From: Strigamia acuminata | Taxonomy: Eukaryota | Length of the DNA: 64,000 nt | NCBI GenBank assembly: GCA_949358305.1 | Contig: OX442314.1 | Span: 2,232,001-2,296,000 of the forward strand | Direction: 5' to 3' | Notes under the pieces: model-generated | What the model was told of the DNA's origin: nothing | Database searches by the model: none | What the model saw: only the letters and a program-made list of their open reading frames with translations | Part shown: piece by piece, positions 1 through 64,000 of the stretch | Position numbering within the stretch: position 1 is the stretch's first letter | Layout of the letters: every line of letters begins with the position of its first letter | Program-made: the position numbers and the translations under genes

Positions 1-12456: not shown

Positions 12457-12604
12457 CCCTCGGAGGCATTTGGGTAAAATGTGCCGTTCTGGTACAACCC
12501 GTACCCATGTGTATTGGGCCGCTTGTATTTTTTGATGTTGCAAAAAAGAAAATCGTAAATTTCGAACTCAAAAAAAAGTTTTTAATCAAAATAAATAAAT
12601 GCAC
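12457..12604 (+). mobile_element. Possible piggyBac-like element end, interrupted by the Gypsy insertion
   Basis: TTAA|CCCT terminus. Subterminal GTGTATTGGGCC recurs at 12510 and, across the Gypsy, at 26713. Confidence 0.4.
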
Positions 12605-13276
12605 TGTTACGAATCAACTTAGATGTTTAATTGATTTGATCTGAATTTACGCGCAAGGTGATGTTAGCGCAAATCAGCGGGCAAAGTTCGTAGATTTACT
12701 CTGTTTGTGCCATCGTCATATGCGGATATCGGACGGTGAATAAACCTAACTCGCTGTAACACACATTATTTATATTCGACGGGCTCAATCTCACGTTGTG
12801 GGTCTTTACGTTTAAAAAGAATGAGTATGCGCAGTGATATTCGTATGCGGGTGGGCATAGGATGTCACAGGCATGCGAAGGGATAAAAGGTGGGCAAAAA
12901 GAGGCGCTATTAAGTGTTAAATTAGAAGAGGCGCGTGTTAAAGCGCAAAATAAAGATTGACAAACTCAATTCAATCTAAGAGGTGTTAACTCGTTGAAAG
13001 AGGTATGAGAAGTGTGGATTATGGATAAAAGTAGCGACCAGGTAAACATGAGTCATGTGACCAGGTCGATTGGAGTGGGTGAGGGGGTGGAAGGTATAAA
13101 ATAAGGTTAATTGTTGGAAATAATAAGATGCGCGCAATGAGGCTGCGCATATATTTAGAGATGATTCATCAATGTTAGATGAAAAGAAAGATTGGGAAAA
13201 AATAAGAAAACTTAAGATTGGGTCAGTCTAAGTTAGAAATGAATAAAAAAGAAGGGTGGGTAACCTGCCCGTGACA
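12605..13276 (-). repeat. 3' LTR of Gypsy element
   Basis: Direct repeat of 25937-26608; preceded on the minus strand by the PPT. Confidence 0.97.
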
Positions 13277-13290
13277 TCCCTCCCCCCTTA
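13277..13290 (-). promoter_or_regulatory. Polypurine tract
   Basis: Minus strand TAAGGGGGGAGGGA abuts the 3' LTR. Confidence 0.9.
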
Positions 13291-15174
13291 GGCTTTTATT
13301 ATTCGAGATTTATCGAAGAGAATAAAAGGATAAGAGACAAGGAAAGTCATACAATAATAATGCGCTATGCGCAAAAACTATACAAATTCTCAAAAAATAA
13401 ATTAAATAAATTAAACAACAAAAAAGAATGATGCGCGCCTGCGCAAAGACTTAACAACTTTGTCAAAAATAATGCACGTGGTGCAAAAACTTAACAACTT
13501 TGTCAAAATAATAAACAAAAGTTAAACAATACCAAATTAAATATCAAAAATCAATTAGATTATTAGAGACAGAGAATTAATAAATCACCATGGCTTTTGA
13601 AAATAAATTTAAACTAAGATTTTTGTAAAGTCACAATGGTAAATTTTAAATCATTCTACTCGAAATCACAAGACGAACAGGGACGACACAAGGAGGGCGA
13701 ACACTAAACCTAAAGGGGCCGACGATACCTAGGACGGACGAGAGTCTATACACTTTACCCAAACAATTTATAAAATAAAAATTTTAAACACTTTTACTTT
13801 TTTGTATAAACAAACTTCTGCTTTCTGTATAAAAATCATCGAATAAACAATTTTAAATTAAACAAAAATAAAGAGCCGACACATGAGAATTATCAAGAAT
13901 CAGGTTGGGATTTATTAATATCAAATTGGGTATTTATGTTATGGTAGGATGCGCGTAATTGCGCAAAACAAATACAAAATAAAGGTAAGGTACAAAATTA
14001 TGCAACCTGCATAAGGTAAGTATGATTTCAGATTAATTAGGAACTTTTAAATGGATGCGCGAACTTTGCGCAAGGATAATTTAGGTTATTAATTCTATGA
14101 ATGAAATGGAAAATAGAAACATATAAAATATTATAAAACATAACAAATACCCGCGCGCACAATACTACTCGTATTGCCACGGAATTAAATATGTTGATCA
14201 GAAGATATCACAAAATTAAATGAAGGGTCAAAAAAGTATCACAATAATCTTGATTAAATGCTAAATAATTAAAGAAAAATATTCATTAAATAAATTTAAA
14301 CATTGAATACTAACTTGGATCATTCCAGAATAATTGCGCTAAAATAAAGGTTAACTGAAATCAAATGAAATTAAATTCAAAATTAAATAGAATTAAATTC
14401 CTAATCTTTAGGACGATTGTTATAATTAAATGAAGGTAATTCTGGAATGATTATAGCACAAAAAAAATATCAAAATCATTAAACTAGAATAAATATTTCA
14501 ATAATATGACTAGAAAATTATCGAAATCATAATTGCACTTAAATAAAATATAATTGTAGTACTAAAAATCTAATTGTCCGATTCTAAAGCACTAAAAACG
14601 TAAAAATAATTAAATAAAATATAAATTATCAGTGAGGATTATCACAATAGAAAACTTGCGCAAAAATAATAACATTTATGATGAAACACTAATAATAATT
14701 ATTTGTTCTTCAAATCGACACATTACCGCTGCCCAAGCTCGTTCCATCAAGTCCTCCAACTCGAGAGATGTTTTACGGAGCGCCTCATCAATGGAATCGC
14801 ATGGCGGAACGGAAAAATGATGAAGATTTAAAGATGATAAAGTTTTGTGGATACCATGTAGATATTGGAATGCAGGCCGGCCCAAACTCAACGCACAAAT
14901 GCGGAGATGTTTTATTAGGGCATTTACCAGAGATCCACGATCTGGCGGCGCATTTTGGACACAATTAGAGATGAAAATATGATGAAAACACAAAATAATG
15001 ATGAATGGTAGGTTGAAGTGCGCACAAAGTCTTCGCAAATCACCAGGATCCTCGTATCAAGTCCTTCAACTCAACGCCGAAGCGGAGGAATTTTACGAAA
15101 CGCCCATTGATGTGATCTCCTGACTTCAATTTGCAAAAAACTTGCGCACACAAAGTCACGTTTAGGATTGTTGT

Positions 15175-17448
15175 TCACTCGAATTCCAAGGTTTGACGAT
15201 GTTGAGGATCTCGGAAATAGATTAGCATATTAAATGCCACTTCTACCACAACACGTCGCGCATCTTGGAATGAACGTGCGCCCTGCCGATTTATCTCGAA
15301 AAGACAGTGAGCCAAAAAATATTCTCCATACCTCCGGTAGAGAAGATGCAACAATGGATCAGCCTCCGAACGAAGCATATGCAAGTCCGCAATGGCTAAA
15401 GATCGGAGAAGCTGTCGCTGAGCCCGAATCGACATATCAAATTGGAGACATCCTCGTTCTCCCTCAGCAAAGTTACAACGAATCGTGGTGGGAGGCATCA
15501 AGCTTGGAAGAAGTTCCAAAGTTATGAATGGTTGGGTTGCATCCCACTCACCTCGTCTTGTGCGTGGGGCAGGAGGCAGGAACACGTATCGATAAACAGT
15601 CGAACACCGTATTTCGCGCAATTCGGTTAAACGGGTCCGCTCTCGATTTCGTCTGAATTCCTCCTCACTAGCCTCCTCCACGGCTCGTCTATCTGCCCAA
15701 TGTCGCTCGCCGAGTCGTTCTATCTCCATCTCATATCTTCGCATATATTCCAGATTTCGTCGCTCGTCGCCTCCCCTTCTATCTACGTGATGTCGGTCGG
15801 CGAGTTGTTTCCTCTCCATTTCATACCTTCTTCGGTATTCCGGATTTTGTCGTTCGTCGCCTCCCTCACGTTGCTCACGTCGCCTTAGAACCTGGTGAAG
15901 CACTTGGGAGACCTCCTCATGCATTACCCATATTAATAACTCCAGCGCATTTACGCGGTCGTAAAGGTCACATTGACTCAAGCGATGCTGAATCTGGTTG
16001 GACATGGTACGTATGCGTAGAAGCATTTCGTTAAATACTTCTTGAAAATCGGCTTGTAGGATATTAAAATCACGGTCCATCATAAAATTTATCAAAGTTA
16101 TCCAACCTCGACGCTCCATATAGAATCTGGATGGTGAGGAATGCACATCTTGCGCATATACATTTACCTCATATCGGTTCAATAATTCGTAAATAACTTC
16201 AAACGTATGCACCGGTTTTGTGCTAATTCCAGACCTGTCTGTGAATAAATCACAATGAGTAGCTGACGTAGTTGTTGATGTACCATCGCCCAGCTGGGGT
16301 TGCGCTGATTCTAAATGCGACCCTGTCAAGTATAGTCGATCAGAAATAGTTACTGTGCTGTTAGGGGGTATAGTTGCGCTGGTGTTTCCCGGGGGTGCAT
16401 TTGGTACAACTCGAAAATGAGATATAAGGACAGGAATTTTGGATTTTTGCGAAGTCTCACGAGGTACAATCTTTACTGTTGCTCGCCTACTCAGTTCACC
16501 TGAGACTGGTCTTCTGGTTGGGGATTGTGGCAAATTGACTGTACGCGGATCCCTTGCTTTCTTCTCAGGTCCTTGCGCATTTATAACTTGATCAGGAGGT
16601 GTCTCGATGATTACCTCATTGATTGATCCTAATAATGGCGGAGTAGTACTCAACTCGGATCCACAGTCTCGCACTGGCGGCGTGCTGGCCCGTTCCCGCT
16701 CAATCTCCTCGTTTTCCTGTTCTATCCTTCCGTCTGATACTGCACTGTCGCATTCACAACATAAATTCAAAGTCAAATCCGGGGATGCAGGTGTCAGGCT
16801 AGGTTGCGCTTCAAACCGCGACGAGGCGCTTGCAAATAACGCATCATCGTCACCACTGCTCCAGCTATCATCAGATTCGACTGGCAAATCCGACAAATGC
16901 GCAACAGCCCGCGCAATAGCCTCTTGAACCTGGTGTACATTACCATCGAGGGTTTCCTGAAGAGATGAAATAACTTCTCGTCCCATTATTGCACGCGTCG
17001 ACGACTGCTCACGATGTAATGGGTCCTCAGCCGGTGAATCAAGAAGTTGGGCGATGTTGGTACCAGGGTAAATCCATTGTCGAAGATTAATATGACTTGT
17101 CTGCGCCAATCGTCGCGCACGCTGCCAATACCAGCGGTGTACCGTCTCAAATCGCAGAATTGAAGCCGGACTTCCGTTGAGCGACCTAAACGGCGGAAAT
17201 GTAACGCCGCCAATATTTATGTTGTCTTGCCTGCGTCGACGTAACACCCATCCAAAAATCTGTCTCATCCAAACCGCGAATAAATCCCTCGGCAAGTCGC
17301 CATTCCCGTTGCACGCTCGACAGGTGAGAGCGGCTCGCGGCGGGTCCTCCTCCATACCATGGCCTGAGCAGACCGGGCATATCTCGTGGCTCGGAAAACC
17401 CGTACCGAATGCTTCTACAAAAGGTTCCTCGTCCCGATTGGAAGCCAT
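15175..17448 (-). CDS. Accessory ORF3 of the Gypsy element, unknown function (probable start MASNRDEE at 17448; frame open from 17517)
   Basis: Long uninterrupted ORF inside the LTRs on the pol strand. Contains CPVCSGHG/CRACNGNG; no signal peptide or transmembrane segment seen. Confidence 0.85.
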   Translation of the reverse strand: MASNRDEEPFVEAFGTGFPSHEICPVCSGHGMEEDPPRAALTCRACNGNGDLPRDLFAVWMRQIFGWVLRRRRQDNINIGGVTFPPFRSLNGSPASILRFETVHRWYWQRARRLAQTSHINLRQWIYPGTNIAQLLDSPAEDPLHREQSSTRAIMGREVISSLQETLDGNVHQVQEAIARAVAHLSDLPVESDDSWSSGDDDALFASASSRFEAQPSLTPASPDLTLNLCCECDSAVSDGRIEQENEEIERERASTPPVRDCGSELSTTPPLLGSINEVIIETPPDQVINAQGPEKKARDPRTVNLPQSPTRRPVSGELSRRATVKIVPRETSQKSKIPVLISHFRVVPNAPPGNTSATIPPNSTVTISDRLYLTGSHLESAQPQLGDGTSTTTSATHCDLFTDRSGISTKPVHTFEVIYELLNRYEVNVYAQDVHSSPSRFYMERRGWITLINFMMDRDFNILQADFQEVFNEMLLRIRTMSNQIQHRLSQCDLYDRVNALELLIWVMHEEVSQVLHQVLRRREQREGGDERQNPEYRRRYEMERKQLADRHHVDRRGGDERRNLEYMRRYEMEIERLGERHWADRRAVEEASEEEFRRNRERTRLTELREIRCSTVYRYVFLPPAPRTRRGEWDATQPFITLELLPSLMPPTTIRCNFAEGERGCLQFDMSIRAQRQLLRSLAIADLHMLRSEADPLLHLLYRRYGEYFLAHCLFEINRQGARSFQDARRVVVEVAFNMLIYFRDPQHRQTLEFE

Positions 17449-18258
17449 GTTGGTTTCAATATTCGTTGGGAATATAATGCGCCTAAGTTGGTGGAGGTAA
17501 TGCTTATATAAATACACAGAACAAATAATACGTTTGACAAACGATACTCACAATTACGACGCGCAACAACACGAACGCGCACAGAACGAAACAAACAACG
17601 AAGACTAAAGAATATTCCCCGGAATGTAACGAGTCATAAAACTTTGCTTCGAGAAGCTTCGATGAACGATTGAAAACTCGCACATGTAATAAAGTCGGGT
17701 TCGAGGTTAAACACTAACTAATTGCAATTGAAGGGCGACATTCAGTGTTGGAATTCGGAAGTTAGCGAAGGTTGTCTTCGCTCAAAACTCTTGTTTTAAA
17801 GTGATTAAATAAGGATGGTGAGATAAACAAGTAATAATTCAGAACACAGAATATTAATTTAAATAAAGTGCGCATAAATTATATTGATTGAATAATTTAA
17901 ATGAATTGTGGAAATAGCCACGTGCTATTGTTTAGAGGTTAATTGGCATTGCGCACTCTGGTGACGGACATAGTCCCTGATTGAAATGGACTTAGCCATT
18001 TTCGAGTGACCGAATATGAACATAAAATACATAACACAAAACATTAAATATAAAATATAAAGAAAACATAAAATAACATAAAACATAAAAATTTAGGATG
18101 AATAAATTTAAAATAAAGGGAAAAATAGTTTTTAAACAAAATAGGTAGTAAAGATAGATTTACACCGGATTACACTTGGTTTTTTTTTTTTTTTTTTTTG
18201 TTGTTTCGTTTGTGTTTTCCCTTTTTTTTTTTTATTTAGCTTAAAAAATAGAAGAAAA

Positions 18259-21200
18259 TTACTTAAATGAAAGAAAATAGGCAGAAAAAATATCTAAAGT
18301 GTTGACAGCAAAAATTTCAACATGTTTATCAATAATTTCAACGTCTTTTAAAGTTAAAAAGTTGGCCTCGGCAAAAAACCAATGTCGCAATTCCACGACA
18401 TTATAAGGCTGGGTTTTTTGGCCGTTTTCATCCATTAGGATTACTGTATTGGGGCCCACCAATCTGTGTATAATATATACACCTTCAGTCCGTTGGCGTA
18501 AACCTGCTGCGAATTGTTTATCGGCAGATGAAGGTTGCCGATTGCGCAAAGTTACCCAGTCGCCAGGACGGAAGTCATGGGGGCGCCGTTTTAAATCGAA
18601 CCATTTTTTGTGTCGAATTTGGGACTCGCGCAAGTTGTTAATCGCGCTTTCTCGCATTCTACGCATATGTTCGTGCAAGTTTTCAGCTTCCACGGGCGGC
18701 AACGGTTCTCCGTCATCCGTGTCGCTATCCAGGTCGCCCGGAAATCGAGCTTCCTGGCCTGTTACCATTTTAAAGGGTGAATACTTTAAAGAAATTTGAT
18801 ACGCTGAATTAATCGCGAGCACGAAATAGCCAATGTTGACGTCCCATCTAGTATGGTCATCATCAATATATGCTAATATACAGTTCTTTAATGATTGGTT
18901 AAGCCTTTCCGCAATATTACCTTGCGGGTGGTATGCGGCGGTATATCTATTTATTGCGCCAAGTTGCTGGATTTGGCTACGAAATTCTGGTGAGCGAAAA
19001 GCAGGCGCATTATCGCTGATAATTATTTTGGGAAAACCCCATCTTTTGCAGAATTTCTGAATTTGTTTCACCGTAGTGGCTATATTTGAGTTTTCGGTTA
19101 GACGTACGTCTAACCATCGGCTAGCAGAGTCGACCATCACAAAGGCATAGCAATGTCCCTCTGTGGATCGAGGTTTCTTGCCGTAATAGTCGATGTAGAT
19201 AGCGGAGAAAAGACGGCGCGATCTGGACATTATCATTTTTCCATATGGGAGCCTGTTAAGGGGTTTAGCTCTTTGACACGCTTCGCAAACCTGTATCCAT
19301 GTTCGAATATCTTCGCGCATTTTTGGCCAAAATACGCGCGATTTAATGCGATGGAGTGTTCGTTCTTGCCCCATATGTCCAACTACGGGAGGATAGTGCA
19401 TTGCGCGGAAATATCTTTCTCTGAGTTCAAATGGGAGATATATTTGGCGCCTCTTTCTAATTTCATTAATATGGACAGGAGGGAAGCGACATAACATCTC
19501 TTTATACATGCCGAAATCTTGCGCGTCAGCCACAATTTTGGCAGCCTCATCTGGATCAAGTGGTAACATTTGGGCAGTTAAATAAAATATCAACTCACGC
19601 GACCAGGGATCCTGTCTTTGCGCCGCAATGATTTCAGCAGCAGTAGGCAACAGCTCGAACGGAGGATGTTCGATTGGTGGATCGTGCTCCAATTCGGCTT
19701 GCTTCTCTGCTTCAGTCCTCGAATCTTCAATTACTGTCCTTTCCCGTCGCGGACGCAATCTCGATGGAGTTCTTCGCGCTGATGTTGGGGGCGCATAATA
19801 ATTCCTCGTTGGTGGCGACATGTCACGAATGGGTCCAAAACTGTCTTCAGATGATGTAGAGTCAGAATCCGGGTCCGAAGTATATCCCTCTGGCCTCTGC
19901 TGTCCTGATGGTCCCGCCGCATCGTCATACATCACTGGTTCAGAATGTTGACGCGGAGAAATAATAGGAAAATCAGTGATAGGAATTGAAGGAGTTGGGG
20001 AAGGAGTTGGTAAATTTGGAATTTCAGGAGAAGGTTTAGTAGTAGGCCTTCGGTGGCTATCAGGTTGAATTATTGGTGCGGGGACTCCAGTGATTCGACG
20101 GAAATTTCGTCGTATTTTATCCACCAAAGTTCCAGGTGTCGGCAATTGTGATGGTGCCGAAGCAGTCTTTTTTCTAAAACTAGACGGATTTATTGGCGCA
20201 GGAATTCTGGTTGGAATAATTGCCGAAGGAGGAATGGAACTAGGAATAGGAGTGGATATTGGAGTTGCAGGAGGGGTAGGAATAGGTAAGGGTGGTGGAA
20301 TTAAAACTGATTTAGATTTGGGTTTCACCACATGGGAAGGAATAGCGGATTTACGTCGCACTGCCTTCAACTTTCCTACTTGCTGTGATTTCAATAACTT
20401 TGGAAATGTCCACTTTTTAATAGTTCCCGCATACCTGGGTGGTAGCCATGGTGGTGTTTTAGGAATCAAAGATGGATCCTTTAATCTAGCCCGAGTTCGT
20501 GTGGCTATTGCTCGTTTAGCATGAGGAGATAAAATTGGTACAATATCAATTTTACGTGGTCTTCCTCGTTTCTTTATCAGAATTGGGATTAAAGAGCGCT
20601 GTCGGCGGGTTCGTAAAGGCACTGAAACACGAACTGGTGATAAATTAGGAGTTTTTACTTGTGAGGTTGGTTGCGCAACTGGAACTGATGCAACCGGAGG
20701 GATTGTAACCGGCGGTGCCCTCGTTGGAGGAGTAGCTACGCCAGTAGAAGATGGAATTTGCGCACCTGAAGTCGGCGCATTTCCAGTCACTTTCTCTTTA
20801 CCAGTAGGTCGAGGAATAAGAGATTTTTTCTTATTTTTCTTCTTAGTCGGTAAAGAAGCTGCAATGAGAGGCACTTTTTTGAATTTAGATTTAAATAACT
20901 TTCGAAACTGCAAATTAATGTCTTTTGGCAATTCCTTGATGATATTGAGTGCCGGCCACTCGTTGCAATCATCAAAATAGGCAAGGTAGCACGCCTCGTC
21001 GACCTCCGGGCTATCATCCTCATCGTCGACTTCAGGTGGGTCGACAGGAGCTCGACTCAGTGCATCCGCTACCTTATTTTTGCATCCTGAACAGTGCAAA
21101 AATGTGAATTTATAATCACTCAACGATAATACCCAACGGGCCAAACGTCCAGTTGGTTCCCTTTGCTGAAATAACCACTTAAGAGATTGATGGTCGCTCT

Positions 21201-23865
21201 CGAGGTAGAATGGCATCATCTCGAGGTATGCACGAAAGCGTTTGACACCCCAAACCGCGGCCAAACATTCGATTTCGGTTACTTTATAGTTCTTTTCAGC
21301 GCTGTTTAATGCGCGAGAGGCAAATGCGATTGGAATTCTCACACCTTCATCGTTAAGTTGCATTAAAGCAGCACCTAATCCAGAATAACTAGCATCGGTC
21401 TGCAGTATAAATGGTTTTTTCCAACTGGGAAAACGTCTTTTCAGTGTTGGTATCGCAATCTGGTCTTTCAGATATTCGAACGCTGATTGCTGCGCATCTG
21501 TCCAAATCCAAGTTGCGTCCTTTTTAAGCAATGGTCGGAAAACTTCGCTAATTTTGGAAAAATTTGCAATGAATGATTGGTAATAACCTACCATGCCTTT
21601 AAATCGTTGTAATTCGCGCAAATTGGTTGGCGCGGGATAATTTTGAATAGCAACCACTTTCTTTGGATTTGGTGTAATCTGGCCAGATTCCACTATGTGT
21701 CCCAAAACCTCGAGTCTTTTTTGACAAAGCTCAGTTTTGTTGGCGTTCATGGTGAATCCAGCGTTGAACAATTCCTCTAAAACGAGGCGCAAATGTTGCA
21801 CGTGTTCCTCGAAAGTTCGGCTAAAAATAATCACGTCATCAATATACACAAATACAAATTTGTAAAGATACTTTGCAAGAGTCTTATTCATCGCTCGTTG
21901 GAGGGTAGCGGGTCCGTTGATAGGTCCGAAAGGCATGCGCACATATTCGAATAAACCTCGATGTGTTATAAAAGCTAAATACCGTTCGTCACCTTTGCGC
22001 ACGCCGATCTGATGGAAAGCTTCGCGTCCGTCGATTATCGAAAACCAATGCGCACCTCCCAAATATGCAAAGATGTTATCAATGTCCGGAAGGGGGTAAA
22101 CGTCCGGAATTGTTTGCGCATTAATGGGGCGAAAATCCATAGCAGTTCTCCATTCACCTGTCTTCTTGGGTACGACGACTGGAGCAACAGCGCAATCACT
22201 TTGGGATCGCCGAATAATACCTTGCTGCAGCTTTTTGTCGATATATTTATCAATTATCGCCTTTTTCGCAGGGTTCACCGGGCGCACAGGGACATGAATT
22301 GGACGAAAATCCGGTTTCAGGTTCACCTCGTACTCGGTGTTATTACATAAACCAATTTCTTCGCGAAAGATTTGCGAAATGGGCTGCAATGTTTTGATTA
22401 ATAGTTTTATCTGTGGCACTGTCAATTGGTTCCACAACTGGTGGTAAATCCAATCTAAATCGGTCGGATCTCCACTAGGTTGGTACTGCAAAAAATTAAT
22501 GTCATTAATGTTCATTTTAGAGTTATTCCCACCATTGTCAGGTTGCGCAATCGAAAAGATGTTGATTTTCGACTCCTTCTTGGCATTGATGTCTTTAGCA
22601 CGTTGCGCAACGAGTTGTTTGGCAATTGGACGAATAACATTGATTTTTCGTCGTAAACGTCGTAATCGTCGGAACTGACTCAAAGTTAATTTACGTAAAA
22701 TTGTCTTTTTTAAATTGGAGGAAATTTTAGAAGTTTCTTTCCTCTTTGGGGACCAAATATTCGACCATTTGCGTTGCGCACGATGTCGAACTTGTTTAAC
22801 TCGATACTGCGCATCGTCATGTGGATACTCGAATATTTCTTGTTGCAAGGGTCTATGCGCCAGGAGGAGGCAGTTAATTTCACTCACCGGATCCGGTTTC
22901 CTTAGTATTTTCGTCGGAACGATCTCACTAATGGCCGCCGGTGGGTTGGATGGATCCTGCGTTTCTTCCGGCGCAAATGGCAAAACCAGAATTGACTCTG
23001 ACTTTTTTGCTTCTTCATAAGTCATGAATTTGCGAATCTCATTTGAGCCCACCATGCTCCACTGTTGTCTCGCATGGTCGATGTCGATTCCGGCCGCTGT
23101 GCAGAAATCACGTCCAAGGAGCATATCCATTTTGGCATCGGGTAAAACCATGCAAATGAATTTTATTATGCCTATTGGGGCGCGCAAAGCGAGCTGCATC
23201 GATTTGGTGGAATCCACTATGTCACCAGACGCGACCTGCACCCGCTCGTGGAGATTCACAAAGTCCAAACCCATTTTTTCGTGTAGTTGTTGGAACACGT
23301 CCTCACTCATTACACACGTTTGTGCGCCTGAGTCTAGAAGCGCAGTACAAGCTACATTAGCCCAGGAAATCTTTACGCAAGGTGCTTTCTTGCACAAACG
23401 ATCCCCGCGCGTTATCTCAATGATGGGTTCTTGAGTTTCTTTAAGTTCCTCTGGCGTTAACATTACGAAAGATACCTTCATAGGAGAGATCACTTCCTTT
23501 GGAGCCTCAGTCGTTGTTGCACTGGAAGTAGACTTAATTATTGGTAAAGTTTTAGTAATTTTACTCACTATTGTCACTTTCGGGTTTTTCTTCGAAATTA
23601 CAGGTTGCAAATCTGTTAATTTCGGCAATTCGTCCTTTACAGCTTCAGGAACGGCAGTCTGCAGATCTGACGCCTTTGTAGCTGAGGTGATGATGGAAGA
23701 TGATGAAGAAATAACACTACTTACAGGTTTATACTCTGAAAGAGTAATAACAGTAGGAGATGTTGTTAAATTAACCTGTGAAGGATCGTCCTCTTTCAAG
23801 TTAATTAAAGGTGAAGCGCGTCGTTTGGATTTCAGACGTTTTGCGCGAAGGGCCGGTCGACTCAT
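18259..23865 (-). CDS. pol: Gypsy Pol polyprotein (PR-RT-RNaseH-insert-IN), 1868 aa
   Basis: LLDSGA protease, YVRMPFG/YIDD RT, QTDAS..EIECLA..SDHQSL RNase H, H..GH..CEAC zinc finger, integrase IDYYG/SDNA/AERLN. Confidence 0.97.
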   Translation of the reverse strand: MSRPALRAKRLKSKRRASPLINLKEDDPSQVNLTTSPTVITLSEYKPVSSVISSSSSIITSATKASDLQTAVPEAVKDELPKLTDLQPVISKKNPKVTIVSKITKTLPIIKSTSSATTTEAPKEVISPMKVSFVMLTPEELKETQEPIIEITRGDRLCKKAPCVKISWANVACTALLDSGAQTCVMSEDVFQQLHEKMGLDFVNLHERVQVASGDIVDSTKSMQLALRAPIGIIKFICMVLPDAKMDMLLGRDFCTAAGIDIDHARQQWSMVGSNEIRKFMTYEEAKKSESILVLPFAPEETQDPSNPPAAISEIVPTKILRKPDPVSEINCLLLAHRPLQQEIFEYPHDDAQYRVKQVRHRAQRKWSNIWSPKRKETSKISSNLKKTILRKLTLSQFRRLRRLRRKINVIRPIAKQLVAQRAKDINAKKESKINIFSIAQPDNGGNNSKMNINDINFLQYQPSGDPTDLDWIYHQLWNQLTVPQIKLLIKTLQPISQIFREEIGLCNNTEYEVNLKPDFRPIHVPVRPVNPAKKAIIDKYIDKKLQQGIIRRSQSDCAVAPVVVPKKTGEWRTAMDFRPINAQTIPDVYPLPDIDNIFAYLGGAHWFSIIDGREAFHQIGVRKGDERYLAFITHRGLFEYVRMPFGPINGPATLQRAMNKTLAKYLYKFVFVYIDDVIIFSRTFEEHVQHLRLVLEELFNAGFTMNANKTELCQKRLEVLGHIVESGQITPNPKKVVAIQNYPAPTNLRELQRFKGMVGYYQSFIANFSKISEVFRPLLKKDATWIWTDAQQSAFEYLKDQIAIPTLKRRFPSWKKPFILQTDASYSGLGAALMQLNDEGVRIPIAFASRALNSAEKNYKVTEIECLAAVWGVKRFRAYLEMMPFYLESDHQSLKWLFQQREPTGRLARWVLSLSDYKFTFLHCSGCKNKVADALSRAPVDPPEVDDEDDSPEVDEACYLAYFDDCNEWPALNIIKELPKDINLQFRKLFKSKFKKVPLIAASLPTKKKNKKKSLIPRPTGKEKVTGNAPTSGAQIPSSTGVATPPTRAPPVTIPPVASVPVAQPTSQVKTPNLSPVRVSVPLRTRRQRSLIPILIKKRGRPRKIDIVPILSPHAKRAIATRTRARLKDPSLIPKTPPWLPPRYAGTIKKWTFPKLLKSQQVGKLKAVRRKSAIPSHVVKPKSKSVLIPPPLPIPTPPATPISTPIPSSIPPSAIIPTRIPAPINPSSFRKKTASAPSQLPTPGTLVDKIRRNFRRITGVPAPIIQPDSHRRPTTKPSPEIPNLPTPSPTPSIPITDFPIISPRQHSEPVMYDDAAGPSGQQRPEGYTSDPDSDSTSSEDSFGPIRDMSPPTRNYYAPPTSARRTPSRLRPRRERTVIEDSRTEAEKQAELEHDPPIEHPPFELLPTAAEIIAAQRQDPWSRELIFYLTAQMLPLDPDEAAKIVADAQDFGMYKEMLCRFPPVHINEIRKRRQIYLPFELRERYFRAMHYPPVVGHMGQERTLHRIKSRVFWPKMREDIRTWIQVCEACQRAKPLNRLPYGKMIMSRSRRLFSAIYIDYYGKKPRSTEGHCYAFVMVDSASRWLDVRLTENSNIATTVKQIQKFCKRWGFPKIIISDNAPAFRSPEFRSQIQQLGAINRYTAAYHPQGNIAERLNQSLKNCILAYIDDDHTRWDVNIGYFVLAINSAYQISLKYSPFKMVTGQEARFPGDLDSDTDDGEPLPPVEAENLHEHMRRMRESAINNLRESQIRHKKWFDLKRRPHDFRPGDWVTLRNRQPSSADKQFAAGLRQRTEGVYIIHRLVGPNTVILMDENGQKTQPYNVVELRHWFFAEANFLTLKDVEIIDKHVEIFAVNTLDIFSAYFLSFK

Positions 23866-25832
23866 TTGCGGCCTGGTTCCACCGGCTTCCCGAACTTCAG
23901 GCCTTCGGAGTTTTCCGGTCTCCTAAATGGCTGGTAACATATGGGGCACAACGGATGCCAAGTTGCTGTATCTACCAAATACCACCAATCCTTCGGTGTT
24001 TTCCTCCAGGCTGTGCCTTTCTCAGGACATTTGACAGTTAATGGTGGTTTTGGCGCTGGTGGAAACGTGACAATTGACGTAGAGCACACATGGTCCTTTG
24101 GGACGTCTGCTGGAGGTGTCAGAGTAGCTAAATTTATTTTAATTGTTGCCTTCTGAGCCGCCTCGGCGACTGTGCTCTTCTTAATTTCAGGTTCAGCATC
24201 CGTGTCGCTGCTACTACTACTCGTATCGGGTTCCTGCGCAGGTGGAGATTGTTCTGGTCTCGCCTGCACTGCAGCTAACTCGATTAAGAATTGTTTTCGA
24301 TACCTCGCAAAACGTTTGACGTCCTGGGACACGAGAGATTTGACATCATCGTCTCCTTTGGACTTCTCCGCAGCCTTGAGCACTGTGGGGCGTTGCGCAT
24401 CACGCAGAGAGGGCATTCGTTGATCAGCCATACCCAGATCTTTGTATTCGTCTGCTCGAATGGTGTCCAGCTGTAGACGATTGTCGATGTCATTACCTCT
24501 TTGGATCGCCTCGTCCAGCGAGTTTACGTTCCATGCGCGCAAGAGATGAACAACTTCGGTTTGCATCATGTTCTGAGCTTTCTCCCATTGGAGCTCTGGG
24601 TCGGTATATCCTGCAACCTGAAGATAATATACAATCTCACTTAAAAATGACATCGTAGACTCTCCATTTCGTTGCTTTCGCTTGGATAGCTTCACATTGG
24701 CCGCTGCCGAATTCATGGCGAAAGCTCGTCGAAATAATATCTCAAAGTCCTCCCATGTTTTTGGTTTTGGTTTTAGTGATAACCACCATCGCTGCGCTCT
24801 TCCACGCGTTGCTTGAATGACAAATACTTTTAAATATTCATCCACCGGGGCCTGCATAGAATACATGTGCGCGTACAAATGCGCAAGAAAAAGATTAATG
24901 TAATCAAGATCGGCTTTATCTGGATCAAACAAAGGTGGTTTTCCAGGCTTGAAACAATTTTTATCTTTACTTGCGTGTTGCGCTCTTACTGACGGCAGTG
25001 ACAACTTTGCCTTGGTGTCGGATCTATCCCGAGGATATCCCATCTTGGAGTATAGCATCGAGCTCATTAAATCTCGATTTGCTCGTGTTGAATGGTCCAA
25101 ATGAGCAGATTCCTGTGATGGAGCCTGGGTATAGATCGTTGCCATCGTCGGCATTGGCGGCGTGGTTGTTGTGTAAACAATTTGCGCAGCCTGCGCGGAC
25201 ATTTTCGTCTGCTGGCCTCGATGTTCAACTTCCCGATGCTGGTGCGGACATGCTGTGGGAAGTCCCAAATCATATGGTGCCGAGGTGCCTTTAACTCTTA
25301 TGGAGCCATGCGAGGATCCACCGTCTAGAGACCGTGCGGTCCCTGTTCGTAGAGAGCGAGGGCCTTGTTGGAATATTTCGCGAATCTCATTTACTAGACC
25401 TCGTGTTTGAGCATAGTATTGGTTGCGCAAGTCGGACATCAGCAAACCTTCCGTATTTAATGTGACGGGGTCTACTAATGCTCTAGGCTGAGTCGAATCG
25501 AAAAAAGATGGCGCCGCCAAAAAGTTAGCGGGTGTTGACGTGGCAAAATTTACTTGAGGTTGCGCTCGTGAATTTGCAACAGCCATTGTCATGATATGAT
25601 TTGATGGGGCTGGCTGTTGTTGCGCAATACTCACAAGCGTTTCCTGTTGTTCGATACGACTTCTTCGTAATTGGTCGTGTTGCTGCCACTCTCGAAATTC
25701 CCTTTCCTCTTCCCGGCGAACACCACTCCTCCGTTCGGACTGTTGCCATTCCTGCTCCATTTCTAACTCACTGAAATCAAATGGATCGCGCGTGACGGGA
25801 CGAATTCCGTCACCTCCCAACTGTCTCGACAT
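23862..25832 (-). CDS. gag: Gypsy Gag, 656 aa
   Basis: First ORF after the PBS; retrotransposon capsid-like GRAQRWW..TWEDFEILFRRAF..KRKQRNGES motif. Confidence 0.9.
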   Translation of the reverse strand: MSRQLGGDGIRPVTRDPFDFSELEMEQEWQQSERRSGVRREEEREFREWQQHDQLRRSRIEQQETLVSIAQQQPAPSNHIMTMAVANSRAQPQVNFATSTPANFLAAPSFFDSTQPRALVDPVTLNTEGLLMSDLRNQYYAQTRGLVNEIREIFQQGPRSLRTGTARSLDGGSSHGSIRVKGTSAPYDLGLPTACPHQHREVEHRGQQTKMSAQAAQIVYTTTTPPMPTMATIYTQAPSQESAHLDHSTRANRDLMSSMLYSKMGYPRDRSDTKAKLSLPSVRAQHASKDKNCFKPGKPPLFDPDKADLDYINLFLAHLYAHMYSMQAPVDEYLKVFVIQATRGRAQRWWLSLKPKPKTWEDFEILFRRAFAMNSAAANVKLSKRKQRNGESTMSFLSEIVYYLQVAGYTDPELQWEKAQNMMQTEVVHLLRAWNVNSLDEAIQRGNDIDNRLQLDTIRADEYKDLGMADQRMPSLRDAQRPTVLKAAEKSKGDDDVKSLVSQDVKRFARYRKQFLIELAAVQARPEQSPPAQEPDTSSSSSDTDAEPEIKKSTVAEAAQKATIKINLATLTPPADVPKDHVCSTSIVTFPPAPKPPLTVKCPEKGTAWRKTPKDWWYLVDTATWHPLCPICYQPFRRPENSEGLKFGKPVEPGRK

Positions 25833-25912
25833 GATGAAGAAAATGTGAAATGATTAAATAAATAACTCAAAAAACTAACCTTTTCGCGCGTTTAAGCCTT
25901 ATAGGTGAGAGC

Positions 25913-25932
25913 GAATCCTGTCAGGCTCGCCA
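25913..25932 (-). promoter_or_regulatory. Primer binding site, tRNA-Arg type
   Basis: Minus strand TGGCGAGCCTGACAGGATTC resembles the complement of the tRNA-Arg(ACG) 3' end; 4 nt from the 5' LTR. Confidence 0.75.
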
Positions 25933-25936
25933 TGTT

Positions 25937-26608
25937 TGTTACGAATCAACTTAGATGTTTAATTGATTTGATCTGAATTTACGCGCAAGGTGATGTTAGC
26001 GCAAATCAGCGGGCAAAGTTCGTAGATTTACTCTGTTTGTGCCATCGTCATATGCGGATATCGGACGGTGAATAAACCTAACTCGCTGTAACACACATTA
26101 TTTATATTCGACGGGCTCAATCTCACGTTGTGGGTCTTTACGTTTAAAAAGAATGAGTATGCGCAGTGATATTCGTATGCGGGTGGGCATAGGATGTCAC
26201 AGGCATGCGAAGGGATAAAAGGTGGGCAAAAAGAGGCGCTATTAAGTGTTAAATTAGAAGAGGCGCGTGTTAAAGCGCAAAATAAAGATTGACAAACTCA
26301 ATTCAATCTAAGAGGTGTTAACTCGTTGAAAGAGGTATGAGAAGTGTGGATTATGGATAAAAGTAGCGACCAGGTAAACATGAGTCATGTGACCAGGTCG
26401 ATTGGAGTGGGTGAGGGGGTGGAAGGTATAAAATAAGGTTAATTGTTGGAAATAATAAGATGCGCGCAATGAGGCTGCGCATATATTTAGAGATGATTCA
26501 TCAATGTTAGATGAAAAGAAAGATTGGGAAAAAATAAGAAAACTTAAGATTGGGTCAGTCTAAGTTAGAAATGAATAAAAAAGAAGGGTGGGTAACCTGC
26601 CCGTGACA
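25937..26608 (-). repeat. 5' LTR of Gypsy element
   Basis: Direct repeat of 12605-13276; adjacent to the PBS. Confidence 0.97.
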
Positions 26609-26864
26609 GCACCTTGTAGAACAAACATTGGGCTTTATTTAAAAAAAAAATAAAATTTTAACTTAAATGGGCCAAAAGTTATGGCTATTTGAATTTGCGT
26701 CACTTGGCACAAGTGTATTGGGCCACCACGCTAATTGCCTCAAGTGAGTTGGGCCGGCAGAAAAAGCTTAGCACCACATCCGAAAAATCACACAAAAAAC
26801 TGGTTTCTTCAGAAAATCATTGTTTATTGGAACAATACTTTACAATATTTTGTTGAATAACCAA

Positions 26865-27103
26865 AATTTTGTATGTGATTGTGCAGGCCAAGTCAAAACC
26901 TAAATGTGATGGGTTTGGAAAACTGAGCAAATGACTTGACTTTATGTTTAGAATCATTTTCCTGCTGAAATATCCATGTCAAAGGCAGTTTATCATCTCC
27001 AAATTGAAGCATAACAATCCTTCAATACTTTTTCATAAGTATATTGGTCCATGATATTCTTAATTTAATGTTGTGGACCGATACACATACAGGAAACCAT
27101 CTC
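26865..27103 (-). mobile_element. Tc1/mariner transposase remnant
   Basis: Frameshifted translation gives IGP.H.IKNIMDQYTYEKVLKD / WIFQQENDSKH / LTWPAQS, typical Tc1 catalytic-domain motifs. Confidence 0.75.
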
Positions 27104-30100
27104 TGTGGAAACTGGAGTTCCTGTAGAAGTCAACATTTAGGGGGAATTGTAGGTGGCGCCATGTTTGGCCACCAGAGGGTCACTTCGGTGACCCACTCTG
27201 TACTGGGATGATTTATTGTTAGAATTAAGGGTAGGGAATAGAACATTACCTATTTCCGTTTTTGAATAAATTAATTACTGTTCAAATGTAAATCCGTGTG
27301 TACGCATGCTTTATTTGTCATCCACAAGATTCAACCAAATTCAACAACCATCAAGTATCCAAAGTAACTTTTATTTGTTCAACATAACATTTTGAGTTGC
27401 ATCCGCAACATTGGTGCCGAAAACCCGAGACCTTTTAAAAGAAAAACCAAGGAAAATCGATCGCAATGACGGATTTGGAGAAGAATCGAAGACAAAGGGA
27501 AGCCGCGAGGACTAACATTCGAAATATTTTCAACACATTGAAACATGAAATAAAACAAGATCCGGTAAATGAAGTAAAACTTTTATGCATACAAGCACAG
27601 TTACTTTTAAAGGGACCAAAGATCGAGAAGTTGGACATTCTGGTGGCCGACGCCATCACCGACATTGACGAAGTCACGGACGATACGATTGGAGCCGAGG
27701 AGTTCCAAGACGAATTGGTAGCAGCAAAAGTCACGCTGGAAATGGCTTTGAAAGAAATCACACAACTGAAACCGCAAGTACTAAATCCAAACTTACCACT
27801 TATTAATCCCGTTATCGTTAATACGCCGATCGGAGGCCAACAATACACAAGCATGAAATTGCCGAAGCTGGAAATTGCCAAATTCAGGGGAACACCCGAA
27901 ACGTGGACTCAATTCTGGGGAGACTTCCAGTTAAGCGTGCATAACAACACTTCGCTTCCCAAAACGGCGAAGTTCGTGTATTTGCGATCGTTGGTCGAAG
28001 GATTGGCCGCCAACGCGATAAGTGGACTCACGGTAACGAATGAAAATTACGACAGCGCGGTCGGTTTGCTGGCAAGTAGATTTGGTAAACCGGACTTGAT
28101 AATAAATGCACACATGCAAAAATTCCTCGAGGTGAAGCCCGTGAAAAATGCAGAAGATGTTGTTGCACTTCGAGAACTTTATGATTATTGCGACCTTCAC
28201 ATAACAAGTTTAGGAAATTTAGGAGTGGATGCATCAACGTTTGGGGCACTCTTGGGCCCAATTTTAACTCGTGCGACGCCCGATTCGATGCAACACAACT
28301 TTTCCAGATCCAGAGGCGAATTACCATGGTCGATGACAGATTTTCTGAAGTTTTTCCGATTCGAAATCGAGATGCGCGAGAGGACGAAGGCGATGAGTGA
28401 TAAAAACAACTTGATCGAAAAGAAAGAAACTACTACGAAAAAACAAGAGGAAGTAACTAAGAAAATAAATACAAAGAATAATCCACTTGGTTCCGCCGCA
28501 GCTTTGACAACAATCACGTACAAATGCACATTTTGTCAAAAAGAAGAGCATACGAGCCCAAACTGTCCGCTGACTCTTGCCGAACGTAAAGCTGCGTGCA
28601 TGAAGTTTCGAAGATGCTATCGTTGTCTCAAGGAGGGACACATCGCCTCCAGATGCAAAACTCGATTTCGATGCAAGAACTGCGAAAAGAATCACCACAC
28701 TTACCTGTGCGACGCTGAAGAGAAGAAACCAATCGAGACACTGACCTCATCCGCCGTTTTGGAGCAGGAACAACCAGTATCCGTGATGTTTTTGCAAGTA
28801 CTCGTTGTAGATGCGTGCGGACAATCGAAAAAGCGTAAAGTACAGTGTTTTTTGGATGGCGGGTCGCAGAAGACATTTATTACGGAGAAGTTGTCTCGAG
28901 AACTGAACTTGGAACGAGTTGGCGAACAAGATATTGCATTGTTAACCTTTGGAGCAACCGAGCCAACAATTGCGAAGAGAAATCGAGTGAAACTGTTAAT
29001 GAATAATTGCGACAATGTTGCCTTTAATTTAGAAGTCGAAGCACTAGAAACTCCGTGGATCACACCAGCGCTGAAGGGACAGACTGACCAGAGAATACTG
29101 AGCGAACTGAAGAAACACAACATCAAATTGGCAAGCAACGGAAATGTTCAAATGGACGATGGAGTTTCGATTTTGATCGGAGTGGACAATTTTTGGAAAG
29201 TGACCACCGGAAAACAACACCGACTTGGAGAAAATTTAATGGCAATAGAAACGATTTTCGGTTGGACTTTGCACGGCTCATCTGGGGAGAATAAAGAGAC
29301 AGTATCGGCGCTCGTACGGGTAAATAAAATCCTTGTAATTGACAATACTAATGAGCTTTTGGAGAAATTTTGGAGTTTGGAGGCAATCGGGATTAAACAC
29401 GAGACCGTGGAACGAAACGAGGACGAAGAGCAAACATTGAAACGATTCAAGGAAAGCATCGAATGGGTACAAGACCACTACGAAGTCGAACTGCCGTGGA
29501 AACTGAACGCCAAAGAACTGGACGACAACCGACAACCAGCATTAAAAAGATTTTGGAGTTTGGTCAATCGATTTAGAAAAAATCCGAAGCTGTATTTACA
29601 ATACAAAGAAGTGATCACGGAGCAACTTAGAACTGGAATTGTCGAAGAAGTACCACAGGAAACTGGAGAAAATAACCCAATTTATTATATTCCACACAGA
29701 CCCGTGATCGACGAGACAAGAGCAACGACCAAACTTAGAATCGTGTACGACGCTTCCTCACACGCGAAAGGATGCTTCTCATTGAACGACTGTTTATACA
29801 AGGGATCGAACTTATTGCCAAAATTACTAAACGTGATTCTCAAATTTAGAACAGGAATCATCGCAGCCATCGCGGATATTGAAAAGGCCTTCCATCGCAT
29901 CCATTTGAAGAAAAAAGAACGCGATGTCATGAGATTTCTTTGGCTCGAGGAAAACTGGAATGGAACCGAACCAGCGAAGATAAGGGAACTCAGACAAACA
30001 CGAGTGCCGTTTGGTACATCCCCCAGCCCTTTTCTCCTCTCGGCCACCATCGATCATCATGTCGAAGACTTCAAGGAAGAATATCCGGAAACATGCAAGC

Positions 30101-32985
30101 GATTGGAGGACGATCGGTACGTAGACGACCTCATTTCAAGTTTAAACGAATTAAAGACCGCTATAAAACTGTACCGTGAAAGTTGTGAAATTCTGAGGAA
30201 AGCGGATATGAGACTAACTAAGTGGAAAACCAACTGTGAAGAGCTGAGAAAAATAATTGTAACTGATGACCCGACTTGTGAAGAATCTCTCTCTCAACAA
30301 GAGACCAAAGTTTTGGGGGTGGGGTGGAACACAAGAACCGATGAATTAAGTTTAGACATTACTGAATTAATTAACGGGGTTGAATTAACTAAATACACAA
30401 AACGATCAATTATTAGAACAACAGCTATGATTTTCGACCCATTGGGATTTGCTCATCCCTTTGTGGTCACGGCTAAGATTTTATTCCAGGAATTATGGAA
30501 ACTTGGAGTGGGATGGGACGAGAAAATCCCAGAATATGTGAAAAAAACTTGGGAAGAATGGTGTGCACAAATACCATACCTAATTGATTTAAAAATTCCA
30601 CGAAATTTATTAAACTGGGGAGGAATTAATGTAAAAAAGGAGATTCACATTTTCTGCGACGCCAGTCCTCGGGCATATGGCGTGGTAGCTTATGCTCGAG
30701 TCCTGGACTCGAATACAAGTGCAATTAACATTACTTTTATCGTTTCCAAATGCAGAGTAGCACCACTTAAGGAACTAACCCTTCCTAAACTAGAACTGAT
30801 GGGAGCATTGCTGGCAGCCCGACTTGTGCCGACGCTGCAGTCGACAATCGGATACGACAATGTAACAATTTGGACTGACTCGAAAATAGTGCTGTGTTGG
30901 TTGCGAGAAACGAAGAATCGTCCCGTCACATTTGTCTTCAATCGTGTAAAAGAGATTGGGGAAACAGTAAACACCAGCTGTTGGCGCCACTGCCCGGGCA
31001 AGGAGAATCCGGCAGACCTACTAACACGGGGCGTAACGGTACAAGAACTAACAAATAGTGATTTTTGGCAGAAAGGACCGCAGTGGTTGAGTGGCGACGA
31101 TTCGAATTGGCCAACTGAAACTGACATTGTGAAAACAACGGATACGAGCGAAGAAGTCCAAGTGAACGCGATAAATGAACCAATCCAGATGATTGACTAC
31201 ACACGATTCGGACGATGGTCAAAATTGAAGAAAACGACTGCTTGGGTATTACGGTTTGTTAAAAACTTGCGAAGTGAAGATAAAATCACGGGAGAATTGA
31301 GCGGAGACGAGATTGAAAAAGGAGAGAGATACTGGATAAAATACTTACAAAACTTTTATTTTCATCGAGAACTAAAGTGTCTACAGAAAGGAGAACTCGT
31401 AGAAAAAACCTCACCGCTGTTGCAATTTTCCCCGACGATAGACGAAGACGAAGTGATGCGTGCAACACACAGATGGGCGCTAGCAGAAATTGAACGCGAC
31501 ATCCGAGAGCCATACATTTTACCGTGTAACAATTACATAACAAAATTGATTATTACAGAAGAGCACGAACGAACAATGCACGGAGGACTGGCAGACACAC
31601 TCAGCAGTTTTCGTGAACGATTCTGGATACCACGAGCCAGAAAGACAATCAAGGCGGTACTGAGTAAATGCGTACTCTGTCGGAAAATGCAGGGACGATT
31701 GGCGAAGGAACGATGGGGACTGTTACCACTCGACCGCATAACACCGAGTGCACCATTCGAGACAAGTGGCGTGGATTTTGCAGGGCCACTGTATTCCAAT
31801 CAAGGTGAAAAACTTTATATCGCATTGTTTACGTGCGCGGTCACGAGAGCCGTACACTTAGAAATACTTTCGAATTTGTCGACGGATCGATTTGTGGATA
31901 CGTTTAAGCGGTTTGTCGGCAGAAGAGGAATACCAACGACCATTTACTCAGATAACGCAAAAACTTTTAAAAGAGCTGACCGTGAATTAAGTGTGTTTTT
32001 AAACGAAGTGTTGGTGGGTCGATTTCGACAGTTTCTAGACGTGCGAAGAATTACGTGGAAGTTCATCGTCGAGACCGCACCGTGGTGGGGCGGTTTCTGG
32101 GAACGCATGGTGCGGTCAGTGAAAATCGCTTTAAAGAAAACAATCGGTCGCACGTCTCTAAGCTACGAGGGACTTTCGACTGTGTTGGTCGAAGTGGAGG
32201 CTGTGATAAACTCACGGCCATTGACATATGTCTACGATAGTCCAACGGAACCAGATCCACTCACACCCGCACATTTTCTTGTGGGAAAGCGTCTAATAAG
32301 TTTACCTAACGTCCCTAGCACTGTAGATCGACCGGAGACACAGGCCCAGATTTTACGAATTTGGAAACAACGCCAGACGATTATTGCCCACTTCTGGAAG
32401 AGGTGGACACATGAGTACCTCGTCGAGCTGCGACAACAAAGGGGAAATTCGAGCGACGCAAAGTTTCGAGTGGGCGACTTGGCTCTGATTGAAGATCAAA
32501 ATCAGCCAAGACTTACTTGGAAAATAGGAAGAATAACCGACGTAAAAGTCGGTCGCGACGGATTAATTAGATCTTGTGAGTTACAGCTTCCCAACCGAGC
32601 CAAGCTTCGCCGACCGATACAACGACTGTGTCCACTGGAGATTGAAAACGAGTTGGAACGTCCCCGGGAGGGGGGGACTGTGGAAACTGGAGTTCCTGTA
32701 GAAGTCAACATTTAGGGGGAATTGTAGGTGGCGCCATGTTTGGCCACCAGAGGGTCACTTCGGTGACCCACTCTGTACTGGGATGATTTATTGTTAGAAT
32801 TAAGGGTAGGGAATAGAACATTACCTATTTCCGTTTTTGAATAAATTAATTACTGTTCAAATGTAAATCCGTGTGTACGCATGCTTTATTTGTCATCCAC
32901 AAGATTCAACCAAATTCAACAACCATCAAGTATCCAAAGTAACTTTTATTTGTTCAACATAACATTTTGAGTTGCATCCGCAACA
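27104..32985 (+). mobile_element. Full-length BEL/Pao LTR retrotransposon (5,882 bp)
   Basis: 307-bp LTRs at 27104-27410 and 32679-32985 with no difference seen, 5-bp TSD ATCTC, tRNA-Phe-type PBS TGGTGCCGAAAACCCG at 27412, G-rich PPT before 32679. Confidence 0.97.
27466..32715 (+). CDS. BEL/Pao Gag-Pol polyprotein, 1749 aa
   Basis: KLPKLEIAKFRG gag, three Cys/His knuckles, LDGGSQ protease, ADIEKAF/YVDD RT, IFCDAS RNase H, VDFAGP/SDNA/WWGGFWER integrase, FWKRWTHEYL C-terminal domain. Confidence 0.97.
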   Translation: MTDLEKNRRQREAARTNIRNIFNTLKHEIKQDPVNEVKLLCIQAQLLLKGPKIEKLDILVADAITDIDEVTDDTIGAEEFQDELVAAKVTLEMALKEITQLKPQVLNPNLPLINPVIVNTPIGGQQYTSMKLPKLEIAKFRGTPETWTQFWGDFQLSVHNNTSLPKTAKFVYLRSLVEGLAANAISGLTVTNENYDSAVGLLASRFGKPDLIINAHMQKFLEVKPVKNAEDVVALRELYDYCDLHITSLGNLGVDASTFGALLGPILTRATPDSMQHNFSRSRGELPWSMTDFLKFFRFEIEMRERTKAMSDKNNLIEKKETTTKKQEEVTKKINTKNNPLGSAAALTTITYKCTFCQKEEHTSPNCPLTLAERKAACMKFRRCYRCLKEGHIASRCKTRFRCKNCEKNHHTYLCDAEEKKPIETLTSSAVLEQEQPVSVMFLQVLVVDACGQSKKRKVQCFLDGGSQKTFITEKLSRELNLERVGEQDIALLTFGATEPTIAKRNRVKLLMNNCDNVAFNLEVEALETPWITPALKGQTDQRILSELKKHNIKLASNGNVQMDDGVSILIGVDNFWKVTTGKQHRLGENLMAIETIFGWTLHGSSGENKETVSALVRVNKILVIDNTNELLEKFWSLEAIGIKHETVERNEDEEQTLKRFKESIEWVQDHYEVELPWKLNAKELDDNRQPALKRFWSLVNRFRKNPKLYLQYKEVITEQLRTGIVEEVPQETGENNPIYYIPHRPVIDETRATTKLRIVYDASSHAKGCFSLNDCLYKGSNLLPKLLNVILKFRTGIIAAIADIEKAFHRIHLKKKERDVMRFLWLEENWNGTEPAKIRELRQTRVPFGTSPSPFLLSATIDHHVEDFKEEYPETCKRLEDDRYVDDLISSLNELKTAIKLYRESCEILRKADMRLTKWKTNCEELRKIIVTDDPTCEESLSQQETKVLGVGWNTRTDELSLDITELINGVELTKYTKRSIIRTTAMIFDPLGFAHPFVVTAKILFQELWKLGVGWDEKIPEYVKKTWEEWCAQIPYLIDLKIPRNLLNWGGINVKKEIHIFCDASPRAYGVVAYARVLDSNTSAINITFIVSKCRVAPLKELTLPKLELMGALLAARLVPTLQSTIGYDNVTIWTDSKIVLCWLRETKNRPVTFVFNRVKEIGETVNTSCWRHCPGKENPADLLTRGVTVQELTNSDFWQKGPQWLSGDDSNWPTETDIVKTTDTSEEVQVNAINEPIQMIDYTRFGRWSKLKKTTAWVLRFVKNLRSEDKITGELSGDEIEKGERYWIKYLQNFYFHRELKCLQKGELVEKTSPLLQFSPTIDEDEVMRATHRWALAEIERDIREPYILPCNNYITKLIITEEHERTMHGGLADTLSSFRERFWIPRARKTIKAVLSKCVLCRKMQGRLAKERWGLLPLDRITPSAPFETSGVDFAGPLYSNQGEKLYIALFTCAVTRAVHLEILSNLSTDRFVDTFKRFVGRRGIPTTIYSDNAKTFKRADRELSVFLNEVLVGRFRQFLDVRRITWKFIVETAPWWGGFWERMVRSVKIALKKTIGRTSLSYEGLSTVLVEVEAVINSRPLTYVYDSPTEPDPLTPAHFLVGKRLISLPNVPSTVDRPETQAQILRIWKQRQTIIAHFWKRWTHEYLVELRQQRGNSSDAKFRVGDLALIEDQNQPRLTWKIGRITDVKVGRDGLIRSCELQLPNRAKLRRPIQRLCPLEIENELERPREGGTVETGVPVEVNI

Positions 32986-33077
32986 ATCTCCAAGCCATTT
33001 TACTATTGGGATGGCTTGGGGATGGTTTCCTGTATGTGTATCGGTCCACAACATTAAATTAAGAGTTTCATGGACCA

Positions 33078-33651
33078 ATGAAGAGAAGGAGCGTGAGTTT
33101 TGAGGTCGGCGAGAAAGTTACCATCAGAGCGCATAAGCTGCCAGATCCAAGTTTATTTCAAATGAAGGCCTTTTTGCCCTTGACGGAGGGGGTATTCGAG
33201 ATCAAGGAACTTTACGGCGATAACATTCTGCTGTTGGAGGACGTAGAGGGCAAATCCGAGCCGTTCTTGACCAACGTAGATAGAGTTCAACTCTGGCAGG
33301 ATAGCCCAGATCAAGAGTTAGAGAGTCATTCAACGCCCTCAGTTTGAATTTATTGTGACCCGTTTCTCTCTTAATTTTAGCTTGTTTTTGTTAGCGTTCT
33401 AGTTGCTCTCGGTTTACTGTTCGGTTTGGGGAGGGGAGAGGAGTGTGTTGATTTTGGGGGGGGGGATAATGTAATAATGGGAGTTTTGCCTGATGCGAGT
33501 GCGGGTTGTTGTGAGAGAGAGCGCCATGTTGGCATTCCTACGTGTAATTTGGATTAGATTTACATTTGCTTCTTATGGATTAAAAGTCTGTTGTTCACTT
33601 TGATTTATTCAGTGTTTACTGGATTGGCGCCCAAACCCACGCAGAATCACA
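33078..33651 (+). mobile_element. 5'-truncated Gypsy remnant: integrase C-terminus, PPT and 3' LTR (33470-33651)
   Basis: KRRSVSFEVGEKVTIR..TEGVFEI..NVDRVQLW aligns with the end of the Pol above. G-tract at 33455-33465 is followed by a TG...CA LTR like 12011-12182. Confidence 0.85.
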
Positions 33652-35397
33652 TTAGGCATTATGGATTTATGGACAATTTTCAGGTCAATTAGTTAAAGTG
33701 CTGTTTCGATTTTTGAAAGTTCGCAACTAATTTTATAGAGGGATAGTTACGAACAGTGGAAAGATATATTTTTTTTACCAACTAGTGATTGGTTTAAACA
33801 CAACTGCTAAATGCGAAAAGCTGTTAACTTAAGCGCTCTTTCTTAGACAGCAAAGCCAGCATAATAGTTTTGCTGGAGTTTTATGGGGCAAAAAATTCGC
33901 ATTTAGCATAATTAATTAAATAAATGACCAATGATATATTTCACAGTTTGGTTTCAATCAGATTTTTAAACCTCTGAGGGGACTGTTGTCGCATCAATAC
34001 TCATTTGTGCGCACTTACCTGATTTTCTTTGTCGCCGCCCGATCGCAAAATGAAAAAAACACCAAGCTTAAATATATATCTCTCTTATTGAGGAAAAGGT
34101 GGGGTAGTGTTCAGCGTGCACCATCAGCGATGACTGCGTGATGAGTGATGGAGAGGAGGGCGAGTCATCACGACCACAATTGGAGACACGCGAATGCACG
34201 TGTGCTCCAGCCATCAGGTCACTCACCGACCACCCTTTACTCCCCCCTTTATGTGTTTCGTTCTAAGCCGACTGCCCCGTAATCCAATCACCATCCTGAG
34301 GGAATGGTCTCTAAAAAAATAAAACCATCAAATATCGCGGTGTTGCACCCTAACTACACATAATTTCAAATTTTATTTTTGTTATAAGCTATGTATCTAT
34401 TATTTATTTAGATGGAGAAGTTCTCCATATTTTTACACTAGAGCTGAAGACGAGGAAATAATAGGTTTCGTTGGAGTGATGAATGCTATAGATACAGAAA
34501 TGAAATTCCGGCCATGGAGATATTTATACTAGTATATCTCGTCAAGCGATGTTGGTATTTTTTGGTGCCCAGCTACGATTCATTTAGAAAGCGTATTAGA
34601 TATTTATTTCGCGAGAATGAAGATCATTTTGCACTGAATTTTTTTGCATTAATTTCACCGTTCAAGAATTTCTTGCTATATTTCCGAATCCAGAAGCACA
34701 TTTCGCAAAACAAGATCTTAGAATGAACATCTCATATCAAGACCACATCAGCAGTTTTGTTCAGAATCGTTATCCGTTTGCCTACAAAAGGGACTTGCGG
34801 CGAGTTATCCTCCTTTTGAAAAGAGAAGTTAGTGTCTCTTTGTTGCAAATGCGCGTCGTACAAATAGATTACGTCGTTGCACACCCGATAGGCAGGATCT
34901 GTGAGGAGGCCACTTTTAGTACTCAAATTCTTTTAATGAGAAATGAAAGAGAGAGAGAGAGAAAATATTTCTTTAGTTTAGTTGGTCTATACCACTTGAG
35001 AAAGTAAACAGTTCACTGGAACTGGGAGGCAATCCAAATTCGGTGTTTCAACATAGGAAAACTTGTGGTTCATGAAAAAACACTCACGCTCGAGTAGACC
35101 TGAGAGATCAAAAACATTTGGTCGAAAAAACTACAAGAATTCATCCTGTTTTTGCAATTTCGGCAGCAGCAATTATTAGATTAATCATAATTACATTTTA
35201 AATCAGTCATTTCGGGAGAGGATAAAGGCCCGGCCGTTCAACCCGTTTTATTCGGTCTCGTAATGTTCCGACAGTTGAACACCATCAATTTATTACCGGT
35301 ATTATTATTACTGTGGTGCATCGTCGAATAAAAGCTGATTTTTGAATAAATTCCCCTCGGGAGCAATCTAATGTTTTCATCTAAGACAATAAGATCG

Positions 35398-35633
35398 GTG
35401 CAAACTAAAATACAGATTGGATTAGAAGCCAGATAGAATAGAGAAAGCTCAGCATGACAGTTGTACGTCTCATTGTGTGCGACTTTACCCGCATTCCTTT
35501 TTCTTTGTCGGGTCGTGATAAAATCAACAAGTAATAGAACGTCCCACTAGAATTCGACGTCATAGCCACAATATTCGCAGAAGTGACAGACTAAACAAAA
35601 TTCTACATAGAGCAGAAAGAAAGATCAATCAAT
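35398..35633. repeat. Dispersed duplication, copy 1 (copy 2 at ~53999-54228)
   Basis: Near-identical ~230-bp segment (ATACAGATTGGATTAGAAGCC...GATCAATCAATC). Confidence 0.9.
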
Positions 35634-36258
35634 CGCCGGCCGCCAACGCACTCTCGCCAGCCGTTCGCATGCGCATTTAACCAGTACTTTCCTGCCCCAA
35701 ATTCATTTTACATCATTTAGACACAAAATGCAGTCAAACTAGAAGAAATAAATTACCAGGCCAACGTCAGGGTTATTGTCCAGGTTATTCAATCTTCGTC
35801 AAGTGGTATAATTAGTATAATGAATTCAATAAGCAAAATTCCCTAAAAAAATAGCATTACTGCTAATATTTTAAGAGCTTGTTTATTTTATTTTGTGCTA
35901 AACAAAAAGAAGAAAGAAAGAAAAATCCAAAGATGCCTTTAGTGGACAATATACATGTACGTGAGGAAGAACTAATGTCTGAAATATTTTATCTCGCAAC
36001 ACAGTTGGAACACTTCAAAAAGCTATCGTTACTTTTCAATGTTAAATAAAAAACAAATTATAAATTATATCTTTTTATTTTTAAGAAACGTTTTGCAAAG
36101 CTTAAAAGTTTCAAATCATTAATTCGTCGCAGAGATTACCTCGTAGAAAGCAACAAGAAAATTCCGAATATAAGAAAAAATGCTGCGGACAGTTTTAGGT
36201 CTAAAAAAAAAACAAATTCACGGGTCAACCACATTACTTGGAACACAGCAGCTGCACT

Positions 36259-36415
36259 TGAACCCACAGCTTCGACCCCAGATTCAAATAAACCCACAGC
36301 CACGACCCCAGATTCAAACGAACCCCCTGCGTCTAATGAACACACAGCCACGACCCCAGCGACTAATGAACTCTGAGTTTGGAACGAACCGTCAGCCACG
36401 ATCCCAGCATCGACC
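36259..36415. repeat. Degenerate tandem repeat (AACCCACAGCCACGACCCCAG)
   Basis: Four to five imperfect units. Confidence 0.7.
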
Positions 36416-36836
36416 TCAAAACAAGACGAAGAAAAAATATAAAAATTATTAAAATACTTTCTTTTTACAAATAACCACGTCGACTAATTTTTAAAAATCA
36501 AAGATTGAATAAAAGACTCTACAAACTCACACACCCCTTTGTGCAACAGAATCGAAATCCAATCCAAACAAAATAACAAACCTCCCTGCTATATCCGATC
36601 CAAGTCGGAATTCTCCCAACTAATAGGCACGACAGCTGTTGTTGGTGGTGCGGATATATTTGTAAGCGATTGAATCTTTTTGTTAGTTTTGCAAAACGAA
36701 TTTCCATTTGCTTACCATTGCAACATATAGCAGACCGCGCAACATTATATGGGGATAAAGGAAATCTTGATTTCATAGGATGAGATAAGTTTATCGCTTG
36801 TAAATCAGCTTACAACAAAGGAACTGTGTGTTGGCA

Positions 36837-39693
36837 TTAATTTTAAATTTATGGCCTTCATCTCGTTTTATTTTTATAATCCAGGCCTTTCTTGCACTTA
36901 AGTTTTTAGGAATTAATAAACTTCATTCCAACAAATTTTTATCATATATAATAAAGCTTTCTTCGGTCAATTCGGGGAAGGAGAAAGCAATGTCAACAAA
37001 ATCGCCAAATGGCGTCCAGTTCGTGATTGCGGAAATTTTCAATTGTGTGGAAGACAAAAACGAAGTTTTACGCAGAGCTGAAGTTTTATCGAAAACTTCT
37101 TTGCCGCCAAGAACAGAATTAGCAGGTATTTTGTTGTTTGTATTCAGTAGGAGGTTTAACATCCCAATTTCACTTCATGAGTGGGATCACTTTAAAATGG
37201 ATGAAAAAGGATTTTCAAGATTGGAAAAAAAAAAATCAAAGACTTTTTGACAATGTTAACAGTTCCAACACTTAAAAAAATCTACAAAGAGAGAACAAAC
37301 CGAGAAGCGACAACGTCTTCTTCAAAAGGTATGTGTATATAATTTTTTTTTTGCCAGCTTGTGTCGTTAAGGAAATCATAAAATTTTCAAGTGAGATCAC
37401 ATTTTAAACCATGATTTCATAACCGAAGCTATGTTGTTCAAATACGTGAAAAGTAAAAGAAATATGAGCTTTGCAATGCATGTCTGAAGAGGTCGGGCAA
37501 CGGGAACAAATTTATACCGAGCCATAGGGTATAAAAAAAAATTTCACGTCGTCACCTGCCTGTGCCACCGGGATATTCCCGGCATCCCACTTGGCCAGTC
37601 CAGCATTGGGGTTTTGTATTAGAAAGGCAATAGTAGAACCACCAAATCTGGCAAACAAATTCAAAATTTTTTTTTTTATAATATTCAGTGGCCATATACA
37701 AAAGTGGGACAAGATTATCGGATTGAAGCTATTTGATGAAGGGTATATCAGTCCTCGGATATATTCCTTTTGAATCAATCACCCAAAATTATTAATTTAC
37801 CAATAAAAATTGAAAAATTTTAAAATTGAAAAAAATTGAACAAATTGCAGACTAAGGAAATTAAGCAAATTAAAGTAATACTTATGTTTGTTATTAGATT
37901 GAGGATCACCTCTGGTTTTTTTTCTTTTTTTTCTTCTAGTTTAGCACAAAGATGCGTTTAGTGGACAATATAAATGTAGACAAGGAAGTACTACTGTCTG
38001 ATACTGATATATTTCATCTCGCAAGCAGAATTTTTTTAGAAACAATGTTTTACCTTCTAAAATGGAAGTGAAAGTAATTCCGCCGGGAAAGGCTTCGGCC
38101 AGGGAAGGTCTAAAAGAAGCCATCCACGTTCGAACAAAAAGTCATTGACCACGGTCCAGCGTGTCCGTGACAATTCGATGCGCCTTATTTTAGACGCTTT
38201 TTAAAAATAGTGAATACAATTTGAAATGTTGAATTTTGATAAAAGAAAGGTAGGGCCATCAGGATTTCTCCCAATAAATTAATACCTAACCACCATGTAG
38301 ATAATTGTATCTAGTAATTGTCGTAGACAGTATAACAACCGGCAACATTTTAAACCTTTCGAAACATTAATGTTGCAAAGCATAAAAGTCTAATACAGAT
38401 GGGCATAGAACTGATTTGGCAAGGAAATGTAAAAATGAAGCACCATTCTTGAGAAGCAATAATTGATTTGACCCAAAAGTTATTTCCACATTCAAAAATT
38501 GAGGATAGAGATGGTTTTTTGTGTAGAATTGTAGTATTTCAAAAGTTACTTCGTGGCCGTTTTGGTCATGAGAAAACTGCAGGGGCACTCTGTCAAGTTT
38601 TACAAGACTGAACAAGGAAAAGAAGAAAACTGAAATTCAAGCCAGGGTTAAAAGGAGCAACTTGACCCATTTAGACCATTTAAGGATGCAGTTGAGTGGA
38701 CATCACATCAGGAAGTTGAATCAAAACAAACAGAACACAAGCAGGTGTGATACAATTCTCTTCTGTTTGCATTTTGTGTCTGTAGTGAAAAACTGCTGAA
38801 TTCAAAATGGCAAAATGATAGGAAATTAAATTCTTAATGCAAATCTCAAATGCTACAGTGCATCAGCACAATTCGGGAGTGACAAACACGCATTGAGTGC
38901 ATCATGTTTATCACTTTAAATCAAACGGGTGAATGCTACAATCCTGTGTATCGGGAATGCAGACTTACAACACCAGAATAAATGAATTACACAGCTAAGT
39001 TACCAACTCTAAATGCTAACCCTAATGCAATTCCTACACATTCTGAGAAATATTAACGAAAATCAAACCGGCGACTCAAAATCAAATCTTGATCCAATTC
39101 TTTTGTCAGGCAAGCAGACAATCAAATAAACAAAAAGAAATGCCATTTTTGTCAAAAATAGAATAGAAACTCGCGATACCACATCAGCGAAAAAAAAAAT
39201 GAGAAAAACACATTAAATTCCATCACAGACAAAATATTCACTGAAAGCAAACCATCAGATAAAAATCCAACCCAAATCCTTTGGTTTTGCATCATTATTA
39301 TCACGAAAACGAATGCAAACACTGAAAAACATCGATCGAACTGAAAAGCAAACGACAAAGCAGAAATGGAATGAAGAAGAACACAAACACTTGCCGTTGC
39401 TAAGCGAAGGGAAATCATCTCTATTGGTTGGAATCAACGTCAACAAATTGCGTCATTCTCCTCTGTTAATAATAATTATTCGCACCAGAGTGACTCTGCA
39501 ACTCAAGTCAGTGTCAGAAGATTTTAAATTAATTTTTCTAACCAACAAAACAAAAAAGAAAATTAAATAATAAAAAATAAAAAAATAAAAATTTACCTCG
39601 CTTTTGGAGAAATGTCACCTGTGGCCGACTCAGGCTCCCAAATCTCAAAATCTCCCGTCGTGGTCAAGGAAAAAAGAAATTAAAAGCGATACT
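36837..39693. repeat. ~2.9-kb direct duplication, copy A
   Basis: Colinear with 44343-47259 with substitutions and small indels; a partial third copy lies at ~52500-52780. Confidence 0.93.
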
Positions 39694-40778
39694 CGTAAAA
39701 TAAATTGATTTTTTTGTGTTTTCAACTAAAATCTTACGACAGTATCAGCCAAAATTGAAAATCTCTTGTCGTCCCCTAATAAACATTATAACATAAAAAT
39801 TATTTTAAAAAACACGACCAAACCGATTAAATATTCAAAACAAACCGATTTCATCGCATTGCCGTTGATTTTGGACAAAGTTGCTTTCGTTTCTTCGATT
39901 TTCTTTGTTAATACTCGCCAACGCAGCCGGACGACTAGACAGAAATTTCCTTTTTTCTGCCAATAAATCTTGATCCGTTTCTTTAACACTCGGTCGCTTC
40001 ACGCTTATTTCTTCCGAGTCGCACATGCCCGTCCATTTGGCCGCCATTACTCATCTACAATACTCGCCGCGAGATGTCACCACACAATCGAAATCAGCAT
40101 GTCGGAAATTACAAATTTTTAAGTTTTTCTGAGATTCGAAAAATTTTAGGAGAATTTTAATTGTACAGGGTAAAATTGTACAGTGATCCGAAAGATCTTT
40201 TTGGGTTATTAGCGCATTAAACTCTTAGCGTCGCTTAATTACCAACGACAGAAAGCGCGGGTGTCGGGGTTCTGAAAAAAACGCAGGGTACACCCAAAAT
40301 GGAGTACCCAATTTAGATATACCCAAGTACCACAAAATTTATTTATTTAAGAATAAAAAGTATCACTTTTTTTCATATTTGCTATTATTTGACATCTTTT
40401 GATGCATTTTTCAAGATATCATTAATTGTGAATAAATATTTTTACAAATACACAACCATGTCGTTTTTTTTTCGCTTTAAATAAAAAATTCATCAATAAC
40501 CAAACAAAACCAAACAATTTAAATCAATTTAATTTAATTGTTAATTAATTTTGCATTATACTTTGGCTCGTTCAATTATGCGTGTATGTAATCTTTTTGT
40601 CTCAGCTGCAGTTAACAAAATAGTGAAGGTTGCAAAAACTGTCAATGACATTCTAAATCACACGTGTCATCCACGAGCTTTTGTTACCACATCTAAGAAA
40701 AAAGCAAAATCTCAATGCTGAAATCCAAAATAAGACCAGACGGGCCCTAAAAAAGATACTTATTGCATTTTGCATTTA

Positions 40779-41162
40779 ACAAATGACGCAGACGGTTTGT
40801 GTATAATTTTAAAAAATATAACATGTAATTTATATACATTTTTTTTTAGAAGCAGTACAGAAAATCATGAAAATAGTAGCAAATTTTGGCCACATTCTGT
40901 CGTAACAGTATGAAGCGAGTGTTCATACTCAAATATTTAGAGAATCTGGGAGAAAAGATCAAGGCTATTGACCAAAGACCAATTAAAAAAAATACTAATT
41001 GGCTACTGGAAGCTAAAGCCAATAAAAAACAATCAAAAAGACAGCAAAAGCAAACGATGCTGATTGCACTGTCACAACTGAAGTTGCTAAAAAAATCACG
41101 CAGAAAACAACAGCAAGGGGCCATCAACACGCTCCTGTCCGTAAAGGGCAAAATGCGTACGA
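40779..41162. repeat. Dispersed duplication, copy 1 (copy 2 at ~56912-57318)
   Basis: Shared ACAAATGACGCAGACGG...GGGCAAAATG segment and matching ORF translations (MKRVFILKYLENLG). Confidence 0.9.
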
Positions 41163-41869
41163 ATCACCTTTATAATAATTTAATTTTATATCATTAAATT
41201 AAACTACAGTCAATTAATTCAGATCACCACCTAACGGAGGGTAAAATGTGTTTATAACCGCCACCGATATGCGCCTGCCCGTCAACCGCAAAAACAGTAT
41301 GAATCACTTTATAATTTGATATCATTAAATTAAATTTAAGTCATTTAAATTAAACTAATACTTAAAAAATTTTTTGTTTTTAGATTAAGGTTCACCTAAT
41401 CACCATGTAGATAATTTTATCTAGCAATTGTCCTAGGCAGCAAACAAGATTCCCCATCACTTCTTCAAATTTTGTTTATTCGAATTTTCGATTATTTGGG
41501 TCATTTCTTCGACAGTCGTTACTTCGAAAACTGAAATTAAATTAATAATAAATTAAACTGAAATTAACGAGCCGATGCCGTGTTTAGACACAAATCGATC
41601 GCATCAATTATTCAAAAGCGGCCTAATTTGCACCTTTCTCTCCATGTTTGTCGGATCTGCGGCGCAGTTTCTGCAAATACATCTGTTTCTGCATCGAACC
41701 TTCGGAGAAAAACAAAGAAAAATCGATGAGGAAGTGTTTTGGGTTTATTAAGAGGTCGTCGACCTCGATTAATACGCCATTTTTTGGGCGCCATTTTTTG
41801 TGCTGTATGCATAAAATACCGTAAAAAAATCGCAAAACTACGGAAAATGGTCAAATGCTCAAATCATTC

Positions 41870-42255
41870 AGTCGTAAATTAATTTTTCGGCCGAATTTGG
41901 GCGTGAATTCGGTTGTAAACTCGTTTATCCGCCGAATTTGTGCCAGAATTCAGTCACATATTCGTTTTTCGGCCTTATTCGAGCGAAAATTCGGTTTTAC
42001 ATTCGTTTTTCGGCTGAATTTTGGCGGGGATTTGGTCGTAAATTCGTTTTTCAGCCGAATTTGCGCCAGAATTCAATTACAAATTCGTTTTTCTGCCGAA
42101 TTTGTGCAGGTATTCAATCACAAATTCGTTTATCGGCCGAATTCGCTTGTAAATTCATTCTTCGGCCGAATTCGACATGAATTTCGGATTTTAATTCCTT
42201 TTTCGGCTCAACTTCGACCTGAATTCAGTCATAAATTAGTTTATTAACCGAATTT
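41870..42255. repeat. Degenerate GGCCGAATT/CGTAAATTCG minisatellite
   Basis: Many imperfect TTTTCGGCCGAATT units. Confidence 0.75.
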
Positions 42256-42326
42256 TAAACGAGAAATTCAAATTTGACGGTTTTCCGCAGTTTTGCGACG
42301 TATACGTCTACTAAAAACCTATATAC

Positions 42327-42858
42327 TTTATCGTAGCCTCGAATTCCGCCGTGCAAATGGTTCGGAGAGCTGTTAATGGCGAGCAAATATCCCTTGTTGT
42401 TCAGCACGAAACGTCCGTGCGCGATTCGGTTACACACACGTCCGACCGTCGCGCCCACATAAAACGGTTGTTTATAATATTCTAAACAAATAAATCAAAA
42501 CAAAAAATTATCCATTCATCAATTTATCTCACCAATTCCTACCATCAATGCTGTCAAAACCGAGCACAACATCGGCCACGTCGTCGTTCGCATCGGGCAC
42601 TTTGAGCGACGTGACGGTCGCGCCGTACGTGATGACCTGCGCGCTGCATTTCGACGAATTCGTCAAAGTGAAGCGTCGTACAGGTTCGCTGCAGACCCTT
42701 TTGTCCGAATAAAACCTCCCGACCCATTCCCATAAGTAAACCTAGAACGGACACAATAAAAATCTCCATCAGTGCAACCCAAACCCCACAAATACTCACT
42801 CGTCGTCGCGTAACGAAACGACGGGAGTCTGGAATCGTTTCGCGATAAAATTACCCAT
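42327..42858 (-). pseudogene. GALM: 5' fragment (3 exons) of aldose 1-epimerase / galactose mutarotase; exons 42858-42800, 42688-42543, 42481-42327
   Basis: In-frame splicing gives QVITYGATVTSLKVPD..ADVVLGFD and [29 protein letters not shown]. No downstream exons recognised in the window. Confidence 0.8.
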
Positions 42859-43110
42859 GCAAAACGTTAAACATCAACAAAACCAGAAACCATAGCGACT
42901 GACCACAATGACGGCTGGTTTTGATGCTGCGCACGGTGAACTGTCTTCTTTCGTCACCAGATGGCTTTGACACCACGAGCGTTCTTTCTTTCTTTCTTTT
43001 TTTTTTTGGCGTAATAGATGGTCTTGGTTTTCCATTAGGTAGGGCTAAATTGAGTTATTGTATTGGCGACTGACTTTTTTGTATTTTTTTTTTCATACTG
43101 ATATCACAGA

Positions 43111-43432
43111 ATGGCGGCAAGCAAGAAGTTTGACTTTCGTTCGGCTATATGGAACGGGATACCGCCTGCAAGGTAAGTATTCCGGCTGATTTTTGGCCAT
43201 TTTTTTAAAATTTAATTTGTTATCTATCAGAGATAAAGCAGAACGAATTGAATGGCAAAAATTCGAGCAGGCTGTGAAAGCGTCGTTAAAAAATTACGAC
43301 CAGAAGATTAAGGCTGCAAAAGCCTTATGTGAAAGTGAAGTCCACGATTTGAACGTGAAGAAACTGAAGAAGATACAGAGTAAAAATCGATCCTTTCGCG
43401 AAGATATGGGACTAAAACAATTTAAATTGTAA
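43111..43432 (+). CDS. Small two-exon Lys-rich helical protein (87 aa), unknown; exons 43111-43172, 43231-43432
   Basis: ATGGCG start, GTAAGT donor, CAG acceptor, in-frame splice; similar exon at 56193-56442. Confidence 0.55.
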
Positions 43433-44099
43433 ACCAAAAGTTTGTCATTGGAAACAAATCTCAATTTTATAAATTACACATTGACGAAACCATCCAAATC
43501 TCCATCAACACCATCATCGTCACAACGCAGAACTTCTGTGGACTTTAAATGGAAATTTTTCTGGAAATTACAGATATTTTCGGCGATTTTCTATAATTTA
43601 GTAAGTTTACATCTTTGTAATTCTTGATGATTAATCATTGATTAAAGTTTTGATTTGGTTTTTTTTAAAAATATATTTGGGTAACAATTTATGGAATTTA
43701 TTTGGCCCCCGAATCAGCCAATGGTTGCCATGTGTTGTTTACAACATTCTTAATAATGTTTGTTGTTGCTTTATTTTGGCCAAAAATTTTATTTTGTATT
43801 TAATTACTTTATTTTCTTTTATATTTGGTGTTTTATTTAGGGACAGAGAGACGGTTTAGAAGTCTAATAAGTAATGCTTCCCTGCATTACAAATGTTTAC
43901 TTGTTTTAATTGAATTTAAGTGATTTTATTTGCGATTTGACCATAAAAAGCGACAACAGGACACAATTCACAACGGGAGAATGTCGTGAATTTTTGTTTA
44001 GTGAAATGCCAATAGTTGAAAATGTAGAAGTAGACACCAAAGCTGTTTTGGAAGTGTATCGATTTGTCAAAAAACAAGATGTGTTAAAACGGGATCCGT

Positions 44100-44248
44100 C
44101 CTTATTAGCGAATCTCATTTTAGCGAAAACAATTTTTTTAAACCCATTTTAGCGAACTCATTTTAGCGAAAATGAGTTTAAATCACCGCAACATTGGATT
44201 CAATTTAGCGAAGACTCGTTTTAGCGAATGCCTCGTTTTAGCGAAAAT
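44100..44248. repeat. TTTAGCGAA short-repeat cluster
   Basis: Seven spaced copies, probably the interior of a DNA-transposon end. Confidence 0.65.
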
Positions 44249-44342
44249 TCCGCCCAACTTCGTTTCTCGGTAATAAGTCAGGTCACGACAGATTAGACCT
44301 AGATGGACAGCGAACCTTACACTCTGGACTCAAACTTTCATT

Positions 44343-47259
44343 TTAATTTTAAATTTATGGCCTTCATCTAGTTTTATTTTTTATAATCCAGGCCTTTCTT
44401 GCACTCAAGTTTTTAGGAATTAATAAATTTGATTCCAACAAATTTATCATACATAATAAAGCCTTCTTCGACCTATTCGGGGAAGGAGAAAGCAATGTCA
44501 ACAAAATCGCCAAATGGCGTCCAGTTCGTGATTGCGGAAATTTTTAATTGTGTGGAAGACAAAAACGAAGTTTTACACAGAGCTGAAGTTTTATCGAAAA
44601 CTTCTTTGTCGCGAGGAACAGAATTAGCAGGTATTTTGTTGTTTGTATTCAGTAGGAGGTTTAACATCCCAATTTCACTTCATGAGTGGGATGACTTTAA
44701 AATGGACGAAAAAGAATTTTCAAAATTGGAAGAAAAAAATCAAAGACTTTTTGACAACGTTAACAGTTGCAACACTTTCCAAAATCTACAAAGCAAGAAC
44801 AAACCAAGAAGCGACAACGTCTTCTTCAAAAGGTAAGCAAATAGGTACATGTATAATTACTGCGTGTCGTTAAGGAAAGAAAATCATGAAATTTTCAAGC
44901 GAATTTGATCACATTTTAAACCATGATTTCATAACCGAAGCTATGTTGTTCAAATACGTGAAAAGTAAAAGAAATATGAAGTTTGCAATGTCTGGAGAGG
45001 TCGGGCCACGGGAACAAATTTATACCGAGCCAAAGGGTATGAAAAAAAATTCCACGCCGTCACCTGCCACCGGGATATTCCCGGTATCCCACTTGGCCAG
45101 TCCAGCATTGGGATTTTGTATTAGAAAGGCAATAGTGGAACCACCAAATCTGGCGAACAAATTAAAATTTTTTTTTATAATATTCAGTGGCCATATACAA
45201 AAGTGGGACAAGATTATCGGATTGAAGCTATTTGATGAAGGGTATATCCGTCCTCGGATATATTCCTTTTGGATCAATCACCCAAAATTATCAATTTACC
45301 AACGAAAAAAAGTTCAGAGGGTCAAAATTGAAAAGAATTGAAAAAATTGCACGACCAAGTAAATTAAAGCAAATTAAAGTAATACTTATGTTTGTTATTA
45401 GATTGAGGATCAGCTTTAGTTTTTTTTCTTTTTTTTCTTCTTGTTTAGCACAAAGATGCCTTTAGTGGACACTATAAATGTAGACGAGGAAGTACTACTG
45501 TCTCATATATTTCATCTCGCAAGCAGAATTTTTTTAGAAAGAATGTTTTACCTTCTAAAATGGAAGTGAAAGTAATTCCGCCAAGAGAGGCTTCGACCAG
45601 GGAAGGTTTCAAAGAAAAAGTCATTGACCACTCCTCGCTCATCCAGAGGATGCTGGGCATCAGCGTTTCCACGTGACAATTCGATGCGCCTTATTTTAGA
45701 CGCTTTTTAAAAATAGTTTTATAGTGAATACAATTTGAAATGTTGAATTTTGATAAAAGAAAGGTAGGACCATCAGGCTTGCTCCCAATAAACACCGAAA
45801 CACCATGTAGATAATTGTATCTAGTAATTGTCCTAGACAGTAAACAACCGGCAACATTTTAAACCTTTCGAAACATTTCAAAGAATCGCTCACAATGTTG
45901 CAGGGCATAAAAGACTAATACAGATGGGCATAGAACTGATTTGGCAAGAAAAAGTAAAAATAAAGCACCATTCTTGAGAAGCAATAATTGATTTGGTCCT
46001 AAAGTTATTTCCACATTCAAAGATTGAGGATAGAGAAAGTTTTTTGTGTAGTGCGTGTAGAATTTCAAAAGTTACTTCGTAGCTGTTTTGGTCACGAGAA
46101 AACTCCAGAGGCACTCTGACAAGTTTTACAAGACTGAACAAGGAAAAGGAGAAAACTTTAGCTAAGGAAACTCAGAAAACTTTTGAATTTTGAAGTTTAA
46201 GCCAGGATTAAAAGGAGCAACACGACCCAGTTAGATTATTTAAAGATGCAGTAGAGTGGAAGTTGAATCAAAACAAACAGAAAACAAGCAGGTGTGATAC
46301 AATTCTCTTCTATTCGTATTTTGTGTCTGTAGTGAAAAGCTGCTGAATTCAAAATGGCAAAATGATAAGAAATTAAATTCTTAATGCAAATCTCAAATGC
46401 TACAGTGCATCAGCACAATTCTGGATTGACAAACACGCATTGAATGCATCATGTTTGTCACTTTAAATCAAACGGGTGAATGCTACAATCCTGTGTATCG
46501 GGAATGCAGACTTACAACACCAGAATAAATGAATTACACAGCTAAGTTACTAGCACTAAATGCTAACCCTAATGCAATTCCTACACATTCTGAGAAATAT
46601 TAACGAAAATCGAACCGGCGACTCAAAATCTAATCTTGATCTAATTCTTTTTTCAGGCAAGCAGACAACCAAATAAACAAAAACAAATGCCACTTTGGTG
46701 AAAAATAGAATAGAAACTCGCGATATCATATCAGCGAAAAAAGAGAGAAAGAGACATTAAATTCTATCAGAGACAAAATATTAACTAAAATCAAACCGTC
46801 AGATCAAAATGCAACCCTAATCCTTTGGTTTTGCATCATTATCGTCTCGAAAACGAGTGGAAACACCGAAAATCAACGATCGAACCGAAAAGCAAACGGC
46901 GAAATGGAATGAAGAACACAAACACGTGCCGTTGCTAAGCGAAGGGGAAGCATCTCTATTGGTTGCAATCAACGTCAACAAATTGCGTCATTCTCCTCTG
47001 TTAATAATAATTATTCCCACCAGAATGACTCTGCAACTCACAAGTTAGTGTCGGACAATTTTAAATCAATTTTTCAAACCAACAAAGAAAAATAAATAAA
47101 ATTAAAAAATTAAAAATTAAAAAATTAAAATTCACCTCTTTTCATCTCTTTTGGCGAAATGTCACCTGTGGTCGACTCAGGCTCTCAAATCTCAAACTCT
47201 AGTGTACCTGTCGCGGTCAAGTCTGGTCGGACGGATAAAAAGAAATTGAAAGCGATACT
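44343..47259. repeat. ~2.9-kb direct duplication, copy B
   Basis: Colinear with 36837-39693. Confidence 0.93.
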
Positions 47260-48242
47260 GTAAAAGGAAATTTTTTATCACCGGCTATTCTACAAATATC
47301 CTTCGATATTTTTCAATTTTTTCCATTAAATTCCGTTAAAAATGCAGAAATAACGCGATTTTTAACGTGTAAAAGATAGAATAACCCACGTAAATGTGAA
47401 TTTGAATTCTGAAACCATTTAGCAATCGAAAAGCTCACTTATTTGAAAACTCAACTTTTGTTTCAACTGTGCTAGCTTAGTAAGCAGATTTACACTTTAA
47501 AATTGTAAAATTTGTAAAAAATAGTTAAAATTTTCAAAGTTTTGTAAAAAATAATTAAAATTTTCAAAGATTTTTAAAAAATAGTTAAAATTTTCAAACA
47601 TGTTTAAAACAAATAGTTACAATTTTCTAATAGTTCAAACATGAGCACAGAATAAAGTTTCAATGCGCTTAATTTCTTAATTCTGCATTCAAAATGTAAA
47701 AAGGTTTAATTTGGTTCCTCAAGTGCCTCCGTTGGGAACGCCCTGTGCTTGGAATGGAAGCCCTGAGTTGACACCAAATGGACATCAAGTTAACAAAATG
47801 TTGATTTGATTTGATTTTGTTTTTACTTTTGGTTAACTGATTAACTGGATTGGGTCCATACAAATCTAGAGTGCCAGCGTGAGAAGGGATTTCCAATCTC
47901 AACAGAAAGCACTTGAAGAACCTTAAAAGAGAAAAAAATAATTTAGCATTTAGATTGCACCTTTTTAAAACAAATATTTCCTCAAAATTCACATACATTA
48001 ATTAAATGTTGTTTACCTTGCAAGGATGGGATCAAATTGCGCCAAGTGGCTCGGCGGGGACCTTCATCCTTCATCCTTGTTAAGATGTCATTCGGAATTG
48101 GGTGCTAGTTTGGTTTGTAGCTTTATTCGAGACCATTACCCACAGTCATAGGTGAAATCCATCCGTGTTTGATGTTCAATTTGACAGAAATAGTCATTAC
48201 AAACAAGCGCCATTTGCCACAAGCTGACTGGTAGGATTGACT

Positions 48243-48374
48243 GACCGCGATGCAAGTGGCACCCGCATCCAAAGCATTCACCACCAGCTCTTCCACGCAC
48301 TGACGAGGACAAGTTATGGCGATTCCTGACTGCAAACGAGACCGTACTTCCACCGGTAAAAAATGCACGCTCAT
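48243..48374 (-). pseudogene. MLH3: N-terminal fragment of MutL homolog MLH3
   Basis: LPVEVRSRLQSGIAITCPRQCVEELVVNALDAGATCIAV matches the MLH3-type GHKL motif I (EELxxNxxDA); similarity is lost immediately after. Confidence 0.75.
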
Positions 48375-48694
48375 TTCACAACGAGTAGTGGAAATATCTC
48401 ACGATGTTCCTCGATTGTGTACTTCAACCGACCGCCATTTGTAAACATGGCGCGGCAGTCCCGCAGTTAATAAAACTTTCGTAATAATTTTATAAAATTT
48501 TATAAAATAAATATTTAATGAATAAGTAAATAAAATTAATTATTTTTTTTTATTCGAAAAGAAACATTTTTTTATTTTTATTTTCCCATCGGTTTTAATC
48601 CGAACTATTTGTTTTTAATTCATTCATTTCAAGTTGTACGCTTTGTCAGACCGAATCCAACGAATCGGTCAGCTTCGCCGCACGACAGTGACAA

Positions 48695-48890
48695 CGTCTG
48701 GTCGAAATCGTTGTCCATCTTGCCGCCGTAGATGCACTGGCTGAGCAGCGTCCCAGGAGATCTTGGCGCGCAGCAGATTGACGGACACCTTCGGGTGGAT
48801 CTCTGTCATGAGGAAAAGGCGGAAGTTGAGGTGCGGTTGCAAACTGTGCAGCCAGAACGGCGCCAAATGCACGTTTTTGAGCATCACCCA
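48695..48890 (-). pseudogene. DYNC1H1: Internal fragment of cytoplasmic dynein heavy chain (AAA6 region) with deletions and a frameshift
   Basis: [36 protein letters not shown], then in another frame [17 protein letters not shown]. Confidence 0.85.
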
Positions 48891-49980
48891 TTCAATCCAA
48901 ATAAAAAATCAATAAATGCTACAAATCATTAACTATTGATAAATTATTCAAATATCACACACTGTAGCTACATTTTCATATGTTTGCATTGCATATGTCC
49001 AAATTTTCATTGTTTGAGTCTTACACCATTGGAGCAAGTGAAAACTGCTCCAATGCGATTGAATTTTGCTGTTGGATTCACTGTTAGATTCACTGTTAGA
49101 TTCACTGTTATTGTGCAAGTATATTTGAAGTTGAGGTTATACAGAGTGGAAGAAAAGTCTGACCCGCTCAAATATTTTCTGAGCAATTGCATCTAGGCCA
49201 ACTTTGATGAAGCGATCGTATAGGAAGTTGGGTGAGAGCAATCCAATAATGTCATCAAATTTAGGTCATTCACTTGCTAACTTCTAAACCAATCAGGTTA
49301 GAGAAAAATTTTCAATTACAAAGTTGTAGAGCACCATCAAATTAGTACTATCCAACTTACCTTAGTCACCTAAAGTTAAACGTTATCGTTTTAAAATGAA
49401 AACAAATCAGCTGAAATAAAGCCAGCCATTGTGGCAAAAATTAAATTTCTATTGCAAAAGTACTGAATTTCTTCAATAAATGTATTCAAATTTGCATTAT
49501 TATGCAAGTAAACAAGAAAAACACCTTTTTTAATGTCTAAATTATTTTATTTTCATAGGAAGAAAAAATTTCAATTTGCTGACACCACATCAGAGTCAGG
49601 GAACTCGCATGTCGATATGTAATCAAGACAAATCCACGCCCACTGATCGCAAAAAATACCACAAATATTGTTACGTGGCCAGACTGACTACTGTTTGACC
49701 ACGTAAATACTTTAATGTTAAACTGGGGGTTTGTAATTGCATTGGTTTAAACTAGCATTTAAACTGTGTTGCTAATAAGACAGAATGAAGAGGACTCATT
49801 GGTTTATTATTAAAATATAACAGTATCATAAATACAATCTGAAAAGCAAATAATAATTAACTTAAGACTAACTTAAATCTAAACCTTAAAAATATCTTAA
49901 GACTAAATAAGCATGAATAACTATTGGGATTGTAAAACCTTGAGATGCCACTGCAATAACTGCCTGACAACCTCTATGTC

Positions 49981-50769
49981 TAGGCCTGTGCGAATTTGCG
50001 ATTAATCGCATTGCGATTTTTTTTTTGGCGAATATCGCAACTAGTTAAGTTGCTAGCTGTTGTTTGCGATATATCGCATATCGCGATATAATCGCAATAA
50101 TCGCAAATAATCGCACATAATCTCAATAATCGCAATATCGCAACAACACAACGTTCAACAATTGAATTAAATTTGTCAATTAATTTTTATTTAGTTTTGG
50201 TTTGTTTTAGCATGGTTAATTCAGGGATGGACTAATCGCCAGCTGTCTGCTGTCACCTGTCGAATGTCGCGGCCATCAGCCGTCGACATTCGACCGTCAG
50301 CTGTCGAATGTCGCGTCCGTCGGACGTCGACTGTCACAGCCGTCGAATGTCGACCGTCAGCCGCAGCGGTTGACATTTGACAGGTGACGGTGGACTTACG
50401 ACTGTCGTGTCGACTGATGGCCGCGACATTTGACAGGTCCATCCCCGAATTATCCATGCTAAAACAAAACAAAAATAAATACAAATAAATTGACAAATTT
50501 AATTCAATTGTTGAAACCCGCCAAATGCGCGTAATACGCTGGCGCTTCAATCGCGTACAACGAACGTTGTGTTGTTGCAATTATTGCGATTATTGCGATT
50601 ATTGCGATTATTGCGATTATTGCGATTATTGCGATTATTGCGATAATTGCGATTAGTGCGATTATTGCGATTAAATCGCGATATATCGCGAATGCGATAT
50701 ATCGCGATTTAATCGCAACAATCCAATATCGCAATCGCATTTGCAACAATCCAATATCGCACAGGCCTA
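49981..50769. mobile_element. hAT-type non-autonomous palindromic element (MITE)
   Basis: TIR TAGGCCTGTGCGA, 8-bp TSD TCTATGTC, subterminal 9-bp ATTATTGCG arrays, long inner inverted arms. Confidence 0.92.
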
Positions 50770-51261
50770 TCTATGTCCATTTGGCTCTTGTCAAACGTTA
50801 AATAGACCTCGATCGTTCTATTATTCAGTAACAGGTAAAGTCATTACATCATCCGCTTAAGGCGGACTCTAGTGAGAGTTTTAGGGGTTATTCTCTAATG
50901 ATTAAATACGGAAGCGAGGTGGCGACAGCTGATTCACAGCGTGCTCGCCCACCGCGTAACAATATGATAAAACCAAGAAAAGAATAATTTTGAATGAAAC
51001 AAGAAAAGATTGTTGGTTTTCGAACCTTACAACAAAATAAAGAAGTGAGAGAGATTTTTTTTTAATGAAAAAATTTCAATATCAATTACTTTTAGTTTAG
51101 TGATGTGTCACCGGAGGCATTACAGGCAGAAAGGAAACGTTTGGAAAACAAAATGCATCGTGCACCTGAAGGTCGAAAAAAATTAAACAGAAAATGACTG
51201 GTTTCGCAAGATACATAGTCGAGAAGAAACTTTATAATTGTACATGTACTAGTACATACGC

Positions 51262-51512
51262 AACTGAGTTCCAAGTGGATACTGGCTCAGAATTTACCAT
51301 CATGGGAGTGGATAAATTGCAGGTTTTGCAAGCACACTCTAACAAACCCGTGTTGCTTAAACCATCTAAGATTAATTTATTCTCATATCCTCATACATTC
51401 ATTAAAATTATTGGGATAATTATAATAATGATGGCTAGTCCTATAATCATAACAGCAGACCCTGGTCCAGCCATTTAGGGGAGAGATGCTATTTCTCATT
51501 TAAAGCTTTTTC
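51262..51512 (+). mobile_element. Gypsy aspartic protease remnant
   Basis: FQVDTGSEFTIM...LFSY...GPAI*GRD. Confidence 0.7.
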
Positions 51513-54500
51513 CACAACACTACAGTGTCACAAATGCAGATCAATGTGCAAGGGAATTGGCTATGGTCCACCAACTAACCAGAGAATTAACATCTAATAG
51601 TTCTTCTGTGGCAACTAAAATTACTAATAACCCAACACAAGGTCGTGTCTACAAGAAATTCATTTTTTCGTTTGGATACATTTTATTTCGGATTATGTTT
51701 GGTAACTATCGTCGAGACGAGAAGGAAATCTACCAAGATTTCTAAGATTTCCAGGATTTTGTAAGATTTCAAGGATTTTGAAATCCAAAATTCTTGCCTG
51801 TTCGAGATTTCCAGCAAGCTACCCCCTCGAAATTTGCAGTGTAGCAACAGCCGGTCGCGATGTAAATTTTTAAATAACCCCGCCGCCATCCATTAATTTA
51901 ATCATTTATCATTAATTTTTAGAGTTCTGTCGATCTGCGGCTCCCACTCGGCGATAGGAAATCTTCAGTGTAGCTTCCCAATGGCAAACCACGTTCCTAC
52001 AGCGCCTGAACGAAAATTTATGAAGGAATTCATTTCTCGACTACCGCCCGACGGTAAACGAGCTTTAGTATTCGCCGTGACGAAGAAGAAAGTTAAAACC
52101 TGCCAAAGTATGAATTTAATAGATTGTAGTTACAGAAGCATGTACAGTCTAAATAGTCATTCATTAAAAGGATTCCAATAAGAGACAGATAAAGGATAAT
52201 CAATTGCGTTGTAAATAAATTTTTAGATTTTTGAAGGAGCTCATTATGAAAAAGATTATTTAGGCTGAACAGTGTAATCAAGCAAAATAAGAGAAGGGTG
52301 TCATCATTCATTCACTTAGTATTTGCCAGTGTTAGCAAAAAAGAACAGCAACCACATTCATAGAAGGACAATGGATTTTTCACATTTGTTTTTTTTGTTA
52401 TTTTTTACCAAATTGACATTGGTCATTCTCAAGTGCTATACTTCATTACGTGAGGAAAAAAAATATCTTTTGTCAGGCTGGTAGACCTTACTATCATTCA
52501 TACACAAAAGTGGACAAGATTCTCGGGTTGAAGCTATTTGATGAAGAGGTTTTTCGACAGGAGTAGAAGACCTCCGGTCTCGGATACCGTATATATTCCT
52601 TTTGGGTCAATCACCAAAATCAACAATGTTATCAACAAAAAAAAGCGATAAAGTTTGAATCAAGTTCAGAGGGTCAAAATTGAAAAGAGTACACTAAAAT
52701 GGCAAAAAGCAGAAATTGCACCACCAAGTAAATTAAAGTAATATTTATATATTTATATATATGTTTGTAGATTGAGGGTCATTGAGAGAATTACTTCCTG
52801 CTATTACAAAAAAAAAACAAGTGAAAAGTTCCCGCAGTATAAAAATGTAACCAAATATATATGTGTATGTCATTCATTACTTTTTTTTGTTTTTTGGACG
52901 CAGTTATCCTAATAAATGAATCGTGTCGAAACTTTTTCTGCTGTACTGCATAGACAGTGCATTTCTAATAAAATTTTACAAGATTATTTAAGACAAAGTT
53001 GAGAAAATTTGTGAACGTTTAACGTTTAATAATTATTTAATTTCTTAATTCACACAGGCACGATCCTGGCAATTGTTACAAAACTCCGAAAAAGAAATAT
53101 TTTCGGTTTAAATCCAGCCATGTTCGAACGACTAATCAAGTACATCGTCTGCGTTCACGATCATACTTGTATATTCCTATGCCCCCTCCTATCAACATCA
53201 ACCTTAACGGATGAGATTTTGTATAATCTTTTTCTAGGAGTTATGAAAAAAATGTTTTTTAGGACCGTTATCCAAAGAAATTATCAAGAATTATCAGGAA
53301 CACGTTGGTGTTTACCTAAACAACAGATTTCGAAATGTGACTAGTTTTGCATTAAAAACCATAATGATTAAACATGGACATCATTTAACGCCAGCCGTGA
53401 AAGCGCTAAATGCGATCTTGAACGGTGAATCAATCAAACGCAAGTAATAAATAACAAACTTTATCGATTAATTGCTCAATTGCAGATCCGTATATAAAAC
53501 CGTTGATCAAACGAGGCAGACAATCTGAGAAAAACAATCAGCCAAAAACACCCAGTCTGACATGTTTCTCTACTTGCACTGGCACATCACTTGAGTTTTA
53601 AAATTTTCATTTTGGAATGATAATTAAATGGCAAATAGAGAAAATTCTAAATTCTATTTAGTTTTTATTTGTCTTCATTTTCATTATTATATATCGGATA
53701 AAGTTTTTTGATGGATATGTTTTTGAGTAAAACAAAATTCTCATATTTATTCATCTGAAGTGCACAGTCGAGTAACGGGAAAACTAAAACGCTCCCACCA
53801 GAAGCTTAGAAAGAGAAATAGACTCAGTGCTGTTTAAAAATATATATTATCAATTTGTTAAATTCAAAATATATAATTTAGTACATCAAATCTGACAGCA
53901 ATTTTACCAACACACAGGGCACGGATTTTAAACCTGGTTTTTGAATAGGGGATAGAGCTAAGACAATAAAAGATGGATTCAAACTAAAGTGTAGACATTG
54001 GCAAAATACAGATTGGATTAGAAGCCAGATAGAATAGAGAAAGCTCAGCATGACAGTGGTACGTTTCATTGTGTGCGACTTTATCCACATTCCTTTTTCT
54101 TTGTCGGGTCGTGATAAAATCAACAAGTAATAGAACGTCCCACTAGAATTCGGCCTCATAGCCACAATATTCGCAGAAGTGAGAGACTAAACAAAATTAC
54201 ACAGAGCAGGAAGAAAGATCAATCAATCAGGAAAAAAAGGTTAGTTAGATAAATAAAGAAAAAGAATTATTAATCACGAAGCAAGCCTTATGTTCAAGGA
54301 GAAGCCAGCAATTCTACATCGGTAGGTCCTGGCGTTATAGCAGACACATTTCAATTTGTTAACAGTTGGTCTGATCGATCAGACATTAAAATTGCATAGC
54401 AATTAGTAAATGCTACACCCATCTAGTAAATGGAATGCAGGCCTACAATACCAACTCTATTATGACCAGAGCTCTCTTTTTGCTTGAACCAGGGGTGACC

Positions 54501-55832
54501 ACGAGGAGGTAGAGAGTTGGATTTTACACCCCCCATACTCAAATAATATAATATGTAACCAAAACTTAAAAAATTCAAAAGAAACATAATTATCTCAGAA
54601 TTAAATCAGAAAAACAAAAAACACCACTGGATAGAGTAGAAAAAACTACACAAACTACAAAACAACAAAGAAACTAAGAGCTAAATTGGACAAAAAATCA
54701 GACGGAAAAGAAGAATTTGAAGCAACGAAATGCAACTTTGGAATGATAAATACGAAATTAGATGCGGAATTACGACGAAATTAGACAAAAACGATGCAAA
54801 ACCGGAAGAAATCGATTTGGATTTAGATAAAATCAACTCAACATCGCACGAAAATAATGAAAAAGCTGGACGACGACAGAGAAAGAGGCGAACATTTCGC
54901 AGAGAGAACAGAGTAGAGATATTGTAGAGATTCGAAATCTCTGCATTCTGTTCCATTAGGCCTAGGATTTTCAGCACTAAAATTTGCGAGAAATGGATAG
55001 ATAATACGAGAATTGAACCTTACATGAATGCCACGATGGATGGAATACGAACATTCGTCCATTCGTCCGTATTTAGAAATTTAAATCCTTCAAAATGGAG
55101 TTTGAGGAAGGAACAAGTAAAAAACGAGTAAAGAAAGAGATGAACCAAAGTGAACAATGGCCGACAACACTACGAGACACGAGACCTCATTGACTGACTA
55201 ATTGTTTTTTGATAACTCAATAAACAAATGTACAAACAAACAAAATAAATCGCAATTTGTTTTAAAAACACACACACACAAATACATTATTCAAATAAAT
55301 ATTTTCCAATGGAAAACTTCAATTATTTTGGATATTTTAAGTGGGAGAAGTAAGAGGCAATTTATATGCGGTTAGCGTCATTTCAATCAACTTTCCAACG
55401 ACATTATCGTTTTATTCCAGCTGGCCTTCAACTTTCCTGCACTAAAGAAATGCGCACGACATTGCACCAACAAATCGTGGTCAACAACACCAGAGTCCGA
55501 TGAGAAGGAATTTCTTCTTTCATTTATTTAGTTAATTCATTTTTTCTCTGGATGAACTAAACGTCAGGTGTCAGTTGTCCGTAGTCGAATGACTTTTTGC
55601 GTGTGAAAATTGACTTTTTCGTCTAAAAATTAACTTTTTGCGAGTAAAAATTGTCTTTTTGCATTTTGTATGTTTAAAAATAAATATATTTTTGGATTAA
55701 AAATTTCCCACTGTCTCAAAAACTCATTTTGACACTTAATTTTATAATTCAGTCTAAACTGAAGCCTCTCCTTATGGTGTGGGCGCTGTACTGGCACATA
55801 TTGATCAGCTTTGCCGCAAACTGCCACGATCA

Positions 55833-56112
55833 TTGAGTGCAGCTGAAAGGAACTACCCTCACATTGACAAGGAGGCTTTGGCAGTCATTTTTGGAGTTAA
55901 ATAAATTCTATATTTACATGCTGTGTAGGTATTTTGAGATCTATACAAATCACAAGCCGCTTTTTGGCATTTTGGGCTTGGACAAGCCAATTCCATTAGT
56001 TATTAGCCCTCGGATGTTGAGATGGGCACTGACTTTGTCCGTCCATGACTACCAGTTGAAGTATCGAAAGAGTGAAGAAAATACGAATGCAGACGTGCTT
56101 CGCCGTTTCCCG
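55833..56112 (+). mobile_element. Gypsy RNase H remnant
   Basis: LSAAERNY..IDKEALAVIFGV / FEIYTNHKPL..RMLRWALTL..YQLKYR..NADVLRRFP, with a frameshift. Confidence 0.85.
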
Positions 56113-57454
56113 GTGGTCACTGCTCCGCATTTTTTATTTATTTAATTTAATTTAATTTAATTTAATTTATTTTATTTAATTGAATTATTTAGCAATCCAC
56201 GTGAAAGAAAAATGTTAGACGATTACAGGACTTCCGTGACCAAATCGCTAGACCAGTTCGATCAGAAGCTGGGAGATGAGAAATTAAAAATGAAACGTGC
56301 ACGTAGTGCAGCGAAGCAAAATTTTGAAAGGGCAACAGCGGACATAATCGGAAAGATGATTAACTCCGTTAACAGGAAAGACCAAAAAATGCGTGAAAAA
56401 CTTGACCCTGCGGACAACGCAGGTACTAGTGGGTCCAATTAACGACAACGATTAGACACACAATGATGGCTATAATACTTTATGGCCTGAATTCATCTCA
56501 TCCATTCACGTAACAACCCAATACAAGCACAGTCAGGAGAAATTGTGGAAATAGTCAAGAGAAAGATATAAAAGGATTCCAATAAGAGACAATAAAAAGT
56601 TGGATATTAACCAAACTGAACACACAAGAAACGAAAGCCACTCTCCACCATGTTGTTGTCTTCCAACAGCAAAAACATTTTCTTGCATTTGTTAATCTTA
56701 GGTTAATCTTAGGATTTTTGCATTCAAAATGTGTTAACCATTTCTAGACACCAGATGACGCTGTAAATTGCATTCCCTTTTCAAAATGGCCAGTATGAGA
56801 AGAGGTAAGTTTGGACCTTCTACTAAAAAAAAAATTAGAGATTTTATCTCAGGATTACCGCCCGATGTAAAATTAAGCCTCGTCAGAGAAATGTCCAGCA
56901 CATCTTTTCAAACAAATGACGCAGACGGTTTGTATATAATTTTAAAAAATATAACATGTAATTTATATACATTTTTTTTTTAGAAGCAGTACAGAAAATC
57001 ATGAAAATAGTAGCAAATTTTGGGCACATACTCCGTCGTAACCGTATGAAGCGAGTGTTCATACTCAAATATTTAGAGAATCTGGGAGGAAAGATCAAGG
57101 CTATTGACCTAAAAAAGAAAAGCAAAGACCAATTGAAAAAAATATTAATTGGCTACAGGAAGCTAAAGCTGATTACAAAAAACGATCAAAAAGACAGCAA
57201 AAGCAAACGATGCTGATTGCACTGCCACAAGTGAGGTTGCTAAAGAAATCACGCGGAAAACAACAGAAGCAAGGGGCCACCAACACGCTCCTGTCCGTAA
57301 AGGGCAAAATGTGTACGAGCAAACGACCGATTAAATAGGCGTCCAGCTGCATCAAGATCTAAGTGCGGTCAAACTTCCTGCCGTAGGCATCGCAAGCTCA
57401 AAACTAACACAGAAACGCAGGCGGTAAATGGTCAAACGAACATCATGTTTTCAC

Positions 57455-57615
57455 AGCAACCGTTGATTGCGCAGGGCAACGTGGCGGTGCCACAGCAGCC
57501 GTTGGCATGGCCTTCAGAGGGGAACATTACGGTACCGCAACAGCTTTTGCCGTGGCCTGCATAGGGCAACATTATGGTTCCGCCGTTGCCGTGGCCTGCA
57601 CAGGGCAACATTAGG
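57455..57615. repeat. ~40-bp imperfect tandem repeat (GCCGTGGCCTGCAYAGGGCAACATTA)
   Basis: About four units. Confidence 0.75.
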
Positions 57616-58878
57616 GAACAGGTTTATCCTAGGTTGTCTCCTGGAAGAAGAAAGGCAAGTTTCAGCAAGATCAAGCACTCATTACAGATGAAATCCGTCG
57701 CAGACAAGTTGTAGGCATAATTAATTTCTGTTCAGAAAAACATCAAAAATGTTAATTTTTGTTCTAAGAAACATAACGAACGTTGGCCTTATGTATAAGG
57801 TTCCTTTTGCACCTTCCTTCACCATATGTATACAATTAAGTGATTGTCAGGACTCCTCCCTGACAACCGCTCAAATAAATCAGTTGCAACCCAAAATCAG
57901 TAGATACAGAAGATACAATGTCAAGTTGTTAGCAACAGAATCAAAATCAAAAGCCTATATTAGGCTTAGTAAGAGATAGATAGGTAGGTATAGGTAGAGA
58001 ATAGAGATAGAAGAAAATACCACACTGACTACTTTTCTACAGTAAATTGCACAAGGAAAGAATGTATCAAGACAGAAGAAAGCTTGAAAACAAATTGCAC
58101 AACTTTCTAATATTTAGTGCGTCAATACAACAAATTCAAAGGTGTTTACCTTATAAAAAGGAATTGCACAAATCTGGTGTACTAGAAGCAAGGTCCGCAA
58201 GGTTAGATAATTAGCGAAGGAGTAAAATAGATAAGCAGATAGGAGAAGAGAATAAGAAAATAAGAGAATAAGAGAATAAAGAGAATTAAGAGAATTCTTA
58301 ATCGTGGAATATCATTCTTGTGACTCGTATCCGAGGTAACACGGTAACATGGTATCATTCATCGGGTTCACATAAGATAAAATTTAGGGACAGACTGTTT
58401 GAAACAGCTGACTCTACGGATAATACCTTTGTACACGTATTTGGTAGTGGTATGTGTGTGTATGTGTATGTGTGTTGGTAATCGTGATGGCAATATACAA
58501 GTATCGGTAGTGTAATAAGTAGCAACCCTCTGAAAAAATGTATCCTAAATATATAAATTTTTATGTGATTTAGAACGCAGAAGTCACATGCTGTTGAGAG
58601 TGTTGCTCATCAAAGGCACGAATTTAATTCACAGTTGGAACACTTCAAAAAGCTATCGTACCAGAAATTTCTCGCACAAATAATTACAAGCACATTTTGA
58701 ACAGCAATTTTTTAGAAAGACCAGGAAAGGTTTCTTCAAAGAAGTCACCTATGGACATTGAAAAGCAAATGTTGCAATTGATGCTAATGTTGCTATCATT
58801 GAAGTTAACAAATGGAGATAAGTGAGAAGGACGGACGGCAGAGCAAAGAAGGGCATGCATTTTCTACATTTATATTTT

Positions 58879-59065
58879 CGGATTAGTTCACTTTAGCGAC
58901 GCCTGTTTAAGCTGTAAAGTGCTTAGATGCAGTTATGTTAGTTCGTTAGTTTATGTTAGTATAGGTTAGTATAGGTTATTATAGGTTAGTTCAGGTTAGT
59001 TTGGGTTAGTTTAGGTTGAAAAACGGCATCGCTATAACGGTTGTCACTAAAGTAAACCATATCCG
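58879..59065. mobile_element. MITE-like element with GGTTAG-rich interior
   Basis: Imperfect inverted ends ACTTTAGCGAC / GTCACTAAAGT enclose (GGTTAGT) repeats. Confidence 0.5.
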
Positions 59066-61104
59066 TTATTTTTCCTTATAACCACATACAAGAAGAAAAA
59101 AGGAAGAAACCACCTACCCCCACCCTACCCACATACTAATAAAATTTACAATTCAAGTGTTTGACAGAACTGTACAGTAATTACAAAATAGTACGGAGTA
59201 TTAATGTTTCCATTTTTTTAAATGTGCAGTCTAACTGCAACACGGAACACGGGTCCCACGAGGAGATACAACTCGTATCACACGAATCCTCCCACCATTA
59301 TTTCCAATAAAAGTCAAGCAATAGTCATGCTAATAATGCAGCAAGCAATAAGTGATTTAATATATTCATCATCATTTATGTATGTGATTATTTCTGTAGG
59401 AATTATTTGAAACAGATTGAAGAAAGTAAGCAAGAATCGTCCGGGACACGTAATCGTCGCTCACGGACAGGATAGGTAATCGTGACACAACTGCACTGTA
59501 TTATGCTAACTTGCATTATTGCTGGATTCACAAATCGAGAAATCATAAATACATCGACCTCAGATTTCAACATGTCTTAAAATATATTTGTGGAAACCCA
59601 CTATTACTATGTTTACATGCACAACTGGCAACAGAATTATTCGGATTAATCGAGGATTAATCGAGGATTATTCGAGTAGTGAATAATCTCTCGACCATCA
59701 GTTAATAAAGATACATTTGAATTTGAATTTTGTTTTGTCTTGTGCGTTTTTTTTTGTCAATTTGTCATTCTCAAGTAGAGGAAAAGTGCTTCAGTAATCA
59801 TCTTTCATACACCAAAATGAGCAAGAAGGATTCAAAGATAGATATAAGAGGGTATTGGCAAACTCATCCAAGACGACCCAAAAGAAAGAAACTGCAACAG
59901 TCCACTCGCCTATTTGTTGAACAACAGAATTCTTCCAAGACATGGGCTTGAGAAGAGAACCCGTAACCACTTTGACTATCTCTACAGACACAGACAAACT
60001 GAAAAAACCTTGTTTGAAAAATTGTGGAAAAAAATGTTAAAATTTTTTTTGTCTTAAATAAAATCAAGACCAGAAAATTCTCAGTTGTATGAAATTGTAA
60101 AACCATCGTGCATGTGTGTTCATTGCGGTCCTCCATAATGGAAGACCGCTCCATACACGTTAGGTTGAAATACAATATTGGCGCAGTCGCCTGGATCTGG
60201 CCTGTGCAGCCTAAAACCTGGAGATGCGACACAAGCTTGAACTCTGCTAATGCTAAATTCGGTGAACGTTTTTTGAGACCAATTGTAAATTGAAACCTAG
60301 GATACACGTGTATTTCCTTTTTTGAAACATAAACTTGTTGGCATTGGTGGCTCGTCAGTATTTTAATTGACAAATTTGTTACTTTGAATTAGTGAACAAA
60401 AAATGATTTTATTTGATTTAGACGAGACAATTTTTTAATTTGGACTTGACAGATGATGAGAATAATACACATCCCACATCCTTTAGCTTTCTATATTCTA
60501 CTTTCCTTGGGATTTTTCTAAATTTAGAGTTCTATACCCTTTTATACCCTCGGTTTTATCGTTATGCATGGTTAGTAGTTCCTCGTCACCTTTCTGCTGT
60601 GTGCAGAACACAATTAAGAATAAGGGAAAGCTCGGTCGCAATACCATTGAATGATTGGAAAATAAAACAAAAGGATAATTTATCAACACAATTGGCAGAT
60701 TTTCGTAAATGTTGTCAAGGTAGGGAGAAAAAGATAATACACAATTGGCAGATTAAATACAACAAAAACAAAAAACAGTTCATACAACGCCTAACATCTA
60801 AGACGACAAACAAATTGGGTTCTAAGAGGAAAATTGGAGTCCCACACCAAACAAGAGAGATTAGATTCCATTGAAGAACATTCAAATAAATTTGCAGCTA
60901 AAAACTCATTAGCCAACCAGTAAGCAACAAGTATAGACAAATAAAGGAGGGCGGGGCGTCTGAAAAGCAACTAACAGTTGTTGCAAGAAAAATTCAAACA
61001 AATTGGAGAGCAGCTATCACACACAAGACAGCTTGTTTGGGGCACTTTGTAAGCTCCATAGTTGTACAAGAAAAGAAGGCTTTGCAAATTTCCGTCAAAG
61101 GAAT

Positions 61105-61225
61105 AAATTAATGAAGACGCCATTTTAATGCAATTTATCGGCGGAATAAACGACGACAAGTTGCGTTTACGTTTGTTGGAGGAAGAAAGTTTGGATTTGG
61201 CGAAAGCCATCCAGTTGGCACAGCT
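61105..61225 (+). mobile_element. Gypsy gag remnant
   Basis: QFIGGINDDKLRLRLLEEESLDLAKAIQLAQ resembles Gypsy capsid C-terminal motifs. Confidence 0.65.
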
Positions 61226-62773
61226 AATATATAAAAAACAGGAAGATAACGAGCTTGACAGGTTGTCCCACGATATCGAAAAATTGCAGCCGACCACGTC
61301 TTCGGACGTGTATCGAATGGAAGAAAATCCTCAGCAGTACCTGCCAGCTTTTTCACGAGGCAGAGGATATCCAGCAACGCCTATGGTCGTCCAAACATGA
61401 CGATTGATCAATTGAGTGGCAAGTCTAAGTGATGCGGCGGGGACCACAAAGTAGTAAAATGCAAAGTGTTATCCCGGACTCATCTAGATAAAGGAAGACC
61501 GGAACGTTCATTTAACACACTAACCCCGAAAGGTCAACAGTCGAGACTTTTGGGACAAAAAAAAATGACAAAATCAGACCAATATAGGAAAAAAAACCTG
61601 CCCAAGGAAGCAACCATTCGGCATGTGTCGCCATGTCGGAACGGACTCAATTTACCTTTGAGCAAACAACCCACTTAATAGACCGTGTGATAGAAGCTTT
61701 TGTAATCATTATAATTTTGGCATTATATTTTTGGCACTGCGCACTTTCGAGTAGTCAGCCCAGCCAAAGGAGGTTCACCGTCAGAAGCATTAACTTCCAT
61801 CTGTCTAAAATCATAGAGGAAAATGTGAATATTCACCAACATTAACGTCCATAAGAAACCCACGAGTACAAAATTTTCGCAGACTAATAATTTTTTCTTT
61901 CATTTTGAGCAACCATCAGGAGAGGAAGTGCACCAGGTCTAATTGCATTTGGAGTTGTGTCTTAATTATGCCAACTATTATTTTACATTACACAATGCAC
62001 AATGCAAGGCAACAGCATTTACTGCAAGCATTGCACATCAAGACTCCATCAATCAAATTCAATCAGTGAATGAAAGTGGAAGTGGTTAAAGTGGAATAAG
62101 GAAGATAGATTCAGGTCAACAATGAGTAAATGGACCTACACTGGACTATCTGGTCATTTCTCTATCAATTTTGTCAGGATAAGTACCTTTGCATGTTTGA
62201 CTGCTTTTTTGGCAATAGGAAGCCAACAATTCAACAGTTTATCAGCATTGAGAATGACTCCCAAGGTTTGGGAAACAGTCACAATTCAAATTCACGTTAG
62301 GCCTATAAAATGGAATCCTAAATTCGAACTTCAATGAAATCAAATGTCCAGGCATTCTTCGACTGAAAAGCAACACAAGAATATTGATTGCTATTTTAGT
62401 AATTTAGTTGCAATACAGCCATCTTCACGGAACAGGAAAAAAAATTAGTTTTGCAAAGGAAATAGTTCCAAAGGAAATAGTTTGAATAGCCCAAGACAAA
62501 ACCTTGACCACAGACAAGTTGATTGTGTCATTACAATTCAAGGCTTAAAATGGAATCCAAAAATTCAACATGGAGACAGAAAATGCAACGTAAATCAAAC
62601 CATCCAAAGTTAATCCAGTTAATCCTTGGACATGTCGACATCAAATTCTTCAGAAATACCGATGGAAAAACGAATGAAAATTACAAAAAATATCGAACCG
62701 AACATGCAAAAGAGAAAACAAAACGAAGGATGAAAGCGACAAAGCGCGAAATGGAATGTAGTACTTATACTTA

Positions 62774-63094
62774 CCGTACTGCCTCGATTTAACGCCGGGG
62801 CGTTTATTCATTTTTTCTAGTTGACCCCCCCGGCGTTCATTCAAAGCCCGGCGATTATTCGCGCCGGGCGTCTACCCGAAAAAAAAAATTGGAAAGCCAC
62901 TCATTGCTAGCTATTCTTCGATGTTTCGACCAAAAGACCTCTCAAAACGTTTAAAAAACGTTTCAACCCGGCGTTTAAACAAACCCGGCGTTCATTTAAG
63001 GCCGGCGTTTATTGCCATTTCGTCCTCAGTTTGCCCGGCGCTTAATCAGGAGCCGGCGTTTAGATACGACCGGCGTTAAATCGAGGCAGTACGG
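62774..63094. mobile_element. Tc1/mariner-superfamily (Tc2/pogo-like) MITE
   Basis: 25-bp perfect TIR CCGTACTGCCTCGATTTAACGCCGG, TA on both sides, internal CCGGCG repeats. Confidence 0.92.
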
Positions 63095-63643
63095 TAACCA
63101 CGTGACTGTTGCTATGCCAACGAAAAAGCAGCGCTATTGGTAGCAATCATGATAGTTAATAACACTTGTTCCCACCAGAGCGGCGCTGCAACTAATTAGA
63201 ATTTTCACATTCATAAATAATGAATTAAAATTTTACCGCAATGAATTTTAGACAACTGTTGGAATTATTTATCCTTACCGAGTCGTCAAAATTTGTGTTC
63301 TGGGATTCAATCTGGACGGAGAAAATTGGATTTTAAATGATTAATTCGTGTGTTTATTTATACATTATGGAGTTAGTGAAAATTTGAACGATTTTATTTT
63401 ATTTAACTTACCAATTGATGTTTTTTGTTGGTCTTTTAATTGATGATGTGGGATTAACTGGTTGATGGAGATTGTCTAAACGCGGGAATGACATTTTAAA
63501 AGGAGCCCGATGTCTCGCCGCCGTCGCCATTATGATTTTACATCCGGGTAGCAAAGTCCGTGCATCTAGTGGCGGAATATCAAAGTATTAATCAATTTTT
63601 GGGAAAGAATTGCCAAAAAAATAATACCGGTAATAATAAACTA

Positions 63644-63680
63644 AATAAATAAAAATAAAATAAAATAAAATAAAATAAAA
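63644..63680. repeat. (TAAAA)n microsatellite
   Basis: Read directly. Confidence 0.9.
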
Positions 63681-64000
63681 GATGAAGCCAACCAGGCGAA
63701 GATTTTTCACAATCTTTGGTCTTGATCCTACACCATTTTAACAAGTGAACAAAACATTCTTCTCAGTGAGGTTGCATATCTCACGTGAAACGCACCTGGT
63801 TAAATGAATAAATTAATTACATTAAATTATTTATATTAAATTGCGACAGAAGATAAAAGTCGAGCATTGCTTTGGTGAGTGGTTCGGCAAAGAGTCGCAG
63901 AGAGGAAACCATTCGTAGCATCGTAAATTTGCTTTATAAATCTGCTGTTTTCCGTTTCCGTTTTCATTTGCCCTCAAAACCGTCAACGCCATTCGTTTTC

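What the first reader, a model, noticed from the sequence alone, without database searches (positions are those of the whole stretch)
12605..26608. Candidate novel system: a 'complex' 14-kb Gypsy with an accessory protein, cytoskeleton-targeting motifs and structured 3' UTR
Seen together in one intact element: an enlarged Pol with an SxIP-rich disordered insert, a non-env ORF3 that also has an SxIP motif, and a ~1.9-kb 3' UTR with repeated RNA stems. Inference: the element may encode its own RNA export and microtubule-trafficking kit (for example to reach the oocyte or germline nucleus) instead of an envelope. I cannot confirm novelty without a database search.
Basis: inference. Interest (0 to 1): 0.8.

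Follow-up and report, generated by a model that had tools for sequence, protein, structure and literature searches.

The report
Retrotransposon stamped with one DNA motif
An intact, envelope-less Gypsy retrotransposon, likely from a centipede, carries an orphan extra gene, a long insert in Pol with a cluster of motifs predicted to bind the microtubule-tip protein EB1, and a five-letter word repeated ten times more densely than in the surrounding DNA, which is likely a docking site for a DNA-binding protein rather than an RNA export signal.

Summary
The element is real and intact: identical 672-bp LTRs, 4-bp target duplication, open gag, pol and a 757-aa non-env ORF3 with no credible homologue. 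The ~420-aa Pol insert is real (RNase H-to-integrase link 535 aa; median 90 in 117 relatives) and holds 5 SxIP against 0.7 expected, plus an AT-hook. ORF3's single SxIP is chance-level. The 3' UTR is not more structured than control DNA. Its 'stems' are paired copies of TGCGC, a word that covers the whole element: 85 sites in 13.3 kb against 31 in the other 50 kb, also inside coding sequence under codon shuffling, strand-symmetric, with no G-U variants. That favours a double-stranded DNA site; TGCGC is the NRF1/Erect-wing half-site, and ORF3 is the rival reader (VANC-like). In public contigs the insert is covered as deeply as RT, ORF3 3- to 8-fold less, so the parts are not a fixed kit. The closest protein is from the centipede Strigamia maritima. 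The RNA-export reading is unsupported; EB1 docking by the insert is plausible but untested. New variant of a known kind.

The parts
25937..26608 (-). 5' LTR, 672 bp
   Evidence: identical to 3' LTR over 672 nt
12605..13276 (-). 3' LTR, 672 bp
26609..26612 (-). target-site duplication GTGC (second copy 12601-12604)
   Evidence: empty-site joint 12600-26609 in 4 of 4 runs
25915..25932 (-). primer binding site, 4 nt after the LTR; tRNA-Arg-like (label recalled, not tested)
23862..25832 (-). gag, 656 aa; Retrotrans_gag E 2e-4 (below Pfam cut-off); no CCHC knuckle
23910..23916 (-). predicted -1 frameshift heptamer in the gag-pol overlap, followed by stem-loops
   Evidence: frame offset and fold; slippery-site label recalled
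18259..23922 (-). pol frame, 1887 aa: protease 185-279, RT 584-744, RNase H 807-937, integrase 1497-1684
19717..20967 (-). ~420-aa basic Pro/Ser/Thr-rich insert between RNase H and the pre-integrase mini domain, predicted disordered
20200..20823 (-). SxIP cluster: SLIP aa 1034, SLIP 1110, SLIP 1151, SAIP 1192, SSIP 1228, TRIP 1238
20551..20574 (-). AT-hook-like KKRGRPRK, pol aa 1117-1124 (label recalled)
17449..18258 (-). 810-nt AT-rich spacer between pol and ORF3
15175..17448 (-). ORF3, 757 aa orphan, no transmembrane segment; helical middle, Glu/Arg repeat, helical C-terminus
17296..17379 (-). two CxxCxGxG motifs at the ORF3 N-terminus, predicted zinc site
   Evidence: Anti-TRAP E 0.002, DnaJ_CXXCXGXG E 0.007, both below cut-off
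16432..16443 (-). single SKIP in ORF3 (chance-level)
13277..15174 (-). 1898-nt 3' non-coding region ending in the polypurine tract; paired TGCGC...GCGCA at 14056-14072, 13950-13965, 13432-13445, 13361-13373
12605..26608 (.). element-wide array of TGCGC/GCGCA sites: 85 sites counting one LTR, 32 of them the palindrome TGCGCA

Best explanation
This is an intact, recently inserted, envelope-less Ty3/Gypsy retrotransposon whose whole length is overprinted with the word TGCGC, likely a docking array on the double-stranded provirus for a dimeric DNA-binding protein, most likely the host NRF1/Erect-wing factor, which would help keep the element active in a genome that likely methylates its transposons. 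Shown: anatomy, insert, SxIP excess, motif excess, symmetry and oriented pairing. Inferred: (1) Gag-Pol is made by a -1 frameshift and copied in the usual way. (2) The insert likely stays as an N-terminal arm of integrase or is cut free; its basic clusters and AT-hook would bind DNA or drive nuclear import, and its SxIP cluster would dock the integration complex on EB1 at microtubule tips (about 45%). (3) ORF3 is likely a soluble, fast-changing accessory protein that many copies lack or carry in a very different form (about 65%); it is the rival reader of the motif. (4) The 3' UTR 'stems' are likely two half-sites facing each other, not an export element.
For: 85 sites in 13.3 kb against 31 in the other 50 kb, p 3e-33, 2 in the neighbouring 5.9-kb BEL element; density steps up and down at the element's ends. 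GCGC is the only enriched context of 16 NCGN (o/e 3.9; outside 1.09). With proteins and codon usage fixed, TTGCGC, TGCGCA and GCGCAA are the top three 6-mers (z 8.7, 7.9, 6.9; largest null z 5.8). Every variant matches its reverse complement in number (27/30, 15/15, 14/11, 8/7, 5/8) and G-U-tolerant forms are not enriched. T-GCGC-spacer-GCGC-A pairs with spacer 0-12: 10 against 3.3, p 0.001, opposite order 2; 9 of 10 gain no pair beyond 5 bp. NRF1's half-site is TGCGC, its dimer binds such pairs over a range of spacers, and it has sea-urchin and Drosophila homologues (PMC10810270, passages). Strigamia methylates silent transposons (PMC6673714, passages); the closest protein is from S. maritima (332 bits, next 108).
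Against: The full NRF1 consensus GCGCATGCGC occurs 0 times; pairs with spacer 0-7 are 4 against 2.0, p 0.15; the same paper has a section stating that an intact consensus is needed for activation. The base before TGCGC is more often T (0.49) than A (0.26). No binding, methylation or expression data. Strict Watson-Crick RNA pairing also gives strand symmetry, and 4 of 5 hairpins form in local folds with probability about 0.9 or more. The host is inferred from one protein.
Confidence: 0.38

Rival explanations
1. ORF3 itself reads the TGCGC array and lifts silencing from its own family in trans, as VANC proteins do for VANDAL transposons; copies without ORF3 would ride along.
For: Element-limited motif; soluble orphan ORF3 with a predicted zinc site; ORF3 contigs 12-16% diverged and low cover; VANC binds short family-specific motifs (PMC5735166, passages).
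Against: No similarity of ORF3 to any known DNA-binding protein; VANC motifs sit in non-coding tandem repeats whereas these are dispersed and in coding sequence; the word equals a known host half-site.
Confidence: 0.2
2. The word acts in RNA: self-complementary UGCGC/GCGCA pieces form short stems and intermolecular pairs that compact, dimerise or package a 13-kb genome, read by the atypical Gag C-terminus or by ORF3.
For: Oriented pairs 10 against 3.3; 4 of 5 UTR/U3 hairpins form locally; Gag has no CCHC knuckle.
Against: No G-U variants, exact strand symmetry; stems stop at 5 bp in 9 of 10; most of the 85 sites are unpaired locally (14 of 84 gaps are 4-20 nt); UTR folding is ordinary.
Confidence: 0.15
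3. One reading: ORF3 is a Rev-like RNA export factor, the UTR its response element, and both SxIP sets carry particles along microtubules to the germline nucleus as one inherited kit.
For: SxIP excess in Pol; ORF3 SKIP meets the context rule; contigs of one diverged class join the ORF3 3' part to UTR blocks (table 5).
Against: ORF3 SKIP is chance-level; UTR is not unusually structured; motif is not UTR-specific; ORF3 cover is 3- to 8-fold below pol.
Confidence: 0.12
4. No dedicated reader: the insert is an expanded low-complexity linker, the SxIP excess follows from its Ile-Pro bias, and the TGCGC excess comes from a methylation-linked or mutational bias.
For: This linker is already variable in the sister group (113-167 aa); the SxIP p-value weakens to 0.010 given IP counts; TGCGCA ranks 1 of 225 for maintenance methylation in mouse cells (10.64898/2026.04.09.717557, section 7).
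Against: That hierarchy is additive, but here TGCG followed by A, G or T is not enriched (0.9x) while TGCGC is 11x; other CpG contexts are not depleted; a relative about 19% diverged keeps the same 1663-nt RNase H-integrase gap.
Confidence: 0.15

Closest known systems
Ty3/Gypsy LTR retrotransposons with an RNase H + 'mini' domain bridge (PMC13524379, section 7)
   Same: LTRs, gag, PR-RT-RH-IN order; a conserved block before the integrase zinc finger where that paper places the mini domain
   Different: about 420 extra disordered residues in the bridge; no envelope; extra ORF3
Strigamia maritima T1IZH5 (P0121), a 291-aa pol fragment
   Same: 59% identity over 165 aa before and in the integrase zinc finger, near-identical RNase H end
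   Different: the protein record lacks the insert; whether its DNA has it could not be read
LTR elements with non-env ORF3 in bdelloid rotifers (PMC5408684, abstract) and MDG1-group sORF2 elements (10.1101/2025.03.14.642691, abstract)
   Same: accessory ORF in an envelope-less Gypsy element
   Different: those are GDSL esterases, DEDDy exonucleases or short transmembrane proteins; this ORF3 matches none and has no transmembrane segment
VANDAL/VANC anti-silencing system of Arabidopsis (PMC5735166)
   Same: family-specific short motif accumulated in a transposon that also encodes an extra protein
   Different: plant DNA transposon; motifs in non-coding tandem repeats; binding shown there, untested here; no homology
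NRF1/Erect-wing/P3A2 binding sites (PMC10810270)
   Same: TGCGC half-site; facing pairs with variable spacer
   Different: no full consensus here; mostly single sites, spread through coding sequence
SxIP-bearing parasite proteins: Theileria p104 (PMC3649978); predicted SxIP in betaretroviral integrases (PMC8303831)
   Same: SxIP in a basic Ser/Pro-rich disordered region
   Different: a cluster of 5-6 in a retrotransposon Pol insert; binding untested
CopiaMBD of Strigamia (PMC6673714)
   Same: centipede LTR element that has added a module bearing on chromatin to its polyprotein
   Different: Copia, a folded host-derived MBD; here a disordered motif array

Membership tests
Ty3/Gypsy LTR retrotransposon | Paired LTRs with TG..CA, target duplication, primer site, purine tract | tested here: met
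Ty3/Gypsy LTR retrotransposon | gag, then PR-RT-RH-IN order | tested here: met
   (gag match below Pfam cut-off)
Named Gypsy clade or Repbase/Dfam/GyDB family | RT tree with reference elements | not testable with these tools
   no such library; tree of 60 best hits puts the query on a long branch in a 19-member group (support 0.95) with Ornithodoros tick elements
Errantivirus (env-carrying) | ORF3 with signal peptide, transmembrane anchor, F- or gB-type fold | tested here: not met
   highest hydropathy 0.94; no family or homologue
MDG1-group sORF2 elements | short transmembrane ORF upstream of gag (position recalled) | tested here: not met
   leader is 104 nt; a 53-aa hydrophobic frame lies in the pol-ORF3 spacer, untested
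SxIP-type EB1 ligand | nine-residue rule: R/K in X1-X4, no D/E | tested here: met
   4 of 8 [ST]x[IL]P in Pol and 1 of 2 in ORF3 (rule, checked on the printed nine-mers)
SxIP-type EB1 ligand | basic, Ser/Pro-rich disordered setting | tested here: met
   net charge +52, Pro 18%, 16 S/T-P sites
SxIP-type EB1 ligand | binding to EB1 and plus-end tracking | not testable with these tools
   no EB1 sequence available in session
NRF1/Ewg target | TGCGC half-sites, facing pairs | tested here: met
NRF1/Ewg target | full consensus GCGCATGCGC | tested here: not met
   0 copies
NRF1/Ewg target | occupancy by the factor | not testable with these tools
   needs binding data
VANC-like anti-silencing system | family-specific motif enriched in the element | tested here: met
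   family specificity tested only against the rest of this window and loci L001-L006
VANC-like anti-silencing system | motifs in non-coding tandem repeats | tested here: not met
   dispersed, 3.7-10.4 per kb in all parts but the leader
VANC-like anti-silencing system | element-coded protein binds the motif and lowers methylation | not testable with these tools
   no binding or methylation data

The most novel reading that the evidence does not exclude
An animal LTR retrotransposon with its own lock and key: the orphan zinc-binding ORF3 recognises a motif written across the whole provirus, coding sequence included, to shield its family from methylation, while an EB1-tracking, AT-hook arm on integrase steers the integration complex along microtubules to chromosomes.
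Probability: 0.15. Interest if true: 0.88.

Novelty: new variant of a known kind. Interest (0 to 1): 0.6.

Why it matters
A tenfold excess of one short word through 13 kb, kept even in RT codons, means a reader or a process acts on the whole element. A cluster of EB1 motifs beside an AT-hook in Pol would be a direct, testable handle on how integration complexes reach chromosomes. Both can be tested with short fragments.

Tried and rejected
ORF3 homologues: none at E 0.01 among 7993 candidates of 416-1325 aa (shorter and longer proteins not searched there); 3 hits among 1.84 billion representatives, all weak matches summed over 5-14 stretches, 2 of 3 being fish Ig-repeat proteins, rejected (the third, 6222 aa, not examined further); no Atlas hit for the whole protein or residues 400-757; no PDB sequence match below E 0.25. 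Folds without alignment were poor (pLDDT 36 and 49) and Foldseek gave no match at E 0.001 in viral or PDB libraries; the wide structural search did not run. No whole genome is held. Viral contigs: no relative; metagenome loci L001-L006 are only 33-39% identical and hold 1 TGCGCA in 26 kb. No RNA holder listed. C/EBP reading (TTGCGCAA 9 against 0) rejected: its usual variants (recalled) are not enriched; metal-response reading rejected: TGCAC forms are not enriched. No 10-bp periodicity of sites. The stretch of P0121 at the insert position looks like an off-frame reading of a Pro/Thr/Ile-rich segment, but alignment to the window's three frames was not above shuffles. 0 of 39 listed copy differences fall in motif cores, where 1.4 are expected: no power. 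ORF3 differences 6 synonymous, 10 not, from 40 of 1248 rows shown: too few to call selection. What stands in place of ORF3 in most copies was not resolved. Five look-ups of earlier findings returned nothing. No complex prediction was sent.

Full report
Anatomy. The element lies on the minus strand at 12605-26608. Its LTRs are identical over 672 nt, begin TG and end CA, and are flanked by GTGC on both sides; a primer site starts 4 nt after the 5' LTR (tRNA-Arg-like, label recalled; the string was not found in the seven supplements of PMC13524379) and a purine tract precedes the 3' LTR. Three frames are open: gag (656 aa), pol (1887 aa from stop to stop, in the -1 frame, with a candidate slippery site) and ORF3 (757 aa). 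Pfam gives protease, RT, RNase H and integrase in Gypsy order. Identical LTRs mean a recent insertion. Three public runs from 2 studies hold it (one may be the source sample); their contigs cover all 30 bins and show many variant copies.

Relatives. The best RT/RNase H hits are at most 45% identical. A search of shorter proteins found one much closer record, Strigamia maritima T1IZH5 (332 bits, next 108; 59% over 165 aa), so the host is likely a centipede; this rests on one protein. A tree of the query and 60 hits puts it on a long branch in a 19-member group with tick elements (support 0.95); no named references were available.

The Pol insert. The RNase H-to-zinc-finger link is 535 aa against a median of 90 in 117 of 120 hits; only two are longer, both in very long proteins with repeated domains, and none has more than one S-x-I-P in the link. 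The insert sits before the conserved block that likely corresponds to the 'mini' domain of PMC13524379 (section 7 read). It is 18% Pro, net charge +52 over its first 345 residues, with 16 S/T-P sites and a disorder-type composition. It holds 5 S-x-I-P against 0.69 expected (p 0.0005); the largest count in any 250 aa of 198 relatives is 2. Ile-Pro is itself frequent (14), and given that, p is 0.010. Four Pol motifs meet the nine-residue rule quoted in PMC3649978 (passages). In one search the insert is covered as deeply as RT, and one 3830-nt contig 18-20% diverged in RNase H and integrase keeps the same 1663-nt gap between them although the gap is mostly under 80% alike: the insert is old in this family and its length is kept. 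Other copies show short insertions of 35-40 letters near 20690. EB1 docking is plausible, not shown. Searches for gypsy + retrotransposon + SxIP and for retrotransposon + EB1 + integrase + oocyte found only a motif prediction for betaretroviral integrases (PMC8303831, passages).

ORF3. No transmembrane segment, two CxxCxGxG motifs at the start, one SKIP at chance level, and no credible homologue or fold match. Summed contig depth over its interior is 4-6 thousand against 28-55 thousand over pol in X1, 1.2-2.2 against 5.6-12.1 thousand in X2, 0.3-0.6 against 1.2-3.2 thousand in X3; at listed variant sites the gap is about 3- to 5-fold (read by eye from table 3). The tool warns that this depth is no copy number, so it is a hint. 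ORF3 contigs 12-16% diverged exist, and joints of equal depth link the ORF3 3' part to UTR blocks in one diverged class. No joint that skips ORF3 is among the 15 of 67 shown. So ORF3 is either missing from many copies or diverges faster than pol; this was left open. Non-env ORF3s are known in rotifer LTR elements (PMC5408684, abstract) and MDG1-group elements (10.1101/2025.03.14.642691, abstract), but are different proteins.

The 3' UTR and the word. The UTR folds no better than controls and matches no Rfam family. Its hairpins are TGCGC-loop-GCGCA. That word covers the element: TGCGCA 34 times against 8 in the other 50 kb, TTGCGCAA 9 against 0; 85 sites against 31 (p 3e-33); 3.7-10.4 per kb in LTR, gag, pol, spacer, ORF3 and UTR alike. 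It survives codon shuffling as the top three 6-mers, above the null maximum, while the neighbouring BEL element has no 6-mer above its null. It is all-or-none: TGCGC 11x, TGCG plus another base 0.9x. It is strand-symmetric in every variant and G-U forms are not enriched. Facing pairs are in excess (10 against 3.3) and 9 of 10 stop at 5 bp. One of the few UTR blocks kept in the diverged class contains the word. This pattern fits a site on double-stranded DNA better than an RNA element. TGCGC is the half-site of NRF1, whose dimer binds facing pairs over a range of spacers at 2- to 14-fold lower affinity and which has invertebrate homologues (PMC10810270, abstract and passages). Against this, the full consensus is absent and that paper finds it needed for activation. 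Strigamia methylates silent transposons (PMC6673714, passages), which gives a shield a purpose; VANC proteins are the precedent for an element-coded reader (PMC5735166, passages). TGCGCA is also the best-maintained CpG context in mouse cells (10.64898/2026.04.09.717557, section 7; its supplements were not seen), but that effect is additive and this one is not. Searches for TGCGCA + transposon + motif (20 of 272 listed, titles and abstract starts only) and for LTR retrotransposon + GCGC + overrepresented (0) showed no report of such an array; Repbase, Dfam and GyDB could not be searched.

Verdict. A real, intact Gypsy with three unusual features: a family-specific SxIP/AT-hook insert, an orphan ORF3 and an element-wide DNA-like motif. 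Best reading: host NRF1/Ewg-type docking array, 0.38; ORF3 as reader 0.2; RNA pairing 0.15; no reader 0.15; export kit 0.12. New variant of a known kind, interest 0.6.

Noticed in passing
window 27103-33020: Intact BEL/Pao element 500 bp away: one 1758-aa frame (27439-32715), LTRs identical over the 300 nt shown, sitting between 59-nt inverted arms (27043-27101, 33021-33079) that look like the ends of an interrupted DNA element.
   Followed up: partly
window 14676-15174: GC-richer first part of the 3' region with a 126-aa frame and what look by eye like decayed repeats of one short coding unit; covered more deeply than ORF3, with indels near 14840 in other copies. Possibly the remnant of a fourth ORF.
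   Followed up: partly
window 17925-18086 (-): 53-aa frame in the spacer with a hydrophobic first half and basic tail; it arises from a T-rich repeat and may be chance.
   Followed up: no
window 22390-23865 (-): Pol is also long elsewhere: about 170 Ser/Thr/Lys-rich residues before the protease and a very basic stretch between protease and RT (marker distance 468 aa against median 341 in 73 relatives).
   Followed up: partly
window 23865-24110 (-): Gag ends in an atypical Cys/His cluster instead of a CCHC knuckle.
   Followed up: no
window 12400-12604 and 26609-26800: The element is inserted in a very high-copy repeat; the empty site is seen in 4 of 4 runs. The duplicated target GTGC is one letter from GCGC; target preference could not be tested.
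   Followed up: no
window 36938-39505 and 44443-47040: Two copies of a repeat about 7.5 kb apart, 86-96% alike in blocks.
   Followed up: no
P0019: An unrelated Gypsy protein among the hits runs from RT and integrase straight into a long C-terminal extension that looks env-like by eye.
   Followed up: no

Follow-up and report, generated by a model that had tools for sequence, protein, structure and literature searches.

A cluster of SxIP-type motifs in the RNase H-integrase linker of a Ty3/gypsy retrotransposon from Strigamia acuminata as a candidate EB-binding tail

Analysis of a 64,000-nucleotide stretch of Strigamia acuminata DNA (contig OX442314.1, positions 2,232,001 to 2,296,000; hereafter the window, to which all coordinates refer) revealed a full-length Ty3/gypsy LTR retrotransposon whose Pol protein carries a long insert between RNase H and integrase, with a cluster of SxIP-type motifs and an AT-hook-type word. 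The insert was tentatively interpreted as a selected targeting tail, in which the SxIP-type motifs would bind host EB on microtubule plus ends and the AT-hook would grip chromatin; we assign this interpretation a probability of roughly 0.4. Tethering to EB was the best single reading of the data, a position that it holds at less than even odds.

The host element occupies positions 12605-26608 of the minus strand (14,004 bp) and is bordered by a 4-bp target duplication (GCAC). Its assignment to Ty3/gypsy was made based on the TG...CA LTRs, the target duplication, the primer-binding site, the polypurine tract, the PR-RT-RH-IN order, and the H2C2 finger and DDE core of the integrase. All catalytic words of Pol were present, with protease, RT, RNase H, integrase zinc finger and integrase core in gypsy order. 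The gag ORF gave a weak match to Retrotrans_gag (E 2e-4), under the Pfam cut-off. The stretch resembling a primer-binding site presumably corresponds to tRNA-Arg; tRNA and Rfam searches gave no match. The main features of the element are as follows:

25937-26608, minus strand: 5' LTR, 672 bp, TG...CA, identical to the 3' LTR
25915-25932, minus strand: primer-binding-site-like stretch, beginning with TGG, 4 nt past the 5' LTR
23862-25853, minus strand: gag ORF, 663 aa from stop to stop
18259-23922, minus strand: pol ORF, one open frame of 1887 aa with PR, RT, RNase H, insert and integrase
18262-19716, minus strand: integrase, with N-terminal helical extension, H2C2 finger, DDE core and C-terminal part
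15175-17448, minus strand: orphan ORF3, 757 aa, with an N-terminal CxxC...CxxC finger
13277-13289: polypurine tract, directly upstream of the 3' LTR
12605-13276, minus strand: 3' LTR, 672 bp, TG...CA, identical to the 5' LTR

At the gag-pol junction (23862-23922, minus strand), pol lies in the -1 frame and a heptamer G_GAA_AAC, which we take to resemble a slippery site, stands in register at 23910-23916; a second route is offered by the pol ATG, which overlaps the gag stop (ATGA). Between protease and RT there is a second very basic stretch, RRLRRLRRK (Pol aa ~375-450; 22540-22800, minus strand), which holds no SxIP. The internal sequence around ORF3 is largely non-coding, with about 1.9 kb at 13277-15174 and 0.8 kb at 17449-18258; a 126-codon frame at 14676-15056 (minus strand) had no Pfam match.

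Contigs from three public runs, all of one organism, covered all 30 bins of the element, with variants at more than 1,200 places, and in each of the three runs there were contigs that ran directly from 12600 to 26609, the empty site. Taken together, this indicated a young, polymorphic insertion belonging to a multi-copy family. In an RT tree of 121 sequences, which did not include the Strigamia protein T1IZH5, the element was placed on a long branch with its nearest neighbours at about 1.5 substitutions per site, a position that suggested no named clade. None of five element proteins had an exact match in the protein collection searched.

The linker in question runs from the ADALSR of RNase H to the first integrase helix, and because its ends are conserved with the nearest relative, the variable insert could be delimited within it:

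19642-21051, minus strand: RNase H-integrase linker, 470 aa, Pol aa 958-1427
about 19717-20988, minus strand: variable insert of the linker, Pol aa ~979-1402
19933-20910, minus strand: basic, Pro-rich core of the linker, Pol aa 1005-1330

Using a common measure, which starts at the end of RNase H and stops just short of the finger, the linker was 533 residues long, vs. a median of 106 (maximum 521) in 115 of 120 RT relatives and a median of 68 (maximum 287) in 143 of 148 further relatives, making it the longest when compared to the 258 relatives measured. The claim of an earlier note, made from the letters of the window, that a long linker replaces the short one normal for Gypsy elements was thus confirmed. 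Two other linkers exceeded 400 aa (2 of the 115 relatives); these were unrelated and held one and no SxIP, respectively. Searches of contigs returned 0 and 1 distant loci from viral contigs, six distant loci at 33-39% from metagenome contigs and none from genome contigs, and the linker was short in the three of these seven loci in which it could be measured (77-121 vs. 551).

The composition of the core (aa 1005-1330) was 20% Pro, 19% K/R and only 2% D/E, whereas the flanks were acidic, with Asp/Glu making up 32% of aa 958-1004 and 20% of aa 1331-1427. The basic, acid-poor context that had been ascribed to the stretch is therefore a property of the core and does not extend to its two ends. Disorder, which had also been proposed, was in agreement with an AlphaFold2 model built on a 28-sequence alignment, where the insert was predicted as coil with pLDDT mostly below 50 (a value also expected from the missing alignment depth at the insert) between a well-folded RNase H and a well-folded integrase. 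Additional domains were present in the precomputed Pfam annotation of some related Pol proteins, namely PHD and SCAN in P0040, PHD and PF05869 in P0062, and SET (PF00856) in P0063.

All five SxIP words of Pol, and all eight words of the wider type [ST]x[IL]P, fell inside the linker, while Pol aa 1-175, the other low-complexity part of the element, had no motif of this type. These words were evaluated with the nine-residue EB-binding rule that PMC3649978 quotes from Jiang et al. and that has the form X1-X2-[ST]-X3-[IL]-P-X4-X5-X6 with a basic residue among X1-X4 and no D/E in X1-X6. Four of the eight passed (SLIP 1034, SLIP 1110, SAIP 1192 and TRIP 1238, named by their Pol residue numbers):

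20812-20823, minus strand: SLIP, aa 1034, passes the rule; preceded by an NLS-like KKKNKKK
20584-20595, minus strand: SLIP, aa 1110, passes the rule; altered among copies by silent changes
20461-20472, minus strand: SLIP, aa 1151 (DPSLIP), fails because of Asp at X1
20338-20349, minus strand: SAIP, aa 1192, passes the rule
20230-20241, minus strand: SSIP, aa 1228, fails for want of a basic residue; lies within an IP-rich run
20200-20211, minus strand: TRIP, aa 1238, passes the rule
20140-20151, minus strand: SQLP variant, fails for want of a basic residue

The five SxIP words that had been listed earlier were each found where they had been placed. As EB-type signals, two SLIP words and SAIP stood up to the rule, but DPSLIP, SSIP and the SQLP variant did not, and TRIP 1238 had been overlooked. 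The stretch combines the core motif and its nine-residue context with a basic, Ser/Pro-rich setting that is predicted to be disordered, the alignment behind this prediction being shallow. Spacings between the linker motifs were 76, 41, 41 and 46 residues. Recent tandem duplication was ruled out as their origin, since none of the 10 pairs showed similarity in their flanks.

Whether composition alone accounts for the motifs was judged from shuffled sequences and from natural controls. The linker holds five SxIP words, whereas 20,000 shuffles averaged 0.65 (P 0.00015), an excess that persisted with local-block shuffles (P 0.001-0.003) and with the 14 IP dipeptides kept in place (P 0.02); the exact word SLIP occurs three times, with 0.04 expected. 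Rule-passing motifs numbered four vs. 0.62 expected (P 0.002 with plain and 0.008 with local shuffling) and strict rule-passing SxIP words three vs. 0.2 (P 0.0006 with plain shuffling, up to 0.04 with tighter nulls). With IP and LP dipeptides kept, the excess was weak (P 0.013-0.05 for the linker and 0.04-0.18 for the core). The expectation that the count would stand out from shuffled composition was thus borne out against plain and local shuffles, but held weakly once these dipeptides were fixed.

A control for looking elsewhere gave 11% of 600 shuffles with a three-letter pattern as enriched as the best one of the insert, and that best pattern was K-x-K-x-K rather than SxIP. What carries the case is therefore that SxIP is a motif known by name and that it occurs here in the setting proper to it. 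Within the basic half (aa 1005-1205) Ser stood two places before IP in four of six instances (binomial P 0.0008), compared to one of eight in the Pro-rich half, the split having been picked post hoc; this difference indicated that SSIP and SQLP are probably noise. Natural sequences pointed in the same direction as the shuffles: within any 250 aa, 193 of 268 relatives had no rule-passing motif, 71 had one and four had two, vs. four in the query, and of 155 basic, Pro- and Ser/Thr-rich 150-aa windows from 101 relatives, 151 were without SxIP and four had one, vs. two to four in the windows of the query.

Homologues of the insert outside the family were found neither among proteins of near length or shorter proteins nor in Pfam; in the 50%-representative proteins the flanks alone were matched, and an ESM Atlas search with the insert came back blank and was uninformative. 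The nearest named relative was UniRef100_T1IZH5, a gene model from the centipede Strigamia maritima, identical at 59 of 80 residues at the RNase H end and at 98 of 166 at the start of integrase. In T1IZH5 approximately 94 residues without SxIP take the place of the 470; because it is a gene prediction, the insert may have been spliced out. Out-of-frame or residual homology between its linker and the insert was not significant (P 0.09-0.9).

Variation among copies of the family could be followed between 20300 and 20860, where 40 of the 42 variant rows divided into 24 silent and 16 replacement changes. The resulting pN/pS was 0.25-0.32 (binomial P 1e-5 to 3e-4), for rows that pool several subfamilies and in part share codons. 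The insert thus shows signs of purifying selection within the family, as far as can be judged from pooled variants. Three variants fell inside the four SxIP words of this region, two of them silent and one at the free x of SAIP 1192. No variant was listed for SLIP 1034, a site where diverged low-depth contigs fall below the 3% threshold. Selection was spread across the whole block and not restricted to the motifs (14 silent vs. four replacement changes in aa 1087-1165). The Pro/Thr spacer accumulated seven replacement vs. four silent changes together with indels, which comprised whole codons (net 39 nt twice, and 15 nt).

In a contig diverged by 18-20% in RNase H/RT and in integrase, the aligned parts stood 1,663 letters apart, the same as in the window. 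Equal length in a subfamily diverged by about 19% indicated that the insert is older than that split. The sole patch of the diverged insert that aligned, at 80%, was the following island:

20618-20682, minus strand: best-conserved insert DNA in the diverged subfamily, encoding TP and SPVR and no SxIP

SPVR in this island presumably represents a CDK-type consensus. Loose ends next to this island, each a single contig, from two runs and read by eye, showed KRRH-SLI and KRRH-SLIP-I at the place of RRQR-SLIP-I (SLIP 1110). In the KRRH-SLIP-I read, 18 of 30 letters were identical, and the three differences within the motif were all silent, while flanking residues had changed. SLIP 1110 was therefore probably kept in the diverged subfamily, which concerns one motif in what is probably one lineage. 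Another single-contig loose end, in a different register, resembled the fourth motif with Val for Ile and no preceding basic residue; its placement is uncertain.

Two further motifs, both missing from the earlier note, lie next to the SLIP words of the basic half:

20551-20574, minus strand: AT-hook-type KKRGRPRK, Pol aa 1117-1124, five residues past SLIP 1110
20824-20844, minus strand: NLS-like KKKNKKK, just before SLIP 1034

We take KKRGRPRK to be an AT-hook, with putative DNA binding, on the basis of its R-G-R-P core and flanking K/R. Words of the type GRP[RK] occurred in 17 of 268 relatives and were downstream of the integrase core in all 15 with the core located, compared to upstream of the core in the query; their position on the integrase tails of relatives suggests that tethering tails are common on such integrases. 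In addition, 17 S/T-P sites are spread along the linker.

ORF3 contains one more candidate motif, also absent from the earlier note:

16432-16443, minus strand: SKIP motif of ORF3, aa 336, fits the nine-residue rule by inspection, with a basic, acid-free nonamer

The SKIP lies in the disordered middle of the protein. ORF3 had no Pfam or Atlas match, and its N-terminal finger gave weak DnaJ-finger and anti-TRAP matches (E 0.02-0.03). An identity as env was ruled out, as there was no transmembrane stretch (the top hydrophobic 19-mer averages 0.94) and no match to an env family; the element is not an errantivirus (env-bearing gypsy). The Arg/Glu-rich part of ORF3 contains a 90-bp internal duplication (15673-15852). 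Summed contig depth, which is a poor measure, was several-fold lower on ORF3 than on gag-pol, so that many copies may lack ORF3 or differ there.

The element thus shares with other Ty3/gypsy elements its LTRs, gag, PR-RT-RH-IN order, H2C2 finger, DDE core, the acidic patch after RNase H and the helical extension before the finger, but differs from them in the 533-aa linker, the motif cluster, an AT-hook before the integrase core, and an orphan ORF3 instead of env. Its motifs, in turn, resemble those of SxIP +TIPs such as CLASP2, APC, MACF, MCAK and STIM1 in presenting S/T-x-I/L-P in a basic, Ser/Pro-rich, acid-poor and predicted-disordered region, and those of CLASP2 in their several copies. 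Tandem SxIP motifs, or multivalency more generally, raise tracking (PMC5800807). A parasite acting on the EB hub of its host has a precedent in Theileria annulata p104, which recruits host EB1 through one SxIP, and the same study reported that credible matches can fail, as three Theileria proteins did not track plus ends (PMC3649978). Unlike p104 and the known +TIPs, for which EB binding and tracking were shown, the candidate motifs described here are read from sequence and lie inside a retrotransposon Pol.

Retroelements have been connected with microtubules before. In Caenorhabditis elegans, gypsy-type capsids of Cer1 reach the nuclei of germ cells with the help of microtubules; this was shown for whole capsids and for stable and dynamic microtubules, and the text of that paper contains no SxIP mechanism and neither of the terms "plus end" and "EBP" (PMC3315495). 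The HIV-1 capsid mimics EB and binds SxIP proteins, which is the opposite polarity and has in common with the present case that a retroelement engages the +TIP network (PMC8259435). For ERVK/betaretroviral integrase a single SxIP was predicted by ELM (aa 137-150) and listed with the DDE-region motifs, a lone match as opposed to the cluster in a disordered insert found here (PMC8303831). Within the literature covered, which included few subscription papers and no supplementary files, no SxIP cluster in an LTR-retrotransposon Pol was reported, and the only comparable result was this computational single-motif listing for ERVK integrase.

If the EB-tethering reading is correct, cleavage by the protease close to the conserved VDxxC patch (aa 975-985) would leave the insert as an N-terminal tail of integrase, and integrase multimers would display several SxIP motifs together. 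Pol products are inside the capsid during much of the cycle; the motifs would have to be exposed on the precursor before capsid assembly, or after uncoating. Growing microtubules could then deliver the integration complex towards the chromosomes, the most plausible place for this being the spindle of germ cells in division. Interphase plus ends mostly grow away from the nucleus. In the spindle their growth is directed at the chromosomes, so that delivery to chromatin in dividing germ cells would be the simplest gain. There the complex would be passed on to chromatin through the AT-hook, in the manner of MLV p12, and the nearby S/T-P sites might serve as a cell-cycle switch. The proposal of the earlier note that Pol/integrase complexes ride growing ends finds partial support in its sequence premises. 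That this amounts to an LTR retrotransposon lineage with a multivalent EB-binding integrase tail, assisted by the accessory SKIP, with a plus-end-tracking complex carried by spindle or germline microtubules, a hand-over to AT-rich chromatin by the AT-hook and perhaps a choice of insertion site, is a more doubtful proposition.

Quite possibly, the insert could instead be a tail of integrase for nuclear import and chromatin tethering, in which basic runs would act as NLS, the AT-hook would bind AT-rich DNA and nucleic acids would be bound more generally, with SxIP as a by-product of an Ile-Pro-rich, Ser-rich and basic composition. The AT-hook after SLIP 1110, the KKKNKKK before SLIP 1034, the AT-hook-type words on the integrase tails of relatives, the weakness of the motif excess with IP/LP kept, and selection acting across the block are all consistent with such a tail. 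Known tethers of this kind are MLV p12 and the AT-hooks of LEDGF/p75, small attachments to chromatin that act, in MLV, at mitosis; p12 is a Gag product and LEDGF a host protein, whereas the putative tether of the gypsy element is built into Pol (PMC5053271). Composition leaves unexplained the three exact SLIP words, the Ser before four of six IP in the basic half, the even spacing, and the silent-only change of a SLIP amid changed flanks, and a chromatin tether is compatible with EB-tethering rather than exclusive of it. The repetition and conservation of the word would also follow if [KR]-x-S-[LA]-I-P were selected for another partner, such as a different host protein, the capsid or ORF3 of the element, a cyclin docking site or a kinase, or if the basic segment bound the microtubule lattice directly. 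Two copies also fit a loose RxL cyclin-docking pattern, and the S/T-P sites and the TP/SPVR patch, as the best-conserved island, agree with another partner as well; against this, the motif class to which the words conform is well defined, they stand in the context expected of it, and ORF3 has a canonical SKIP, and we regard another partner as unlikely. The least probable explanation, already weakened, is a nearly neutral, expanded spacer that is freed by the protease and in which the open frame alone matters. The lack of homologues outside the family, the unrelated linkers above 400 aa in two of 115 relatives, and the replacement changes and indels of the Pro/Thr spacer are what such a spacer would show, but the low pN/pS, the equal length in the diverged subfamily and the motif excess are not.

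How LTR retrotransposons that lack env get to germline chromosomes after their time in the cytoplasm is still a largely open question, and we know of no molecular handle for their use of microtubules. An EB-motif cluster beside an AT-hook would, if true, constitute such a handle and would mean that a transposon mimics +TIPs. Should the motifs be incidental, the element is a young gypsy element of the ordinary kind that has an orphan ORF and a long tail.

Several other repeats were present in the window. The gypsy element itself lies inside another repeated sequence (12360-12604 and 26609-26900), as indicated by the many contigs that break at 12360 and by the high depth at the empty site. At a distance of 494 bp there is an intact BEL/Pao element (27103-32985, plus strand) with one 1758-aa ORF and identical 308-bp repeats. 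On either side of it stands a 59-bp inverted repeat (97% identical; 27043-27101 and 33021-33079), which is putatively a hairpin, or a small inverted-repeat element, that the BEL/Pao insertion divided in two. Another repeat was found in two 77%-identical copies (12011-12183 and 33470-33652). A small remnant of a degraded RNase H lies at 55758-55901.
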